From IMG/VR virus record IMGVR_UViG_3300047994_000277, positions 1 through 64,000 of that record: a stretch of DNA of 64,000 nucleotides, one strand, 5' to 3'. The notes beneath the pieces are model-generated. The model was not told the DNA's origin and searched no databases. It worked only from the letters and a program-made list of their open reading frames with translations. Every line of letters starts with the position of its first letter. Within the stretch, counting starts at the first letter, position 1. Made by a program: the position numbers and the translations under genes. Of the stretch, positions 1 through 64,000 are shown one piece after another. This DNA is from a virus. Its lineage: Duplodnaviria > Heunggongvirae > Uroviricota > Caudoviricetes.

Positions 1-113
1 CCTGGATATATGAGCCGGTCAGTTTAACGCTTTGCATATTCGAATCCTTCCGTTAAGAGTTACTATCTATAATCAGCTTATCTAACCTAACGCGCCTTGT
101 CAAACTTATTTTT

Positions 114-506
114 TCAGTCAATGAATCGCGATTCGTGCGGCGTCTCTTCTTTAATAGATTCGGCACGTTGCGAGATAAGCTTAGCAAGTTTAGCCACGTC
201 TTTAGCGTTGCCCGTGATACCGATATAAGACGCATAACCTAATTCGTTATCGCGTTGCTTAGCGTTGCGATAGGCGCCCGAAATAGGGTTAGCGCCAGTT
301 ACAAGCCGCAACCCCTCGCGTTTCCAAACGAATGGCCGTTCATTTAGTGGTTGATCAGTCCTAAGGCCTTTAATAGCCGCGCGCCGCTTAGGCGTAACAG
401 GCAAGCCGCATGCCTCAAGTATTTCGCGAAACATAACCGCGCCGCGAACGCCGTCGGCGAAATGTGTTAGGTCAAATCCCCATGAGTCCTGCTTATTTTT
501 GGCCAT
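114..506 (-). CDS. hypothetical protein (130 aa)
   Basis: Complete ORF. AAAGGAGA Shine-Dalgarno 7 nt upstream of ATG at 506. First of a minus-strand gene block. Confidence 0.6.
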   Translation of the reverse strand: MAKNKQDSWGFDLTHFADGVRGAVMFREILEACGLPVTPKRRAAIKGLRTDQPLNERPFVWKREGLRLVTGANPISGAYRNAKQRDNELGYASYIGITGNAKDVAKLAKLISQRAESIKEETPHESRFID

Positions 507-569
507 GATCTTATCTCCTTTGTTTAAGTTACTTATTCAGGTTATCAGCGTTAACGCACCTAGTCAATA

Positions 570-839
570 CTAAAAACGGCGATATCGGCTCATAATTTCC
601 TTAGACCGTTCGCGCGCCGCCTTAGATCTAGCCGCTAGGTCGGGCGCGGCGGCAATGATCAAAGCCGCCTTATCCCTGATAATCCGCGTCCTATCCTCAA
701 GACTTAACGTTAAATGTTCTTTACTTACGCCTTTCGCTAATGATTCCGCGTCTTTAAGACATTCCTCTAAAAGTTGATACATGCCGACCATGTTCTCTTT
801 CGAATCGCAACCCCTTAGCGTTTCAAGTTCAATGAGCAA
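570..839 (-). CDS. hypothetical protein
   Basis: ORF in the track with a TTG start at 839. An in-frame ATG near 791 is an alternative start. No recognisable motif. Confidence 0.4.
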   Translation of the reverse strand: MLIELETLRGCDSKENMVGMYQLLEECLKDAESLAKGVSKEHLTLSLEDRTRIIRDKAALIIAAAPDLAARSKAARERSKEIMSRYRRF

Positions 840-869
840 CGTTTAGCAGTCCTTTGGCTTTTAGTCATT

Positions 870-1187
870 TTATTCCTTTGGGAACGTCATATTTAGGCTG
901 ATAAGCGCTTTAGCATATACGTGCTTTGACTGCTCCCGACCGTTGATTTTTGCAGGATCTAAACCGTTATCGTCGCAATAGTTCACATAATCGTCATATT
1001 CCTTGTTATCGCATGACATGATCCAATCCGCGATATCGACTAGCTTTTTAAGCCGCTTGCTATCTATTGAGACCTTTTTAGACTTTGGCATGCTATTCTC
1101 CTTTCGATTAGATAATTGAAACAGATAAGACTCTGAAAAATGCCTTATCGCGCGGTTTAAGTCTGGCGATAAGGCGCCGCATTGCAT
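870..1187 (-). CDS. hypothetical protein (105 aa)
   Basis: ORF on the same strand as its neighbours with compact spacing. Confidence 0.5.
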   Translation of the reverse strand: MQCGALSPDLNRAIRHFSESYLFQLSNRKENSMPKSKKVSIDSKRLKKLVDIADWIMSCDNKEYDDYVNYCDDNGLDPAKINGREQSKHVYAKALISLNMTFPKE

Positions 1188-1274
1188 CTCTAGCGCATAC
1201 GCCGTTAAAGCTATCGGTATGCGTTTCGCCCCTCAGTGAATAACGAATTTCGACCGTTTTAATGTATCGCATGG

Positions 1275-1667
1275 CTAACTCCTTTGACGCATTGTGTTAA
1301 ACTTAGCATATAGCCTGTTTAACGATTTAGCAAGCGATCTTTTACTAACCGGATCAGGGCTTAGAGCGCAAACGTTTCGGGCCAGTCTATCGGCGGTCCT
1401 CAAGACCTCATTTAGAATAGTCAGCATGTTATCAGTACTGGCTAAATCAACTTGCTTTAACGCGTCCATCTCTAAAAGCAAGTTGCACGCACGTTTTTGG
1501 ATAGCGGCTAAAATCTCTTCGGGAGTCATATCCAGGTTAACCGCGTCCAGGTCAGGGCGCCTAATGACTAGTGGCGCGTGATACTGAATTTCAGTCAGAT
1601 CGGGCAAAAGTTCACTAACCCCAAAAAATCCGATTAGAATACCCATGAGACCTAATACTGATTTCAT
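1275..1667 (-). CDS. hypothetical protein with hydrophobic N-terminus (130 aa)
   Basis: N-terminus MKSVLGLMGILIGFFGV looks like a transmembrane or signal segment. The antisense ORF 1294..1581 is judged spurious. Confidence 0.5.
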   Translation of the reverse strand: MKSVLGLMGILIGFFGVSELLPDLTEIQYHAPLVIRRPDLDAVNLDMTPEEILAAIQKRACNLLLEMDALKQVDLASTDNMLTILNEVLRTADRLARNVCALSPDPVSKRSLAKSLNRLYAKFNTMRQRS

Positions 1668-3575
1668 TTAGTTACCCGTAACAAGGCTAGGTATGGTAAA
1701 ACGTAACATGTTGAAAGCTTTGTTATTTTTCCTTTCATTTAGCGATCGGCGTTTTTAAATCAAGCGGCTTAGCCGATCTTTTAGCCGCCTGATAAGTTGC
1801 TATGCATGGAGTCATTGCATCGTGCGTGCCAGACCTAAGGCCATGATTAGAATAAGCTAAATGTTAACAATTCACGGTTATCTTTTAGCTATTGTCAAAG
1901 CGTTAGACAATTGACTACAAAATCATTGAGATTTTCCACGGCGTTGGAATTTAGAATTGAATAATATCAATATGTTGTGAATGTCGAACTTTTAGGCGCA
2001 AAAATGTCATTTCGGCCTAAGTTGCGGGAATGTCTTATAAAGCGCTTTGAGTATTTCGATACATTTTCCGCAGATATACCGATAGCCGCGTTCGGCGGTT
2101 AGCCGTTCGGCTTTACAGCATTCGCATACGGCATAACTAGGCATGACCTCTAATCGGTTATCAATGGCCTAACTTTAACCGTATCTCATTCTATACTGAA
2201 TCGCTCAACTGTATATTATGAGACACATGCAAAAGCTATTCCATTGAGGCTTAACCATTCCAGCCATTCCCTAGAGACCTTATAAGACGCATTCCCTGAC
2301 TTTATAGAGCGACTATTCCAATCTTAGCCGTATGGTATGACTTTACTAGTCTAGTGCTAAGGCAAGGCTAATAAGGCGATCCGGCAAGTCCATTAGAGGC
2401 GCGTCCGATTCAGTGCATCCAATTGCAATGCGTATCCCTAACGGGCTTTGTTTTACATAATATGGGAATGAACGCACGTTATAAGTTAGGGTATCGGCTA
2501 GAATAGCCGCGCCCTAAAGACGATTAGCGCTTAATGATAGCTAAATCCCCAATTCTATTAATGGGTTAGGTGAACTATTATGGTCTAATCGCGGCTTGCC
2601 GCATGGTCAAGGCTTGTCTAGTCAAAGCAAAAACCCTGGAAAAATGGGGTTTTTACGCGCCGCGTTCTTTCGGTGCAACTTGATTTTCCTGCTAACACGG
2701 TTAGCGGGATTTTGTGCGTCTTAAGCGTGAACTACCCTAGCAATTTCGCCGATAATCCTAACCGTGTCCGCAATGGCAAAAACGGCAACCACGACCATAA
2801 AAACATTAATCATGCGATCGAACATGTTAGACTCCTTTGGTTTAGATATTTTGACCTAGCGCTAGCGCCGCAACCACTAGGCTAACGGCTAACATATACC
2901 AGTTAGCTCCTTTGGCCTCATTCCCTGTTATCCTATCCGTCTCTTTAATTTCGAAATATACACGCATGTTAGCTCCTTTGGCTTAACAGCCTATGCCGTT
3001 GCGGTCCATAAAGGTCATTATCTGGCGTTCCTTAGCCGTATGGGATTTTCCATGCATTCCAAGTCTAACCATTAGTCGCAACATATAAACTCCATTCCTT
3101 TGGCTTAACAGCATTGTATGACCATAGATCAGTGCATCTAGCATGCCTAAGGTAACTAAGCGGATTAAGGCAACTATGAAGTCTAGAACATGGCGATCTT
3201 TTAGGCAGTGCATCAAGCTTGGACGTGTCGGCTGGGACAACCGCAATGATAACAAGGATTTAGCTGTTTACTATAAACTAAACAGACCTAGCGCGGGCGC
3301 CTTTATATGTATGCGCGTGGCGCGGCTACAGAGCGGCTAGCCGTCGGTCGGAATGGCGGTCAAAGGCATTAGGCTTGCTAAAGCAACTTGCATGCCTTAG
3401 GGTGTTCACGCCCCATGTGTATTTGAGATGACGACACATGTAACCTGACACTGTTAGCGTGGTTGACGGCGCGCGGCGCAAGGTCGTGTAAGCACTCAGA
3501 AAAACCGGTTATCGGGGTCTGGCCTATTAGGGCCGCCCTAGCCCTTATGTACTTGAACATGAACACATGAAAAAA

Positions 3576-3643
3576 TTTTTCCAAAATTCCCCACGATCCC
3601 GCTGGATCCGTCCGCTTTTTTCCAAAAAATTTTTTCCAAAAAA
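3576..3643. repeat. three copies of TTTTTCCAAAA(AA) within about 70 bp
   Basis: Copies at 3576-3586, 3616-3629 and 3631-3643. Each is itself A/T-symmetric. They lie in the 2.3 kb non-coding divergent region. Confidence 0.5.
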
Positions 3644-3835
3644 ATCGCGCAGTTCGACCGTTTTCTCCTAGGCGCCCCCTTCGTTTATAATCCCAGCAAT
3701 CGCCACCCGCGTCGATTAGAAGCGTTATGAGAGCCTCTGAGCAGCTCCGTCGGAGGCCTGATCGAGCTTGCCCTAATTGTCTTTAAAAGAGCCCTTAACC
3801 CCGACTTGCGCCCTTAACCGTCCTTTTGAGGACTT

Positions 3836-3881
3836 TTATACCCGCAAAGGTATAACGGCGTTTTATCCCTTTAAGGGTATA
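3836..3881. promoter_or_regulatory. operator-like inverted repeats sharing TATACC/GGTATA half-sites
   Basis: TTATACC-cgcaaa-GGTATAA at 3836-3855 is a perfect 7 bp inverted repeat. TATCCCTTTAAGGGTATA at 3864-3881 is an imperfect palindrome. A 10 bp direct repeat GCCCTTAACC sits at 3791-3800 and 3810-3819. Confidence 0.35.
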
Positions 3882-4033
3882 CGCGCTCGCGCATAAACCA
3901 TCGATGATACCTTATTGCGTATAAGAACTCATCCATTGAGCCCCAAACCCTTTCGAAACCGTTTTCAATCGCAAGCTCCACGGGCCTCCTGCAAAAACCT
4001 CAACCTAGCTGAGATCCTGCCAATCTTAGGGGT

Positions 4034-4405
4034 ATGGCAACTCCCCCTTTAGCCTCTGCGGCCCTTATAACCTCCGAAGCCGACCTCGCTGCGCTCCAAG
4101 CGACGGCAAATCAAAACTTCATCGATCAGGCTGTGGCGGCCATTTCAAACGCGCAAGCGCAGGGTCAACAGGTGGTTTACATGACCACCTTCCAGTATTG
4201 CGATTTCAACTACCTTGCTACCTACTTCCAGCAAAAAGGCTACACGGTTGTTTTCCCCGATTACGCCCCAAGCAACGGCGCCCAGCCCGCCGGCCTTTTC
4301 GGACCCGACTGGGTAGCGTACTGGCAAAACCAATTGATCCCAACCGGTCTCAAACCTCAGAATCCAATTCGCATGGGTTTTGCCTGGTCCTTGCCCACGG
4401 CCTAA
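4034..4405 (+). CDS. hypothetical protein (123 aa)
   Basis: First ORF of the long plus-strand block. Ala/Gln-rich N-terminus. Confidence 0.5.
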   Translation: MATPPLASAALITSEADLAALQATANQNFIDQAVAAISNAQAQGQQVVYMTTFQYCDFNYLATYFQQKGYTVVFPDYAPSNGAQPAGLFGPDWVAYWQNQLIPTGLKPQNPIRMGFAWSLPTA

Positions 4406-4489
4406 AAACTACCGGTTTATCTCATCGCTCCAAAAGCGGTAGTTTTGCCTACCAATAGTCGCTCCATGATATAGACCGCAGAGGTTTAT

Positions 4490-5314
4490 ATGAGTGATAT
4501 TTCCAAAGATTTAGAAAATTTAAATAAGGCGCTTGAAGCCACCCATGAATTGCAGCCAGGTCCGGCACTTAATACTACGGACTTGACCCAAATGGCGGAT
4601 CCATATCTGACAGATGCTGCTAAGACTGCATTAGCCAAAAAATCGACTTCCCAAGTTATAGTTGATAACGGCGAAGCCTATGTTTCGGTTTACCTTTGTG
4701 CAATGTCGATTGTAGGGGAAGAGGAAGAGGCGGTTAAAGAGCTAGCCGGTGCCGTGAACCTACTTGTTGAAAAAGGTCTTGTTCACTCTGCGCTTGCGCG
4801 TTTTAGCTCGGTTAGACTTGCCGAGATGCCTCGCCAGCACCCTGGCGCGGTTGTTTTAGTTTTTCCACTTGTTCCTGCTAAAAGGGAACAGGAAGCTAGG
4901 GATATCGCCGGTTCCTATCTGATGCGAGAAGGTGAAATGCCAGACCCTTCTATTCTAGATAAGACGCTTCCTGAAGGACAGTTTTTCGCCGACATCAGGG
5001 TATGGTCGCTTGACCAGGCGCCGAAGGACGAGAAGGGTTACTTCGATAGCGATAAAGCTGCTCAAATTCAAGTAGAGCAGTATCTTAAAGTTCTGCCCGA
5101 AGGCACCTTTCTGGTAAGCTGCCATAAAAAGGCCATTACGGATCTTTCTGTCCCTTACGAGGTCATTTTCTCCAATCCACTTCTTCCTTCGATTAAAGAA
5201 GTTTCTCTTCAGCATATTCGCCATCTTGAAAGAGTTCGCGGTGAAGTTAAGCAAATGAACCTACTTGTCGGTGTCGAGTATACGACCCGCGATGACAAGA
5301 AAATTAAGTTCTGA
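4490..5314 (+). CDS. hypothetical protein (274 aa)
   Basis: ATG at 4490 preceded by a GAGG Shine-Dalgarno. No recognised motif. Confidence 0.6.
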   Translation: MSDISKDLENLNKALEATHELQPGPALNTTDLTQMADPYLTDAAKTALAKKSTSQVIVDNGEAYVSVYLCAMSIVGEEEEAVKELAGAVNLLVEKGLVHSALARFSSVRLAEMPRQHPGAVVLVFPLVPAKREQEARDIAGSYLMREGEMPDPSILDKTLPEGQFFADIRVWSLDQAPKDEKGYFDSDKAAQIQVEQYLKVLPEGTFLVSCHKKAITDLSVPYEVIFSNPLLPSIKEVSLQHIRHLERVRGEVKQMNLLVGVEYTTRDDKKIKF

Positions 5315-5452
5315 CCGTTTTAGTATTCTATTCAAAAACCATGCCAGCGCTTTGCGTCGCTGCGCGACGCCTTTGGTACCTGAAAAAAGAATTTGACGCG
5401 CCTGGTCAAGCGTGCGACTATAGACCTAGCCTCACGGCAGAAAGTAGGGTCT

Positions 5453-6307
5453 ATGAAGCAGTTCGTATGTTGTATCCTTTCTTTTTCGCTCCTTCTCCTC
5501 TCGGCCTGTAATGATGGATCGGCCCCAGCGGCGGCCAGTGCTGGTTCCTCGCCCGCACCGGTTCATAAGCGGTACCTGGCCTCAAACGTCGTCTTTAGCG
5601 GTGCCTCTCTGTCTCGTGCCCGATCGTTCTCGGCAAGGGCTTTGGATGACGTCGATACCTCAACCAAAATCCTGGCCTCAGATATCATCTTGGATGACAA
5701 CAACTCGACTCGTCTGGTCTCAACAGACCTTCAAACGGCCCTGAACCAAGAAATTGCTCCAAACATTGAAACCAAGTTGAAAGGCCATACTTGGACGGTC
5801 TCGCACAAAATGATGCACATGGTGGCTGCTTTGGGCGATGCTGGCATCTCGGATCTTCCCCAGTACGGCCACTTCAATACGGTGGATGGTAGCAGTAACC
5901 CCGTCGTGAACTCTGACCTTCAGGCGATCATCGACAACTCTCAGGTGACGTTTAACTCAGACGGCACGTTCTCCATTGACTCTGGTTGCTTTGGCGTGAT
6001 CCATAAGGATGCCTGTGCGGATATGGGTCACAACTACGGATGGGTGAACATGAACGCCGGAACCTCTCCTGCGCCCTCGTTCCAGGCCGTCAGTGACTCC
6101 CATTTGATGTTCACCTTCCAGCTGGTCTCATATGACATCAACGGCAACCCGATCAACGCCTCGTCTGATCACAGCGGATCTTGGGAGGTCAGAACGGTTC
6201 AAGTCCTGTCAACCGATGCCACTACGGTGGTCCTGATGGGTGTCGGGGATCCCTCGCGGACCATTTTCCGTGGTCAGGAAGTGGTCGTCCTAACGTTGGT
6301 GCAATAA
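5453..6307 (+). CDS. putative lipoprotein
   Basis: Internal ATG at 5453 with an AGGG Shine-Dalgarno gives MKQFVCCILSFSLLLLSAC. This is a type II signal peptide with lipobox L-S-A-C. The track ORF begins at an upstream TTG at 5393. Confidence 0.6.
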   Translation: MKQFVCCILSFSLLLLSACNDGSAPAAASAGSSPAPVHKRYLASNVVFSGASLSRARSFSARALDDVDTSTKILASDIILDDNNSTRLVSTDLQTALNQEIAPNIETKLKGHTWTVSHKMMHMVAALGDAGISDLPQYGHFNTVDGSSNPVVNSDLQAIIDNSQVTFNSDGTFSIDSGCFGVIHKDACADMGHNYGWVNMNAGTSPAPSFQAVSDSHLMFTFQLVSYDINGNPINASSDHSGSWEVRTVQVLSTDATTVVLMGVGDPSRTIFRGQEVVVLTLVQ

Positions 6308-6309
6308 AT

Positions 6310-7287
6310 ATGAAGTTCCTCATCCTGCTACTGTTGGTTCAGTCCGCTTGGGCTGATGAATGGTTTTGCACGTCCCAAAGTTCGAAAAAGGAGGGGAATG
6401 GATATCTGGTATGCGGCGTTGGTCGAGGCTCGGACGTGGCCTCGGCCAGGGAAGATTCACTAGATCAGGCCAAGAAGGAGTTTCAGGGTCTATGTGCGCA
6501 GAGCGCCGATTGTCGGTGGCACGATGCCGTAGTGGAACCACTTAGGACGGCCTGTTCGGAAAAGGAGGGTCAGTTTGTTTGCTATCGGGCCGTGAAGTAC
6601 ACCCTTTCGTCCGTACCACCTCCTAAGCCGGCAGCAGATCGCCCTCTTTACCCTGAATCAATTGATGAGGAAATGTCCCAAAGGGCCGAAGCGGCCAATC
6701 CCATTTTACCAAAGGACACCTCGTATCGCGTGTTCAAGGCAAAGACGGCTGAAGAGGTTCACGATCTGCTCTGTAAGGGACCAAGGCCTCAGGTCAGCTA
6801 TTCATTTGTGTTCCATCCGCAAGGTCATCCTGGGCTGCCCATAGATCAGGCGGAGCAACTGAGGGCGCAGGACATCGCGCGCGCGAAGGTCCATTTCAAG
6901 TCCTTACTGTTTTACGTAGGTGCCGTGGGAGCAACGGATCCGAAAATCCCAAAGAACCGTTGGTACGAGGATTCTTACGTTCCGCAAAGCACCGCCCTGA
7001 GTGATTTGATCGAGAACTACACTTATATGTGGGAAAAATCCGAGATTAAAAGACTCAAGACGGATCGAGGTGTGATGACCGAACTAGGACACTTGGAATC
7101 AGAAGAGGATACGTCCACGCCAACGACCGCGCTTCGTAACCGCACCTCTCTGTGGATCCAAGTTCTCGCAGCATCGACTTCTTTGACCAGCCAGCCCTTG
7201 GGATCTGGTGACATCAAGTTCAAGGCCGATTTAGATCTCGCGTTGGCCTGTACGGCCATTCCTATAAGTCAATTGATTTCAAAATAA
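6310..7287 (+). CDS. secreted protein with signal peptide
   Basis: ATG at 6310 lies 2 nt after the upstream stop. MKFLILLLLVQSAWA is a cleavable signal peptide. The mature part is Cys-containing. Confidence 0.6.
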   Translation: MKFLILLLLVQSAWADEWFCTSQSSKKEGNGYLVCGVGRGSDVASAREDSLDQAKKEFQGLCAQSADCRWHDAVVEPLRTACSEKEGQFVCYRAVKYTLSSVPPPKPAADRPLYPESIDEEMSQRAEAANPILPKDTSYRVFKAKTAEEVHDLLCKGPRPQVSYSFVFHPQGHPGLPIDQAEQLRAQDIARAKVHFKSLLFYVGAVGATDPKIPKNRWYEDSYVPQSTALSDLIENYTYMWEKSEIKRLKTDRGVMTELGHLESEEDTSTPTTALRNRTSLWIQVLAASTSLTSQPLGSGDIKFKADLDLALACTAIPISQLISK

Positions 7288-7300
7288 AGAGGGTATTTCC

Positions 7301-7852
7301 ATGGGAGTCCGCAAATTACACGTTAACCATGTGCCTTTGATAGATATCGAATCACTTGCAAAACCCGTGCCATATGTGGGGAATCTCTTCGCCCATCCTT
7401 TTGTGGATGTGATCGAAGCGACCCTTTACGCGCTTGGGTTTGAGGATCCGGCTCTCTGCAGGCACATGAGTCACGATCGTATTGTTTGGTCCGCATCTTT
7501 TGATAACTCCATCATTTGCCGTTTTCAACTATTTTTGAACGGCTTTAGGGAAGTCGTAGTCAGCTTGACTTGTACGATCGGGCAGGCCGTAGAGGATCCG
7601 GTTAAACGAGAAAAGCTGTATGGGATCTTGCTTTTAAAGAATCGGACCTCAGAAGCGCCTTGGGGCTTTTCCTTGGACATGGCCACCTTCGTGATGGTCA
7701 ACTTTGAGTGCAATGCCCAGTGGATGACTCCTGACCATCTGGCCTTTAGGACCTACTCCATACCCGCTCACGGCGCTGAATTTCACGCCCTGTTCTTGTG
7801 CGCCGGTCTCATACAACTCCTACCTGCATCTTATTTTCAGATTTACGCTTGA
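7301..7852 (+). CDS. hypothetical protein (183 aa)
   Basis: AAGAGGG Shine-Dalgarno upstream of ATG at 7301. Confidence 0.55.
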   Translation: MGVRKLHVNHVPLIDIESLAKPVPYVGNLFAHPFVDVIEATLYALGFEDPALCRHMSHDRIVWSASFDNSIICRFQLFLNGFREVVVSLTCTIGQAVEDPVKREKLYGILLLKNRTSEAPWGFSLDMATFVMVNFECNAQWMTPDHLAFRTYSIPAHGAEFHALFLCAGLIQLLPASYFQIYA

Positions 7853-7883
7853 CTCGTGCAAGGATTGTGCCCATACTATAATT

Positions 7884-8007
7884 CGAAGGGTAGCTCAGTT
7901 GGTAGAGCGCCAGTTAGATTAACTGGAGGTCGCGGTGCGGAAAGCTAGTACCTAGGGACGCCTAGTGAAGACGAGTAATGCGAGTTCGAATCCCGCCCCT
8001 TCGACCA
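7884..8007 (+). tRNA. tRNA-like gene with an atypical 48 nt insertion
   Basis: Acceptor stem CGAAGGG (7884-7890) pairs with CCCTTCG (7997-8003), followed by A and CCA. D-arm GCTC-AGTTGGTA-GAGC. Anticodon-type hairpin CCAGT-TAGATTA-ACTGG. T-arm GCGAG-TTCGAAT-CCCGC. About 48 nt lie between the variable region and the T-arm, including a CTAGG-GACG-CCTAG hairpin. Total length is about 124 nt. Confidence 0.45.
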
Positions 8008-8157
8008 TTTTTCCTGGGCAAAACACTTTAGCGAGTGGCCAGGACGCCGCAGGGACCTGAGCGCTAACTCGAAAGCATGGCTGGGCTGAACCCCCTGGCA
8101 GGATGAGGAATTGGTCCTTCCTTTTGGGAGTGTAGCGGCGTTACATTTAGAGGACAC

Positions 8158-8355
8158 ATGTTTTTAACGCCAAATAAGTTGAATTACGGCACCTGTCCTC
8201 ACTGTAAGTTCGTCCTGAATCAATGGGACTACGTTCCATCCAGCGCCGTCGGAAGTAAAAATTTTGTTTACACGAAATGTCCAAATGACAAGTGCAAGAA
8301 AGACATCTTGGTCCGAGTTCGTATCACCATGGACGTTGAAGTTGAAGAAGTATGA
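8158..8355 (+). CDS. small zinc-ribbon protein
   Basis: Two Cys pairs: CPHC and CPNDKC. Its stop overlaps the next start (ATGA). Confidence 0.5.
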   Translation: MFLTPNKLNYGTCPHCKFVLNQWDYVPSSAVGSKNFVYTKCPNDKCKKDILVRVRITMDVEVEEV

Positions 8356-8744
8356 AATGGGCTTGGGGAGAACTCCTTGGAAAATCTGAATGTCCCTACA
8401 TTAAGAGATGGTACGTTGATTTCGGCCCGTTCTCGATCCGCCTACACCACTGGCTCTCCTCTGACGATCAAAGAAACTTTCACGATCATCCTTGGTGGTA
8501 TTGCAGCCTTGTTCTTCGCGGTTCTTATACTGATCGGTCTCCTAAGGGCAGTTCAAGACGGGGACCTGGATCTATCGACTATTTCCCAGCAACTCATCAA
8601 CACACAGTAGAGGTCGCGCCAGGCGGGTGCTGGACCATCCTGATCACTGGTCGTGAATCTCGCCAGTGGGGATTTTGGGTTAAGGGCAAGTTTAAAAAGC
8701 GCAATCGCTATTTCTATGATTTCGGTCATCATCCCTGCGAATAA
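8352..8744 (+). CDS. hypothetical His/Trp-rich protein
   Basis: ATGA-coupled to the upstream gene. Overlaps the alternative-frame ORF 8377..8610, which encodes a single transmembrane segment; which one is real cannot be decided. Confidence 0.4.
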   Translation: MKWAWGELLGKSECPYIKRWYVDFGPFSIRLHHWLSSDDQRNFHDHPWWYCSLVLRGSYTDRSPKGSSRRGPGSIDYFPATHQHTVEVAPGGCWTILITGRESRQWGFWVKGKFKKRNRYFYDFGHHPCE

Positions 8745-8908
8745 TTCTTGACCTCCTTATTCATCTAAGTTACCTTAATTTTACGAGCGGTGCCTGGCCC
8801 CAAAGGCAATAGGGTAGGCGAAGATATTCGTTCAATGGAGGGTTCAAATCCCTTCCTGGCTTTAGTCGCTAGCGCTGGTGACACGCTCCTTAATTTGAAA
8901 GGACTTAT

Positions 8909-9697
8909 ATGAAAAAGATCTGGTTTTTGATGGCTTTGGTTTTGGCGTCCGGTTGCACTCGCGTAAAGCAAGGTGAACTTGGCATCGTCAGTCACTTCTC
9001 TGGCACGGTCTCCGATGAGGCTGCTCATCCAGGTTTTAACATGACTATCTTTGATAGCATCGAGACTGTGGATGCCACAGAAGTTCGTGTTCCCATGACT
9101 GGACTTACGCCCAAAGATAAAGACGGCGTTCTGGTTACAGCCGCCGTTACAGCCACTTACCGCATCAATACGGAAAAAGCCGTGGCGTTCTTTAAACAGA
9201 CCCATGAAGTAGATCAGGTAAAGGAAAACGAGAGCACTATTACCGTTCTGGGCTATCGCGTCCTTGAGCAAGAAACGAATAACGCTACCCAAAAAGCCTT
9301 CTCTGAGTTTGCAGTGTCTGAGATCGTTCCTCGCAAGATGGAAATGGAAAAGCGTCTTAAAGAGCTGCTTCAACAGAAGATCGACGCTCGTTACGCCGAT
9401 GCTTTCATTATCGTGAACGTGAACATCAACGAGACCCGCCTGGGCGAGGCTGTCGAATTGGTTCTTCAATCACAAGCCATCGCTAAATCGCAAAAGCAGC
9501 TTCTTGAGTTGCAGAAAGATCTTTCCGAGCAAGAAACGGCTCTTCTTAATAAGAAGTTTGAAGGCATGAAGAAAGTGGCCGGCGCAGCTGGAATTCCTGT
9601 GGATAAGGTCATGGAGTACAAGCTTCGCGAACAGTACAACAACGTACTGTCTGAGATGGCGAAGAATCATTCGAATACTCAAGTTCAGGTAAAGTAA
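8909..9697 (+). CDS. SPFH/band-7 (stomatin/HflC-like) domain lipoprotein
   Basis: Lipobox LASGC at the N-terminus. SPFH-like segment LGIVSHFSGTV...TATYRI...FSEF, followed by a coiled-coil tail. Confidence 0.7.
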   Translation: MKKIWFLMALVLASGCTRVKQGELGIVSHFSGTVSDEAAHPGFNMTIFDSIETVDATEVRVPMTGLTPKDKDGVLVTAAVTATYRINTEKAVAFFKQTHEVDQVKENESTITVLGYRVLEQETNNATQKAFSEFAVSEIVPRKMEMEKRLKELLQQKIDARYADAFIIVNVNINETRLGEAVELVLQSQAIAKSQKQLLELQKDLSEQETALLNKKFEGMKKVAGAAGIPVDKVMEYKLREQYNNVLSEMAKNHSNTQVQVK

Positions 9698-9698
9698 T

Positions 9699-10040
9699 AT
9701 GAAATCACTTATTTCTTTTTTGGTGTCGTGCGCGATCTTTCCCATAATGGTTTATGCAATTGCCAAGTTCGCGTCGAGGCCTCATGTTCATAAGCCTCTC
9801 TATAAGGCTGGTGACTGTTATAAGCACAAGAATGAATCTGAGTTCGGAAAAGATGGCTCTATCCACATGATTCTTAAAGTAGGCAATGCCGAGTATCTTT
9901 ACGATACTTATGACGAGGAAGATAATTTGTTCTTATTTAATCCGAAATATCCCAATCATGATCGATTCGATTTTTTTGAAATGGTTAATGCTGTACAGGT
10001 TGACTGTCCAGATGCGCCAACCCACATTCTTAAGTATTGA
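9699..10040 (+). CDS. membrane-anchored hypothetical protein
   Basis: N-terminal hydrophobic helix. ATG lies 1 nt after the upstream stop. Confidence 0.5.
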   Translation: MKSLISFLVSCAIFPIMVYAIAKFASRPHVHKPLYKAGDCYKHKNESEFGKDGSIHMILKVGNAEYLYDTYDEEDNLFLFNPKYPNHDRFDFFEMVNAVQVDCPDAPTHILKY

Positions 10041-10049
10041 AAGAAACCC

Positions 10050-10310
10050 ATGAAATACTTACTGCTACTTACGTTGATTTTAACGGCTTGTTCGACTAAG
10101 CCAGTTCCTGCTCCAGCTCCTTCTACGGTTCGGAGTTACAGCTGCTCGCTGTTTACTGCTCATGGATCTTACGCACACATCGATGTGGGCGCTTACTCTT
10201 TGGAAGAGGCTATTAAAACTGCGGAAACGGTTCGCGATAGGTTGGTAAAACAGCAAGTGATACCAAACTGTGGCGTCATATGCGAGATAAGAAATAATGG
10301 GCATCTTTAA
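10050..10310 (+). CDS. small lipoprotein
   Basis: MKYLLLLTLILTACS signal peptide with a lipobox. Confidence 0.55.
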   Translation: MKYLLLLTLILTACSTKPVPAPAPSTVRSYSCSLFTAHGSYAHIDVGAYSLEEAIKTAETVRDRLVKQQVIPNCGVICEIRNNGHL

Positions 10311-10566
10311 GTCTCTTTGGACAGATATGTTTGATCGAGGAGAACCTCTTCCCGAAGAGGAAGATATGCCAGACAATCCTGTTCCTCAGGAGCTTCTTGA
10401 TGCTGAAGATCGTTGCCCAAACGTAAAATTTGTTAAGTCTTGTAGGGCGTTTTTTGAGAAACGCGGATTTCTGTCCGATGCGCAAAAGAATGCTTTAAGA
10501 TATGCTGGCACTAAGAATCGTAGAAATAATTATTGGAACGGTTACGAGCCGTGGTCGGAGGATTGA
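10297..10566 (+). CDS. hypothetical acidic protein
   Basis: ORF overlapping the upstream gene by 14 nt. Confidence 0.45.
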   Translation: MGIFKSLWTDMFDRGEPLPEEEDMPDNPVPQELLDAEDRCPNVKFVKSCRAFFEKRGFLSDAQKNALRYAGTKNRRNNYWNGYEPWSED

Positions 10567-10568
10567 AT

Positions 10569-10898
10569 ATGTTTAACAGCGATGAAACCCCTACAGATAC
10601 ACGCACGAGATCCCAGATTTGGTCCGATAACATCGCCGAATTTTGCGGTTCTTGGGGCTTTGTGTTTTGGTTCTCAGGTCTTATTGGCGGCTGGATCCTC
10701 CTGAACACTTGCTGCGTTATATTTCATAAGTGGGACGAATACCCCTTTATTCTGCTTAATCTGTTTTTGACCGTTATCAGCACTATGCAAAGTCCAATCA
10801 TTATGATGGCTCAGAATCGCCAAGTCGAACGTGATAGAGAGCACGTTCAGGGTATCCACGATAAGCTGGATAGAGTGATGGAAGAGTTAAAAAAATAG
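10569..10898 (+). CDS. DUF1003-like two-TM membrane protein
   Basis: ATG at 10569 follows a GGAGGA Shine-Dalgarno. Contains PFILLNL and IIMMAQNRQVERDRE, recalled as DUF1003 signatures. Confidence 0.5.
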   Translation: MFNSDETPTDTRTRSQIWSDNIAEFCGSWGFVFWFSGLIGGWILLNTCCVIFHKWDEYPFILLNLFLTVISTMQSPIIMMAQNRQVERDREHVQGIHDKLDRVMEELKK

Positions 10899-10955
10899 TT
10901 GACGAAGTAAGTCTGTTTGTGGCAGACTGTATTTAGGTTTTTTAAGGAGAATAAC

Positions 10956-11618
10956 ATGCCTATTAAGAGTTTTTTGACGAAGGTCGGTTTGGTTGAAGAA
11001 GATGTCCAGGTTAAAGCTAAGGCGGCTACGCCTGCTCCAGCTCCAACTGTGAGTTCAGGTCGTCCACCTGCACTGCCCGTGTCAGGATCGACCTTCTCTA
11101 GCATGAGTTTTACGCCTGCTCCGACAATCGATCCTGCCATTCAGGAAATGCTCAGTCAGTCTCTTCAAGAGAGCAAGCTTTCTGGTTTCGATTATCTTAA
11201 GTTCATCTCAGCTGTGGAAGAGACTCGCTCCACGGGTGTTCCTGAGGATGCACGATTTAAGATGACCTTCTCGACGGCCAAGCAGCTCGGCGTCGATAAG
11301 AACTCTCTTCTTAAGTCTGGCCAGCACTATATCGACGTGCTCACTCAAGATGAAACTGATTTCAACGCCGATTGCGCGCAGTACGAGAAGAACGAAGTGC
11401 AATCTAGGGAAACTAAGCTTGCTACGGTTCAAAAGACGATTAGCGATCTTAATAGTCAGCTCGCTCAGCTGAACCAGGATCAGTTCACTTTGACTCAAGA
11501 GCTTCAGCAAGAAAAGCTCAAGCTTGAGTCTCGAAAAGCGGCTTTCCGTGTGACCGTGGAAAGCATTCGTAGCACTATTAAGTCGAACATTGACAAAATT
11601 AATCAATATCTTCAGTAA
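10956..11618 (+). CDS. coiled-coil protein
   Basis: AGGAGA Shine-Dalgarno before ATG at 10956. Pro/Ala-rich linker followed by a long heptad-repeat C-terminus. Confidence 0.5.
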   Translation: MPIKSFLTKVGLVEEDVQVKAKAATPAPAPTVSSGRPPALPVSGSTFSSMSFTPAPTIDPAIQEMLSQSLQESKLSGFDYLKFISAVEETRSTGVPEDARFKMTFSTAKQLGVDKNSLLKSGQHYIDVLTQDETDFNADCAQYEKNEVQSRETKLATVQKTISDLNSQLAQLNQDQFTLTQELQQEKLKLESRKAAFRVTVESIRSTIKSNIDKINQYLQ

Positions 11619-11627
11619 GGAGTAAAT

Positions 11628-12659
11628 ATGGATACTACAACTGTTTCAAAAAAGCCTTGGTATAAGAAGTCTGAAAACGTCATTGGAGCACCGGTCGTAG
11701 GCCTCGCCCTCGCGGCCCTGGCCGTTTACGTGGGAGTTCAAATTCTCCCTTACGTGATTTTGGCTGCAACCAACACGATCTATGCCGTTCTCCTCCTGGG
11801 AGCTTTGGCCGCTCTGACGTTTGCCGCCCTGGATAAGGACGTTCATACGGCTGTTTATTACGGCTGGAAGTCTCTTACGCGCGCTATCGGATATGCGATC
11901 GTTAACCAAGATCCTATTGGTGTGATCGAAACCAGCATTAAGATCATGCAAGCTCGCTTAGACGAAATGTCCACCAGCAAAGCTGAAGTCGGCGGACAGC
12001 TTAAAGGGCTGACTGCAAAGATCAAGTCTAACTCTGATAGAGCGGAACTTGACATGAAAAAGGCCCAGCAGGCCGAGAAGCAGGGTGACGTTCAGGGTAA
12101 GACCTTGATGGCCCTGGAAGCTCAGCAACTGATTTTGTCCAATAAGAGTCTTACCGAGACTAAGAACAAGATCGAGCTTATGTATCGCGTTCTCGAAAAG
12201 ATGACCTCCACTGTGGATTTTAACATCAAGAAGACTCGCAGTGAGCTTGAGATCAAGAAGGAAGAGCGCAAGGCCATCATGGCTGCTCATGCCGGAATGG
12301 TCAAAGGTTGGAAGGTGATCGGTGGTAGCGGACCTGAAGCGGAAATGTTCAACCGCGCCATGGAAAGTATCGCTGAAACCGCCAATAAGCAGCTCGCCGA
12401 GATCGACGACATCATGGATCTCTCTCAAGGTATCATCAAGGGTGTTGACCTCGAAAAAGGTGTCATCCAAGACGACGCGCTTAAGATGCTTGAACAATGG
12501 GAAAAGGGCGGCAGCTCTGCTCTCCTTGGTACCGATAAGGCCATTCTGATCTCTCAGGCTTACGACCCAAATCAAGCCGTGGATTTTTCGTCAGACCAAA
12601 AGGTTCTGGTGACGACCACTAAGCCTGGAAAGTTCAAAAGCGTCCTGGATAAAAGCTGA
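11628..12659 (+). CDS. membrane-anchored coiled-coil protein (PspA/IM30-like architecture, speculative)
   Basis: Two N-terminal transmembrane helices followed by about 250 aa of charged heptad repeats. GGAG Shine-Dalgarno upstream. Confidence 0.55.
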   Translation: MDTTTVSKKPWYKKSENVIGAPVVGLALAALAVYVGVQILPYVILAATNTIYAVLLLGALAALTFAALDKDVHTAVYYGWKSLTRAIGYAIVNQDPIGVIETSIKIMQARLDEMSTSKAEVGGQLKGLTAKIKSNSDRAELDMKKAQQAEKQGDVQGKTLMALEAQQLILSNKSLTETKNKIELMYRVLEKMTSTVDFNIKKTRSELEIKKEERKAIMAAHAGMVKGWKVIGGSGPEAEMFNRAMESIAETANKQLAEIDDIMDLSQGIIKGVDLEKGVIQDDALKMLEQWEKGGSSALLGTDKAILISQAYDPNQAVDFSSDQKVLVTTTKPGKFKSVLDKS

Positions 12660-12685
12660 TAACGTAACTAAAGAAAGGAAATTGT

Positions 12686-14212
12686 ATGAATATCGTTAAT
12701 AATGAAAGCGGAAGAGCGACACTGCTGGCAAAACTCCTGATCGTAGGTTTGATTTGCGGAGTAGCGTTCGTTGGACTCAAGAAATTCGGACAAACCCCTA
12801 CGGCCCAGAACATCCTTGCTAACGATGCCGAAACGGTTCGGGTTAGCGTGGTGACCTGGGGCGGATACGCTGGCGGTCAGTACTTCAACCGTGGCTTTAA
12901 GGCCAATACGGAATCCGAGTACTACAAAAAGTACGGCATGAAGGTCGAATTCGTCCTTCAGGACGACGTGGCCGCTGGCCGCGAAGCCTTCAAGGCCGGT
13001 AAAGTGGATGCTATTTGGGCAACCGCTGACTCCTTCCCTACCGAAGCAAAAGGTTTGGGTGAATTCGAGCCCGTGATCATAATGCAATCCGACTGGTCTC
13101 ACGGTGGCGATGCCATTGTGGCCCGTGGCGGTATCAATTCGATCAACGATCTTCGCGGCAAGAAAGTTGCTGTGGCTATCGGAACTCCCTCTCATTCATT
13201 CCTTCTTTACGCTCTTAAGGCGTCAGATATGACGGTTAAGGACATTACAGTCGTAGAGAAGTCAAACGCTGTCGATGCTGCAAGCGATTTCAAAGCCAGT
13301 GCAGTTGACGCCGCAGTGGTTTGGTCTCCAGATGACCAGGACTGCATTCAGAAGGTTCAGGGATCCAAGATCCTTAAGAACACTCGCGAAGCTTCTAGAA
13401 TCATTGCTGACGTCTTCTTCGTGAAGCGTTCGTATCTCGAAAAGAATCGCGACAAGGTCCATAACCTTGTTGAAGGCTGGCTGACTGGTAATGCTCAGAT
13501 CAATACCAATCCTTCTTCTCGCAGTGCTGCAATCAAGATCCTGGCTCAAGGACTGAATGTCGATGAAGGTCTCGCCGGGACCATGTTGGGCAATGCTCGC
13601 CTGACCACCCTTGGCGACAACAAGAACTTCTTCGGTCTCAACGGTGGATACAACGGAGTGACTGGCGAAAAGCTCTATGTGAATATGACCCAAGAGTACG
13701 CGAAGGTCGGTATGGCTCCTTCTGGAACCCCGGATTGGCGCCGTATCTCTGATGGTTCGATCGTGTCGAGCCTGAACCTGAGTGGCAGTGAAAACGATGC
13801 CGAACCTGAGACGAAGTTCGATGCCCCTACGGCGGCTTTGGCTACGGCTCCAGCATTCAGCACGAAGAAGCTGTCCATCACCTTCCCTACGGGATCGTCT
13901 ACGCTTGACGATAATGCCAAGGCCCTCATCGCAATGTCCTTCGTGGATATCGCTAAGGCTTTCGGTAACACCCGCATCCGCGTGGAAGGTAACACGGACA
14001 ACGTCGGTAGTGAAACCACAAACAGAGCGTTGAGTACCCGCCGCGCTCAATCCGTGGTCAACTATCTTGTCGAAGAACACCGCTTCGATCGTAACCGATT
14101 CGTGACGGTTGGCAACGGTTCTTCTAAGCCAACTTCGGGAGCGTCTAATGACACTTCTGAAGGTCGGGCCAAGAACCGCCGCACTGACTTCGAATTGCTC
14201 AATAACAACTAA
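12686..14212 (+). CDS. ABC transporter substrate-binding protein (NMT1/SsuA/TauA family) fused to a C-terminal OmpA-like peptidoglycan-binding domain
   Basis: N-terminal signal anchor. SsuA/NMT1-like core (VRVSVVTWGGYAGGQYF...GKVDA). C-terminus NTDNVGSETTNRALSTRRAQSV...NRRTDFEL matches the OmpA C-terminal consensus. Confidence 0.8.
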   Translation: MNIVNNESGRATLLAKLLIVGLICGVAFVGLKKFGQTPTAQNILANDAETVRVSVVTWGGYAGGQYFNRGFKANTESEYYKKYGMKVEFVLQDDVAAGREAFKAGKVDAIWATADSFPTEAKGLGEFEPVIIMQSDWSHGGDAIVARGGINSINDLRGKKVAVAIGTPSHSFLLYALKASDMTVKDITVVEKSNAVDAASDFKASAVDAAVVWSPDDQDCIQKVQGSKILKNTREASRIIADVFFVKRSYLEKNRDKVHNLVEGWLTGNAQINTNPSSRSAAIKILAQGLNVDEGLAGTMLGNARLTTLGDNKNFFGLNGGYNGVTGEKLYVNMTQEYAKVGMAPSGTPDWRRISDGSIVSSLNLSGSENDAEPETKFDAPTAALATAPAFSTKKLSITFPTGSSTLDDNAKALIAMSFVDIAKAFGNTRIRVEGNTDNVGSETTNRALSTRRAQSVVNYLVEEHRFDRNRFVTVGNGSSKPTSGASNDTSEGRAKNRRTDFELLNNN

Positions 14213-14220
14213 GTCCATCC

Positions 14221-14252
14221 GCCGGGGAGCCCTTCGGGGCTCCCCTTTTTTA
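14221..14252 (+). terminator. rho-independent terminator or attenuator
   Basis: Hairpin GGGGAGCCC-TTCG-GGGCTCCCC followed by TTTTTTT, between the substrate-binding gene and the permease gene. Confidence 0.75.
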
Positions 14253-14266
14253 TTGAAAGGCTTTTT

Positions 14267-15073
14267 ATGAAAGAGTTGTTTCAGTTACGAGGAGAATTAA
14301 ATAGGACCACGCAGTTGATCACTCAGATCTGCGGCATCGTTTTCCTGGTTGGTCTGTGGCAGACCGTATGCCAATTCTTTCATGTCCCTAAGGGTATTCT
14401 TCCCTCTCCGTTTGACGTCCTTAGCTCTTTCCAGGAGCTTTTCACTCAAGATAACTTGATCAGGAACCTGTCCTATTCACTCAAGATCAATCTCTACGGA
14501 TACGCCGAGGCAATTGGGGTTTGCATCCCGCTAGGATTCTTGTTGGGCCTTTTCCCACTATTTAGGGAAATGTTTTCGAAGCCTCTGGACTCCATTCGCT
14601 TCCTTCCTATTTCAGCCCTGACCGGCCTGTTCATTGCTTGGTTCGGCATCGAAGAGTCCATGAAGGTACAGTTTCTCGCATTCGGTATCGGCGTGTACCT
14701 CCTTCCTTTGGTTGTGCAGCGCGTCAATGAAGTAGAGCAGGTGTACTGCGACACCGTGTTCACCTTGGGCGCTTCTAAGTTGCAGACCATCCAAAAAGTT
14801 TTTCTTCCCGCAGTATTGGCCAAGGTGTCCGACGACATTCGGGTGATTACCGCAGTGTCTTGGACTTACATTATCATCGCCGAGCTTGTTAATCGAGCCG
14901 ACGGCGGCATTGGAAGCTTGGCTTACCTTTCCTCTCGCCAAAGCAGGCTCGATAAGGTGTTTGCCGTACTCCTGGTAATCATTGCGATCGGTTTTATCCA
15001 GGACAAGCTTGCGGTCCTTATCGACAAAATCTTCTTCCCTTATAAAGAAGTCGCAAAGAAAGCAGGCGCATAA
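14267..15073 (+). CDS. ABC transporter permease (SsuC/TauC/NitT family)
   Basis: Six predicted transmembrane segments. EAA-like loop GASKLQTIQKVFLPAVL. Typical N-terminal GILPSP. Confidence 0.8.
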   Translation: MKELFQLRGELNRTTQLITQICGIVFLVGLWQTVCQFFHVPKGILPSPFDVLSSFQELFTQDNLIRNLSYSLKINLYGYAEAIGVCIPLGFLLGLFPLFREMFSKPLDSIRFLPISALTGLFIAWFGIEESMKVQFLAFGIGVYLLPLVVQRVNEVEQVYCDTVFTLGASKLQTIQKVFLPAVLAKVSDDIRVITAVSWTYIIIAELVNRADGGIGSLAYLSSRQSRLDKVFAVLLVIIAIGFIQDKLAVLIDKIFFPYKEVAKKAGA

Positions 15074-15837
15074 TGGCTAACATTATAGAATTAAAAGATA
15101 TTTGCCAATCATATGGTTCTAAAGAAGTCATAAAAGGTCTCAATGTTGCCATCGAAGATAAGCCAAAGGGCGAGATCGTAGCCATTCTAGGTCCCTCTGG
15201 ATGCGGTAAATCGACTTTGCTCAGGTACGTCTCTGGTTTACAAGCTCCAACTGCCGGGGAAGTGATTCTTCACGGAGAGCCGCGATCTGAAGAGGATCGG
15301 GTCGGCATGGTATTCCAGAAGTATTCTTCTCTTCCATGGAGAACGGTCCTTGAGAACGTCGAGTTGGGGCTGGAGCTGAGCGGCGTTGATTCTAAGACCA
15401 GGCGCGAGCGCGCCCTGGCCATGTTGGAACTGGTCGAACTGAGTGATCATGCCAATAAATTTGCCCAGTACCCTACCCTTTCTGGAGGTCAGCTTCAGCG
15501 CGTGGCCATCGCACGCTCTTTGGTGGCTAACTCTAAGATTTTGCTGATGGATGAACCTTTTGGAGCCCTGGACATCAAGACCAGGCTTAAAATGCAGGAT
15601 ACGGTTCTTAACATCGGTAAGAAGCTTAGTCAGGAAATTACCGTTCTTTTCGTTACCCACGATATCTCAGAAGCCGTTTATCTGGCCGATGAGATCATTA
15701 TCATGGGCGGATCTCCTTCTAAAATAGTTGACAAGATTTCTATTCCATTCGGCGATAATAGGAGTCATAATCTGAAGGACAATGCGTGGTTTAAGTCCAC
15801 GGTGAGGGATATCGAAGAAAGAATGATGAGGGACTAA
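15073..15837 (+). CDS. ABC transporter ATP-binding protein
   Basis: Walker A GPSGCGKST. ABC signature LSGGQLQRVAIARSL. Walker B LLMDEPFGALD. TAATG overlap with the permease gene. Confidence 0.9.
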   Translation: MANIIELKDICQSYGSKEVIKGLNVAIEDKPKGEIVAILGPSGCGKSTLLRYVSGLQAPTAGEVILHGEPRSEEDRVGMVFQKYSSLPWRTVLENVELGLELSGVDSKTRRERALAMLELVELSDHANKFAQYPTLSGGQLQRVAIARSLVANSKILLMDEPFGALDIKTRLKMQDTVLNIGKKLSQEITVLFVTHDISEAVYLADEIIIMGGSPSKIVDKISIPFGDNRSHNLKDNAWFKSTVRDIEERMMRD

Positions 15838-16598
15838 TGAAAACAAAGCATGCCGAAAATTTTATCAGAGAGGCGTCTAAAAATTTTACAGACTACCGTA
15901 GCTTTGTCTCTCAGCTTGAAAAGTACGTCGTAGGTAACCTAGATCTTCAACATAAGCAAAACCCCATCGTTAGGCGACTTAAGGACCTAGGTGCCAAAGA
16001 TATCCTATTTGCCATCAAAGAGTATTCTCAGTTTTCCAATGAAGCGGTTCATATGCTTCTGGACGCGCGCGTGCGCACCCATGAGTGGAAGAAGCTGGCT
16101 CAGGAAATTGATCGCAATATCGAAGAGGAAAAGGGCAAGGAAACGCTCGGAGTGCCTCATCTTGAGATCATGCGTAAAGGCTATCGCCTGAGTTTTGATT
16201 TCGACGTGAACAATTACGAGCCCTCAGAAGTCACCAAGTCCTTCCTGCATTCGATGAGAAGAATCTTCAAAACCAAGGACAATGCCTTTCAATCCGGTGC
16301 CCTGTTGGCCTTTGAAAGCGTGTCCATCCCTGAGTTCTACGTCCTCGATTCGTTGGTCGAGAAATGTGAGAATCACCTCCATACGCTTAAGCGGAACGAG
16401 TACACGGCAGAGTACATCAAGGGGCATAAGTTCTTTGAGATTGGCCACAGAGAAGGTTTGCTGAATGCAATCGAAGAATACATCAAGGCTGATCAAGCTT
16501 CAGACTTTGCTACGGGTTATTTAGCCGTATGCGTTACTATGTCTAGTTGGTGGAACAACCTTAACGATTCTATAACATTTAACAGACATCAGGAATAG
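15837..16598 (+). CDS. all-alpha protein, possibly heme-oxygenase/TenA/PqqC-like fold (speculative)
   Basis: Co-transcribed with the ABC genes (TAATGA overlap). Helical with several E/H-containing segments. No definitive motif. Confidence 0.45.
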   Translation: MKTKHAENFIREASKNFTDYRSFVSQLEKYVVGNLDLQHKQNPIVRRLKDLGAKDILFAIKEYSQFSNEAVHMLLDARVRTHEWKKLAQEIDRNIEEEKGKETLGVPHLEIMRKGYRLSFDFDVNNYEPSEVTKSFLHSMRRIFKTKDNAFQSGALLAFESVSIPEFYVLDSLVEKCENHLHTLKRNEYTAEYIKGHKFFEIGHREGLLNAIEEYIKADQASDFATGYLAVCVTMSSWWNNLNDSITFNRHQE

Positions 16599-16599
16599 T

Positions 16600-16848
16600 A
16601 TGCGTCGTTGCGAGGATTGTGGAACCCGAATGATCGATTACGGAATCGATTACGCTTGCCCTAAGTGCCCAACTTTCATGAGTCCAGGTTATATTTGGAC
16701 TGACCAAAGACGCCTTAAATACTTAAGTATGCGTTTATCCGTTGCTGAACAATCTTACGAAGCTGCACGTAAAGCGTATTTGGAAGTAAAACAAGAAATA
16801 GAAGCTTTAGAGAAAAAGATCGAAAAAAATCGATCCGGCGCAGTCTGA
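16600..16848 (+). CDS. zinc-ribbon protein with coiled-coil tail
   Basis: CEDCG...CPKC Cys4 ribbon. Confidence 0.5.
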   Translation: MRRCEDCGTRMIDYGIDYACPKCPTFMSPGYIWTDQRRLKYLSMRLSVAEQSYEAARKAYLEVKQEIEALEKKIEKNRSGAV

Positions 16849-17080
16849 GTTTTACGATATATACGGTTGTTCCTGCGAGCGCAAACGGGCCGAACAATGG
16901 TTGGTTAAGTAACGTGCGCGACGGCAGACCTGGGCGACGCTGAAAACAGCTGGGACCAACTAGTCCGGGCGAGGTCTTAGTGGGAACACTTTTCAAATCC
17001 AGGTGCCAAGGGCTTAACCCGCCTCGAATTCACCATTACCGTCTCGGTGGGTTAAATGACGACTATAAACAGCCTGGACT

Positions 17081-17620
17081 ATGTTTAAGCTCCCTAAAAA
17101 CCCTAAAATAGAAGAACTCACTAAATCCTACCGCGAACGCCGAATCAACCTTAGCGACCTTGATGCCGTAGTTGTAGATGGCGTTAAGCAATGCCGATGG
17201 TGCCTTACTCCGCTTACCGGTCGCAAGTACATGTGGTGCTCTTCTGATTGCCAAAACACTGCTTGGGCGTGGGCCAACCCTCAGAAAGAGGGCGGCCTGC
17301 ACATCCTTCTGGCTCGTCAGGACTTTAAGTGCAATCAATGTCAGTTCGACTACATGCCTTACGTGGAAGATTCCATTAAGTACATGAACCAGAAAAAGAA
17401 GACTATCGATCCTAACTCGATTAAGGAAAAAGTGAACGAGCGATTGATGAAGTTGCTCAAGTACAAAACTCCTTCCGATCGGCTCCCAGAAGTTGATCAC
17501 GTAGTGCCGATTTATAAGGGCGGCATGCCTTTAGGGTTTGACAACCACCAGGCCATTTGTTACTCTTGCCATAAGACCAAGACTAAGGTCGATTTGTCTG
17601 GTAAGAGGAATAAGAAATGA
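17081..17620 (+). CDS. HNH endonuclease
   Basis: EVDHVVPIYKGG...FDNHQAICYSCHKTK gives the HNH catalytic triad. Flanked by CxxC pairs. Confidence 0.8.
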   Translation: MFKLPKNPKIEELTKSYRERRINLSDLDAVVVDGVKQCRWCLTPLTGRKYMWCSSDCQNTAWAWANPQKEGGLHILLARQDFKCNQCQFDYMPYVEDSIKYMNQKKKTIDPNSIKEKVNERLMKLLKYKTPSDRLPEVDHVVPIYKGGMPLGFDNHQAICYSCHKTKTKVDLSGKRNKK

Positions 17621-17916
17621 AAGCATTGTTATTTTTAGGCATCGTGTGCGCAATCGTTACGATGTCGGGATGTGGTCAGAAGCTAGGCACGGTAGAGGTG
17701 GAGGGAAATCCAACACTTACAGTTACTGTTGATACCGATAAACTTACTACGTTTTTTGCACCTTATTGCCAGCAGCTCCTAGCCTCTCAGCTTGGCTACG
17801 CGCCTACGCCTCTGCAGGTGCAAAATTGCACCAATCAAATGATCTCTAATTTTCTGGCAACGATGCAAGGATCGCCTACGATTCCCATTACGCCTAGTCC
17901 GTCACCAACCCCATAA
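17617..17916 (+). CDS. small lipoprotein
   Basis: Signal peptide with lipobox MSGC. ATGA overlap with the HNH gene. Confidence 0.55.
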   Translation: MKALLFLGIVCAIVTMSGCGQKLGTVEVEGNPTLTVTVDTDKLTTFFAPYCQQLLASQLGYAPTPLQVQNCTNQMISNFLATMQGSPTIPITPSPSPTP

Positions 17917-17926
17917 GGAGAATAGT

Positions 17927-18481
17927 ATGTTTAAGAAACTTTTCGGTCGTAAGGAAGTTAAGCAAGCCCCTGTCGCTACGGCGGTTGAAGCATCTAAAGG
18001 CTATCACTCTTGCGTAGATACCTGTGAGAAGGACATCGATAATCTTGAGACAGAGTGTGAAAATCTCCGCAAGGATAATCTGATCCTGATTGGCAAAGTG
18101 ACCGCTCTCCAAACCCGCGAGAAAAAGCTTCAGGACGACGTAAGCGAGATGACTCAAGTTGCTAATGAAAACTTCGATAAAGTTAAAGAAAAAGACGAGC
18201 GCATTTCCGAACTTGAGCAGCGCCTTCAGGAAGCTGACGAAAAGGCTGACGGTACGCCAGTTAAGTATGCTTCTGCCCGTAAAACCCTTACTAAGGCTAA
18301 GCTGAAACAGCTTCGCGACCGCCTTGAAGCCGTTCCTTCAGGCGCTACAGGATTCGGTGGCTCCTGCTCCGTCTACGATAAGAAGACCAAGCGTCTCTCT
18401 GTCGTAGAGTTCAAATCCAAAGACGAGGCCCTCGCTTTGGTTGATCGTGCGGAGAAGGGTTATGTCGATATTGTCATGTGA
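17927..18481 (+). CDS. coiled-coil protein
   Basis: Charged heptad repeats. AGGAGAA Shine-Dalgarno upstream. Confidence 0.5.
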   Translation: MFKKLFGRKEVKQAPVATAVEASKGYHSCVDTCEKDIDNLETECENLRKDNLILIGKVTALQTREKKLQDDVSEMTQVANENFDKVKEKDERISELEQRLQEADEKADGTPVKYASARKTLTKAKLKQLRDRLEAVPSGATGFGGSCSVYDKKTKRLSVVEFKSKDEALALVDRAEKGYVDIVM

Positions 18482-20579
18482 TGAGTTCGTAGCTGATAGG
18501 AACAAAGTAACCCTAACTGTTCGCGACAACGCTCTAGTTATCGATTTAGCAGCAGCCCCTCGCTTGGAAGGTACTAGCGGATTTGTAATTAGCAATGGTT
18601 CAGGTGCGTCTAACAGCATAACCATCACTCCTGGCGGCAATTTGAATTTGGGAAATGGATACGTTGGCAGCGTTACTTCAAATACACTGTCGCAATACGG
18701 AACCGTTGGCTACAGGCTGTTCTTTCATCGTGGATTTCTTAAGTGCGTTAAGCGAGAAATTGCGTATTATCAAACACTTAACGTTGTAAGTACTTCGTCA
18801 ACCTATCATCTGCAAGATAGTAATTCTCCTAAGCAGAAAGCGCGAGAGACTTTTTATCATCCTGCTGTAATTTTGGAAGTGATGACAACCAAAGAGGCGA
18901 GAGAAACTCTAAAGAATCGATTAATTGAGTTTTCTCGTAAAAGGGGGATAGAAGTCCCACATGCGTTCAGAGACGTAGGTCCATTAACATTAGATAGATC
19001 GTTTGACGTCATGTCGGTTATTGATTGGCTTTCTTATCCTTTGCTAAGGGAAATCAATAATCCGTGCATGTGCTATAACACCGCACCCGTAGATAGGGAG
19101 ATCATGGCTCCGTCGTATGAGCCCATGAATTTCAAAGAGTTAGTGCAACACTATTTTGGAACCATTACTTCCAAAATGCTTGAAGAAATTTGGAAGGTTG
19201 TAGTTGTAGGCAACGATTATGCGGTTAGAAGATTTGATAGCGAAATGGCTCGCACCGCTTATATGGCTTATGGAAATACCAGATTTTTGAAGGATAATGG
19301 AGATCACGTAATCGAGGCGGGGAATAAAAAGTTTCAGGTAAATGTTTTTACTCTTGGTGTAGCGATCTTCAAGGCTTTGGGCTTTGACTACTTTTATCAA
19401 TGTATTAATAAATTTGCCACGGTTTCAGGATCACCTGGCTCGGCTGGAATGTTAACGCCCAATTATCAGCGTGCAGCTCAGCTGGAGATGGATTTTGCCA
19501 CTTTACTGAAAAGCATAACTCCTAAAAAGCTTATTGGCGCCCTGTTTGCTGAAGATGCACTGCCAGATACCCATAACTTGTACGATGCCTGTAGAATGAT
19601 TCGTGAATACGAACCAGCTCAGTCTATTCCAAAGAAACTAAAGACTCAGTATCCGAATGGGCTTAGGGTAGATTTTAAGTTTAAGACCATAAAAGAGTTG
19701 CACGACAAGATTTCCACCCAATACACGATCATCAAGACTGAATCCAATAATAGAGAAATCCCTATCTCTCCAGAGTACATGTGCCTGGATAGGCGTGAAA
19801 GAGACGGCCTGACCCTAGTGGTCCCAGATAACACCTCCACTCTGGCCATCTGGGGTAAGTTGCTCAACATTTGCATCGCGTCTTATGGTGATAGAGCAGC
19901 TAGAGGTGACACCCTTCTCCTTGGCGTGGAGAAAGAGGGTAAGATCAAGTACTGCCTTGAGTTCTATTCCTTACCGGTAGAAATCATTAGACCTATGGAA
20001 TCTATTGTGGCCGGCATTTTTGAGGAAGGAAAGGCCCCAGAAGATGCTTTGGTTGAGACGGTTAGGGTCGCCTACCCACGTTTAATCCAAAGGCATATGG
20101 GAGTAACTCCCTCAGATATCCCGGAAGAAGAGGAATATTTTTACGAGCTTAGCGAAGCACAGTTTAGGGGTGAGCGAAACGGTGATCCGACAAAAGAGGA
20201 TCGCGCAGCCGTATATTATCTTTTGAATCAGTGGGTCCAGGAAAACAAAGAAAGACTTGAGAAGATCAAAGGTATCTTTGAAGAGCGCGGTAACCAGTGG
20301 CACAATGGGGCTCAACTGAATGAGCAAATGCTGCAAGGAGTTTTACAGCAAGTTCAAAATCATTATGCGATCCCAGACCAGATTATGTTGAATCCTCAAG
20401 CATATCAAGCTTATCAAAACGTTTTCAATAACAACGTTGTTATGGATCCAGGTCCGCCGCCCATTTTCAATGGCCAGGTTAACATGGTCGTGAATCCTTA
20501 TATTCCTCCTGGCGAGGTTTGGGCAGTAGATGCGGACGGAGTCCGTTTCCAGCCGGTCATACAAAATGTTGTGGTCTAG
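18462..20579 (+). CDS. large hypothetical protein (about 705 aa)
   Basis: ATG at 18462 with a GAGAAGGG Shine-Dalgarno; the track gives a TTG at 18441. No recognised catalytic motif. Confidence 0.5.
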   Translation: MSILSCDEFVADRNKVTLTVRDNALVIDLAAAPRLEGTSGFVISNGSGASNSITITPGGNLNLGNGYVGSVTSNTLSQYGTVGYRLFFHRGFLKCVKREIAYYQTLNVVSTSSTYHLQDSNSPKQKARETFYHPAVILEVMTTKEARETLKNRLIEFSRKRGIEVPHAFRDVGPLTLDRSFDVMSVIDWLSYPLLREINNPCMCYNTAPVDREIMAPSYEPMNFKELVQHYFGTITSKMLEEIWKVVVVGNDYAVRRFDSEMARTAYMAYGNTRFLKDNGDHVIEAGNKKFQVNVFTLGVAIFKALGFDYFYQCINKFATVSGSPGSAGMLTPNYQRAAQLEMDFATLLKSITPKKLIGALFAEDALPDTHNLYDACRMIREYEPAQSIPKKLKTQYPNGLRVDFKFKTIKELHDKISTQYTIIKTESNNREIPISPEYMCLDRRERDGLTLVVPDNTSTLAIWGKLLNICIASYGDRAARGDTLLLGVEKEGKIKYCLEFYSLPVEIIRPMESIVAGIFEEGKAPEDALVETVRVAYPRLIQRHMGVTPSDIPEEEEYFYELSEAQFRGERNGDPTKEDRAAVYYLLNQWVQENKERLEKIKGIFEERGNQWHNGAQLNEQMLQGVLQQVQNHYAIPDQIMLNPQAYQAYQNVFNNNVVMDPGPPPIFNGQVNMVVNPYIPPGEVWAVDADGVRFQPVIQNVVV

Positions 20580-20626
20580 TTGACTAAGACGATTAGATGA
20601 TTTAACCTGATTATGGAGGAAATCCC

Positions 20627-20836
20627 ATGTACGAACTTAGAATGACTTCCAGAGGCAATAAGGTTTTGGTGTATGTTAAGCGCGAGCGCAGGTTTAACGA
20701 GCGTGGCATGTGGGTTGAAATCTGCCACGAGAACGACAAAGAAGCGCGTTTTTATACGGATTTTAACCGTCGCAATGGCCTTCAAGTAGAGAAGGATGAG
20801 CGAGGCTTCTACAGGGCTTTGGTTTTGAAAGATTAA
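20627..20836 (+). CDS. small hypothetical protein
   Basis: GGAGGA Shine-Dalgarno upstream. Confidence 0.45.
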   Translation: MYELRMTSRGNKVLVYVKRERRFNERGMWVEICHENDKEARFYTDFNRRNGLQVEKDERGFYRALVLKD

Positions 20837-20837
20837 T

Positions 20838-21212
20838 ATGAAATATGACAAGTTAGACACGGTTAGTGTTATTTCTGGTAAATACACTAGCCGGACAGGT
20901 CAAATCACAGGCGTGTCTCAGGTCCATAGGAATAACATTCCTGATATGGCCGAGTACGAAGTTGCGTTCAAAGACTTAAAGATCCGAGAGACCTTTAAAG
21001 AAAGCGACCTTGTGCTGGTGGAAAAGTACGATCCGGCAAAAGAAGAACGCGAGCGTCAAGAGACGGTTAAGAAAGCTAAAGAAGACGCGGACCGCCTTGC
21101 TGAGCAAAAGATGGAAGACGCTCTCAGGAAAAAAATTGAAAAAGAATTCCAAATTAGAGAAGAGCTAGAGGCTCAGTATGCTGCAAAGAAAACTCCCAAT
21201 AGTTCCCAATAA
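20838..21212 (+). CDS. hypothetical protein with charged helical tail
   Basis: ATG lies 1 nt after the upstream stop. Confidence 0.5.
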   Translation: MKYDKLDTVSVISGKYTSRTGQITGVSQVHRNNIPDMAEYEVAFKDLKIRETFKESDLVLVEKYDPAKEERERQETVKKAKEDADRLAEQKMEDALRKKIEKEFQIREELEAQYAAKKTPNSSQ

Positions 21213-21236
21213 CTCCCAAAATACGAAAGGCTGACC

Positions 21237-21677
21237 ATGATTAAATACGTTAAGGGAGATCTGTTTGAGACCAAGTGCAACATAATCGCCCACGGCTGCA
21301 ATTGTCGCGGCGGCTTTGGATCTGGTGTGGCTTATACGATGGCCATGAAATATCCTAAGGTCAGGGACATGTATCTGGAAAAGCACGAAGAGGAAGGTTG
21401 GAAGCTTGGAGACGTTCAGTTCGTAAGAGTACGAGATGGTCGAGTTATTGCTAATTGTGCTACTCAGTACAATTATCTCCCTCGCGGCGTGTGCCATGCT
21501 AGTTATGATGCTATTCGAAAAGCCATGCAGACCGTTAAAGAGTATGCGGTAAATAACGATTTGTCCGTTGCGATTCCTAAAATTGGCGCTGGACTCGCAG
21601 GCGGAGATTGGGATAAAATCGAAAGTATCCTCGAAGAAGTTTTCTCCGATTACTCCATCACGGTGTACGTCTTATGA
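21237..21677 (+). CDS. macro-domain protein (ADP-ribose binding/hydrolase)
   Basis: IIAHGCNCRGGFGSGVA aligns to the macro N-x(6)-GGG-V motif. IPKIGAGLAGGDW aligns to the second glycine-rich motif. Confidence 0.8.
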   Translation: MIKYVKGDLFETKCNIIAHGCNCRGGFGSGVAYTMAMKYPKVRDMYLEKHEEEGWKLGDVQFVRVRDGRVIANCATQYNYLPRGVCHASYDAIRKAMQTVKEYAVNNDLSVAIPKIGAGLAGGDWDKIESILEEVFSDYSITVYVL

Positions 21678-21850
21678 ATCATAAAATCTCATTTAATTCC
21701 GCCCAAGTACAGTATTTGATGGAAAAGCTAGGAGCTGATGATCCCCATGAGGCCGTCGAAACTTTTGCTAAAATTATTAGAGAGCTAAGTATTGATCCAC
21801 GTAAGATGCACGAATACCTTGAAGTCCTTATGAAGAACGACGGAGTTTAG
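21674..21850 (+). CDS. small hypothetical protein (58 aa, not in track)
   Basis: ATGA overlap with the macro gene. Ends 1 nt before the next ATG. Confidence 0.35.
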   Translation: MNHKISFNSAQVQYLMEKLGADDPHEAVETFAKIIRELSIDPRKMHEYLEVLMKNDGV

Positions 21851-21851
21851 C

Positions 21852-22592
21852 ATGCATATCGTCTCTAAGTTCCACGATTTTTACGATACCGCTTCGATCT
21901 ACGGCATCGATAAGACGTGTATATACCTTCGTTCGGAAGAAGAGTTCCCCGTAGAGGGCAGGCAATGGAGAGAGAAAACATCTCATATTAAGAATGGAAA
22001 GGGTCGTATTTCCGTTCCCGAAATGCCTGGCCAGGAAGACAAAGAGAACGCGGATTATAAGTTTAGCTTCCATAAGCTCATTTTGGGTTTTTGCGGTGAG
22101 CTGTATCCGGTAATCAAGGTGAAGCAAGAGTGCAAGGGTACTGGAATTGTCGAACAATTCTGTTTTTATGATCAGGCTTCCATTCAAGAGTTTTTGGAAG
22201 AAGAGGGAGTGCCGGCGTCCAAGTACGCCAATTACTCCTGGTATAGCACTAAGCATGCGGTAGACAGCGCCAAGGGCCTGGGTACCTTCTTTGACCCTAA
22301 CACCTGGACGCAGCTTGTAGATCTTTTTCATATCTATCGCGCACCTTGTTTTGTGATCAGCTGGAAGAAGCTTACAATTAATCCCTGCCTTAAGGATCTG
22401 TCCTTCATGAAGGTCTCGGATCCTCAGACGACCTTTCAAGAAATTTACATGTTCATGTCAGGCGTGCTGGGCGCTCCGCCGCCTCCTAAAGAGAAAATGT
22501 CTGATAAAGTTCTGGCCGCAGCTAAGGGTCACGACGGCGAATACTCGTTTAAAAAACCGCCAGGCAAGCGCGGCAAGAAACAATGGAGATGA
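21852..22592 (+). CDS. hypothetical protein (246 aa)
   Basis: ORF with a basic C-terminus. Confidence 0.5.
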   Translation: MHIVSKFHDFYDTASIYGIDKTCIYLRSEEEFPVEGRQWREKTSHIKNGKGRISVPEMPGQEDKENADYKFSFHKLILGFCGELYPVIKVKQECKGTGIVEQFCFYDQASIQEFLEEEGVPASKYANYSWYSTKHAVDSAKGLGTFFDPNTWTQLVDLFHIYRAPCFVISWKKLTINPCLKDLSFMKVSDPQTTFQEIYMFMSGVLGAPPPPKEKMSDKVLAAAKGHDGEYSFKKPPGKRGKKQWR

Positions 22593-22593
22593 T

Positions 22594-22875
22594 ATGAAAA
22601 AATATAATGAACTTACTGATGAACAGAAGAAGAAAATCGACGCTCTTGCCAAATCCCATATGCTCAAGAGTCTTCTCATTGGACTTAAATTTACCGCTCT
22701 GCTTTTGCTCACCAATGCAATCGTCATTCTTTTCGATATTTTTTATGTCCACAATCAAGCATTTGTAGTCCTGGGCGGGATAATGAATGCGATCAGTCTT
22801 TTTAGTGTTATGCACCGCGATAACGTAGCAGAACGTGATAGAGTAGAAGTAGAGCTTAAGAAGATTGTCGAGTGA
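22594..22875 (+). CDS. small two-TM membrane protein
   Basis: Two hydrophobic helices. Confidence 0.5.
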   Translation: MKKYNELTDEQKKKIDALAKSHMLKSLLIGLKFTALLLLTNAIVILFDIFYVHNQAFVVLGGIMNAISLFSVMHRDNVAERDRVEVELKKIVE

Positions 22876-22893
22876 TGAGTAGAAAGATCGCAT

Positions 22894-23856
22894 ATGAGTT
22901 TGATGACACCAAGGGCAACGTATGCCCCGTTCGAATACGACCAGGCTTACAAGTACTGGGAACTGCAGCAGCAATCGCATTGGTTACATACCGAAATTGC
23001 GATGGCAAGTGACATTAACGATTGGAAACTTAATTTAACCGATGGGGAACGTAACGTCATCGGCCAGATTTTGAAGGGCTTTACGCAATCAGAAGTCTTC
23101 ATCCAGGAATACTGGAGTCAAATGGTTGCCAAGTGGTTCAAGAAACCTGAAATCCAAATGATGGCGGCCTCGTTTGCTTCCATGGAGTCTATTCATGCGG
23201 TCGCTTACGCTTATCTTAATCAGTCTCTTGGCCTTGAAGATTTTTCTGCGTTTCTCCACGAGCCTACCGCAAAGGCGAAAATTGATCGCCTCATTGAGAC
23301 TAAAGGTAAGTCGCGCGAGGAGATCGCGCGCTCTCTGGCCATTTTCTCTGGTTTCAATGAGGGAGTTAACCTTTTTAGCTCATTTGCTGTTCTACTGAAC
23401 TTTAGTCGGTTTAACAAGATGAAGGGACTTGGGCAGATCATTGCCTTCTCGATCAAAGATGAATCCCTGCACTCCGAGGCTGGATGTTGGCTGTTTCGTA
23501 CTTTGGTCGGCGAATACCCAGAGATCTTTAACGATGAATTGAAGAAAAGCGTGTACGACGCAGCACGTACAACCATTGAGTTAGAAGACTCTTTCATCGA
23601 CAAAGCTTTTGAACTTGGTCCGATCGAGGGATTGGATCCTAAGGACTTGAAGGCGTTTATTCGCCATCGCGCAAATACCAAACTGAATGACCTTGGCTTG
23701 AAGCAGAATTGGAAAAACGTAGATAAGGATGCGCTCAAGCGAATGGATTGGTTCGACGTACTTTCGAGCGGCGTAAGCCATGCGGACTTTTTTGCACAAC
23801 GTGTTACAGATTATTCAAAAGGCACTTTAGATTTTAGCGGAGTATGGGATGCCTAA
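22894..23856 (+). CDS. nrdB: ribonucleotide reductase class I small subunit
   Basis: Di-iron ligand motifs MESIHAVAY (ExxH plus radical Tyr at +4) and DESLHSE. Confidence 0.9.
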   Translation: MSLMTPRATYAPFEYDQAYKYWELQQQSHWLHTEIAMASDINDWKLNLTDGERNVIGQILKGFTQSEVFIQEYWSQMVAKWFKKPEIQMMAASFASMESIHAVAYAYLNQSLGLEDFSAFLHEPTAKAKIDRLIETKGKSREEIARSLAIFSGFNEGVNLFSSFAVLLNFSRFNKMKGLGQIIAFSIKDESLHSEAGCWLFRTLVGEYPEIFNDELKKSVYDAARTTIELEDSFIDKAFELGPIEGLDPKDLKAFIRHRANTKLNDLGLKQNWKNVDKDALKRMDWFDVLSSGVSHADFFAQRVTDYSKGTLDFSGVWDA

Positions 23857-24025
23857 GAAAAAGAAAATAGAAGAAACGTCAACGGCCATTGGTAGCGCTA
23901 CTAAGGAAGATTTGGAAAACGAGATAGACTGGGATAACGCTCCAGGCCCGTTTAGCCATTGGTTGGAAGACTTAGAGGATAACGATCGCCCTTTGGGCGC
24001 TCCTATCCACGATTTGGATGATTAA
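23849..24025 (+). CDS. small acidic protein (58 aa) bridging nrdB and nrdA
   Basis: ATGCCTAA overlap with the nrdB stop. Its stop overlaps the nrdA start. Confidence 0.3.
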   Translation: MPKKKKIEETSTAIGSATKEDLENEIDWDNAPGPFSHWLEDLEDNDRPLGAPIHDLDD

Positions 24026-25715
24026 TATGAAACTTGATGAGTTGAAGGCTGCCGGTGAAGCGCCTGAGTGGATGAACGACGAGGGTTTGAAAACCTTGAT
24101 GGGCGGGTACATGCTGCCTGGGGAAACTCCTCGCGCCATGTACCGTCGTGTGGCTAAGGCCGCAGGCGGTTATTATAATGGAAAATACGAAGAAGAGTTT
24201 TTTGAGGCGATGTGGAAGAATTGGCTGTGCCCTGCCTCTCCTGTTTTGTCAAATATGGGTACCACTCGTGGCTTGCCTATTTCTTGTAACAGCATTCATG
24301 TCGGCGATTCTGTGGACAGTATTTTTGGTAAGTCTCATGAACTCGCCATGCTTTCTAAAAATGGTGCTGGTGTTGGTATATATGTGGGCGATGTGCGTGG
24401 ACGCAATGCTGTTATTTCTGGGAATGGGCGTTCTGAAGGCATCATACCCTGGTGTAAAGTCTACGATTCGACAATTATTTCAGTAAGCCAAGGAAATACG
24501 CGTAGAGGCGCAGGCGCAGTCTATGCAGGCGTCAGACACGCCGATATCGATGAGTTCATTAATATGAGGCGTGCTACAGGCGATGCTAATCGCCGTTGCA
24601 TGAACCTGAACCATGGGCTCTGCATCGATGATGAGTGGATGAAGGACGCACGGGCCGGAGATAAGGCTAAGCGACAACTTTGGCAGGAGATCCTTAAGGC
24701 CCGCGTAGAGACTGGCGAACCTTATCTGTTTTTTTCGGACAACGTAAATCGTCAAAATCCAGAATGCTACACTAAGAATGGTCTTCGTGTCAGCACTTCC
24801 AACATCTGCACTGAGATCATGCTCTTTACGGATGAGAAACATAGTTTCGTATGCTGTCTTTCTTCTTTGAACCTCGTCAAGTGGAACGAATGGAAGAAGA
24901 CCAATCTGGTGCGCCTGGCAGTTAAATTCTTGGACGCGGTGATCGAGGAATATCTCATGAAGTCTGCCGGCATTCCGGGCTTTGAGCCTAGCCGTGCCGC
25001 CGCCATGAAGGGTCGCGCCATCGGAATCGGCGTTTTGGGTTGGCATACGCTTCTGCAGATGAACCAGATTCCCTTTGATAGCTTTGAAGCTATGATGCTT
25101 AACTCTCAAATCTTCCAAAGATTGAAGAAAGAGGCTGAGATCGAGTCCGCTTCCTTAGCGGCTGAGCTTGGCGAGCCAGAGTGGTGCAAAGGATTTGGTC
25201 GTCGTAACACTCATTTGATTGCCGTTGCGCCTACCGTATCAAATTCTACGATTTCTGGTGGTCATTCAGCTGGAATTGAGCCTCTGGCGGCCAATATTTT
25301 CTCTCAAAAGTCTGCAAAGGGAACTTTTATTAGAAAAAATAGAGTTTTTGAAGAGCTTTTAGAGCGAAAAGGCAAGAATTCTCCTGAAATTTGGAAACAG
25401 ATCAACGAACAAAGCGGTTCCGTGCAGACTTTGGACTGTCTTTCTGATGAAGAGAAGGAAGTTTTTCTCACTGCGCGCGAAATCAATCAGCATGCGATCA
25501 TCAAGCAGGCCGCGCAGCGCCAGAAATGGATCGATCAGGGTCAGTCCGTCAACCTTTTCTTCGCCGCCAACGCTTCTCCAAAGTACATACACGAGGTTCA
25601 CTGGTCTGCTTGGGAAAGTGGGCTCAAGTCGCTCTATTATCTGCGTACTGAAGGCGTCCTGAGGGGCGATATGGCCTCTCGTTCCAAGGAAGAGTGCGCG
25701 GCCTGCGAAGCTTAG
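24018..25715 (+). CDS. nrdA: ribonucleotide reductase class I large subunit (no ATP-cone)
   Basis: Active-site SNICTEI (N-x-C-x-E). C-terminal redox pair CAAC. Alternative start at 24027. Confidence 0.9.
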   Translation: MINMKLDELKAAGEAPEWMNDEGLKTLMGGYMLPGETPRAMYRRVAKAAGGYYNGKYEEEFFEAMWKNWLCPASPVLSNMGTTRGLPISCNSIHVGDSVDSIFGKSHELAMLSKNGAGVGIYVGDVRGRNAVISGNGRSEGIIPWCKVYDSTIISVSQGNTRRGAGAVYAGVRHADIDEFINMRRATGDANRRCMNLNHGLCIDDEWMKDARAGDKAKRQLWQEILKARVETGEPYLFFSDNVNRQNPECYTKNGLRVSTSNICTEIMLFTDEKHSFVCCLSSLNLVKWNEWKKTNLVRLAVKFLDAVIEEYLMKSAGIPGFEPSRAAAMKGRAIGIGVLGWHTLLQMNQIPFDSFEAMMLNSQIFQRLKKEAEIESASLAAELGEPEWCKGFGRRNTHLIAVAPTVSNSTISGGHSAGIEPLAANIFSQKSAKGTFIRKNRVFEELLERKGKNSPEIWKQINEQSGSVQTLDCLSDEEKEVFLTAREINQHAIIKQAAQRQKWIDQGQSVNLFFAANASPKYIHEVHWSAWESGLKSLYYLRTEGVLRGDMASRSKEECAACEA

Positions 25716-25753
25716 TTGACTTATTCTTCTTATTCATGCTAAAGTGAGTCCAT

Positions 25754-26155
25754 ATGATTGTTATACCGTGCAAGCAGGCCACGTTTTTCGACGTGGACGA
25801 TACGTTGGTGATGTGGGATGCGACTCCAGAGCAGCTGGAAGAGCGAGGCGTAGATTTCACTTGCCCAGGCTCTTTGGTTACGATAGACGAGTGTGGAACC
25901 GAAGGATTTGCCCCAGAATGGAAACAGCGTCTTCTTCCGCATCGCGTACATATTGAGCAGCTGAAAAAGCATAAGCAGCGCGGCCACACTATCATAGTAT
26001 GGTCTGCCGGCGGCTACGATTGGGCTGCAGCCGTCGTTAAGGCTCTTGGCCTAGAGAACTACGTAGATCTGGTTATCTCGAAACCTAGCTGGTTTTATGA
26101 CGACCTGATGCCTAGCGAGTTCATGGGTAAGCGATACTACAAGAAGGATGAATGA
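25754..26155 (+). CDS. small HAD-like phosphatase-fold protein
   Basis: FFDVDDTLV HAD motif I. Confidence 0.5.
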   Translation: MIVIPCKQATFFDVDDTLVMWDATPEQLEERGVDFTCPGSLVTIDECGTEGFAPEWKQRLLPHRVHIEQLKKHKQRGHTIIVWSAGGYDWAAAVVKALGLENYVDLVISKPSWFYDDLMPSEFMGKRYYKKDE

Positions 26156-26284
26156 TATGGGCATTATGGATGGATTTAGATTTTTTATAGGAAAGACTTT
26201 AGCATACCTTTTCCTGTGCTTTGGTTTCGTTTTGGCCTATATCCTCGTTATCATGCTCATCGGTTACTTTGAAGGAAGAAAAAA

Positions 26285-26983
26285 ATGAGCCGTATTATTT
26301 TGACCGATATCCATGGGTGTTACAAGACCATGCTGGCGCTTATCGATAAGCTCCCACCTGGCATTCCTTTGACCTTTGCCGGCGACTTGATTGATCGTGG
26401 CCCCGACTCCAAGTCGGTGGTCGAATACGTCAAGGCAAATAAGCACGACTGCGTTCTTGGAAACCATGAAGTTATGATGGTTCAGGAACTGGAATTTGAT
26501 CCAGACGGAGCTTACATTCGCCCAAGCTACATGAACGGTATCTGGCTTATGAACGGTGGCGACAAGTGTTTGGACAGCTATCAAAATGATAATGGGGATA
26601 TGGACGATATCACGCTGAGGAGACACCAGCGCTTAATGAAAACATTGCCATATTATCTGGAATATCCAGAACTTAAGAACGATAAGGGTCAGCATCTTTT
26701 GGTCACCCATACGACTGCGGCGCACGTTTGGAATGACGAGGAAGTGTCTAAGGATAGCCCTCGTTTTCAAGATTTCGTGACTTGGGAGCGCGACCCATTT
26801 CCTGCTAAAATTGAAGGAATTTACAACGTTTACGGCCATACTCCTCAACAATACAAAGCTACGGTAAAAGAGCACTTCGCCTGCATCGATACAGGTGGTT
26901 ATTTTAAAAGGGAAAATTACGGTAAACTCACTGCTCTCCAATTTCCCGAAATGATCGTATACGAGCAAAAAAACATAGAGTGA
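26285..26983 (+). CDS. PPP-family Ser/Thr protein phosphatase (lambda-phosphatase/ApaH-like)
   Basis: DIHG, GDLIDRG and GNHE metallophosphatase motifs. Confidence 0.85.
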   Translation: MSRIILTDIHGCYKTMLALIDKLPPGIPLTFAGDLIDRGPDSKSVVEYVKANKHDCVLGNHEVMMVQELEFDPDGAYIRPSYMNGIWLMNGGDKCLDSYQNDNGDMDDITLRRHQRLMKTLPYYLEYPELKNDKGQHLLVTHTTAAHVWNDEEVSKDSPRFQDFVTWERDPFPAKIEGIYNVYGHTPQQYKATVKEHFACIDTGGYFKRENYGKLTALQFPEMIVYEQKNIE

Positions 26984-27186
26984 AAAAAGTAGATAAAAAA
27001 GCACTAAAACGCTCAATTTGGTCTTCTCTTTCGAGAGTGATCGGTATAGGATTGAGTGCAGGTGCTGGCAGTATGATCCATCGCATGGTTGGTGATGGAC
27101 TCGAAGGCTGGTCAATAGCCTCTGTAATGGCAATAGCCAGTTTTCTGCTTATGTGCTTCGCCGAGTATGAAAGGGAAAAAGAATGA
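26980..27186 (+). CDS. small membrane protein
   Basis: Two hydrophobic segments. ATGA overlaps on both sides. Confidence 0.4.
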   Translation: MKKVDKKALKRSIWSSLSRVIGIGLSAGAGSMIHRMVGDGLEGWSIASVMAIASFLLMCFAEYEREKE

Positions 27187-27404
27187 AAAGAAGCGAAATG
27201 TTACAAATCCTTAATGATGCTGTCATTGAAGCTGGTATTTCTCAAAAGATTTACAATAGCAAAGAATCATTGGAACATGTTCTACAGAAGCTCGAAGAAG
27301 CTGGGATGAAACCTCCCGTGACCAAGAATTGCCCTGTTCTTTTGACCACCCAACATACCTGGGAGCCTGAAAATGAACAAAATTCTAGAATTCAAGTTCG
27401 GTAG
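27183..27404 (+). CDS. small hypothetical protein
   Basis: ATGA overlap upstream. Confidence 0.4.
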   Translation: MKRSEMLQILNDAVIEAGISQKIYNSKESLEHVLQKLEEAGMKPPVTKNCPVLLTTQHTWEPENEQNSRIQVR

Positions 27405-28383
27405 CCATCTTTACGGAACTAACACGCCTAGCTCTGATTTGGACTTTAAGGGCATCTACCTGCCGACTGCACAAGAAATTGTGCTAGGTCGCGTGAAGGG
27501 TACCATCCAAAAATCGCGTCCGAAAGCTGATTGCGAGCGCAATACCAAGGATGACGTGGATTCCGAATACTTCACGCTTTGTAGGTATCTTGAGCTTTTG
27601 ACTGAAGGTCAGACGGTAGCTTTGGACGTTCTGTTCGCTAATACCCTCACTTTCTATACGGTCCAAGGCACTGAGATTATGGCTCGGATCTATGAGAACC
27701 GTGAACGCCTTATCACGCGTAACGTGAATGCCTTCGTGGGTTACGCCCGCCAGCAGGCTGCTAAGTACGGCATCAAGGGATCCAGAATGGACGCACTTAA
27801 GCGCACCATGGAAATGTTGGACTCGCTAAAAGTGACTCCCGGATATCAGGATACTTTGGACTATTATACGTTTCCGATTGAGCAGCTGGTTCAGGAGACT
27901 AAAGAGCTTGTTTCCCTTGAAAAGACCGCCCTGATTGAGGTGGTTATGCTTAAAGGACCTAAAGGTGCTTTTGATGCTCCACACCTTCGTGTAAATGGTC
28001 GATCTATCCCATTTCATGCCAAAGTGAAGTACGCGAAGGAAGTGGTCGGTAAAATGCTCGACGGATACGGTCAGAGAGCCCATAAGGCTCATTTGGCCGG
28101 TGGAGTTGACTGGAAGGCCCTAAGCCATGCTGTTAGGGTCAATAGCGAGGCTATGGAGCTTCTTAAGACCAGCGTGATTACCTTCCCTAGGCCCGATAAG
28201 GAACTTTTGCTCAAGATCAAGAAGGGCGAGTTGCCATACGAGCAAGTAGCTGAATTGATTGAGCAAGGACTTGCCGATCTTTACGTGGCCCACGAGACGT
28301 CAACTTTACCTGACAAACCCGATCAGAAATTTGTTGACGACCTTCTCTACGAAGTGTATTCTGAAATTGTGAAAGGGGCATAA
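27373..28383 (+). CDS. pol-beta superfamily nucleotidyltransferase
   Basis: FGSHLYGTNTPSSDLDFKG matches GS-x(10)-DxD. Helical C-terminal domain. Confidence 0.65.
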   Translation: MNKILEFKFGSHLYGTNTPSSDLDFKGIYLPTAQEIVLGRVKGTIQKSRPKADCERNTKDDVDSEYFTLCRYLELLTEGQTVALDVLFANTLTFYTVQGTEIMARIYENRERLITRNVNAFVGYARQQAAKYGIKGSRMDALKRTMEMLDSLKVTPGYQDTLDYYTFPIEQLVQETKELVSLEKTALIEVVMLKGPKGAFDAPHLRVNGRSIPFHAKVKYAKEVVGKMLDGYGQRAHKAHLAGGVDWKALSHAVRVNSEAMELLKTSVITFPRPDKELLLKIKKGELPYEQVAELIEQGLADLYVAHETSTLPDKPDQKFVDDLLYEVYSEIVKGA

Positions 28384-28384
28384 C

Positions 28385-29338
28385 ATGCCTAAACTTACCG
28401 TGTTGGTTGGGCCTCCCGGCTCAGGAAAATCTACGCTTGCTAAGAAAATTATCGATCATACTCCCGACGACATTGATCGGCCTCAACCTGTTTATATCAA
28501 TCAGGATTCTCAAGGTCGCGATGGTCATATGGCTCTTTTTCAGGAGGCACTCGCTAATGGCAAAGATATTATTGTGGATCGCATGGGTTTCGACCGCAAC
28601 CAGCGTAATCGCTATATTTTTCCGGCCTCAGGACGCGGTTATGATACTAGAATCATCGTTCTGCATCAGCCTTATCGGGTATGTTTGGAGCGAGCACTTG
28701 CTCGAACAGAGCATGAAACGATTAAGGATGAAAAAGCAGCGCGATCCGCGCTGAGCACTTTTTTCTCTAAGTACGAGCGTCCTGAGCAGGGCGAGGCTGG
28801 TGAGATTGAATTTCGCTATCCTGAGGGCGATAAGCCTTCTGCGATCATTTGCGACCTCGACGGCACCCTTTGCAATGTGGACCATAGGCTTCATACGGTT
28901 CGCCCTCCTAAAGAATGGGCGGAAGAAATCGCACTGGCAAAGAGTGAAAAACGCCCTAACGTTCATGGTTGGAAGGCTAATTGGCCTGCTTTCTTTGATG
29001 GGATTCCAGGCGATGGCGTGAATCAGTGGTGCCAGGACATTCTCTTTTCCATGCAAGAGAAGGGTCATAAGATCGTTTTCTGCTCTGGGCGTCCTGATAA
29101 CCATAAACGTGCTACCAAGGACTGGCTGTGTAACAAAACCGGTTATTACAATCCTATCCTGTTTATGCGCCCGCGCGGAGACTCTAGGGACGATAGCATC
29201 GTTAAGGAAATTATCCTCGACTTTGAAATCTTGACAAGATTTACCCCCTATTTTATGATCGATGATAGGAAGCGTGTTTTCGAGATGTGGCGTAAACGCG
29301 GCTTCACTTGTTTGGCTTGTGCGAATGGAGATTTTTAA
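28385..29338 (+). CDS. polynucleotide 5'-kinase/3'-phosphatase (T4 Pnkp-like)
   Basis: N-terminal P-loop GPPGSGKST. C-terminal HAD motif ICDLDGTL. Same kinase-then-phosphatase order as T4 Pnkp. Confidence 0.8.
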   Translation: MPKLTVLVGPPGSGKSTLAKKIIDHTPDDIDRPQPVYINQDSQGRDGHMALFQEALANGKDIIVDRMGFDRNQRNRYIFPASGRGYDTRIIVLHQPYRVCLERALARTEHETIKDEKAARSALSTFFSKYERPEQGEAGEIEFRYPEGDKPSAIICDLDGTLCNVDHRLHTVRPPKEWAEEIALAKSEKRPNVHGWKANWPAFFDGIPGDGVNQWCQDILFSMQEKGHKIVFCSGRPDNHKRATKDWLCNKTGYYNPILFMRPRGDSRDDSIVKEIILDFEILTRFTPYFMIDDRKRVFEMWRKRGFTCLACANGDF

Positions 29339-29339
29339 T

Positions 29340-30572
29340 ATGTTTAGACCTTTATTGTGGCCTGCTAGTTGGTTTCAGAAGAAAGAAGAAAAGGTTGCGG
29401 AGAATACCGCCGAAACCTCCGCACCTGCTGCGGAGAATGCGGATGAAGGCAGCACTTTTCGTGTTCCCTACACCAGAATCTTGAACATTACTCCGCACAA
29501 TAACGCCGATAAGCTCGAAATTTGTTGGGTGTACGGTTTTCAGGTAGTTGCTCAGAAGGGCAAGTTCCAAGTGGGCGATAAGGTCGTTTACGTGCCTATC
29601 GATTCCATCCTCCCTCAATGGCTCGAAGATCGTCTCTTCCCTGCTGATGCTAAGATCAAGCTAACTAAGCATCGTGTGCGCCAGATCCGTATTCGTAAGT
29701 TTGCCTCACAAGGCATGTTAGTCAGTCTTTCTGACGTGCAGGACGAGGTCGGACAACCCTATGATGAGATGGATCTTAAGAAAATGCTTGGTATTAGCAA
29801 GTATGAGCCGCCAGTGCAAGGTCCCTCGTCTACTTTGGGCCTTGGGCGAAATCGCAACAAGAAACATGAGCATCCGTTGTTCCACAAGTACAACGGTCTC
29901 GATAATATCAAGTGGTTTCCAGACCTTTTCAAAGAAGGTGAGACCGAAGTGGTCATCCAGGAGAAACTCCATGGAACTAATGCCCGTGCGTCGAAGCTCC
30001 CATTTATCGCGAATACATGGCGTAAGAAGCTTAAGAAGATTTTTGGGTTGGCGCCCAAGGAAGAGCTTTGCTATGGGTCAAATAACGTAGATATCTCTGC
30101 GGCCACGGCCTACAAGGGTTTTTATGGCGAAGATGTTTACGGTAAGACCTTCGATTCTTGCAAGGTCTTTGAGAAGCTCAAGCTTGGCGAGATCGTCTTT
30201 GGCGAAATCATCGGCCCTGGTATCCAAAAGAACTACGACTATGGCCTTGGCGATCATCGCTTTGTCGTCTTTGACGTGAAAGTTCTCCAACCTGATGGGA
30301 AGTCGTTTAAGTGGCTTACTCCTCGCGAAGTAGCGCTGTACACCATTGAACGTGGTTTTGAGCACGTTCCTTGTTTGTACAAGGGAATGTATTACCGTGA
30401 ACTGGCCTTTAGCTTCACTAAGGGTCCTAGTGTGTATTGCCCTAAGCAGAAGGTACGTGAAGGTGTTGTTATTAAGGACGCCAATGCGTATGACTTTGGT
30501 GGCAACAAGCGTGCTCTGAAATGGGTGTCTGAAGATTATTTGGACGATACCTCTAACACGGATAATCACTGA
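29340..30572 (+). CDS. ATP-dependent RNA ligase (Rnl2/Rnl5-like, DraRnl-type N-terminal extension)
   Basis: Motif I EKLHGTN (KxHGxN) at about aa 215. Motif IV/V REGVVIKD and KRALKW. About 200 aa N-terminal extension. Confidence 0.75.
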   Translation: MFRPLLWPASWFQKKEEKVAENTAETSAPAAENADEGSTFRVPYTRILNITPHNNADKLEICWVYGFQVVAQKGKFQVGDKVVYVPIDSILPQWLEDRLFPADAKIKLTKHRVRQIRIRKFASQGMLVSLSDVQDEVGQPYDEMDLKKMLGISKYEPPVQGPSSTLGLGRNRNKKHEHPLFHKYNGLDNIKWFPDLFKEGETEVVIQEKLHGTNARASKLPFIANTWRKKLKKIFGLAPKEELCYGSNNVDISAATAYKGFYGEDVYGKTFDSCKVFEKLKLGEIVFGEIIGPGIQKNYDYGLGDHRFVVFDVKVLQPDGKSFKWLTPREVALYTIERGFEHVPCLYKGMYYRELAFSFTKGPSVYCPKQKVREGVVIKDANAYDFGGNKRALKWVSEDYLDDTSNTDNH

Positions 30573-30916
30573 TGAAGCTCATTATTGCGGGTTCTAGACA
30601 TTTAAAGGTTTCCGTAGATTTCATTGCGCAAATCTTGGATCAACAAAAGCTATTCCCTGCAGAGATAGTGTCTGGAGGAGCCACGGGCATCGATACTTGC
30701 GCGCATAGGTTTGCTAAGGATCAAAAGCTTGTATTTGCCCTATTCGAAGCCGATTGGAAGAGAAATGGCAAGGCTGCTGGACATGTTCGAAACCTTGCCA
30801 TGGCTCTATATGGAGACGCCCTGCTGCTTATTTGGGATGGAAAGTCCAAAGGTAGCGCTAATATGAGGGCTAGGATGGTAGCGCTCAAGAAACCAATTTA
30901 CGAGGTGATCTTATGA
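30572..30916 (+). CDS. SLOG/DprA-like Rossmann domain protein (DUF2493-like)
   Basis: IIAGSRH...SGGATGIDTCAH signature. ATGA overlap with the ligase gene. Confidence 0.6.
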   Translation: MKLIIAGSRHLKVSVDFIAQILDQQKLFPAEIVSGGATGIDTCAHRFAKDQKLVFALFEADWKRNGKAAGHVRNLAMALYGDALLLIWDGKSKGSANMRARMVALKKPIYEVIL

Positions 30917-31233
30917 ACGGCGATGTACCCCAAGAACATTTAGATCTTGCTAAGGAACTTAAGGCCTTTGAGGTAAGCGTGGATCGCGATCCTCTTCCTA
31001 AAGAGCGCAAGGCGCAAATGTATGTTTGCCTCGCGCACGATTGGTACGACATCGATATGGAAGAAGAGGGAGATAGGTTACTTGTGAAATCTTCCTTAGT
31101 TTGCCCTGGCTATTTCTCCAGCACTGTGATAGAACATCAGAGAGAGAATGAGGAGTTTGATTTAATCATTAGACAGCTCACCTCCAAGTTGTTAAACCTA
31201 TTAACGGACACCGTGAGAAATAAGTGCGGATAG
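30913..31233 (+). CDS. hypothetical acidic protein
   Basis: ATGA overlap upstream. Confidence 0.45.
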   Translation: MNGDVPQEHLDLAKELKAFEVSVDRDPLPKERKAQMYVCLAHDWYDIDMEEEGDRLLVKSSLVCPGYFSSTVIEHQRENEEFDLIIRQLTSKLLNLLTDTVRNKCG

Positions 31234-31469
31234 CATTGGAATGCATGTATTGTGGACATAAGTGGGATAAGGTTGTTTACAATCAACAATCTGTCGTAGA
31301 CGAATGTTGTCCAAAATGCAAAGACCGCTTCATCAAGGCTCGCGAATACAGCGCGTCTAAGATCGATACTTACATAGGGTGTCCACCTTTCCCCGTAAAA
31401 CTCAAAGAAGAGGATTCAGGATGGCCTTGGGGTTCGGGAGGCTTTGAAAATCCTGGAAGTGTAGACTGA
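31224..31469 (+). CDS. zinc-ribbon protein
   Basis: CMYCGH...CCPKC. The track gives a GTG start at 31224; an ATG at 31245 is the alternative. Confidence 0.45.
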   Translation: MRIALECMYCGHKWDKVVYNQQSVVDECCPKCKDRFIKAREYSASKIDTYIGCPPFPVKLKEEDSGWPWGSGGFENPGSVD

Positions 31470-31470
31470 G

Positions 31471-31674
31471 ATGTGCGTTGTTTGTAAAGAATGGATTGCC
31501 GGAAAAATGACCTCAAAAGAGGCACTTGGTAATTTAGGCGAATTAATGGTTGGTGCGGATAGTAAAGGAAAGGCTCATTACGAAGAAGTCGTTGAGAAAA
31601 TACTTGATAAAGAAGTTCCGGTAGTTCAAGACGATGAACTAGACCAGAGTTGGTACGAGGAGACTCATGAGTGA
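31471..31674 (+). CDS. small hypothetical protein
   Basis: CVVC motif, acidic tail. Confidence 0.4.
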   Translation: MCVVCKEWIAGKMTSKEALGNLGELMVGADSKGKAHYEEVVEKILDKEVPVVQDDELDQSWYEETHE

Positions 31675-32107
31675 AACCTTAAAAGCCTACTGCGGAATGC
31701 CAGAAGACAACAGTACTTATCTGGCTAATACCAAACTTATGCCGGCTACTCAGCCGATTGGTGAAGGTACTGTAGGCCTTTTAATGCTCATGTCTACTCT
31801 TCAATATCAGGCTCCGTATATGAACCCTATTTATTCAAACGCCGCCAGCCAAGCCGGAAAAGCCGCTTTTGTTCAGTCTGGCGGCCAAGGTACTCAAGAT
31901 AAGGTCATGCAAAAAGCTGAAGCTCAGGCCAAAGATGCCGCTCATTCTGTGGGTGTAACGGATACCGAGATAGGTATTGTATTGGGAAGCGCCAAGATCG
32001 TCAGAGATAAGCAAGTCGATCTTAACGGTCCTAAAATTTTTTTTATTAAAACTCACCTCACGGTCGGACAGGATCGCGGATCTGTCGGACTGAAAATGGA
32101 TTTCTAA
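31667..32107 (+). CDS. hypothetical protein
   Basis: Overlaps the upstream gene by 8 nt. Confidence 0.45.
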   Translation: MSETLKAYCGMPEDNSTYLANTKLMPATQPIGEGTVGLLMLMSTLQYQAPYMNPIYSNAASQAGKAAFVQSGGQGTQDKVMQKAEAQAKDAAHSVGVTDTEIGIVLGSAKIVRDKQVDLNGPKIFFIKTHLTVGQDRGSVGLKMDF

Positions 32108-32254
32108 TGCATCGTAACGCCAAATCCAGTTTAGCTTTCATTGTTATGTGGTCGGCAGTTTTGCTGATCGTCGGTTATACTGTTTATAAAAATGTTGAAT
32201 CTGCCGTTGAGTTTGTAAGTAGTATTCATTTTAAAACTGTAGACGAGATGATGG

Positions 32255-32740
32255 ATGGAAATCATTAAGTTCCCAGATGAAAGACTTCTTACTCCGTGTA
32301 AGCCCGTAACGGTCTTTACACCAGAGTTAAAGATCCTGCTGCAGTCTATGTGGGAAACCATGGTAGCCGCTAAAGGCGTTGGGCTTTCTGCCAATCAGGT
32401 CGGCCTCGAATACCGCATGTTCGTTATGGACGAGCATATTGAAAAGCATTTCATAGTTAATCCTGTAATCCTAGAAGCCGGTAAGCTCGCTTGTGATTTG
32501 GCCGAAGGATGCCTCAGCGCTCCAGGACAGACGATTAAGTTGAATAGGCCTAATTGGGTCACGCTGCGGTATCAGGATGAAAACGGTGAGTTCAGGCAGC
32601 GAACCTTCGTGGGTATTTATTCCGTTTGCGTGCAACACGAGATCGAGCATTTGGATGGAAAGTCTTTTTTGCTTAATAAGGCTATTCCCAAAAAGCTCCG
32701 TATTTTCCTTGCTAGCAAATGGGGTCTCAAAGTAAAATAA
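32255..32740 (+). CDS. def: peptide deformylase
   Basis: GLSANQVG, EGCLS and QHEIEHLDG motifs. Confidence 0.9.
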   Translation: MEIIKFPDERLLTPCKPVTVFTPELKILLQSMWETMVAAKGVGLSANQVGLEYRMFVMDEHIEKHFIVNPVILEAGKLACDLAEGCLSAPGQTIKLNRPNWVTLRYQDENGEFRQRTFVGIYSVCVQHEIEHLDGKSFLLNKAIPKKLRIFLASKWGLKVK

Positions 32741-32915
32741 GAACGTGAGAAGATTTAAGGCAATTATAGAATTTTTTGCAGTAGTAGCTTGCTTTGCAAT
32801 TGCTGGGTTTTTCTTGGGCGATGTCAAAGACAGCCCCAGGCTTTTCACTACCATTCTTGATTTTTTAGCATTTTGTACATTTTTCTTACTAGGCTTATCG
32901 TTTCTGTGAGGTTCC

Positions 32916-33746
32916 ATGATCAAAGCTGAAATTGTCTGCGATTCCGTTGCACCTTCCGGCGTTCGTCTGACCACTTTCGTTGTCACTTACCCGCGTTTCA
33001 TCCATGCGGAGTTCATGACGCATCGCGTATTTTCTAGAAACGCATCTTCGTCTCGCGCCATTCCGGTGAAGAAACAGATCGAGATGATCGAGAAGGAGCC
33101 TGTGATCCCTATCGCGTTCCGTAAGAACCGGAAAGGAATGCAGGCCGGCGAGTTATTGGACAATCAGGAGGAAGCCGTTAGGCTTTGGTTGGAAGGAAGA
33201 GACAGAGCGGTTGACATCGCGAAGAGGCTCGCCGACCTTGAAGTTCACAAACAGTATGCGAATCGTGTCCTGGAACCGTATGCTCATATTACAGTCGTAG
33301 TCACTGCCACCGATTGGGATAACTTCTTCGCGCTTCGCTGTCACGAGGCAGCTCAGCCCGAAATTCACGCCTTGGCCGATCTCATGTACGATGCCTATTT
33401 GTCAAGCACTCCTCGCGAACTTGTCAACGGTATGTGGCACATGCCTTTCGCAGGCGGGATGGATTGGTCCGACCTTTCTTCCCAAGAGCATCTCAAATGC
33501 TCTGTAGCACGCTGTGCTAGGGTTTCTTACTTAAACCACGACAAGACCGAGCCAACCCCTCGGCAAGACTTTGAGCTTTATGAGCGCCTCGTCGGCAATG
33601 CTCCACTGCACGCCTCTCCAGCTGAGCACCAGGCAATGGCCATTGGAGACGCCAGCGTGCGCTCAGGCAACTTCCGTGGCTGGATCCAATACCGCAAGAC
33701 CCTCAAGAACGAGAACGTGACTGGTTTTAGAAAGGCTGACGGATGA
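32916..33746 (+). CDS. thyX: FAD-dependent thymidylate synthase
   Basis: HRVFSRNASSSR aligns to the ThyX RHR-x7-S-x-R signature. Confidence 0.85.
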   Translation: MIKAEIVCDSVAPSGVRLTTFVVTYPRFIHAEFMTHRVFSRNASSSRAIPVKKQIEMIEKEPVIPIAFRKNRKGMQAGELLDNQEEAVRLWLEGRDRAVDIAKRLADLEVHKQYANRVLEPYAHITVVVTATDWDNFFALRCHEAAQPEIHALADLMYDAYLSSTPRELVNGMWHMPFAGGMDWSDLSSQEHLKCSVARCARVSYLNHDKTEPTPRQDFELYERLVGNAPLHASPAEHQAMAIGDASVRSGNFRGWIQYRKTLKNENVTGFRKADG

Positions 33747-34009
33747 ACGTAGATATAAATAAATATGCGATTAACAAAGATTTCGTATTTAAGAAATATA
33801 AGGCGCACAAGGAATTAAAGGGAGATGAGGAACTTTCCCCATTAATTTCACTACTTGCGTGCGCTACTATGTGCCCCTGCATCGTCGTTGGCTACTGGAT
33901 CGGAGAGGCGTCTAATTGGCATCCAGACGTGGTAGAGTCCATAAAAAGGTTGACAAAGTTCTACGGTTATACGAACATTATGGGTAAGCCACCTGGCGCG
34001 CCAATTTAG
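33743..34009 (+). CDS. small hypothetical protein
   Basis: ATGA overlap with thyX. Confidence 0.4.
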   Translation: MNVDINKYAINKDFVFKKYKAHKELKGDEELSPLISLLACATMCPCIVVGYWIGEASNWHPDVVESIKRLTKFYGYTNIMGKPPGAPI

Positions 34010-34016
34010 GAGATTT

Positions 34017-34457
34017 ATGAAAGTTCTATTTCTTGACATAGATGGAGTGATGAATAACTTTCACATGCGTAATTTTGGTCAGAAATTTTCTGAACCTTCG
34101 CGTGACGCTTTGAATTCTATTGTTGAGCGCGTTCCTGAGCTTAAAATCGTTATTTCTAGCGCCTGGCGCATGCACGGGCTTGTGTACATGCAGAAGATGC
34201 TTCATAAGAACAAAATTAAGGGTGCTCTCGATGAATTCGACGGTACCAACGTGATCGATTGCACGGGTCGCGAGGACGGTATTCGAGGCCACCAGATTCA
34301 GTGCTGGCTGGACCGTAATCCTGGCGTAACGAGTTTTGTGATTTTAGATGATGAGTCAGATATGGGTCATTTGATGGACAAGTTGGTAAAAACCAATTCT
34401 TTCGTAGGGCTGACCTCGAAAGAAGCAGATAGAGCTGTTGAAATTCTCAACAAATAG
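34017..34457 (+). CDS. HAD-family phosphatase/nucleotidase-like protein
   Basis: LFLDIDGVMN HAD motif I. Confidence 0.65.
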   Translation: MKVLFLDIDGVMNNFHMRNFGQKFSEPSRDALNSIVERVPELKIVISSAWRMHGLVYMQKMLHKNKIKGALDEFDGTNVIDCTGREDGIRGHQIQCWLDRNPGVTSFVILDDESDMGHLMDKLVKTNSFVGLTSKEADRAVEILNK

Positions 34458-34465
34458 GAGACGTT

Positions 34466-34801
34466 ATGAAGTTTAATAGACATTTGGAAATCGGCATCAA
34501 TGCAGTTATCGCACTTAAAAAGCGTAACACCCCTACGCGCGTTCAGGATCTTCTGGAAGAAGTCGGCACTACCCAAAACTTCCTTGAGCAAGTCATGCGC
34601 AAGCTTCGCGTCGAAGGTATCGTAGTTTCTGTCCGTGGTCCGGGCGGCGGCTACGTTTTGGCCAACACTCCTACTCCGATCACTGCTTACCATGTGGCTA
34701 AGGCCGTAGGCCGTGACTTTGGAGTTTTGAGTTTGGACCAAGCTCCGATGGATAGGCTTGGTAAGGCAATTACCGATGCTTACCTGAATACCGTTCTTTG
34801 A
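34466..34801 (+). CDS. Rrf2-family winged-helix transcriptional regulator
   Basis: Helix-turn-helix followed by SVRGPGGGYVL, as in Rrf2/IscR/NsrR. Confidence 0.65.
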   Translation: MKFNRHLEIGINAVIALKKRNTPTRVQDLLEEVGTTQNFLEQVMRKLRVEGIVVSVRGPGGGYVLANTPTPITAYHVAKAVGRDFGVLSLDQAPMDRLGKAITDAYLNTVL

Positions 34802-34810
34802 GAGGTTAAC

Positions 34811-35023
34811 ATGTCGGCAGAAAAGTGCGGTCCTATCACGGGCTTTGTGCTTCCATCTCCTGTTGTCGATAAAGCAGAGTTCGACCCCGAACTTGCCTGG
34901 AGCGATCGTTCCAAACATCTCTTGAGACGTATTCGTCATCGGGAGCCTGATTATCAGCCTTCTACTATCAAATCCATGTACGGTAAAGCGTACAGGATGG
35001 GACTCATCGATGAGCAGGACTAA
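34811..35023 (+). CDS. small hypothetical protein
   Basis: ORF only. Confidence 0.4.
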   Translation: MSAEKCGPITGFVLPSPVVDKAEFDPELAWSDRSKHLLRRIRHREPDYQPSTIKSMYGKAYRMGLIDEQD

Positions 35024-35082
35024 GAAGGGTAAGAAAGGTCCTGGACACGAATACTGGAGCAAGCGGCCTCTTAGCAGCAATC

Positions 35083-35532
35083 ATGGGGCCAGCCCTGGTA
35101 GAATCACTAAAGACATTACCCACGGAAAAGAGCGCGCTCAAGCCAAGCGAGAAGTCCATAAGGCTAAGAATGAAAAAGAAGATACTTGACTGGATTAGAC
35201 GATTTAGGCTGAATAGGATTAAAGTTGATGAAGGAGACGTTTATTACGGCGATCCGTTTGACTGGATCATTGGTAGTCATGTTGAGCAAGCTATGTGCCG
35301 AATGCGCGATCCTTCTGGCTATAATCGTCTGTGGGATCCTATTCCAAGCTTTGGTACTGTTCGCCTTACTGTTGATTCTGATTCTATGCCTTATTACCGA
35401 TGTACAATGGAAGTACTGGCTTCCAAGGTCAATGATCCGCAAACGATGGACTGGTTACGTCGTGCCGATCCTAAGAGAATATCGAAAGACAAGTTCAAAG
35501 AAATGATTTTAGAAGGAAAGTTGAAAAAATGA
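35083..35532 (+). CDS. hypothetical protein
   Basis: ORF only. An internal ATG is an alternative start. Confidence 0.45.
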   Translation: MGPALVESLKTLPTEKSALKPSEKSIRLRMKKKILDWIRRFRLNRIKVDEGDVYYGDPFDWIIGSHVEQAMCRMRDPSGYNRLWDPIPSFGTVRLTVDSDSMPYYRCTMEVLASKVNDPQTMDWLRRADPKRISKDKFKEMILEGKLKK

Positions 35533-35777
35533 GACTTTTACTCACAATAGTGGTTTTACTCGTTGGTTTGCATTCTTACAGGGCTGGCGTAAAGCATCAA
35601 CACCTTCGTAATTTGGAAGGGTACGGTTATGCCGCCGAATACGGGTGTTTAACCCATGCCCAAAAGGCCTGTTCGGAGTACCCTACTGATGATAAGAAAG
35701 CTGCCTGCAGGGAAGATGCGCTCAAGTTTTGCGGCGATTTAAACGAATCCTTTAAACGCTTTATGAGCCAATCTTAG
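35529..35777 (+). CDS. small secreted Cys-rich protein
   Basis: Signal-like N-terminus with six Cys. Confidence 0.45.
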   Translation: MRLLLTIVVLLVGLHSYRAGVKHQHLRNLEGYGYAAEYGCLTHAQKACSEYPTDDKKAACREDALKFCGDLNESFKRFMSQS

Positions 35778-36026
35778 TAGGGGCTGAGTAGTTTTCGCTC
35801 GGATCTTAAGCTGGTCATACGCACGGGAGAGCGTAGTTAAAGGCTAACAGTATTTCAGCAGTGTGAACACGTTAATGTAGGTACCCCGCCGCCAGTGATC
35901 CGAATACCTGGGTGCAACTCCCAGCAGCTCCACATTTTTGACAATCAGGGTTACCTGATGGCGCTTCAGCCTTCGATGAAGTAATCCGTTTATCCTTGTA
36001 CGGAGGTCTACCACAAGGTCCTTTTT

Positions 36027-36215
36027 ATGCCTCATAAAGTAGATAAACTCAAAACTGCTAAAATTTGTATCGACGCTATCGATATGTCGTGTGATGGCTA
36101 TCAGGATTCTGATGTAAAGAAAGCCAAGCGCAAAGAGCGTCAGAAGGGTCGTAAGGTCATTCGCGAGGAGCTTGCAGAGTATGGCGCATCACAAAAGAAA
36201 AAAGTCAAAGCGTAG
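36027..36215 (+). CDS. small basic protein
   Basis: ORF overlapping 36181..36330 in another frame. Confidence 0.35.
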   Translation: MPHKVDKLKTAKICIDAIDMSCDGYQDSDVKKAKRKERQKGRKVIREELAEYGASQKKKVKA

Positions 36216-36330
36216 CGTTCGTTGTACTATCTGTACAACACATCGATGGTCCGGCAATACCAAAGGTCGTTTCAAGCGCAAATACGAAGTGCGCAAGAAA
36301 GAGGCGACTAAAGAGATCAAAGAAAAATAA
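36181..36330 (+). CDS. very basic 49 aa protein (not in track)
   Basis: MAHHKRKKSKRS...CTICTTHRW. Ribosomal-protein-like composition. Followed by a T-run. Confidence 0.3.
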   Translation: MAHHKRKKSKRSVRCTICTTHRWSGNTKGRFKRKYEVRKKEATKEIKEK

Positions 36331-36723
36331 GCGGCTGCGTTTTTTACCTAAAGGGTTCTCATTTAACCCAGGCGAACCACCTTCTGGGCACCACTTACTT
36401 ATTCTCCGAGGTTGGGATCCCAACCTCATAGCGGCGGTGGTCCTATCATCCATCGAAGGCTCAACCGAATTTCCGCTATTAATTGTAGGCTAGTCGGTAC
36501 AGTTTTCAGCCGAAGAATTTCGCACGGCTTCTAGCGATCCTTGAGAGGGGACACTTTCAACCCCTCACGTATTTCCTACAATTTATTGAGGTGCGGGCCG
36601 GATTTTCACCGACTGCCAAAAGCCCTCTTCCTGCTACCCGGTAGAATTCCCATAGGACTGGTTAGGTACTAACTACGCTCGTTCACAGTGTAGCGTGTCT
36701 CTCCACGCCGCCGCACCAACTTG

Positions 36724-36948
36724 CTAACAATTGATCAGAGATTCAGTTCCAATACTGCCCGTCAATCCTTTGTGGATTGCGGCCAATGTCTTTTGATGTT
36801 CCGCATTTCCATGGGAAGGATCGATCTCATGCTTAAAAACCATATTCAGATGATTTCGAATCACTTTAAGCTGATCGGGAGTAACTTCTGTGGCTCCAGA
36901 GATCTCAAAGAATCCTTGAAGCCAATAAGCGAAATCTCTACTGGTCAT
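36724..36948 (-). CDS. hypothetical protein (74 aa)
   Basis: Last gene of the minus block. Overlaps the upstream gene (ATGA-type). Confidence 0.45.
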   Translation of the reverse strand: MTSRDFAYWLQGFFEISGATEVTPDQLKVIRNHLNMVFKHEIDPSHGNAEHQKTLAAIHKGLTGSIGTESLINC

Positions 36949-37184
36949 GGCTTTCCATGTCCCGCTGACTGTCTTTCGACTCTTTTTTCAGTTTGATATG
37001 CTCTAGAAAGCTCGTCGCATTTTTGGTCGCGAGCTTCAGGGTTCACGGTTCCATGGACGCCTTGTACGCGCAAGTCCTCAGAGACTTGGTTAACTCCAGC
37101 GCGACAGCCCAGTGCGTATTCGGTAGGGCCAGTAGCGCAGCTAGTAAGCATAAGAACGATAAGAATCAGGTAAGGGTACTTCAT
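36945..37184 (-). CDS. small lipoprotein
   Basis: LMLTSC lipobox. Confidence 0.5.
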   Translation of the reverse strand: MKYPYLILIVLMLTSCATGPTEYALGCRAGVNQVSEDLRVQGVHGTVNPEARDQKCDELSRAYQTEKRVERQSAGHGKP

Positions 37185-37624
37185 TTTTGGTTCCTTTCAA
37201 GTTCACGGATAGTAGCCGTGGTTGCACCATGCAGCCGAGGCTCTTGTGATTCGAGAATCTTTCTTTCGGCAGGGATATCCCTGTGAAGAGCGGCATTTTC
37301 AGTAAATTTGTCGCCATAGCGGGCTTTAAGCTTGGCGATATTTTTGCCCATAATATCGGCAAAACTAACCCCAAGGGCGTCTGACATGATGGCCATGTAC
37401 CAAAATAGGTCGCCCAGCTCTTCTGCGAGATTGACTTTGTCCAGAGGCTTTCCGTAAAAAATAGCCTTCTTGAGTTGATCCTGGATTTCGCCAGATTCAG
37501 TGCAAAGGCCGATCGCGGCATGAAGCAATCGGATGTTCTCGCTGGTTCCCATGCGACCAGAGATGGCTTCGAAATTTGCAGATTCGGTTACGAGCGCGTT
37601 TTGTACATATTCTTTGGTATCCAT
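37181..37624 (-). CDS. mazG: MazG-like nucleoside triphosphate pyrophosphohydrolase
   Basis: LAEELGDLFWY EExGD motif. All-alpha. Confidence 0.8.
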   Translation of the reverse strand: MDTKEYVQNALVTESANFEAISGRMGTSENIRLLHAAIGLCTESGEIQDQLKKAIFYGKPLDKVNLAEELGDLFWYMAIMSDALGVSFADIMGKNIAKLKARYGDKFTENAALHRDIPAERKILESQEPRLHGATTATIRELERNQK

Positions 37625-37633
37625 CTTATTCTC

Positions 37634-37906
37634 CTAAAAGGTATACTTATTATCCTTAAATTTGTTACCGCCGTCAATAACTTTTAGCGGCGGATGTTTT
37701 CTTGGTTTCCTACAAAACTGGCAATAGAATTTGTGAATTTTAGCTCCGCCATATCTTATGGCCATTTTGTGCCAGCCGATCCCACATCGTAATTTTCTCC
37801 AACGGTTCATAGGTACACCGTCCTCGTAGGCAATTAAAAGTACCCCGAAGACCATACCGAAAAGACCGATAAGGCAAATTGCTGAAGTAGCTGATTCATT
37901 ATTCAT
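37634..37906 (-). CDS. membrane protein with C-terminal Cys cluster
   Basis: Transmembrane helix plus CGIGWH...CQFC. Confidence 0.45.
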   Translation of the reverse strand: MNNESATSAICLIGLFGMVFGVLLIAYEDGVPMNRWRKLRCGIGWHKMAIRYGGAKIHKFYCQFCRKPRKHPPLKVIDGGNKFKDNKYTF

Positions 37907-38223
37907 GTCGTATGATTAAATTTTTTGCACCATGTAGAGTGTTTAGGGGAGCCAACTGATTCTGAGCCGCACTCGCATTTAATCTCTTCGCGATGGGGTT
38001 CAAGAGCAAAGTTCGGATCGGTATTTTCACCAATAAGTTCCCAATCGGACAAACGTCCGAAAACCGTCGGTCTAGTGCGCCACTGCCAAGTTCTGTGAGC
38101 TTTATTGGTTCCTTGGTAAAATTCGACAAAAATTTGTCCATCTACCGGCGCTGAATGAAGTGGAGTGCCGTCAGGGCCGCTATACTGTGGATGGAATGTT
38201 ACTTGTATAGGATGCATTGCCAT
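37903..38223 (-). CDS. hypothetical protein
   Basis: ATGA-coupled to its neighbours. Confidence 0.45.
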   Translation of the reverse strand: MAMHPIQVTFHPQYSGPDGTPLHSAPVDGQIFVEFYQGTNKAHRTWQWRTRPTVFGRLSDWELIGENTDPNFALEPHREEIKCECGSESVGSPKHSTWCKKFNHTT

Positions 38224-38226
38224 ACT

Positions 38227-38715
38227 TCACCACTTTTGACTCAATTGAAGGGTGATGAAGTCGCGCCCTTCGTTTGGCTTCCAGATACCGGCGCTGCTAA
38301 TGTGCTCGTACTGGAGCCCAATGCCGTTATCGTGCTTATCTCTGACTCCTACGTAGAATTCTCCATTGAACTGAGGGAAGGCGCCGCCCAGCTGGGAATC
38401 TGGCCTTGTAATGGCCGCCAGGCCCCATCCGCTTCGGAATTCAACTGGGCTTAGGTCTACTTTGAGTCCCAGTCCAGAAGAGCCCCAGAAACTCGCTTTG
38501 CGACTGGTGTCAGGAGAATTCTCTCCCCAGTAGCCAAGTTTGTTTTGCCAATAAATTCCATACCATATCTCTTCTCGGTAGCCCACTTCGGCGTACTTAT
38601 TTTGGCTAAACGAGTGATCTGCGTCATGTAGGATACCTAGTCCGTATCCTAGAAAACCTTCATCGGCAACGCATAGACTGGGAATAAGTGCTAGAAATAA
38701 TAAGAGTTTTCTCAT
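38227..38715 (-). CDS. small outer-membrane beta-barrel protein, PagL-like lipid A deacylase candidate
   Basis: Signal peptide MRKLLLFLALIPSLCVA. Aromatic-rich alternating strands. EHISSAG matches the PagL H-x-S catalytic motif. C-terminal QKW. Confidence 0.5.
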   Translation of the reverse strand: MRKLLLFLALIPSLCVADEGFLGYGLGILHDADHSFSQNKYAEVGYREEIWYGIYWQNKLGYWGENSPDTSRKASFWGSSGLGLKVDLSPVEFRSGWGLAAITRPDSQLGGAFPQFNGEFYVGVRDKHDNGIGLQYEHISSAGIWKPNEGRDFITLQLSQKW

Positions 38716-38888
38716 TTAGTGTCTTTCATGCCGACCATTATCGGGCCAGCGATTGCGATGACAAACGCGCAAAATAGGAGATAGCAGGCGAATGGACTTC
38801 CAAGACATGCCGAGCCAAGGAGGTAAGCGCCTCCGAATGTCTTCAGAAAGAACAGCCAGACTTTACCGTAAGCCTTAACGCTTTCCAT
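38712..38888 (-). CDS. small membrane protein (58 aa, not in track)
   Basis: ATGA overlap with the PagL-like gene. Two hydrophobic segments. Confidence 0.4.
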   Translation of the reverse strand: MESVKAYGKVWLFFLKTFGGAYLLGSACLGSPFACYLLFCAFVIAIAGPIMVGMKDTK

Positions 38889-39087
38889 TGGCCCGCCTGT
38901 ATTCTGCTAGCTCTTTTTCAAGCCTTTCGGCCTGTTGGGAGAAAAACAGGTCTAGGTCGGTACCAATGCCGGAATCGTTTTTCCTGCTTACAGCGATGAG
39001 ATGCTTTAGGTGCATTTCTTTGGTGATGGGAGTGCGCCTGATGACAGCGGCCTTTTTGGTCTTAGTTGTCTTTTTCTTCTTAGCCAT
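38875..39087 (-). CDS. small basic protein
   Basis: MAKKKKTTKTKK. Start at the internal ATG at 39087 rather than 39105. Confidence 0.4.
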   Translation of the reverse strand: MAKKKKTTKTKKAAVIRRTPITKEMHLKHLIAVSRKNDSGIGTDLDLFFSQQAERLEKELAEYRRANGKR

Positions 39088-39220
39088 GCTATTTCTCCTA
39101 ATCATACCGTGCCATGTTCCGCTTTTACAGTCAATCTTTATTACCTGACCGTCTAAGTATGCAATAACCTTATGATATAACCAAACGAGGCTATCTGTAA
39201 GCCATCGGAATCTTTGTTAT

Positions 39221-42085
39221 ATGAAGAAAGAGCTTTTGATTAGTGCGAAATTTAACACCCAGGACTTCGATAAGTCCGTGGAAGGTATGCAGAATAAGCT
39301 AAAAAGCTTATACACGCCTACTGACAATATGCGTCAGCAGCGCCGTACCGAGAATCGTATGGCGGCAGCGGGCATCGAAAATCCAAGAAAGCCGGTCACT
39401 AAGGACCAATACGACCAAACTGTTAAGAAAACTCGAAGAGATCTCGATACTTACATTCGAGACGAGGTAAAAAAACAGGATAAGCTCACTAAGGTCATGG
39501 ATCAAAGAGAAAATAAGCTTGATGATCTGAAAAAGAAAAAAGAAGAAGTTTCTCAAAACGCCCGCGCTGATGTGGATAAGCAAGATAAGCTCAATCAGAT
39601 GATTTTGCGCAGCCAGGAAAGTCAAAAGGGCATGCGCAAGCAGGAAATTGAAGCGATCAATAAAGCTAAGGAACTTTCCGGCGAACGAGAGGAGACTAGC
39701 GGCAAGATCTCCAAGAAAGAAAAGAAGATCGCCGAACTGAAAGAAGAGTCAAAAGAACTACCAGAAGGCAGCCCTGAAGCCAAGAAAATGGATGGCAAAA
39801 TCGCCAGACATGAAAAAGACCTCTCTAAGCTAAAAGGCACTCATGCGCAACAAGATGAAGCCGCTTTGAAGGCCAATAAGGACGCTCTGGCTATTCAAGA
39901 CAAGCTTTTCCAGTCCGAAAATGGCCTTGTCAGAATGAAAGAAATGGCAGCCAAGCAGGCTCAGGCTGTTTCTAAGAGCGCCAAAGAAGAGTTAGATCTC
40001 AAGACCAAAATCGCTCGTGTGGAAGAAAACAATGGTCGCTTAAAAGAACTCCAGCGGCAGCGCGAAGCCGTTATCGGTCAGGCGTTAGATGCTCGTCGTT
40101 CAGTCACTCCTTCCTCTTGGAAAGAAATTGGCGAGAACATGAAGGATCGCGGTATCTGGAATACCATGAAGGATATTCCAGGTGCCGTTAAGGCCAACCC
40201 TATGGGCATGGTCGGTGGCGCCATGGGCAGCATCGGCTCTTTGGCCATAGCGGGCGGCGGTCTGTACAATACCATGCAGCAGTCCCAGGCCATTGGTCAG
40301 CAAGCAAAAGGTAGCGCCATCGCGGGCACCCTTGGTCAGGACACGGAAAACATTTATAATGGTCGTTCGGCATTCGAAGCTCAGTGGATGCGCGAAAGAA
40401 GCCAAGCAAGTGGCATGGCTGCTGAGCAAGCTAAAGGCAATAAGGTTTCTGATTCGACTAAAGTTTTCGGCGGCATCCTAGGTGGCATCGGAGCCGGTGC
40501 AGCTTACGGAGCAACCGCAGGTTCTGTTTTGCCAGGCGCAGGTACGCTTGCCGGCGGTCTTTTGGGCGGCGCAATTGGCGGTATTGGTGCAGGTGCTGGC
40601 CTCATGCTTGGCGATCGTACTCGCGAAAGAATGCTCGGAATGCTTCCTGGGGAATTTGGTGCAAAGCATCAAGACGCGTACAATTCTTTGATTGCACAGC
40701 AACAGGGCGCTGATAGAGCAAAAAATTATGAAGCGCTTAAAGAGCAAGACCCGCAGAAAAAGGCCGTGCTTGAGAAGTTTGAAAAGGATCGTCAAAACGA
40801 TCTAAATACTCAGCGCTCGTTGGGATTAAACGACCAAGGTCTTAACAGCTTTAAGCAACAAGCCACCTCGGCTGGATTTATGCCTGAACAAGCCGCTAAC
40901 ATGGCTCAATCCATTGTTGGCGCAGGCGGATCGGCTCGCATGGGCAGAAATGCTACTTTCGGTAATCAGATGGAAAGAGCTGGTTTGACCAACACCTCTT
41001 CTGTTCTGGGCACAATGAGCGGATCCATTCAGTCTCCAGAGTCTACTAAGAGAGCAACGATCAGCATCATGTCTGAAGCTTTCAAGATCGGTCTAGATAA
41101 TACTGATTTTGCTGAAGAGAACAGAAGGTTCACGCAATCGGCGGCTAATATCATCGGTCGTTCCGGCGCAAGCAATGCGGAAGACCAGGAAAAGCTAGTC
41201 GCTAAACTCGGCTCCTTCTTGGGCGAAAGAACGAATAAGGGCGTAGAAGCTGCAGACAACGCTTACGAGCGTGAGCAGCAACGCGGTTCCCAAGTCGGCG
41301 GACGCCGTGGAGCGATTCGTTTTACGGAAGCCATGAAGAATCCCATTCTGAGTCAGTTCGGAACTGGTGATCTCACAGAACTTTTGGCTGCACGTCCAGA
41401 TCAGCTGCAAGCGAATAGTCCATTTCTTCGTTCATATGCAATTCAGGCTCATACCACTCCCGAAAAGATCCTAGAAGCTCTTCAGAAGGGAACGGATGCG
41501 TCTAGGTTTTTGATTCCAGGAAGAAGAAAAGAAGCCACGGACATCGTTGGTAGGTTGAAACAGTACGCTTCCGAAAACAAGCTATCTGGATCTGAGTTCA
41601 CCGAAAGACTGAACAAGATGCCTGGCGAACAAGGCGCGTTGCCTGAAAATATCGTCAAGGACTACGGAAAGCTGCAAAGAATTAATCAGATGGAAAAATC
41701 TGAAGGCTACAATAAGTTTGAAAGTGAAGCCGACGTTAGCGGCCTTATCTTTGGTAACGGCACTTACGCTGGCGGTAAAGCTCCTAGCAAAGCTGCTGCT
41801 CAGCAAGCACTCGATCAAACCGGTGGCAGAATTGGTGACAAGTTTCAAGCTGCAAATTCTGAAGGTGCCGATCAAGCTCGAAAAGCTTTTATGGATCTGT
41901 ACTCTACCATTGAGCAAAACATTTCTAAGACTAAAGAGCTGAATACGGCAGCGGCTGACGCAGCTGCGTCTCTGAATAAGATCGCCAATACGGGTAGAGC
42001 TGAGCTTCCAAGGGGTAGCGCTACCAATGCAGAAGTTCTAACCCCTCTCATTCAACCTCAAGCTAATAAGCCAAGGGGACAATAA
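39221..42085 (+). CDS. tail tape-measure-like protein
   Basis: 954 aa. Long K/E coiled-coil N-terminus. Gly-rich membrane-like central segments. Confidence 0.55.
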   Translation: MKKELLISAKFNTQDFDKSVEGMQNKLKSLYTPTDNMRQQRRTENRMAAAGIENPRKPVTKDQYDQTVKKTRRDLDTYIRDEVKKQDKLTKVMDQRENKLDDLKKKKEEVSQNARADVDKQDKLNQMILRSQESQKGMRKQEIEAINKAKELSGEREETSGKISKKEKKIAELKEESKELPEGSPEAKKMDGKIARHEKDLSKLKGTHAQQDEAALKANKDALAIQDKLFQSENGLVRMKEMAAKQAQAVSKSAKEELDLKTKIARVEENNGRLKELQRQREAVIGQALDARRSVTPSSWKEIGENMKDRGIWNTMKDIPGAVKANPMGMVGGAMGSIGSLAIAGGGLYNTMQQSQAIGQQAKGSAIAGTLGQDTENIYNGRSAFEAQWMRERSQASGMAAEQAKGNKVSDSTKVFGGILGGIGAGAAYGATAGSVLPGAGTLAGGLLGGAIGGIGAGAGLMLGDRTRERMLGMLPGEFGAKHQDAYNSLIAQQQGADRAKNYEALKEQDPQKKAVLEKFEKDRQNDLNTQRSLGLNDQGLNSFKQQATSAGFMPEQAANMAQSIVGAGGSARMGRNATFGNQMERAGLTNTSSVLGTMSGSIQSPESTKRATISIMSEAFKIGLDNTDFAEENRRFTQSAANIIGRSGASNAEDQEKLVAKLGSFLGERTNKGVEAADNAYEREQQRGSQVGGRRGAIRFTEAMKNPILSQFGTGDLTELLAARPDQLQANSPFLRSYAIQAHTTPEKILEALQKGTDASRFLIPGRRKEATDIVGRLKQYASENKLSGSEFTERLNKMPGEQGALPENIVKDYGKLQRINQMEKSEGYNKFESEADVSGLIFGNGTYAGGKAPSKAAAQQALDQTGGRIGDKFQAANSEGADQARKAFMDLYSTIEQNISKTKELNTAAADAAASLNKIANTGRAELPRGSATNAEVLTPLIQPQANKPRGQ

Positions 42086-43981
42086 ATGTCTCAAGCTTTC
42101 ATTAAATTCATCGGTCCCAATGGAACCAATGATAGCGAATCTAACTTCATCCACCAGACCAGTCCGGCATGGGTGTTGACCTTTATTCGCTGGAACGTGA
42201 GAGACACGCTCAGAGCCATCCCTTCAACGGGTAGTGGAGACGAGCTGCTGTCGGTGCGCTCGCCGCTTGTGGTGGAAAACGATTGCATTAACCTGTCTGT
42301 GAACGTCAACAAGGGTACGCTTACCCCTTCCATGCAAGCCGTCCTTAAAGTTTCCGATGTAAACTATACCACGTCTATCGCACCTGGAGACTTTGTTTTC
42401 GTTAACATGCTCAATTGGGAAGTCGATGCGCGTAGGATTGTGGAAACGGTTAGAAACAATACCAATACGGCCATTAACAGACAGAGCGATGGCTTTAAGG
42501 GCCTCTTCAAAGTTCAAAGTGTGCGAGAGAAGCTAGGTATTGACGCCAATGGCAATAAGTCGTTGACGGTTCACATCACCGGCTTCGGATTTACCGAATT
42601 CAACAATTCCATTTATTTTAACCCATACCTGCGCAGAGACAATCAGGGAAGCGACAAGGACGACCTCCTTTTTGTGACTAATATTGGTACGGATTACTCT
42701 CAACTGATTAACCCAGATACCAATCCGCTTTGCCAAGATCTGATCAAGCACTTGATCCAGTCCTTTATTGGCGTCGGCGTTAGCGATCAGGGCGTTACTT
42801 CTATTGATGGTATTAGGGTTACAGAAAATGTTCATTTTTACATCCCTCAGCAGGTAGGAACGTTACTTGGCGTTCAGAACACTGAAGCGGCTAAGGACAT
42901 CTACAATTACGTTTTTGGCATTCAGCAATACAGCGGCTCTGCCAATTCCTCTTTGGCTACTGGCACCAACCCTTCTAATTTGGTCACGCCAGCCGTAGAC
43001 CGATTCTATTATACCGATCAACCTTGCGCAGGCACTTCTCTGCTCAAGGCTGAGTACTGGAACCAACTAAACGCTTGGTCAATTCTGAATCAGTACGTGA
43101 ATGCTCCTCTCAATGAGCTTTATACCTGTTTCAAAATCTCTCCTTCTGGATACGTGATGCCTACGGTTATCTTTAGGCAAATCCCTTTCACCTCTGAGTC
43201 TTTTGGTGATGACCCCTTTGATATCGATGCCGAAGTTACCTACTTCTTGAACCTTCCTCGCTGGAAGGTCAGTTCGGGACTGATCATCTCTACCGACCTG
43301 GGACGTGATGAAGCGGCACGTATTAATTTTGTCCAGTACTATGCTCAACCTCCTACCGATCCAGGTAAGCAGGAAGCGTACATGTCCGCGCAAACGGGTT
43401 CAAAGAACTACGTTTACGACATTAACGATGTCTCTAGAAGTGGCTTGAGGCCAATGGTCGTAACCACTTCCTTCGAAGACCTTACCATTACGAACGACGA
43501 GAACATTGGAAGACGCTGCGCGCTTATCGTTGGCGATGCGGTGATCGGTGAGCACTTGAAGTTCAATGGAACTATTGAGTGCGCGGGCATCGTAGACCCA
43601 ATCGCTGTAGGGGACAACTTCGAATATAATGGCAACGTCTATCACATCGAAGAAGTTAACCACGTCTGTAGCATCGAACCCGCTCAGGGCAATAAGATCT
43701 TTAGAACGATCTTGAGATTAAGCCACGGCGTCTCTTTGGCTAACTTTGGAACGGCACTTTCTTACCCAGAAATGATCCATACCAGCGCCTACAGAAACAG
43801 ACAGTCTAATTTTGAAAACGGTAACGGTGTGCTCCCAGGAGTCTCTGAAGAGCAGGATGTTTCGTATAGAACATCTGGTTCATCGCCATCTGATTCAGAA
43901 ATTAATGCCGGCGACCAACCTTTTGCCCAACCCGGTCAAGTAATCAGTTCACCGCAGGATTCGGAGGATGACAGTGAGTAA
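42086..43981 (+). CDS. tail/baseplate structural protein
   Basis: 631 aa. Abuts the tape-measure stop. Confidence 0.5.
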   Translation: MSQAFIKFIGPNGTNDSESNFIHQTSPAWVLTFIRWNVRDTLRAIPSTGSGDELLSVRSPLVVENDCINLSVNVNKGTLTPSMQAVLKVSDVNYTTSIAPGDFVFVNMLNWEVDARRIVETVRNNTNTAINRQSDGFKGLFKVQSVREKLGIDANGNKSLTVHITGFGFTEFNNSIYFNPYLRRDNQGSDKDDLLFVTNIGTDYSQLINPDTNPLCQDLIKHLIQSFIGVGVSDQGVTSIDGIRVTENVHFYIPQQVGTLLGVQNTEAAKDIYNYVFGIQQYSGSANSSLATGTNPSNLVTPAVDRFYYTDQPCAGTSLLKAEYWNQLNAWSILNQYVNAPLNELYTCFKISPSGYVMPTVIFRQIPFTSESFGDDPFDIDAEVTYFLNLPRWKVSSGLIISTDLGRDEAARINFVQYYAQPPTDPGKQEAYMSAQTGSKNYVYDINDVSRSGLRPMVVTTSFEDLTITNDENIGRRCALIVGDAVIGEHLKFNGTIECAGIVDPIAVGDNFEYNGNVYHIEEVNHVCSIEPAQGNKIFRTILRLSHGVSLANFGTALSYPEMIHTSAYRNRQSNFENGNGVLPGVSEEQDVSYRTSGSSPSDSEINAGDQPFAQPGQVISSPQDSEDDSE

Positions 43982-44957
43982 CGTTTTGCCTAATGGAACA
44001 GTTCTGCCTCATGGACTTTTGAGCGGTGGCTCAAATCCTAAGTTTGAAGCTTTCAAGAAAACCTTTCAGAATACCGCTCTTAGAGTTGGCATCATCATGG
44101 AGTCTTATCCTATTGATGATGACGACAACCTGAACGGTCTATTCCCAGAATACGACGTGATGTCTTTTGAGCAGAACGAAGATCAGGGATCTACCACAAT
44201 CACTTACAAGCATTGCCTCGCATCCTCTTCTTTTGGATCCGTTGCCGACTTTTTTGAAGCAAATCTAAGAAAGATGGAAAGAAACGACGGCGACGGCGTC
44301 ACCCCAGACTTTGCAAAGCAAAACGGAGCTATCGTCCTCTTACTTTGCTTAAACGGTATGTCCGATACGGGCATTATTATTAGCTCCCTTGCTCATCCAG
44401 ATAGGGAAACGACCCTTCAAGACGGCGATCCGCACCTGGAAGGCGAATATAACGGTGTTCGAGTCAAAGTTGAATCCGATGGCAGTACGTCCTTGGTCTT
44501 TAAAGGCGCTACCGATAACGATGGCGAAGTCATCGACGAGTCTCAGGGCGATACCACTATCCAAATCGAGACGGATGGGTCGTTCCAGGTCGATCACGAT
44601 ACGATTACTTTCAGAATGGACAGAAGTGGCGTTGTTACTTTGAACGCTAAAGATGAAATCGACATCACAACCGATACGGATCTGAACATTAACGTCCAGG
44701 GCGATGTAAACATCACCGTTAACGGAGATGCCACGGTAAACGTGGACGGCAAAGCTGACGTTCAAATCGGAGCCGATGCTAACGTTCAAGTTGGCGGCGA
44801 CTGTAACCTCACCTCTAGCGGCAAAACGGTCGTTCAGGCTTCAGAGATCAATCTCAACGGTCAATCCGGCATGATCCTTACGACGGTTACAGATCCGGTG
44901 ATCGATACCATTTTCGGCGTTCCTACAACGGGCGTTCCTACGGTGAAATCAGGATAA
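43968..44957 (+). CDS. baseplate central spike-like protein with beta-helix repeats
   Basis: Repeats INVQGDVNITVNGDATVNVDGKADVQIGADANVQVGGD (gp5/VgrG-like 8-residue periodicity). Confidence 0.55.
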   Translation: MTVSNVLPNGTVLPHGLLSGGSNPKFEAFKKTFQNTALRVGIIMESYPIDDDDNLNGLFPEYDVMSFEQNEDQGSTTITYKHCLASSSFGSVADFFEANLRKMERNDGDGVTPDFAKQNGAIVLLLCLNGMSDTGIIISSLAHPDRETTLQDGDPHLEGEYNGVRVKVESDGSTSLVFKGATDNDGEVIDESQGDTTIQIETDGSFQVDHDTITFRMDRSGVVTLNAKDEIDITTDTDLNINVQGDVNITVNGDATVNVDGKADVQIGADANVQVGGDCNLTSSGKTVVQASEINLNGQSGMILTTVTDPVIDTIFGVPTTGVPTVKSG

Positions 44958-44958
44958 C

Positions 44959-45567
44959 ATGGCTCTTTCCGCTTCCACACTAGCATCGCTGATTCAAGCA
45001 AATCTGGCCGCTCAAGGTGCAGTGGGATCCAATTTGTCTAAGTTCTGCAATGCCATTGGAAAGGGCGTTGTGGAATCCATTGTTGGTAAGGCGTTTACTA
45101 CGGCTGACGTCGGTTTAATACCTGGCATTGGCGTTGGCACTGGAACCGGAATTCAAGGTCTGTCCTCGGCTATAATGAAATCTACCGCTCTATCTCTTAT
45201 GAGTAGTAGAGGCGTTAATGCAGATAAGATGATGCAGGCCATTATGGATGCAGTTGTTACTCATCTGTCTAGCGCTGCAACTCTTAGTTCTACTCATGCC
45301 CCAGTTTTCTCAGGCAGCGGCACTGTGGTTCCTGGTAGCATCGCAGTCGTTGCCGCCCAAATGAGTTCAAATATCGATTCTGAACTTTCTGCTCAGGGCG
45401 CTGTCGGCGTAAACAAAACTAACCTGGCCACCGCTATCGGTACTGGGATCGCAAATAACATTCTTTCTTCTGGAACTGGCACGGTTGCCATTTCTGGCTC
45501 ATTCACCGGCCCTACGCCACCAGGACCCATTCCAGGGGCTGGATCAGGCGCAGGTACTATCTCGTAG
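44959..45567 (+). CDS. Gly/Ser/Ala-rich tail-associated protein
   Basis: ATG 1 nt after the upstream stop. Low complexity. Confidence 0.5.
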   Translation: MALSASTLASLIQANLAAQGAVGSNLSKFCNAIGKGVVESIVGKAFTTADVGLIPGIGVGTGTGIQGLSSAIMKSTALSLMSSRGVNADKMMQAIMDAVVTHLSSAATLSSTHAPVFSGSGTVVPGSIAVVAAQMSSNIDSELSAQGAVGVNKTNLATAIGTGIANNILSSGTGTVAISGSFTGPTPPGPIPGAGSGAGTIS

Positions 45568-45574
45568 GTATTTT

Positions 45575-46108
45575 ATGGATATGAAAAGCATGATTTTGAA
45601 CATGTACCCTTATTGGCTCCTTGGTGCTGGCGTCCTGGCCGCAGTCATTGGTTCGGGTCACAAAAAAGAGGTGAGGATCGAAAAGAAAGCCATCCTGTAC
45701 TGGATCAGATTCTTAGGCATACTTACCCTATATAGGGTAGTGCTGTTCGCTATATTTCACAAAAGCCCTCAGGTGATCCAGATGGCCAAGAACGTGTCCA
45801 TGATCCCTTGGCCGCTCACCCTCACGGTCTTTTGGGAAGATGCTTGCCACGGCCTTCCGCTCTATTTAATCAGAAAATGGATAGGTGATAATAAATGGCT
45901 TAAACCCATTTACTATGCCTTGCTCGGCATGGTCATGATCGAGTTTGGCTTGGGGCACGTCTATCAGGGCTTGCTGGCTGCTTGCGCCCTCAGTTTTTAC
46001 ATCCCTTATTCAATCCGTTTGGGAGAGAAATATGGGTTTGGAACCGTGATGCTTGGCCATACGCTTTTCGACCTAAGCACCATTCTCACTATCAAACTTT
46101 TCTTTTAA
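45575..46108 (+). CDS. CPBP (CAAX protease/Abi) family intramembrane metalloprotease-like protein
   Basis: Multi-TM. FGLGH (FxxxH) and GHTLFD (HxxxD) motifs. EDACHG in place of EExxxR. Confidence 0.55.
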   Translation: MDMKSMILNMYPYWLLGAGVLAAVIGSGHKKEVRIEKKAILYWIRFLGILTLYRVVLFAIFHKSPQVIQMAKNVSMIPWPLTLTVFWEDACHGLPLYLIRKWIGDNKWLKPIYYALLGMVMIEFGLGHVYQGLLAACALSFYIPYSIRLGEKYGFGTVMLGHTLFDLSTILTIKLFF

Positions 46109-46111
46109 GCC

Positions 46112-46375
46112 ATGCCTAGAAAAAAGAGGCCGTATAGGCAATATACGTTTGAGCAGATTCAATCCGTTGAAGCGACCACTTACGTTATTGTGGCCGGTAA
46201 GCAGCTTTTTAACATCGATGGGGATTATTTTTTCGATAAGACGACTGCGAACAAGTTCTACGACAAGATCTTGAAAGAAAGTATGAAGCAGCTTACGGAA
46301 GGTACGGAATCTCAGAAAAGAAACGCCAGGAAGATCTTGAACAACTTACGAGTCGAACCGCTTAGGATTCATTGA
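46112..46375 (+). CDS. hypothetical protein
   Basis: ORF only. Confidence 0.45.
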   Translation: MPRKKRPYRQYTFEQIQSVEATTYVIVAGKQLFNIDGDYFFDKTTANKFYDKILKESMKQLTEGTESQKRNARKILNNLRVEPLRIH

Positions 46376-46722
46376 TACTCGACAGGAACAATTTCTGCCT
46401 TACTCATCGCCAGGTAGTACTCAAGAATGTACCTGTTTTTGACGTGCAGCTGATTGGTTTCTTTGTAGATCTCCATAATCGAAAACACTGCATCTACCAG
46501 TTTAGGGATGAAGCAGTTAGAGACCTTGTGATCCTGCGGGCACCTAACTTTGCCTTTCGCGTGTTCGCAGTAAAGGACATCAGCCTCGCGGTGTAATTGG
46601 TCGTCATCTAGGTATTCTAGGTAACAGATCAATTCGTCTAATTCGTCCCATCCCCTATCTTCTCTATCGATAAGATGGTTATACACGAGAACTACGTTTT
46701 TAACTTCATCAGGGGTCATCAT
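46369..46722 (-). CDS. hypothetical acidic protein
   Basis: Start taken at MMTPDE (ATGATGA overlap with the upstream gene) rather than the track start at 46818. Confidence 0.4.
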   Translation of the reverse strand: MMTPDEVKNVVLVYNHLIDREDRGWDELDELICYLEYLDDDQLHREADVLYCEHAKGKVRCPQDHKVSNCFIPKLVDAVFSIMEIYKETNQLHVKNRYILEYYLAMSKAEIVPVEYQ

Positions 46723-47231
46723 GCTCGTTCTGCTTTGAAATGGTGGCGACCAGGGATTTCGTAGACGTGGAATTCGCACATCCCGTTGGCGTGAATTTCT
46801 GCTGCCAAATCGTCCCAAGTCAGGCGCTGGCTATCTGGATTAATCACCCTGATGATACCTTTGTGGTCCAAAAAGGTGACAATTACGTGTCCAAGGTCGT
46901 ATCCGGCTGGCCTGTAGAGCAGGGCGTAAAATTTGCCCAGGTAGATGTTGGACTCTAAGTGCTTTACGCTCTTAAGCCAGACCTTTTTAGCCGGAAGATC
47001 GAGCTTTTTTAGCAGCTTTGAAAATTGAAAGTTGTAGATGCCCTTGGATCTGTTGTATCCGCAGGAGGCGGCCTGCTTTTCAATGGCACTATACGGCTGG
47101 TATTTATTGCACCAAGATGCCGCATTGAAAGCAGCGACGACCCCACAATCCTTAGCGCGCCTATTTTTCTTAATTAGCTTCATCATGCTATTGATGGTAT
47201 CACCAAGATCGGCATCTATCAAACATTTCAT
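46719..47231 (-). CDS. papain-fold Cys/His peptidase-like protein (C39-like, speculative)
   Basis: DCGVVAAFNAASW (Cys) and GHVIV (His) spacing. Confidence 0.4.
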   Translation of the reverse strand: MKCLIDADLGDTINSMMKLIKKNRRAKDCGVVAAFNAASWCNKYQPYSAIEKQAASCGYNRSKGIYNFQFSKLLKKLDLPAKKVWLKSVKHLESNIYLGKFYALLYRPAGYDLGHVIVTFLDHKGIIRVINPDSQRLTWDDLAAEIHANGMCEFHVYEIPGRHHFKAERA

Positions 47232-47778
47232 CTATATACTGGTTATAGTGAGCATAGAGGCAGTTGTCGTCTACGACGACCGGGTACGTGAGGCTTGTAG
47301 GGCACCCATCGTCCCAATAGCCTGGGCGCGGGCCACCTTCTTGCTGCCATTGAAGCGCTCGCGCAATCCTAGCCCCTTCTGTTTCGGGATAATCGAGATT
47401 TTTCCCGTAATCGTGCCCGCGAGTACAGTAGCAATGGGTTAACTCGTGGAAAAGCATGGCTAATTTTGAAGCCGATGTAGCATTATTCCAAAAATCACTA
47501 TCTACGTCGATCTCTCGCCAATTAAGCCCATAATTACAAATACCTACGACGTTTCCGTAGTTAATTTTTTTGAACCCAACCGTGACGTCATGGAAAAATT
47601 TGATGTTTTTACGCGTACTTAGCCCCAAATATTCGTCCACATAAGGCTTTAGCGTAGGATCCACACCCTTATATTCTGGATGCGTTTTTAGCTTCGGTCC
47701 AGAGCAGCAAGAGCACAGTGTTGCCAGGGCAAGTAAAGTAATCAGGTAATTAACAATCTTTAAGAGAATAGCTTTCAT
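47200..47778 (-). CDS. secreted zinc metallopeptidase-like lipoprotein
   Basis: Lipobox LCSCC. HELTHC HExxH motif. Confidence 0.6.
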   Translation of the reverse strand: MKAILLKIVNYLITLLALATLCSCCSGPKLKTHPEYKGVDPTLKPYVDEYLGLSTRKNIKFFHDVTVGFKKINYGNVVGICNYGLNWREIDVDSDFWNNATSASKLAMLFHELTHCYCTRGHDYGKNLDYPETEGARIARALQWQQEGGPRPGYWDDGCPTSLTYPVVVDDNCLYAHYNQYIDEMFDRCRSW

Positions 47779-47842
47779 AACGATGATATATCACAGGTGA
47801 CAGGTCCGAGCTGACCCCACAATCTTAAGCAAGAGGGCTTGT

Positions 47843-50626
47843 ATGTCTTTTGGCGATTCTTTCAGTTCAGGTTTTGGCTTAGATAGCATTGTTCAGTCGA
47901 TTCAATCGGCAGCTGGACTTGTATCTGCTAAGAAAAATAACGCCGGACCGGTTGCGGTCCCTTGGGGTTACCAAAATTCGAACATCCAAAGCGCATTCTT
48001 CCCATTTTTGGTAATAAAACCAGATAGATGGGACGAATTATTCCCTTATCGACTGATGGTCGTTGACATTACGAACAATCAGATCGTGTCAGGTACGTCT
48101 GGTGGTCTTGTTCCTCCTCAAATCACGGTTCGCCAGGGCACGGATATCGCCGTCGTGGACTTCGAGAAGGGTCCTTCGACCAATTCCTGGATTTTTACCC
48201 TACCCATTTCTCCTAATCAGCTGACAATTACGGACCAATTTGCCATTTCGACGACCCCAACCCTTCGCGGTATCATCGAAGAGCACAACGGAGTCAAATT
48301 TAAGCTGATCAGCGCATCTGGATCCGTTGGCGTGTGGCCTTATCGTGCCAATTTGACCTCGCCTCCATCGACCCCAACCGTTCTCCAGTCCCTTTTTGGC
48401 GGAACCATCGAGGCATTGGGCTCTGTAGTTCAATCCGTCAATAGCGTCATCAACACGGCAACCGGTAATAGCGCTGCAAACAAACCTACGTCGATCCGCC
48501 CAGAAGTTTCCGTTAACGGACCGTCGAGCACGGGCTATTGGATGGCCTTACAGCTTCAGCAATTCCTGGAACAGTACGCCGAGGCAAAGAAAGATCCAAA
48601 GAACGCCTCTTGGCGTTTGGTTTTTGATATTCCAAAGCAGAATCAGTCTTTCATTGTTACTCCGATGCAGTACAATTGGCAGCAAAACGCCGCAAAGCCA
48701 ATGGAGTACCTGTATTCGCTTCAGTTTAAGGCCTGGAGACGCATCGATCTCGATCAGCCTTCACAAAGGGCTCCTTCGACCGTTCAGCCAATCAGTCCTG
48801 GCATTCTACAGAGACTTCTCAGTACGATTGCCCTTGCTAGAGCTACGTGTAGTTCAAGTTTGAATTTGATTGGCGCCGTCCGCTCGGACGTAGAAACGCC
48901 CTTGACCGTTCTTAGGCAGACTGCGCTCTTTATCAAAGATTTAATGGGCGTGGGAATCGCTGCGGCTGATTTGCCATCGAACATCATTAAGGACTATTCG
49001 AGTTCTATAGCGCAATCCGTGGTGGTTTTGAAAGATTCTATCCGCTCCATCAGTTCTGACCCCCAAGTTCGAGCAGATGTGGACGCCATCGTGAATGCAT
49101 TGAAGCAGATCGAAGGATTGTCCCTATCTGCTGTTACCAGTAACCCTTCGGTTGTGTCTAAGAATCCGACACCAGTCATTGCGAACGGTATTCCAGGTAC
49201 TCCTGGCGTTACCTTGAGCGGTGGACAATCGAACGCAGGATCTAGGGGTCAATTAGGTACTAATGCATCTGTGAACCTTTTGCTTGGTCCTATTAACGAT
49301 ATTTTCAATAACCCTCAAGCTCACCTTGCTTTGCTGAGTCTGATTCCGGTTTCTTCGCTTAAGCTAAACAATGCTCAACGTAAGTACATCGTCACGTTGA
49401 CTCAGCAAGCATCCCAGACCACAGTTGCTCAACTTAAGCAGTATCGTTCGGTTATCCAAACCCTTTCTCTTCAGCTGTCGAACAGCTTTGGTACAGGTAA
49501 CTCGTTCTACAGCCAAATTTATGGTCAGCCAGCTCCTACGCCACGCATTCAACCCGTGACTTTGGACGAGTACGCTATTTTGCAAACTCTCTACGATGCC
49601 ATGCAGGGCTATGACATTTTGACCGCTACCACTCAGGTGGACGATAACATTACGGGCCTTGCTGTTAGCACCATTCCTGGATCCACGACAACCACGGGTT
49701 CCGGTGTTTCCAGCGTAGACTACGTTGCATCGCTTGCGGCCACTTCTCAGATTCCATTCCAGACCCCAACTTCCAAGATCCTTGCACCGGTCCCATTTGG
49801 TAAGAGCATCGAGGGTATCGCTCAGAAGTATCTTGGCGATGCTCAGCGTTGGCTTGAAATCGCCACCCTGAACAACCTTCGCGATCCTTACATCGACGAG
49901 AATGGTTTTAAGTACCCTCTTCTTTCGAATGCTACGGGGCGTCAAATTACCATCGAAAGCGACGATAACCTGTACATTGGCCAAAGAATTATTCTGATGA
50001 GTACCACGCAGGTTCCATCGGCGCGCACGGTTCTTGATATCGACCAGCTCTCCGAAACCAGCTTTTTGATCACCCTGGACGGTCTGGCCAACATCGACAA
50101 CTTCGTTTTGGCCGATAGCGCTTACCTCCAGGCCTACTTGCCAGGAACGGTTAATAGCCAGCAGAAGATTTTTATCCCTAGTGATGTTCCAGTCACTAAG
50201 GGTGCAAACATCATCGCTCCTCCTTCGACGACCAGCGACCCTCTTACGGGCCTAAGTAAGGTCGATTGGCTTTTGACTGAAACGGGCGATATCGCCGTTA
50301 ACAACTATGGCGATTTCCGTGTCGCAAGCGGAATTACTAATATAGTTCAAGCACTTATGATCAAATTCAGTACCTTCCAAGGTACCGTTTTGACACATCC
50401 TACCTTTGGTTTGAACGTGCGTGTTGGCAGTTCGGTGTCCGATGTTGATCTCCAGAATCTCTATAATGCGGTGAACAACATGATTAAGCAGGATCCTCGC
50501 TTCCTTCAGATCGAACAGTTCCAGATTGTCGTCAATGGTCCGACCCTTACCCTCAATGTAGCCGTAAGTATGCCAAACCAAACGGGAGTTTTCCCAATTT
50601 CTTATAATCTGACTGCGGCTGCTTAA
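47843..50626 (+). CDS. large tail/baseplate protein with LysM-like segment
   Basis: 927 aa. SIEGIAQKYLGDAQRWLEIATLNNL resembles LysM. Confidence 0.55.
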   Translation: MSFGDSFSSGFGLDSIVQSIQSAAGLVSAKKNNAGPVAVPWGYQNSNIQSAFFPFLVIKPDRWDELFPYRLMVVDITNNQIVSGTSGGLVPPQITVRQGTDIAVVDFEKGPSTNSWIFTLPISPNQLTITDQFAISTTPTLRGIIEEHNGVKFKLISASGSVGVWPYRANLTSPPSTPTVLQSLFGGTIEALGSVVQSVNSVINTATGNSAANKPTSIRPEVSVNGPSSTGYWMALQLQQFLEQYAEAKKDPKNASWRLVFDIPKQNQSFIVTPMQYNWQQNAAKPMEYLYSLQFKAWRRIDLDQPSQRAPSTVQPISPGILQRLLSTIALARATCSSSLNLIGAVRSDVETPLTVLRQTALFIKDLMGVGIAAADLPSNIIKDYSSSIAQSVVVLKDSIRSISSDPQVRADVDAIVNALKQIEGLSLSAVTSNPSVVSKNPTPVIANGIPGTPGVTLSGGQSNAGSRGQLGTNASVNLLLGPINDIFNNPQAHLALLSLIPVSSLKLNNAQRKYIVTLTQQASQTTVAQLKQYRSVIQTLSLQLSNSFGTGNSFYSQIYGQPAPTPRIQPVTLDEYAILQTLYDAMQGYDILTATTQVDDNITGLAVSTIPGSTTTTGSGVSSVDYVASLAATSQIPFQTPTSKILAPVPFGKSIEGIAQKYLGDAQRWLEIATLNNLRDPYIDENGFKYPLLSNATGRQITIESDDNLYIGQRIILMSTTQVPSARTVLDIDQLSETSFLITLDGLANIDNFVLADSAYLQAYLPGTVNSQQKIFIPSDVPVTKGANIIAPPSTTSDPLTGLSKVDWLLTETGDIAVNNYGDFRVASGITNIVQALMIKFSTFQGTVLTHPTFGLNVRVGSSVSDVDLQNLYNAVNNMIKQDPRFLQIEQFQIVVNGPTLTLNVAVSMPNQTGVFPISYNLTAAA

Positions 50627-50665
50627 TGATATATAAGGGCATAATCTTTACTGTGAAGGTAAAAT

Positions 50666-53600
50666 ATGGCATCTGATCTCCCAGAACCACAGTCTTATGA
50701 GCAAATTTTGTCCGACATGCTGTCGGCCTATGCTGCCAAAGTTGGTATTAACGATTTTAACGTCGGTTCGGCAGTTACGAGCTTCTTTGAAGTCGTAGCG
50801 CTGGCCACAGCCCGCTCGTCCGGGGACGTGTTCCAGATCCTTAAGGATTTCTCGGTAGATAGAGCTACCGGCGACTCCCTGAAGCGCCTGGCTACTGAAA
50901 ACGGTATCGTTCCTATTTCTGCCCGTCCAACGACTGGTTTGGTGAACGTTGTCGATGTCAGTTTTACCAAGATTTCGACCAAGATCTATTCTGGCCTGAA
51001 TCCCCCAAATATCGGCTCGACTACGATCAATGTTAGCGACGCTTCTAAGTTCCCTTCGAGTGGAAGCCTTTATCTGGGTCGCGGTACTCCAAACGTTGAA
51101 GGTCCCATTCCTTATTCAGTTGCTCCAGTCCAAAACGGTGGTTATTGGATCTTCACGTTGACCAATCCAACTACCAAGTTCCATAACCTTGGCGAGACGA
51201 TCATTCTGGCTCAAGGCGGCAATCGCGCCGTCCCTGCTAATGCCATCGTAAACTCTCCAGGCGTTGGCGCAAGCTCTGATATCCAGTACTCCGTAACCAC
51301 GGCAGCTGTCGTACTTGACGGCGAAACCGAAGTTGACGGTGTATCCGTTACGGCTCTTAACCCAGGTTCGGCTGGTAACGTCCCATCGGGCGCTATTAAG
51401 ACATTCTCTGCTCCTCCTTTTAACGGTGCAACCGTTACTAACCCACTTCCCTTCACTACTGGCGCAGATAGCGAAACTGATGACCAGCTTCGCGTTCGCG
51501 TTAAAAACGCACTCGCTTCGACTGGTTTGGGAACGGCCACTGCTGTTAAAGCGGCTTTGATCGGCGCAACTCCTTCTGACGAGCAGGCTACTATCGTTAG
51601 CGATTCGCTGCAGATCAACACCGATGGTTCTGCGATCGTTTTTGTGGACGACGGCAATGGCTATGAAGAAAAAAGCGCTGGCGTCGGTATTGAATCGATC
51701 GTCGATAGTGCTATTGGTGGCGAACAGTTCTTCTCTCTCCAGACAGGTGGACGCCAAGCTCCAGTAGCTAAGGCGTATCTGCAAACCACCCTATCTGCCC
51801 CTTTTGATCTTATCGGCGGTGACACTCTCGCAGTGGTCGTTGGCGGTATTACGTATCAACATACGTTCTCCACTTCCGATTTCCGTTCCCCAGGTGGCGC
51901 AACAGCGTTTGAAGTTACGGCTTCGATCAACGCCGACACCTCCTTGGGCTTTGAAGCTACAACGGCGGGTGGCGGTCTTTACGTGGTTATCCGCGCAAAA
52001 GCTGAGGAACATGATAGCATTCAAACTATCGTTCCAACGCTTCAATCTGGGCGCGATGCATCTGTTCAGATGGGCTTCCCATCGAATTTGGTTCAGACCA
52101 TTCGTATTTACAAGAACCGCATTCCTCTTTCGAAAGATGGCTCTACCGCCTCGGTGTTTAGCCAAACTCAGCAATTGTGGTCTAACGCCATTCAAAATGG
52201 CGATACGCTCATTTTGGCTGTGGATGGAACCGCTTCCATCACGTACACGATTCTTGACTCTGATTTCCTGGCGACTCAGCTTTACACAAGCGTCGCTGCC
52301 ACGAACTCTTTGGCATCTTGGGCACAAGTGCTCAATGCAAAGCTTACGGGCGTGACGGTTACTATTTCTGGCCAGCAGCTTGAAATCACCTCTAACCTAG
52401 ATGCTTCTGATAGAGCAAAAATTGTTATCGACCCATCGTCCACCTTGGTTAATAAGGGCATGTTCTCTTCTAGCCTGGGTCTGTCGGAAACGGGCGCGGC
52501 GTCAGACTTTACTTTGGATCGCAACACTGCGCAATTCCAACTCGTTACTCCTTTGGAAAAGGGCGATAACCTGAGTGCAGGTACGAACGATACGCAGGGA
52601 ACTATTGTTGGTGATTCTATTTCTGGCGGAAGTATTACTCTTCCTTCGGACGCACATCTTTGGCTTCTCATTGATGCGCCAGGCACCATCATCGCAACCG
52701 GAGTTGTTGCCAATACGAACCTCGCAGTTTCTACCCCAGCTGCAAATACGATCAGATACACTTCTTCTGTTTCAAATGCATTCGCAAACGTCCTGCCAGG
52801 CGATTACGTGATCGTGTGGTCGGCAGAGCTTCCATCTGCTTCCGATCGCATCGAAGGCCGTGTCAATGCAGTTGGAGCCAATACACTTGATGTGGTCATT
52901 ACGCCTACCGAATATGCTGCCATCGTAACTACTGCCGGCATCGTATTTTTGAATGGCTTTACGGTTCTCAGAAGTGTCAATGCTCCTCAGAAATTCAAAG
53001 TTGCTGCGGGCAATAAAACCCTTGATCAAATTGCTCAAGAGCTTCAAGCTCAAACGAGCAACGTACAATTCAGCGTTGTGCAAGAGCTTTACCTGTCCAT
53101 CAACACGACCACTATGGATACCACCGGTTCCATTATGGTTATTACCGCCGATACGCAAGGCGAGCTGCTTGGCTTTACGTCGAATACGTCTGATGAAAGC
53201 AAAGACTCTTTGATCGCTTTCTATGACAGTGGTGACTACGAAGCACAGCTTCCTGTTTTCTTGCATTCTTCTTTTGCTGCCGGATCTGCCGCTGATCCAA
53301 TCGATAGCTACATTACTTCGTTTACCTCCGCAGTTTCCTTGGCTAACCGCGATCCAAACGAACTGATCTGTGTACTCCATCCTTATGGATCGGTTAGAGA
53401 TGCCCAGCCCTATGGCGAGCACACACAGGAAACATCCATTTCCGGCACGACCATTGGTGTCGTAGGCCAGCCAGATATTCGCCGTCTCCGTTCGATCGAT
53501 CGTTTCTTCATTGCAAATCCTCTTGATTTCGGTAGCCAAGATACGGCTGTTGTCGTCCTTGACAATGACCCAAGTAACGAAAGTTTCACGATCCCATTCT

Positions 53601-56600
53601 ATCGTCGCGGTATCACCAATACTGGCTACGCCGTTAATCAGTATAACTTCAATGCATACGATGTAGACTCTGGTTCAACTGCGAACTTCACCTCGGCATT
53701 TGGTTCTTTTGATTTCTCAAACTTCAAAGTCTTGATGCGCGCGAAGAAGGTCCTTAAGCCAACTCCTAGTCAAACGGCAATTCTGTATAGGGCTACGCGT
53801 TGGGGAAGAAGCGGCGAGAAGGTCACGGTGGGTTATGCCTATCCTTCTGCTCCTAATGCGGCTATCGGAAGCACTGTTATCGTGGGAACTACGGTTAACA
53901 TTCTGATCAATCTTTCATCGGGTACAGCCGTTAACTCTTCGATCAACGCTTCTACGCAGTGGAATATTACGGTTACGGCCAACACTCCTTCTGCCGGTAT
54001 TGATCAAGTTACGTACACCTGGAATGGTGTGGGTACGGCTCCAGCCCTCAGCCTGTCTGGCGGCGAGTATGTTAACATTACCACTCAGACCAATTTTAAT
54101 GCCGCAAACGATGGTATCTTCCGCGTATCTACGCAAAGTGGATTTACTCCAACGGCAACGGCTTTCTCGGTTCAAAGACCTACCGGTGTTGCAGTTGCAG
54201 AGTCCAACAAATCTAGCGGTATTAATGGAGCTATTTCGTTCTATCGTTCTTCCACGACAACCGCTGCGGACGTTGCTACATATGTTAATACCAACCTATC
54301 TCAATACGTTTCAGCAACGATTGTGAACGATGGCGGTATCACAGGTGCAGGCGGGATCGTTCTCAGTACCTGGGAAGACAGCGGTTTCACATACAGTTTC
54401 GTTCAACTTAAGGACGGCATTAACTGGATCGCGTCTAGCAACTTGACCGGCTCTCCTCAGTTTGTATTCAAAACTCCTCTCGCCCTTTCTAGCGATGTCG
54501 GATATGCTTTCAATAACGGTGAAGAAGTGCGCTTGATCCCAACCACTATGGATCAGGTCAGTCGCCTGATTTCCATCTTGGCCGTTACCGGTTTCTCTAC
54601 GATTGGCTCGATCAATCTCGTCGATCGCGCTCAGCGCCTTGAGCTAGCTACTAGCGTTCTCGGCTCCAGCGGTTCCATCCAGATCATCGGTGGTCTGGGC
54701 AATGAATACCAAGTTCCTATCTTGGATTCTGGTCAGCGTCTCGACAATACTTACATGACTGCATCCGTTGATACGGTTGCCGGCCAAGGCATTCATTCTG
54801 ACCAGTGGTTTAGACTTCAAGCTACGCAGTTCCAGAATAAAATCGCAGGATTTTCTTCCAATAGCAGCGTGACTACGCTCGGTAACACTCCAACGTCTAA
54901 TCAGACGACCATCCAAATGCTTGGAAGAAATCTTACCCAGCGTTACTTTGGTAAGCCAAGAAATCACGTTCGCACTCGCAGTCGCACCTTCAGGGTCGAA
55001 AAGCAGGGCTCGCTGGTCTGTATTAGCTGGAACGGAACTGGTTCGTCTCCAAACTTCCTCAAGTCTCCGCTGAACTTCAACGATTCTGCTGGCGGAACGG
55101 TCAACGTCTCTTTGGTTAGTGGAACTAGCGACGCCCAGTACACGATCTTGACTGGAAATACGAACTTTACCGAACTCTCTATCGGCGATTTGATCACGAT
55201 TTCTGGAATGCCTAAAGCTGTAAACAACGGTACCTTCCCGGTATCTGGCGTGTCAGATAACGGCACGGTGATTCAGGTCACGAATCCAAGCGCTGCAAAT
55301 CAGTTCTCGTCTGGTACTTTTACCCTGGTTACGAACTCTACCTCTGGCGATAACTTCCTGGTCGGTGCTACTCATTTGATTGCCGGAACCAACTTCGCTA
55401 TCGGCGGAACGGCCCAGATCACCGCAGCTAACCTGGCAGCTACCATCGCCGCTCTTCCTCAAGTTACCTGTGCGGCAAACGGAAACGTTGTTACGGTCAC
55501 AGGTACGTTTGCCAATCAGAGTCTGGCTCTCGGCTACAGTGGAACGGGAACGGTCACAGTAAGCGGTGCCTCAATCGTCGGTACGACCTTCTCTGCTGGA
55601 CAATTCTCGGCTTCGAGCAGCGTTTCGGAAGGCGATACGGTCACTTTAGGTTCGCCTTTCTCGGTCTTGAATCAAGGACGTTTCAGAGTCATTCGTAGGT
55701 ACAACAATTCCTTCTACATCGAGAACTCTAACGTGGTTGAAGAAGAAGTTACGCTTCCTTTTAACTCGATCAATATTGGATTCGATTCTACGACCTCGTT
55801 TAAGGTCAACGCTACCAATCATACGTTGTTCTTGAATTGGAACGGTATTGGAACTGAGCCACATCTAGAAAACGCTCATATGGGAGATGTCCTTACCGTA
55901 GGTACGGATTTTAACTCCGCCAACCAAGGCATTTTCATGGTTCTCGATTCGGGTGCAAAACTCAATCAGATTGCTCAATTCGTCATGCCTACTGGCGCAC
56001 AACTGTCGCCTACCGGTGCGGGTAATTATTTCAAAATCAATAACGCCTCCAACGTAAACCAGTATTATGTTTGGTTTAACGTGAACGGCGGTAACTCGGA
56101 TCCAGCCCCAGGCGGCGGACTCGTAGGTGTGCAAGTTGCCGTATTGAACGGTGACAACGCTACCACGGTTGCATCCAAAGCCGCAACGGCCATTAACACG
56201 GGTACGGTTGGTATCACGGCTACCTTCTCTAGCAATGTGCTCACCAGCACTTTGGCGGGCTTTGTTCCTACGAATGATCCAGTCAACGTTACCATGCCTG
56301 CTCCGTTCAGCGTGACCATTGTCCAAGAGGGACGCACGACGTTCGTTGAATGTATCAATCCTTCTGCAGTTAATCAATCCACCGTACTCGTCACTGGCGG
56401 GGTCTTGCAAGTTCACAGACCTCAGATGCAGTTCTGGGAGTACGAAGCAACCGTTCCAGGTGACAAATACGTTGTCTCTGGATCCGTGATTGGCTCGTCC
56501 AACGCTGGAACGTACAACGTTATCCAAGTCATCAGCCGCGATAGCATCGTGGTCTCCGGTAACCTGTCTAACGTATCCAACGTGAGCATGAACGGTAATG

Positions 56601-57229
56601 AAACGGCCATCTTCGTCCAAGAAGGCGTTTTGTACTCTGGTTACAAGCATGTCTACCTGACTACGGCTCAGCCCGGAACGACTTCCAGAAGCGAGATCTT
56701 GTTCAGAAGCAACGCTCAGTACCCTAAGATCAATCAGTCTGCCGGCGTCCAAATGACCTCTCTGAGCAAGTTGAACTTCTCAACGGTTCTTCGTAGCGGT
56801 CTTGACAGCTATCGTTATAACACCGGCTTAATCGCAGAAGCTAACCGTATCATCTACGGTGACCCTCGCGACCCAGTGACCTACCCAGGCGTCGGCGCTG
56901 CAGGTGCAGATATCTTCGTTCGTGCTCCTCTCGCTTACCGTATCCAGGTCTCGGTTGACGTTCGTCTGTTGACCGGTGCTCCGTTCAATAACGTTGCTCA
57001 GCAGATCCGTAGCTCGGTTTCGTCTCTGATCAAGTCCAACCCTGTTGGTCAGTCCATCGATATCAGCTCGATCGTTGCGGCGGTTCGCGCCGTTCCAGGC
57101 GTTCAATCGGTTGCCGTTACCTCTCCTCAGTACGACTCAACTCATGACTTGATCACCTTGGTTCCTGCTCAAAAGGCTATCATTGTCGATCCTACGACCG
57201 ATATCTCTGTCGATCAGATTGGTGGTTAA
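50666..57229 (+). CDS. giant tail fiber/adhesin-like protein
   Basis: 2187 aa, Thr/Ser/Gly/Asn/Val-rich. Repeated unit of about 45 aa with W-N-G-x-G-x-x-P (three copies). C-terminal YYVWFNVNGGNSDP domain shared with the 62041 ORF. Confidence 0.7.
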   Translation: MASDLPEPQSYEQILSDMLSAYAAKVGINDFNVGSAVTSFFEVVALATARSSGDVFQILKDFSVDRATGDSLKRLATENGIVPISARPTTGLVNVVDVSFTKISTKIYSGLNPPNIGSTTINVSDASKFPSSGSLYLGRGTPNVEGPIPYSVAPVQNGGYWIFTLTNPTTKFHNLGETIILAQGGNRAVPANAIVNSPGVGASSDIQYSVTTAAVVLDGETEVDGVSVTALNPGSAGNVPSGAIKTFSAPPFNGATVTNPLPFTTGADSETDDQLRVRVKNALASTGLGTATAVKAALIGATPSDEQATIVSDSLQINTDGSAIVFVDDGNGYEEKSAGVGIESIVDSAIGGEQFFSLQTGGRQAPVAKAYLQTTLSAPFDLIGGDTLAVVVGGITYQHTFSTSDFRSPGGATAFEVTASINADTSLGFEATTAGGGLYVVIRAKAEEHDSIQTIVPTLQSGRDASVQMGFPSNLVQTIRIYKNRIPLSKDGSTASVFSQTQQLWSNAIQNGDTLILAVDGTASITYTILDSDFLATQLYTSVAATNSLASWAQVLNAKLTGVTVTISGQQLEITSNLDASDRAKIVIDPSSTLVNKGMFSSSLGLSETGAASDFTLDRNTAQFQLVTPLEKGDNLSAGTNDTQGTIVGDSISGGSITLPSDAHLWLLIDAPGTIIATGVVANTNLAVSTPAANTIRYTSSVSNAFANVLPGDYVIVWSAELPSASDRIEGRVNAVGANTLDVVITPTEYAAIVTTAGIVFLNGFTVLRSVNAPQKFKVAAGNKTLDQIAQELQAQTSNVQFSVVQELYLSINTTTMDTTGSIMVITADTQGELLGFTSNTSDESKDSLIAFYDSGDYEAQLPVFLHSSFAAGSAADPIDSYITSFTSAVSLANRDPNELICVLHPYGSVRDAQPYGEHTQETSISGTTIGVVGQPDIRRLRSIDRFFIANPLDFGSQDTAVVVLDNDPSNESFTIPFYRRGITNTGYAVNQYNFNAYDVDSGSTANFTSAFGSFDFSNFKVLMRAKKVLKPTPSQTAILYRATRWGRSGEKVTVGYAYPSAPNAAIGSTVIVGTTVNILINLSSGTAVNSSINASTQWNITVTANTPSAGIDQVTYTWNGVGTAPALSLSGGEYVNITTQTNFNAANDGIFRVSTQSGFTPTATAFSVQRPTGVAVAESNKSSGINGAISFYRSSTTTAADVATYVNTNLSQYVSATIVNDGGITGAGGIVLSTWEDSGFTYSFVQLKDGINWIASSNLTGSPQFVFKTPLALSSDVGYAFNNGEEVRLIPTTMDQVSRLISILAVTGFSTIGSINLVDRAQRLELATSVLGSSGSIQIIGGLGNEYQVPILDSGQRLDNTYMTASVDTVAGQGIHSDQWFRLQATQFQNKIAGFSSNSSVTTLGNTPTSNQTTIQMLGRNLTQRYFGKPRNHVRTRSRTFRVEKQGSLVCISWNGTGSSPNFLKSPLNFNDSAGGTVNVSLVSGTSDAQYTILTGNTNFTELSIGDLITISGMPKAVNNGTFPVSGVSDNGTVIQVTNPSAANQFSSGTFTLVTNSTSGDNFLVGATHLIAGTNFAIGGTAQITAANLAATIAALPQVTCAANGNVVTVTGTFANQSLALGYSGTGTVTVSGASIVGTTFSAGQFSASSSVSEGDTVTLGSPFSVLNQGRFRVIRRYNNSFYIENSNVVEEEVTLPFNSINIGFDSTTSFKVNATNHTLFLNWNGIGTEPHLENAHMGDVLTVGTDFNSANQGIFMVLDSGAKLNQIAQFVMPTGAQLSPTGAGNYFKINNASNVNQYYVWFNVNGGNSDPAPGGGLVGVQVAVLNGDNATTVASKAATAINTGTVGITATFSSNVLTSTLAGFVPTNDPVNVTMPAPFSVTIVQEGRTTFVECINPSAVNQSTVLVTGGVLQVHRPQMQFWEYEATVPGDKYVVSGSVIGSSNAGTYNVIQVISRDSIVVSGNLSNVSNVSMNGNETAIFVQEGVLYSGYKHVYLTTAQPGTTSRSEILFRSNAQYPKINQSAGVQMTSLSKLNFSTVLRSGLDSYRYNTGLIAEANRIIYGDPRDPVTYPGVGAAGADIFVRAPLAYRIQVSVDVRLLTGAPFNNVAQQIRSSVSSLIKSNPVGQSIDISSIVAAVRAVPGVQSVAVTSPQYDSTHDLITLVPAQKAIIVDPTTDISVDQIGG

Positions 57230-57231
57230 TT

Positions 57232-59139
57232 ATGGCCGTCACTACTACCGAACAGGAATATAAAAGACTTAGGTCTTATTTGAACCCCTACATTAAGGGT
57301 AAAAATACTGAAGCCATCCTCACGGCATTAGCATCTGGAAGCTCGTCTTATCTGATCAATAACGTTAGAGCGGTCAACGACATGCTCTACATCACCACGG
57401 CGGCAGGGGATTATCTCGACCAGCGCCTAGCTGACTTTGGTATTACCCGTCCACCTGCCATTGGTTTGTCCGATGAGGTTTTCAGCCAGATCGGTATTCA
57501 GGTTAAGAACCGCAAACAGGTCCGCGACCTGATCAATAACCTGCTTGACGCTATTTTTGGTGATGAATTCGTTCGTGCGTCCAACTCGGCTTCCCAATTT
57601 GAACCCTACGCCCTTACTAGCGGCGATACCCTAATTATCAATTTTGATGAAGCCAATACCGTAACGGTAACCTTCTCTTCAAATGACTTTGAAAACATTG
57701 CACAAGCGAAGGCTCAAGAGGTTGCAGATGCGATCACCAAATCTCTTAGAAACCAGGGATTCAGCGGTACTGCTATTGAAAAAAACGACGGTAACGGTCC
57801 TTATGTCGAGATCCTTTCAGATACTATTGGCCCTATCTCATCGGTTACTGTCCTAGGCGGAAGTGCTCAAAACCAACTGAAGTTCCCTGAGGTCGTTCCT
57901 GCCGGCGGCAACGCCTCCACGCAGTGGACCCTAAGTCTTCAGCCAGGCGGTATTGTCAGGTTCACTTGGACTGGTGGTGCAAACCCTCAACTTGGTCGCG
58001 TGAGCGATGGGAACTATGTCAACATTTTTGGCGGCGGGTTCGCCTCTTCTGCCAACCAAGGCAGTTACACCATTACCAAAGCTGTGGGCGGAGTTGCCGG
58101 CGTTTCTTATTTTGAAGTTGAAAACCCGCTCGGCACCCCAGGCGTTATCGTCCAAGGGCTCGACAATGCCGTTTCCTTCTACAATCCTGTCAGACAAACC
58201 AATGCCAGCCGCACTTCGTATGCTGCAGTGTATCAAGTTCAAAGCCGAGTCCTTCAGGTTTTCATTCCAGCCGCCACCAAGGTTATTCGCCGTAACCGCG
58301 TAGGATCGGCTCACCTTCACGACGCCCCCAATGGCGTGTTCACGTTCATGGCTCAGCCAAGCAGCGGAGATGTCTTTGACATTACCTCTACCCAAAGCCT
58401 ACGAGCTGGATCCGATTTCCCCATCGGTGGAACCATTGAGGCCACTGCTTTGAATTTCGTTGCTGCTCTTCAGAACGATATCGGCGGAATCGACCCTATT
58501 GCCGGAAACGATGACAAAGGCAACGTGATCGTTACCATCTGGAACGATTCCACGGCCAATACTTTGACCATCACCTATACGGGCTCAGCCGATGTCTTGG
58601 CAAGCGGACCTCTTGGGGATCCTACTTCTCTTGTGGCAGGTCAATCCGGGCCTTATATGTACGATACCACTCAACCTTTCGTGGTTAGTAACGTTGGATC
58701 GATCCTTTCGGGCGATTTGGACGGAACCATGTCCCGCGTGTTCGAAGTCGAGGATTCTTCCCAGTTTCCAGATGACATCGGCTATCTGATTTTCGGATAC
58801 GGAACTGAGAACCAGGAAGGACCCGTTCCTTACATCGCTCGCCCATCCGATAATACGCTTTTGATCAGCCCGTCTTACACCATTAAGAACGATCATCCAG
58901 CGGGCACCGACGTCGCCTTGGTTGCCGAGAAAGCGCCTGTAACGGTCTCTGGCGATGGCTTGAATTATCCTTTCTACATCACCGATGTGGTCTCTGGACG
59001 CGTTTACGTTCAGGAATTGATTAACAGCGTGGCCGCCACGGGTATCAGCATTGTTTTCACAATCTTGTATCCATCGGATATCGGCCTTGGAAAATGGGGT
59101 ACTCAGTACACCGAAAATCCAACCATTTGGGGTGAGTAA
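57232..59139 (+). CDS. tail fiber-like protein
   Basis: 635 aa. Contains one copy of the W-x-G-G-x-x-P repeat (FTWTGGANPQLG). Confidence 0.6.
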   Translation: MAVTTTEQEYKRLRSYLNPYIKGKNTEAILTALASGSSSYLINNVRAVNDMLYITTAAGDYLDQRLADFGITRPPAIGLSDEVFSQIGIQVKNRKQVRDLINNLLDAIFGDEFVRASNSASQFEPYALTSGDTLIINFDEANTVTVTFSSNDFENIAQAKAQEVADAITKSLRNQGFSGTAIEKNDGNGPYVEILSDTIGPISSVTVLGGSAQNQLKFPEVVPAGGNASTQWTLSLQPGGIVRFTWTGGANPQLGRVSDGNYVNIFGGGFASSANQGSYTITKAVGGVAGVSYFEVENPLGTPGVIVQGLDNAVSFYNPVRQTNASRTSYAAVYQVQSRVLQVFIPAATKVIRRNRVGSAHLHDAPNGVFTFMAQPSSGDVFDITSTQSLRAGSDFPIGGTIEATALNFVAALQNDIGGIDPIAGNDDKGNVIVTIWNDSTANTLTITYTGSADVLASGPLGDPTSLVAGQSGPYMYDTTQPFVVSNVGSILSGDLDGTMSRVFEVEDSSQFPDDIGYLIFGYGTENQEGPVPYIARPSDNTLLISPSYTIKNDHPAGTDVALVAEKAPVTVSGDGLNYPFYITDVVSGRVYVQELINSVAATGISIVFTILYPSDIGLGKWGTQYTENPTIWGE

Positions 59140-59561
59140 TGCCTAGTTTGCTTTTGACCGGCTCAAATATTAAGCTGTACATCAACAATAAGAACTATAA
59201 AGAAGTGCAGTCGATTAATTTTACCGTGGATTACGGTGAAACCGAAATCTATGGTATCGATACGCCGTACCCTCAAGAAGTAGCCACTACGCGCGTAAGC
59301 GTTCGTGGAACCGTTCAAGGTTTACGCATTAAGCTTAGCGGCGGTTTGCAGGGCGCAAATATTCGCCCGCTTTTCACCGATATCGCGGCAGCGCCTTATA
59401 TTTCACTTCGCATTTCAGACAGGTATTCTGGTGAAGACATTATCTTCATCCCTAACTGCAAAGTCACCCGCGAAAGTCATTCCATCCCAAGTAAAGGGAT
59501 TTACCGAATTACTTTCGATTTTGTGGGCCAGATTCCACTATTTGCACTAGATCGCGCTTAA
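59139..59561 (+). CDS. tail-associated hypothetical protein
   Basis: ATGA overlap with the fiber gene. Confidence 0.5.
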   Translation: MPSLLLTGSNIKLYINNKNYKEVQSINFTVDYGETEIYGIDTPYPQEVATTRVSVRGTVQGLRIKLSGGLQGANIRPLFTDIAAAPYISLRISDRYSGEDIIFIPNCKVTRESHSIPSKGIYRITFDFVGQIPLFALDRA

Positions 59562-59781
59562 GCTCTGCAATCTTGGCATCTTTTTGATCCAAGAGTTCAA
59601 GTAAGGCTGGAAGCGAGTTCATTGCAGCGGCACAGAACTGGGCATCGTCCCAAGTTTCTCCGACATGCTTCTTGTATTCAGGGGATACCAACCCACTACC
59701 TGCGTCGCTTTTTTACAAAGTTCTTTGAGAGTCTCGCGGTATTCTTCTGTAATAGTTTTAATAGTTACGATCTGGCTCATA

Positions 59782-60255
59782 TTATTTTCCTTTCAAGCAA
59801 GATTTGAAAAAAGCCTCGTGCTCCTCTTCAGCCCACTGCATTCCTTCGGCAGTGAGAATGATGTCATCGAACTTCAGCTTCTTGGCCTCGCGGATGATCT
59901 CTTTGTAGACATCTGCGCCCATGAGTTCTAGAATTTTAGCTCCCCACATGGCCGCGCGGTAGCCCATCACGTAACATCCGATCGAAACTGAACGTCCGAT
60001 TAAGAATAGAATCGAATCCATAACGACGTTGCTTTTGGTGCCAAATGACTTAAGAATTTCGTCCAGCTGTTCTCGATGATGCTGCTCTTCCAGCTGGATT
60101 TCTCTAATCTTCTTACCTTCCTTAGAGGTAAAAGGAAGGGTGCGCCAATGTCCCTCGTAAGCGTTGTACGCTCCGATCTCCACTGCATGAGCAAACTTGA
60201 GAAGAAAGATAAGTCTCTTCATGTCTTTGCTTTCAAAAGCTTCAACATCGCGCAA
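59782..60255 (-). CDS. ferritin-like di-iron carboxylate fold protein
   Basis: ExxH pairs (EEQHH, EEEH) about 84 aa apart, with upstream Glu residues. All-alpha. Confidence 0.45.
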   Translation of the reverse strand: MRDVEAFESKDMKRLIFLLKFAHAVEIGAYNAYEGHWRTLPFTSKEGKKIREIQLEEQHHREQLDEILKSFGTKSNVVMDSILFLIGRSVSIGCYVMGYRAAMWGAKILELMGADVYKEIIREAKKLKFDDIILTAEGMQWAEEEHEAFFKSCLKGK

Positions 60256-60779
60256 TACATGTAAAACGTGTTAACGGCATCATCGCAGCCGTCGTGTTTT
60301 TGGCCCCGGAAAGCCAGTCCGACCTTGGTCATGGAGCGTGCGAGGCCACCTTGGATGGGCTGACCGTTGGCAAATCTCCAAGAAACGAACAACGTTTTAG
60401 TGTCGATGTGACGCCTGCCAAAGCACCAGCCCTCGAAATGCGGATTTTCTTCTTTAAGCTGCTTAAGGAGTTCTCGATCATCTCCGCCACCCCAAGTAAT
60501 GGGATTAACGAAACAATCGTAGTTTGCGTGCATCTTTTTGACCCTATTGTAGGCCTCTTCCAAAGTGCCTGCATTTCGTACATCGTCATCGGTAATTCCG
60601 GTCAGTTCCGTAATGAAAGGAACGATGGGTTCACCAGGATTAACGAAAATAGAGAGTTTATCAAGTATTTGACCGGTAGCGATGTTACCGACGCAAGCAC
60701 CGATTTGAATGATCTTGCCCGAAGGCTGATTCATCTCTAGATCTATCGCAAGAAATATTTCAATTGGTTTCATGTTCAT
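60219..60779 (-). CDS. DEDDh 3'-5' exonuclease (DnaQ/RNase T-like)
   Basis: Exo I LAIDLEMN. Exo III HDGCDDAVNTF. Confidence 0.75.
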   Translation of the reverse strand: MNMKPIEIFLAIDLEMNQPSGKIIQIGACVGNIATGQILDKLSIFVNPGEPIVPFITELTGITDDDVRNAGTLEEAYNRVKKMHANYDCFVNPITWGGGDDRELLKQLKEENPHFEGWCFGRRHIDTKTLFVSWRFANGQPIQGGLARSMTKVGLAFRGQKHDGCDDAVNTFYMYCAMLKLLKAKT

Positions 60780-61224
60780 TTTTAGCTACTTTCGTTAGTC
60801 CGCAAGCCAGTCTAGACTTTTGTGTCTCTGGCAGCTTTTTTTGGACCAATCTGATGTATTTGATATTTCTGGGATAGCCAGGATAAACAGGACTTTCGTT
60901 ATACCGACCGGCATTATAGGCAGCGGTGACTTTGCACCAGTCTTCTTCGCCGTAATTATCGGCGTGCTTAGCCAAGTATTTGGCGGCATAAGTGGCGTTG
61001 ACTTTCGGATTCATCAACTCTTTGGTCTTGCCTTTAAATCCTAGCCAGCGAGCCGTAGCCTCTTTTACTTGGCAAATGCCGTAGCTAGGGCTACCGCCAT
61101 CTTTGTGGTTGTACGTCAGAGTGAAATCTTGGCTTTCATGAGAGCAAATTGCCACTAGCAAAACGGCAGAAACTTTTGCAGACATAGCCGCTTTAGTGAG
61201 AATTGCGAGAATAGTATTAGTCAT
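60760..61224 (-). CDS. lytic transglycosylase (SLT domain) with N-terminal hydrophobic segment
   Basis: ICSHESQ, YGICQV and AAYNAG motifs. The N-terminal 25 aa are hydrophobic (signal or SAR-like). Confidence 0.85.
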   Translation of the reverse strand: MTNTILAILTKAAMSAKVSAVLLVAICSHESQDFTLTYNHKDGGSPSYGICQVKEATARWLGFKGKTKELMNPKVNATYAAKYLAKHADNYGEEDWCKVTAAYNAGRYNESPVYPGYPRNIKYIRLVQKKLPETQKSRLACGLTKVAKNEHETN

Positions 61225-61296
61225 GAAATGACCTCCTACCCATATTATACACCGGCAGGTCGGTATTTCAAGATTTTAAATTTTAAGCAATATTAG

Positions 61297-61500
61297 CTAT
61301 TTACGGTCCGCGAACCTGTCTACGTTTAACGGACAGGCGTCTAGATCTTCTTTACTCTGAGGATAGCGCATTTGGCTTTCGAAGCCATACCAGAGGTCCC
61401 CATTGGCTAAAAGGACGCAATAATCCTTATTCAAGCTAATCACCGTTCCGGCTTGGCCGGTACCGATAATAACAACTTCGCCTTCTTTAAATTCTACCAT
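61297..61500 (-). CDS. small hypothetical protein
   Basis: ORF only. Confidence 0.4.
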   Translation of the reverse strand: MVEFKEGEVVIIGTGQAGTVISLNKDYCVLLANGDLWYGFESQMRYPQSKEDLDACPLNVDRFADRK

Positions 61501-61882
61501 CGGAACCTCTCATAGGACCTTTCACTTCAGGAGACCACTTTTGCGCTTTGGTACGATTACGACAACTAGGGGAATTAGAACAGATGCGATAATACCAAGT
61601 CGCACCCATTTTGTTATAGGTAAAAATCTCTAAGAATCCCGTACAGTTAGGTTCATTACAGGCCCATTCTTTTTTGATTTTCTCAAGAATCTCGCGACCC
61701 TGCTGGGCGCTATCATCTTGATAATGTTGTTCAATTGCTTCTTTTACGGACTCGTAGCGATCCAGATCGATTCTGGCGAGTTCTTTCCTAAGACGTCCCA
61801 CTTCTCTTTTAAGTCTTTGATTTTCATGGTTTAATCTCTGTTCTCTGCTGTACTCTTTGGAGCCGCGTTTCGATTTTCCCAC
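61487..61882 (-). CDS. hypothetical protein with Cys cluster
   Basis: Basic coiled N-terminus. CNEPNC...CSNSPSC. Confidence 0.45.
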   Translation of the reverse strand: MGKSKRGSKEYSREQRLNHENQRLKREVGRLRKELARIDLDRYESVKEAIEQHYQDDSAQQGREILEKIKKEWACNEPNCTGFLEIFTYNKMGATWYYRICSNSPSCRNRTKAQKWSPEVKGPMRGSDGRI

Positions 61883-62040
61883 AGTAGTCTCCTACCTTTG
61901 TGTCTCATTATATCCTAAAGATTGTACGTAAGTCATCCCCTATCCTGCTTTTGTGATAAATACGGGTAAGCACAGTAAAATGCTTATCCGTCTTACCCAT
62001 AATCTTAAGGGGTGAGTACTCTCATAGATAAGGAAGAACC

Positions 62041-64000
62041 ATGGCAGTTCAAAGGCGCGTAAATTGGATTTCACAGCAGCGTGTTGACGTCCCCGACATG
62101 CGATCGGTGGAATCTGCCGTTTCGAATGATTTTGACCAGTTAATTCAGGGATTTGTAACCGGAACCACTCAGGGTTATTTCGTTCGCGGATTCAACATTT
62201 TGATGGCCGGTGCCATCGGCGGTGCGGCTAGCGGTCTTCAGATGGCCGTGGACCCAGGTGCGGTCCTGCATATTGCAGCGAGTCAATCCGGTACTATGCT
62301 CATGGTCCCTGGTGGCACTTCTGCCCAGACTCTGAACGCAGCAACCAACACCAGCGTTACCGGTGCGTTCGCCCCAAGCGCGGTGAACTACGTTACCGTC
62401 GATTACCTTCGTTTCATCGACCCCTCGACCTCTGCTCAGGTCTACATTTGGAACCCAACTACCAACAACGAAACGACCAAGAACGCGCCGCGCGCACAGA
62501 TTCTTGAGTACGTCATTAACATTTCGACCGCAACTCCTACTTCGAATCTGCTCCCAGTTGCTACGGTCATTACCGACGCCAACAATAACGTCGTAAGTAT
62601 CCAAGACGACAGGCCTATGATTGGCCGTTTGGGTCGCGGTGGAATCACCCCGAACCCATTCTACGTCTTCCCATGGTCTCAGGGGCGCACAGAAAATCCT
62701 GCCGCGTCTACCTCTAACAGTGTTGATCCGTTCTCTGGCGGCGATAAATCTATCGGCTCGCTTAAGGACTGGATGGATGCCGTCATGTCCTCGATCCAAG
62801 AGATCAAAGGTACAACGTACTGGTATTCTCAATCATCGTCTGGATCCTTGGAATCCCTGCGAGAAGACCTTGGAAACACGGTCATCACAGGTAAGGGTTC
62901 GATCGATCACGGCGTGCTCCCTTCAGACAAAACGACTCCGACCCAAGCTGGTCAAATCAACTGGGATCAACCCATTAACATCAAAGTTATCGGTTCGGCC
63001 CTCACGTACAGCTTGCTCGCTAATCCTACGTCGGCAAACATCACTCTTAGCGATGACCAAGCTGCTTTCATCACTTTGGTTCGTGGTGTAGTCGTTACTC
63101 CAAATCTGATCTTCACCAACAGCATCCCTCAAGTTACTTCGGTCGGCGGAATCTCTTGGACCGGCCCTCTTCAGGCAGGCGACTATCTCAAGATGGCATC
63201 GGACACCGATGCTGGCTATTACCAAATCCAAAGCGTTGATTCGCTTACACAAGTCACCCTGGTTGGTAACTTCGTTGGTACCTCGACAGGCCCTGCTGGT
63301 GCCAAGGGCGCGTATGCGTTTGGTTCCTACACCAACTCGGCAACGCCAAGTACCGATCGCGACATCTACATTACTTCTCGTGAAGACGTTCCTGAAGGCG
63401 AAAATGTTTTCTGGCTATTCATGCGCACGGACAACGGTGGTTCTCAACCTCGCGTTTACATCCGTTTCCTGGGATCCGAACTCGACCAAGGTGAAGATCG
63501 TGACATTTCCGACTCGATCTCTCAAGAAAACTTGCTTTATATTGGCGCTGCAACGGCTGCAACATTTGCCCCTCTGTACGTTGCTGCTTACCAGTCTTAC
63601 CAAGGACTTATCGGCGGCGTTCTTCCTCAGAAAACACGCCTTACCTGTGGCGCCGGCAATACCATTACTGGTGGCCAGTACTTCCTGATCAATTCTTCTG
63701 CAAACGCCAGATCTTACTACGTCTGGTTTAAGGTCAGCGGCGTAGGCTCGGATCCAAAAGCTCCATTCACCAATAGCGGAATGGAAGTTGACATCCTGAC
63801 CAGTGACACTAGCGCGCAAGTGGCTTCTAAACTTGCAGCAGCGATGAATAACGAGCTTCCTTTCAAGGATTTCTCGGCAACCGTTTCTAGCAACGTTGTA
63901 ACGGTAACGAACAATTCATCTGGCGTATGTGTTAACGCATCAAATTTCAGCGTCGGCGCTCCCTTTGCCGTTGCTACGACTCAGGTCGGAACGGGCAGCG
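62041..64000 (+). CDS. tail fiber-like protein, 3'-truncated by window end (not in track)
   Basis: ATG at 62041 after an AAGGAAG Shine-Dalgarno. At least 653 codons with no stop. Contains the YYVWFKVSGVGSDPKAPF domain homologous to the giant fiber C-terminus. Confidence 0.65.
   Translation, partial: MAVQRRVNWISQQRVDVPDMRSVESAVSNDFDQLIQGFVTGTTQGYFVRGFNILMAGAIGGAASGLQMAVDPGAVLHIAASQSGTMLMVPGGTSAQTLNAATNTSVTGAFAPSAVNYVTVDYLRFIDPSTSAQVYIWNPTTNNETTKNAPRAQILEYVINISTATPTSNLLPVATVITDANNNVVSIQDDRPMIGRLGRGGITPNPFYVFPWSQGRTENPAASTSNSVDPFSGGDKSIGSLKDWMDAVMSSIQEIKGTTYWYSQSSSGSLESLREDLGNTVITGKGSIDHGVLPSDKTTPTQAGQINWDQPINIKVIGSALTYSLLANPTSANITLSDDQAAFITLVRGVVVTPNLIFTNSIPQVTSVGGISWTGPLQAGDYLKMASDTDAGYYQIQSVDSLTQVTLVGNFVGTSTGPAGAKGAYAFGSYTNSATPSTDRDIYITSREDVPEGENVFWLFMRTDNGGSQPRVYIRFLGSELDQGEDRDISDSISQENLLYIGAATAATFAPLYVAAYQSYQGLIGGVLPQKTRLTCGAGNTITGGQYFLINSSANARSYYVWFKVSGVGSDPKAPFTNSGMEVDILTSDTSAQVASKLAAAMNNELPFKDFSATVSSNVVTVTNNSSGVCVNASNFSVGAPFAVATTQVGTGS

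Follow-up and report, generated by a model that had tools for sequence, protein, structure and literature searches.

Sequence profiles place the product of a 162-residue open reading frame in the window (the whole 64,000-nucleotide stretch of viral DNA that was analysed) in the PagL family, and structure modelling predicts a small, eight-stranded outer-membrane barrel of the PagL type. The protein is probably an active PagL-type serine esterase, made by the infected cell at the behest of the phage and acting on lipid A. The presence of a conserved PagL-family gene in a phage suggests that the host outer membrane is probably rewired during infection. Moreover, the retention of the gene's position across a deep clade, together with its recurrence in unrelated phage lineages, points to a real fitness benefit.

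The first-pass annotation had proposed, from the sequence alone, a small phage-encoded outer-membrane beta-barrel resembling PagL, and both profile searches and structure prediction bear this out. The protein matched the Pfam PagL model (PF09411; 48.6 bits, cutoff 23, E = 1.2e-12), the alignment spanning profile positions 3–134 of 136. PagL was the only family retrieved in the Pfam scan at E ≤ 1, with neither OmpW nor any other outer-membrane-protein family found. The PHROGs and NCBIfam collections gave no match. Homologues were found at 52–69% identity (47 proteins of 143–183 aa, most of them 160–169 aa) and, in one further case, at 37%, and PF09411 was present in 48 of the 48 homologues retrieved through a word index. 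A profile of the family matched the structure of Pseudomonas aeruginosa PagL (2ERV), the sole PagL structure solved, with E = 2.6e-6; the single-sequence match to the same structure was not significant (E = 1.2). The AlphaFold2 model, based on a 27-sequence alignment (pLDDT 90.1, pTM 0.81), has eight strands (residues 19–27, 39–51, 54–65, 75–87, 91–102, 115–125, 130–140 and 150–161) arranged as an antiparallel outer-membrane beta-barrel, and its best PDB match by Foldseek was again 2ERV (E = 1.9e-6, TM 0.61–0.68, identity 17–19%). The Pfam models of OmpW, OmpA/OmpX/Ail-Lom and PagP were not matched, and the structures of these proteins were generic fold matches at 7–14% identity.

The reading frame runs on the minus strand from an ATG at 38715 to a stop at 38227 (Table 1). 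By eye, the N-terminus (MRKLLLFLALIPSLCVA|DEGF) displays a basic n-region followed by a hydrophobic core and a small-x-small cleavage site, and the homologues carry ...VALA|DE or ...AQA|DE at the corresponding position, that is, A-x-A ahead of DE. In the AlphaFold2 model the N-terminus forms a low-confidence helix and strand 1 begins at residue 19. Cleavage by signal peptidase I is accordingly predicted before Asp18, after Ala17. The protein ends in ...LQLSQKW with Trp162 as the last residue, and 165 of 198 relatives end in W, F or L. The length of 162 aa, the signal peptide and the terminal aromatic residue that had been read from the sequence at the outset thus all held.

Table 1. Positions in the window of the PagL-family gene, of segments of its product and of the surrounding operon.
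Feature	Position	Strand	Basis
PagL-family outer-membrane protein precursor gene, 162 aa	38227..38715	minus	ORF, PF09411, AlphaFold2 model, Foldseek
Predicted signal peptide, codons 1–17, MRKLLLFLALIPSLCVA	38665..38715	minus	Reading by eye, homologues and model
Extracellular loop 3 (predicted), residues 103–114, TRPDSQLGGAFP	38374..38409	minus	AlphaFold2 strand boundaries, conservation
Putative active-site segment, His138-Ile-Ser140...Pro147-Asn148-x-Gly150-Arg151-Asp152	38260..38304	minus	Alignment to 2ERV, conservation
Divergent intergenic region between PagL operon and tail module (plus strand, from 39221)	39088..39220		Gene layout
Operon gene 1, lysine-rich protein, 70 aa, MAKKKKTTKTKK...	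38875..39087	minus	ORF, AGGAGA 6 nt upstream
58-aa ORF with two hydrophobic segments, upstream of PagL	38712..38888	minus	ORF list
Downstream 106-aa ORF with C-terminal CECGSES...HSTWCKK motif	37903..38223	minus	ORF list
Downstream 90-aa ORF, N-terminal transmembrane helix and Cys/His-rich tail	37634..37906	minus	Homologues
MazG-like nucleotide pyrophosphohydrolase, same operon as PagL	37181..37624	minus	Pfam MazG 9.3e-7; phrog_229 1.3e-44
Small predicted lipoprotein, 79 aa, lipobox LTSC, PagL operon	36945..37184	minus	ORF list, homologues
Last operon ORF, 74 aa	36724..36948	minus	Start overlaps lipoprotein gene stop by 4 nt

The motif EHISSAG (residues 137–143), in which a PagL-like His-x-Ser pair had been suspected, aligns residue for residue with the catalytic His126/Ser128 of PagL. 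In the ungapped alignment to 2ERV, His138, Ser140 and Asp152 (codons 38302–38304, 38296–38298 and 38260–38262, checked in the sequence) fall on His126, Ser128 and Glu140, the numbering of His126/Ser128 in mature P. aeruginosa PagL having been checked against the chain numbering of 2ERV. The His and Ser of PagL are essential for activity (PMC4958258, citing Geurtsen 2005 and Rutten 2006). The putative active-site segment extends from the last part of strand 7 through extracellular loop 4 into the beginning of strand 8. Among 198 relatives, H138 is kept in 194, S140 and N148 in 193 each, G150 in 194 and R151 in 188, and residue 152 is D in 167 of them and N in another 26. Position 137, directly ahead of the histidine, varies freely (K, E, N, R or T). 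Near-invariance of His138 and Ser140 amid variable neighbours is what a functional active site would be expected to show. The Asp that stands in for Glu140 at the third triad position would be a conservative change, with the geometry of the triad read from strand register alone. In loop 3, Asp106 (197 of the 198 relatives), Leu109 and Gly110 are near-invariant, and the region around Asp106 aligns with the D-Q-N-L-G segment of 2ERV; this loop is probably part of the substrate site.

The window also encodes ribonucleotide reductase, RNA ligase, baseplate and sheath-initiator proteins, and on sequence grounds it belongs to a phage that is a distant relative of Myxococcus phage Mx1. These genes uphold the phage origin assumed earlier, as does a layout shared by many viral contigs. 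PagL keeps its place beside the tail module in eight or more independently assembled relatives of about 164–177 kb, and the order tail genes, PagL, 90-aa membrane protein was found in L001, L003, L006–L010, L017/18 and L083/84, contigs of about 164–177 kb from independent samples. Within this clade, identity between tail proteins has fallen to about 50%. Mx1 (OR576727.2, 169.6 kb), the nearest deposited phage, resembles the window phage in tail-module gene order and genome size, with a tail protein that shares 29.7% identity with the product of 42086–43981 over 87% of the latter. In contrast to the window phage, it has no PagL-like gene beside the tail module, nor one anywhere in the genome by tblastn, and the two Mx1 ORFs directly upstream of its tail module are not PagL-like (hhalign probability <1%). 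No tRNAs were found in the window. An integrase was absent among the matches listed (25 of 30 Pfam families, 69 window ORFs), the window covering only part of the phage genome. Together with the occurrence of the relatives as stand-alone contigs and with Mx1 as the nearest isolate, this makes lysogenic conversion, which had been offered as one role for the protein, unlikely.

PagL is the third of eight genes in a minus-strand operon that runs from 39087 to 36724, away from the tail module. The two small ORFs ahead of it had been described as coupled to PagL and lying downstream. The coupling stands, as the stop of the 58-aa ORF overlaps the PagL start as ATGA and its own start lies 14 nt ahead of the stop of the basic 70-aa ORF; since PagL is on the minus strand, both ORFs are upstream. 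The start of the basic ORF at 39087 (MAKKKK...) likewise proved sound, given the AGGAGA listed in Table 1 and homologues in L001, L002 and L003 that begin with MAKK; its only PHROG match was marginal (E = 0.043). The 58-aa ORF has a homologue at the same position in L006 (33% identity) and no match in PHROGs or NCBIfam. It is absent from L001 and L003 and hence not needed for PagL. The divergent intergenic region is presumed to be the promoter region. It contains a weak sigma-70-like site on the minus strand (39201–39172) that is not above chance, and a scan of 35700–39400 gave no promoters or terminators exceeding the shuffled expectation.

Downstream of PagL, the 106-aa ORF gave no Pfam or PHROG match, and its CECGSES...HSTWCKK motif recurs in L003 (10492–10782), in L006 (10514–10786) and at the C-terminus of an L001 ORF (10741–11322). 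Homologues of the 90-aa ORF (42–50% identity) directly follow PagL in L001, L006, L008, L009, L010 and L017/18; this membrane protein travels with PagL through the phage clade. The MazG gene of the window is replaced by dUTPase in relatives. The small lipoprotein has homologues in L001 (11607–11828) and L003 (11231–11452), with an LSGC lipobox and a common SEY-QGCRDG motif.

The distribution of the subfamily was surveyed with a hand-made degenerate DNA pattern for HxSxAGxxxPNxGR[D/N] in IMG/VR and in bacterial genomes. Strong pattern members numbered 40 in IMG/VR, against 4 among 185,579 bacterial species genomes, a count 10-fold higher in the viral than in the bacterial collection. An earlier scan of bacterial genomes with alignment-derived peptide patterns found no member. 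In deposited phage genomes (50,697 records), neither tblastn with four diverse family members nor a 6-kb nucleotide search gave a match. The nearest cellular copy, L055 from a Pseudobdellovibrionaceae genome, shares 42% identity with the window protein, and a neighbour-joining tree lacking bootstrap support joins it to the phage clade as sister; a long branch sets the subfamily off from the outgroup PagL of Cupriavidus and Burkholderia. The PagL-like genes on Bdellovibrionota and Lysobacteraceae chromosomes (L055, L039 and L071) belong to the same subfamily and share the invariant residues of the window protein. They sit amid glycosyltransferase, sugar epimerase, AhpC, LysR and RmuC genes and, unlike the phage protein, have short C-terminal extensions past the last strand. 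The closeness of the Bdellovibrionota chromosomal genes to the phage gene is a hint at the hosts of this uncultured phage group. Distant members also occur in other phage lineages, such as L013 (a DNA polymerase A/Rad52 phage) and L016 (a P22-portal phage), where they lie mostly amid replication and nucleotide-metabolism genes. The neighbours of 38 IMG/VR copies included DNA polymerase A (5), Rad52 (4), peptide deformylase (3), dGTP diphosphohydrolase (2) and dUTPase (1). In some phages PagL adjoins a gene for a secreted-type serine protease. This adjacency, and the lysozyme gene near PagL in L013, make other envelope roles possible.

We infer the following course of events, from export, enzyme activity and lipid A substrate to timing and biological benefit. 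The precursor would be exported via the host Sec system and cut after Ala17, and the host BAM machinery would put the protein into the outer membrane as an eight-stranded barrel. There, His138 and Ser140 would lie at the extracellular end of strand 7 and Asp152 at the start of strand 8, opposite His138 by strand register, and the His-Ser-Asp triad would be complete at the level of the outer leaflet. This triad would hydrolyse off the 3-hydroxyacyl chain that is ester-linked to position 3 in lipid A, as bacterial PagL does, and the host lipopolysaccharide would end up under-acylated. Judging only from the gene neighbourhood, expression would precede the late phase, and the payoff would be an altered cell surface or altered outer-membrane packing during phage replication. 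Superinfection exclusion, vesiculation and outer-membrane conditioning are all possible roles; the benefit is most likely the shielding of the infected cell from further phages, possibly with increased vesicle shedding as an added effect, and a role in endgame lysis is less likely. In Salmonella, PagL expression alone raises vesicle output, and envelope stress responses are not triggered (PMC4958258).

A more far-reaching proposal would treat the viral PagL branch as an unrecognised phage weapon against the lipid anchor of lipopolysaccharide, with which virulent environmental phages deacylate host lipid A early, as a new means of superinfection exclusion or receptor shedding and as part of a three-part envelope module. 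The PagL protein would here act with the membrane-anchored Cys/His protein and the small lipoprotein, and the under-acylated lipid A would alter outer-membrane packing and drive vesicle release. The whole Mx1-related clade of about 165–177 kb may be included, perhaps infecting Bdellovibrionota-like bacteria. The 10-fold viral excess, the conserved position and the intact active site fit this proposal, which we nevertheless regard as rather unlikely.

A function in lysis appears improbable. Late deacylation of lipid A would then loosen lipopolysaccharide packing, so that the outer membrane gives way after degradation of the cell wall, and PagL would complement or replace spanins. In L013, PagL indeed lies one gene upstream of a Phage_lysozyme gene, and in 1 of the 38 IMG/VR copies a lysozyme gene lies within two genes of PagL. 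No spanin pair was recognised in the window, although a small lipoprotein and a membrane-anchored protein are both encoded in the operon. However, the usual neighbours of the 38 copies are the replication and nucleotide-metabolism genes listed above, and the L013 ORF that separates PagL from lysozyme lacks any hydrophobic segment and is thus not a holin. The sole candidate cell-wall hydrolase found in the window, an SLT transglycosylase (60760–61224), is 22 kb off and outside the operon, and by these neighbourhoods PagL does not belong to a holin-endolysin-spanin cluster. With the neighbours in L013, L014 and L016 and the SLT gene of the window checked, a lysis cassette was rejected as the main interpretation. 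The 90-aa membrane protein and the lipoprotein were similarly rejected as a spanin pair on topology and gene order: MazG parts the two genes, and positive charges after the helix of the 90-aa protein suggest a cytoplasmic C-terminus, the reverse of an inner-membrane spanin. Over-expression of PagL in Salmonella without envelope stress responses (PMC4958258) also speaks against a lytic function.

Comparably little probability attaches to a PagL-like outer-membrane serine esterase with a different substrate, be it another position of lipid A, an outer-leaflet glycolipid or phospholipid, or the acyl chain of a lipoprotein. The long branch to the Cupriavidus and Burkholderia outgroup and the identity of only 17–19% to 2ERV would agree with such a shift, as would the subfamily's own invariant features, namely G-R-D/N after the P-N-x motif and D106 in loop 3. 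The nearest cellular members, in addition, come from genomes of Bdellovibrionota, whose lipid A is atypical. Against this, the residues known to be important in PagL are conserved, namely the His and Ser, a third residue that is an acid or an amide, and the P-N motif. The whole domain is covered by the Pfam match, and we know of no second characterised activity in the PagL fold family. Finally, it is highly improbable that the protein is a non-enzymatic barrel with a structural role such as receptor masking or host-protein binding, like lambda Lom or other phage barrels, and with a PagL likeness due to ancestry: phages do encode many small outer-membrane barrels, as seen in 17 BFVD matches (E ≤ 0.001) whose annotations read OmpA-like, opacity-like or OmpW-like, but none of these exceeds 18% identity or bears a PagL name, and His138 (194/198) and Ser140 (193/198) are kept while position 137 and others vary.

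If the lipid A deacylase activity is confirmed, lipid A remodelling would join the functions with which phages take over their hosts. A portable tool of about 145 aa would become available for lowering lipid A acylation or boosting vesicle yield, and phage infection of environmental bacteria would gain a testable link to vesicle production and to resistance against other phages. Phages alter lipopolysaccharide sugars and insert proteins into the outer membrane; the literature searched contained no description of a phage enzyme editing lipid A itself.

The closest known counterparts are the PagL proteins of P. aeruginosa (2ERV) and Salmonella, with which the window protein has in common its size (about 145 aa when mature), a signal peptide and, in the model, an eight-strand barrel. 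Further shared features are an H-x-S pair where strand 7 ends on the extracellular side, a putative acidic partner in strand 8, 12 residues past the Ser, and the motifs P-N and D-x-x-L-G, located in loops 4 and 3 respectively. The window subfamily differs in Asp (sometimes Asn) for Glu140, in its G-R-D/N signature and in its overall divergence (17–19% identity). Furthermore, the window gene is phage-borne and part of a phage operon, and its enzyme activity is predicted, unlike that of characterised PagL; Salmonella pagL is chromosomal and controlled by PhoPQ. Among phage proteins, the eight-strand barrel Lom of lambda, the lipoprotein Llp of T5 and the O-antigen acetylases and glucosyltransferases of temperate phages change the host surface, and such proteins, in infection or in lysogeny, often block the adsorption of further phages. 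Like the window protein, they are phage-encoded and reside in or act on the host outer membrane; we know of no lipid A enzyme among them. Lom is non-catalytic, and the O-antigen modifiers target the polysaccharide and belong to temperate phages, whereas the target of the window protein would be the lipid anchor and its carrier looks like a large, non-integrating phage.

The 162-aa ATG-to-stop ORF on the minus strand carries every feature on which the first-pass annotation had based its proposal of a PagL-like barrel, including the signal peptide, the ...LQLSQKW end and EHISSAG at residues 137–143. Its N-terminus, MRKLLLFLALIPSLCVA followed by DEGF, reads as a standard Sec signal peptide, and in the homologues A-x-A immediately precedes the conserved DE. 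PagL (PF09411) was the sole Pfam match even at E <= 1, with a score of 48.6 bits (gathering threshold 23) and an alignment spanning nearly the entire profile; searches of NCBIfam and PHROGs returned zero matches. Among solved structures, a single-sequence search reached P. aeruginosa PagL (2ERV) at E = 1.2, below significance, while a profile of 27 homologues reached it at E = 2.6e-6. AlphaFold2, run on the alignment of these 27 homologues, predicted eight strands (pLDDT 90.1, pTM 0.81), and the top Foldseek match of the model was again 2ERV (E = 1.9e-6, TM 0.61–0.68). The Pfam match, the predicted eight-strand fold and the 2ERV match bear out the original identification, and the protein is a clear, though divergent, member of the known PagL enzyme family, a tag that automatic pipelines had already given to relatives.

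Where the HMMER alignment runs without gaps, residue n of the phage protein pairs with 2ERV residue n-12. This offset matches His138, Ser140 and Asp152 to His126, Ser128 and Glu140, which Rutten et al. reportedly described in 2006 as the catalytic triad of PagL. A passage in one published account states that PagL requires its catalytic His and Ser (PMC4958258). In the model, His138 and Ser140 are predicted at the end of strand 7 and Asp152 at the start of strand 8; all three would sit at the extracellular rim, with Asp152 opposite His138 by hairpin register. Across 198 family members, His138 is kept in 194, Ser140 in 193, Asp106 of loop 3 in 197, Asn148 in 193, Gly150 in 194 and Arg151 in 188, position 152 is Asp in 167 and Asn in 26, and position 137, beside His138, is free to vary, with K, E, N, R or T found there. 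Judged from sequence, conservation of this kind is what a working enzyme would show. The rival readings at this point are that PagL acts on a different substrate and, alternatively, that it is a non-enzymatic barrel.

The gene belongs to a minus-strand operon running from 39087 to 36724. Two small ORFs had been annotated as coupled downstream of PagL; the tight coupling holds, but both lie upstream, because PagL is on the minus strand. The start codon of the 58-aa ORF lies 14 nt ahead of the basic 70-aa ORF's stop. Several relatives share the 90-aa protein and the lipoprotein with this operon, but not the 58-aa ORF. Homologues of the 90-aa protein (76–91 aa) combine a transmembrane helix at the N-terminus with a conserved tail of Cys and His residues (C...H...CxxC). 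They accompany PagL across most of the phage clade, including one phage with a 33%-identical PagL, and may be its functional partner. The small predicted lipoprotein is also conserved in the PagL operon, with a lipobox LTSC or LSGC and a common SEY-QGCRDG motif; its size is similar to that of exclusion lipoproteins such as T5 Llp.

Coordinates of the features discussed, in the window and in other loci (L-numbers; bacterial where so marked)
Feature	Locus	Coordinates	Strand	Remarks
SPFH/Band_7 protein	window	8909-9697	+	host-like
DUF1003 membrane protein	window	10533-10898	+	host-like
ABC importer (apparent)	window	12686-16598	+	
508-aa fusion protein	window	12686-14212	+	NMT1/phosphonate-type periplasmic binding domain 75-287; C-terminal OmpA-family peptidoglycan-binding domain 399-497
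Permease	window	14267-15073	+	after 508-aa fusion
ATPase	window	15073-15837	+	after permease
DUF3865 protein	window	15837-16598	+	after ATPase
Macro domain protein	window	21237-21677	+	host-like
Peptide deformylase	window	32255-32740	+	host-like
74-aa ORF	window	36724-36948	-	
79-aa lipoprotein (predicted)	window	36945-37184	-	
MazG	window	37181-37624	-	
90-aa membrane-anchored Cys/His protein	window	37634-37906	-	
106-aa protein	window	37903-38223	-	CECG...HSxWC motif
PagL	window	38227-38715	-	
Asp152 codon	window	38260-38262	-	checked on sequence
Ser140 codon	window	38296-38298	-	checked on sequence
His138 codon	window	38302-38304	-	checked on sequence
58-aa ORF	window	38712-38888	-	two hydrophobic segments; stop overlaps PagL start as ATGA
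70-aa lysine-rich protein	window	38875-39087	-	start 39087, AGGAGA 6 nt upstream
Three large tail genes	window	39221-44957		
2187-aa ORF	window	50666-57229	+	tail/baseplate block, between 927-aa baseplate protein and 635-aa protein
COQ7-like di-iron protein	window	59782-60255	-	host-like
SLT	window	60760-61224		
Cys/His membrane protein	L001	11322-11597		
Cys/His membrane protein	L006	10806-11036		
Cys/His membrane protein	L017	8529-8780		
Small lipoprotein	L001	11607-11828		
Small lipoprotein	L003	11231-11452		
PagL	L017	8001-8507		
PagL and protease	L014/L015	8001-9361		
PagL and protease	L013	6491-8564		
PagL and protease	L005	3059-4419		
Closest cellular PagL-like gene	L039 (bacterial; region around the gene)	844-7534		Bdellovibrionota
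Closest cellular PagL-like gene	L055 (bacterial; region around the gene)	531-6347		Bdellovibrionota

The carrier is a phage, whose window encodes both ribonucleotide reductase subunits (large and small), ThyX, RNA ligase, polynucleotide kinase/phosphatase, peptide deformylase, MazG and baseplate proteins. GC is even across the window (~0.47), no tRNAs were found in it, and no integrase is among the Pfam families listed for 69 window ORFs (25 families of 30). Among deposited phages, Myxococcus phage Mx1 (169.6 kb) comes closest, its tail protein matching 87% of the query at 29.7% identity; PagL was not found in Mx1 by tblastn or among the ORFs by its tail module. The window also holds several host-like genes, a very long ORF in the tail/baseplate block and what appears to be a phage-borne ABC importer, whose 508-aa binding/OmpA fusion has 37–39% identical relatives in Lak megaphages.

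A word-index search returned 48 PagL homologues, one of 100% identity on an 85.8-kb contig, 46 at 52–69% and one at 37%. Gene contexts were read for five homologues (P0015, P0021, P0046, P0023 and P0110) and six IMG/VR loci, and in all of them three large tail genes are followed by PagL, beyond which usually come the 90-aa membrane protein and, further on, nucleotide-metabolism genes. Five independent assemblies of relatives measure 164,153 to 176,870 bp, lengths like that of Mx1 and suggestive of complete genomes. Compared with the window, the relatives' tail proteins are ~47–51% identical and their PagL 54–61%, while in the paired locus L017/18 PagL shares only 33% identity and is encoded on the tail-gene strand. 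Given these identities, PagL has been kept at the tail-adjacent spot through deep divergence. In L017, PagL and the 90-aa protein stand directly upstream of the tail genes, as against divergent transcription in the window, and PagL is far more divergent though the tail proteins are equally similar (~50%), which suggests inversion or replacement at a fixed site.

An exhaustive profile search found 468 cluster representatives at E <= 1e-3 (321 at E <= 1e-10), and all ten family members sampled were metagenome-only. Distant members occur in other phage types, namely one with DNA polymerase A and Rad52 (L013), one with a P22-like portal and terminase (L016) and one bearing ribonucleotide reductase (L014/15), in which PagL overlaps a Trypsin_2 protease gene. 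One degenerate DNA pattern for HxSxAGxxxPNxGR[D/N] was scanned over both the bacterial and the IMG/VR collections. The bacterial set (596 Gb, 185,579 species genomes) gave 63 matching stretches, where we estimate ~35 by chance; four were strong family members (125–174 bits) and 22 weak, the latter mostly ordinary Cupriavidus, Ralstonia and Burkholderia PagL. IMG/VR gave 71 stretches, 66 of them true relatives and 40 strong. The subfamily is thus mostly viral. Chromosomal context is plain for three of the four strong bacterial matches (two Bdellovibrionota genomes and one of Lysobacteraceae); the remaining one lies on a 2.9-kb contig. In a neighbour-joining tree without bootstrap, the phage clade of the window has as its sister group a Pseudobdellovibrionaceae copy (42% identity with the window protein) joined by the homologues P0038 and P0045; this placement is the sole host clue and is a lead, not a finding. 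The PagL-like gene of bacterial locus L039 adjoins a GT4 glycosyltransferase and two NAD-dependent sugar epimerases, a setting of the kind expected for cell-surface polysaccharide synthesis. No match was obtained in deposited phage genomes by tblastn with four diverse family members (E <= 0.001–0.01), none of the BFVD viral structures among the matches listed was named PagL or exceeded 18% identity, and literature searches found no paper on a phage PagL. The novelty lies in the phage setting of PagL, not in the enzyme family.

Two ORFs on each side of 38 non-identical IMG/VR copies were scanned for families. DNA polymerase A (5), Rad52 (4), peptide deformylase (3) and dGTP diphosphohydrolase (2) recurred, and dUTPase, DnaB, Mom, subtilase and lysozyme appeared once each. 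The only candidate cell-wall hydrolase in the window is the SLT, 22 kb from PagL, and in L013 no hydrophobic segment is present in the ORF that separates PagL from the lysozyme. On these grounds PagL keeps company with early/middle genes, not lysis or structural ones, which fits a protein needing time for export, outer-membrane folding and action. A role as a lysis helper is disfavoured by the same distant, lone SLT, the single lysozyme neighbour in 38 copies and the L013 ORF. As a separate observation, three distant phage-like contigs have PagL adjoining or close to a gene for a serine protease, of the Trypsin_2 family in two and Peptidase_S8 in the other; the L014/15 protease opens with a hydrophobic stretch, and its gene overlaps PagL stop-to-start. 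The two may form a recurring envelope-acting pair.

By analogy with the family, the infected cell would make the PagL precursor, Sec would export it, signal peptidase would cleave after Ala17 and BAM would put the barrel into the outer membrane, where the His138-Ser140-Asp152 site, at outer-leaflet level, would take the 3-O-linked hydroxyacyl chain off lipid A. We favour a role in surface or outer-membrane remodelling that would shield infected cells against attack by further phages, perhaps via vesicle shedding, because lipid A is known to become under-acylated through bacterial PagL, which in Salmonella also raises vesicle formation without envelope stress (PMC4958258), and because the phage susceptibility of P. 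aeruginosa can shift with the acylation state of its lipid A (PMC10783630).
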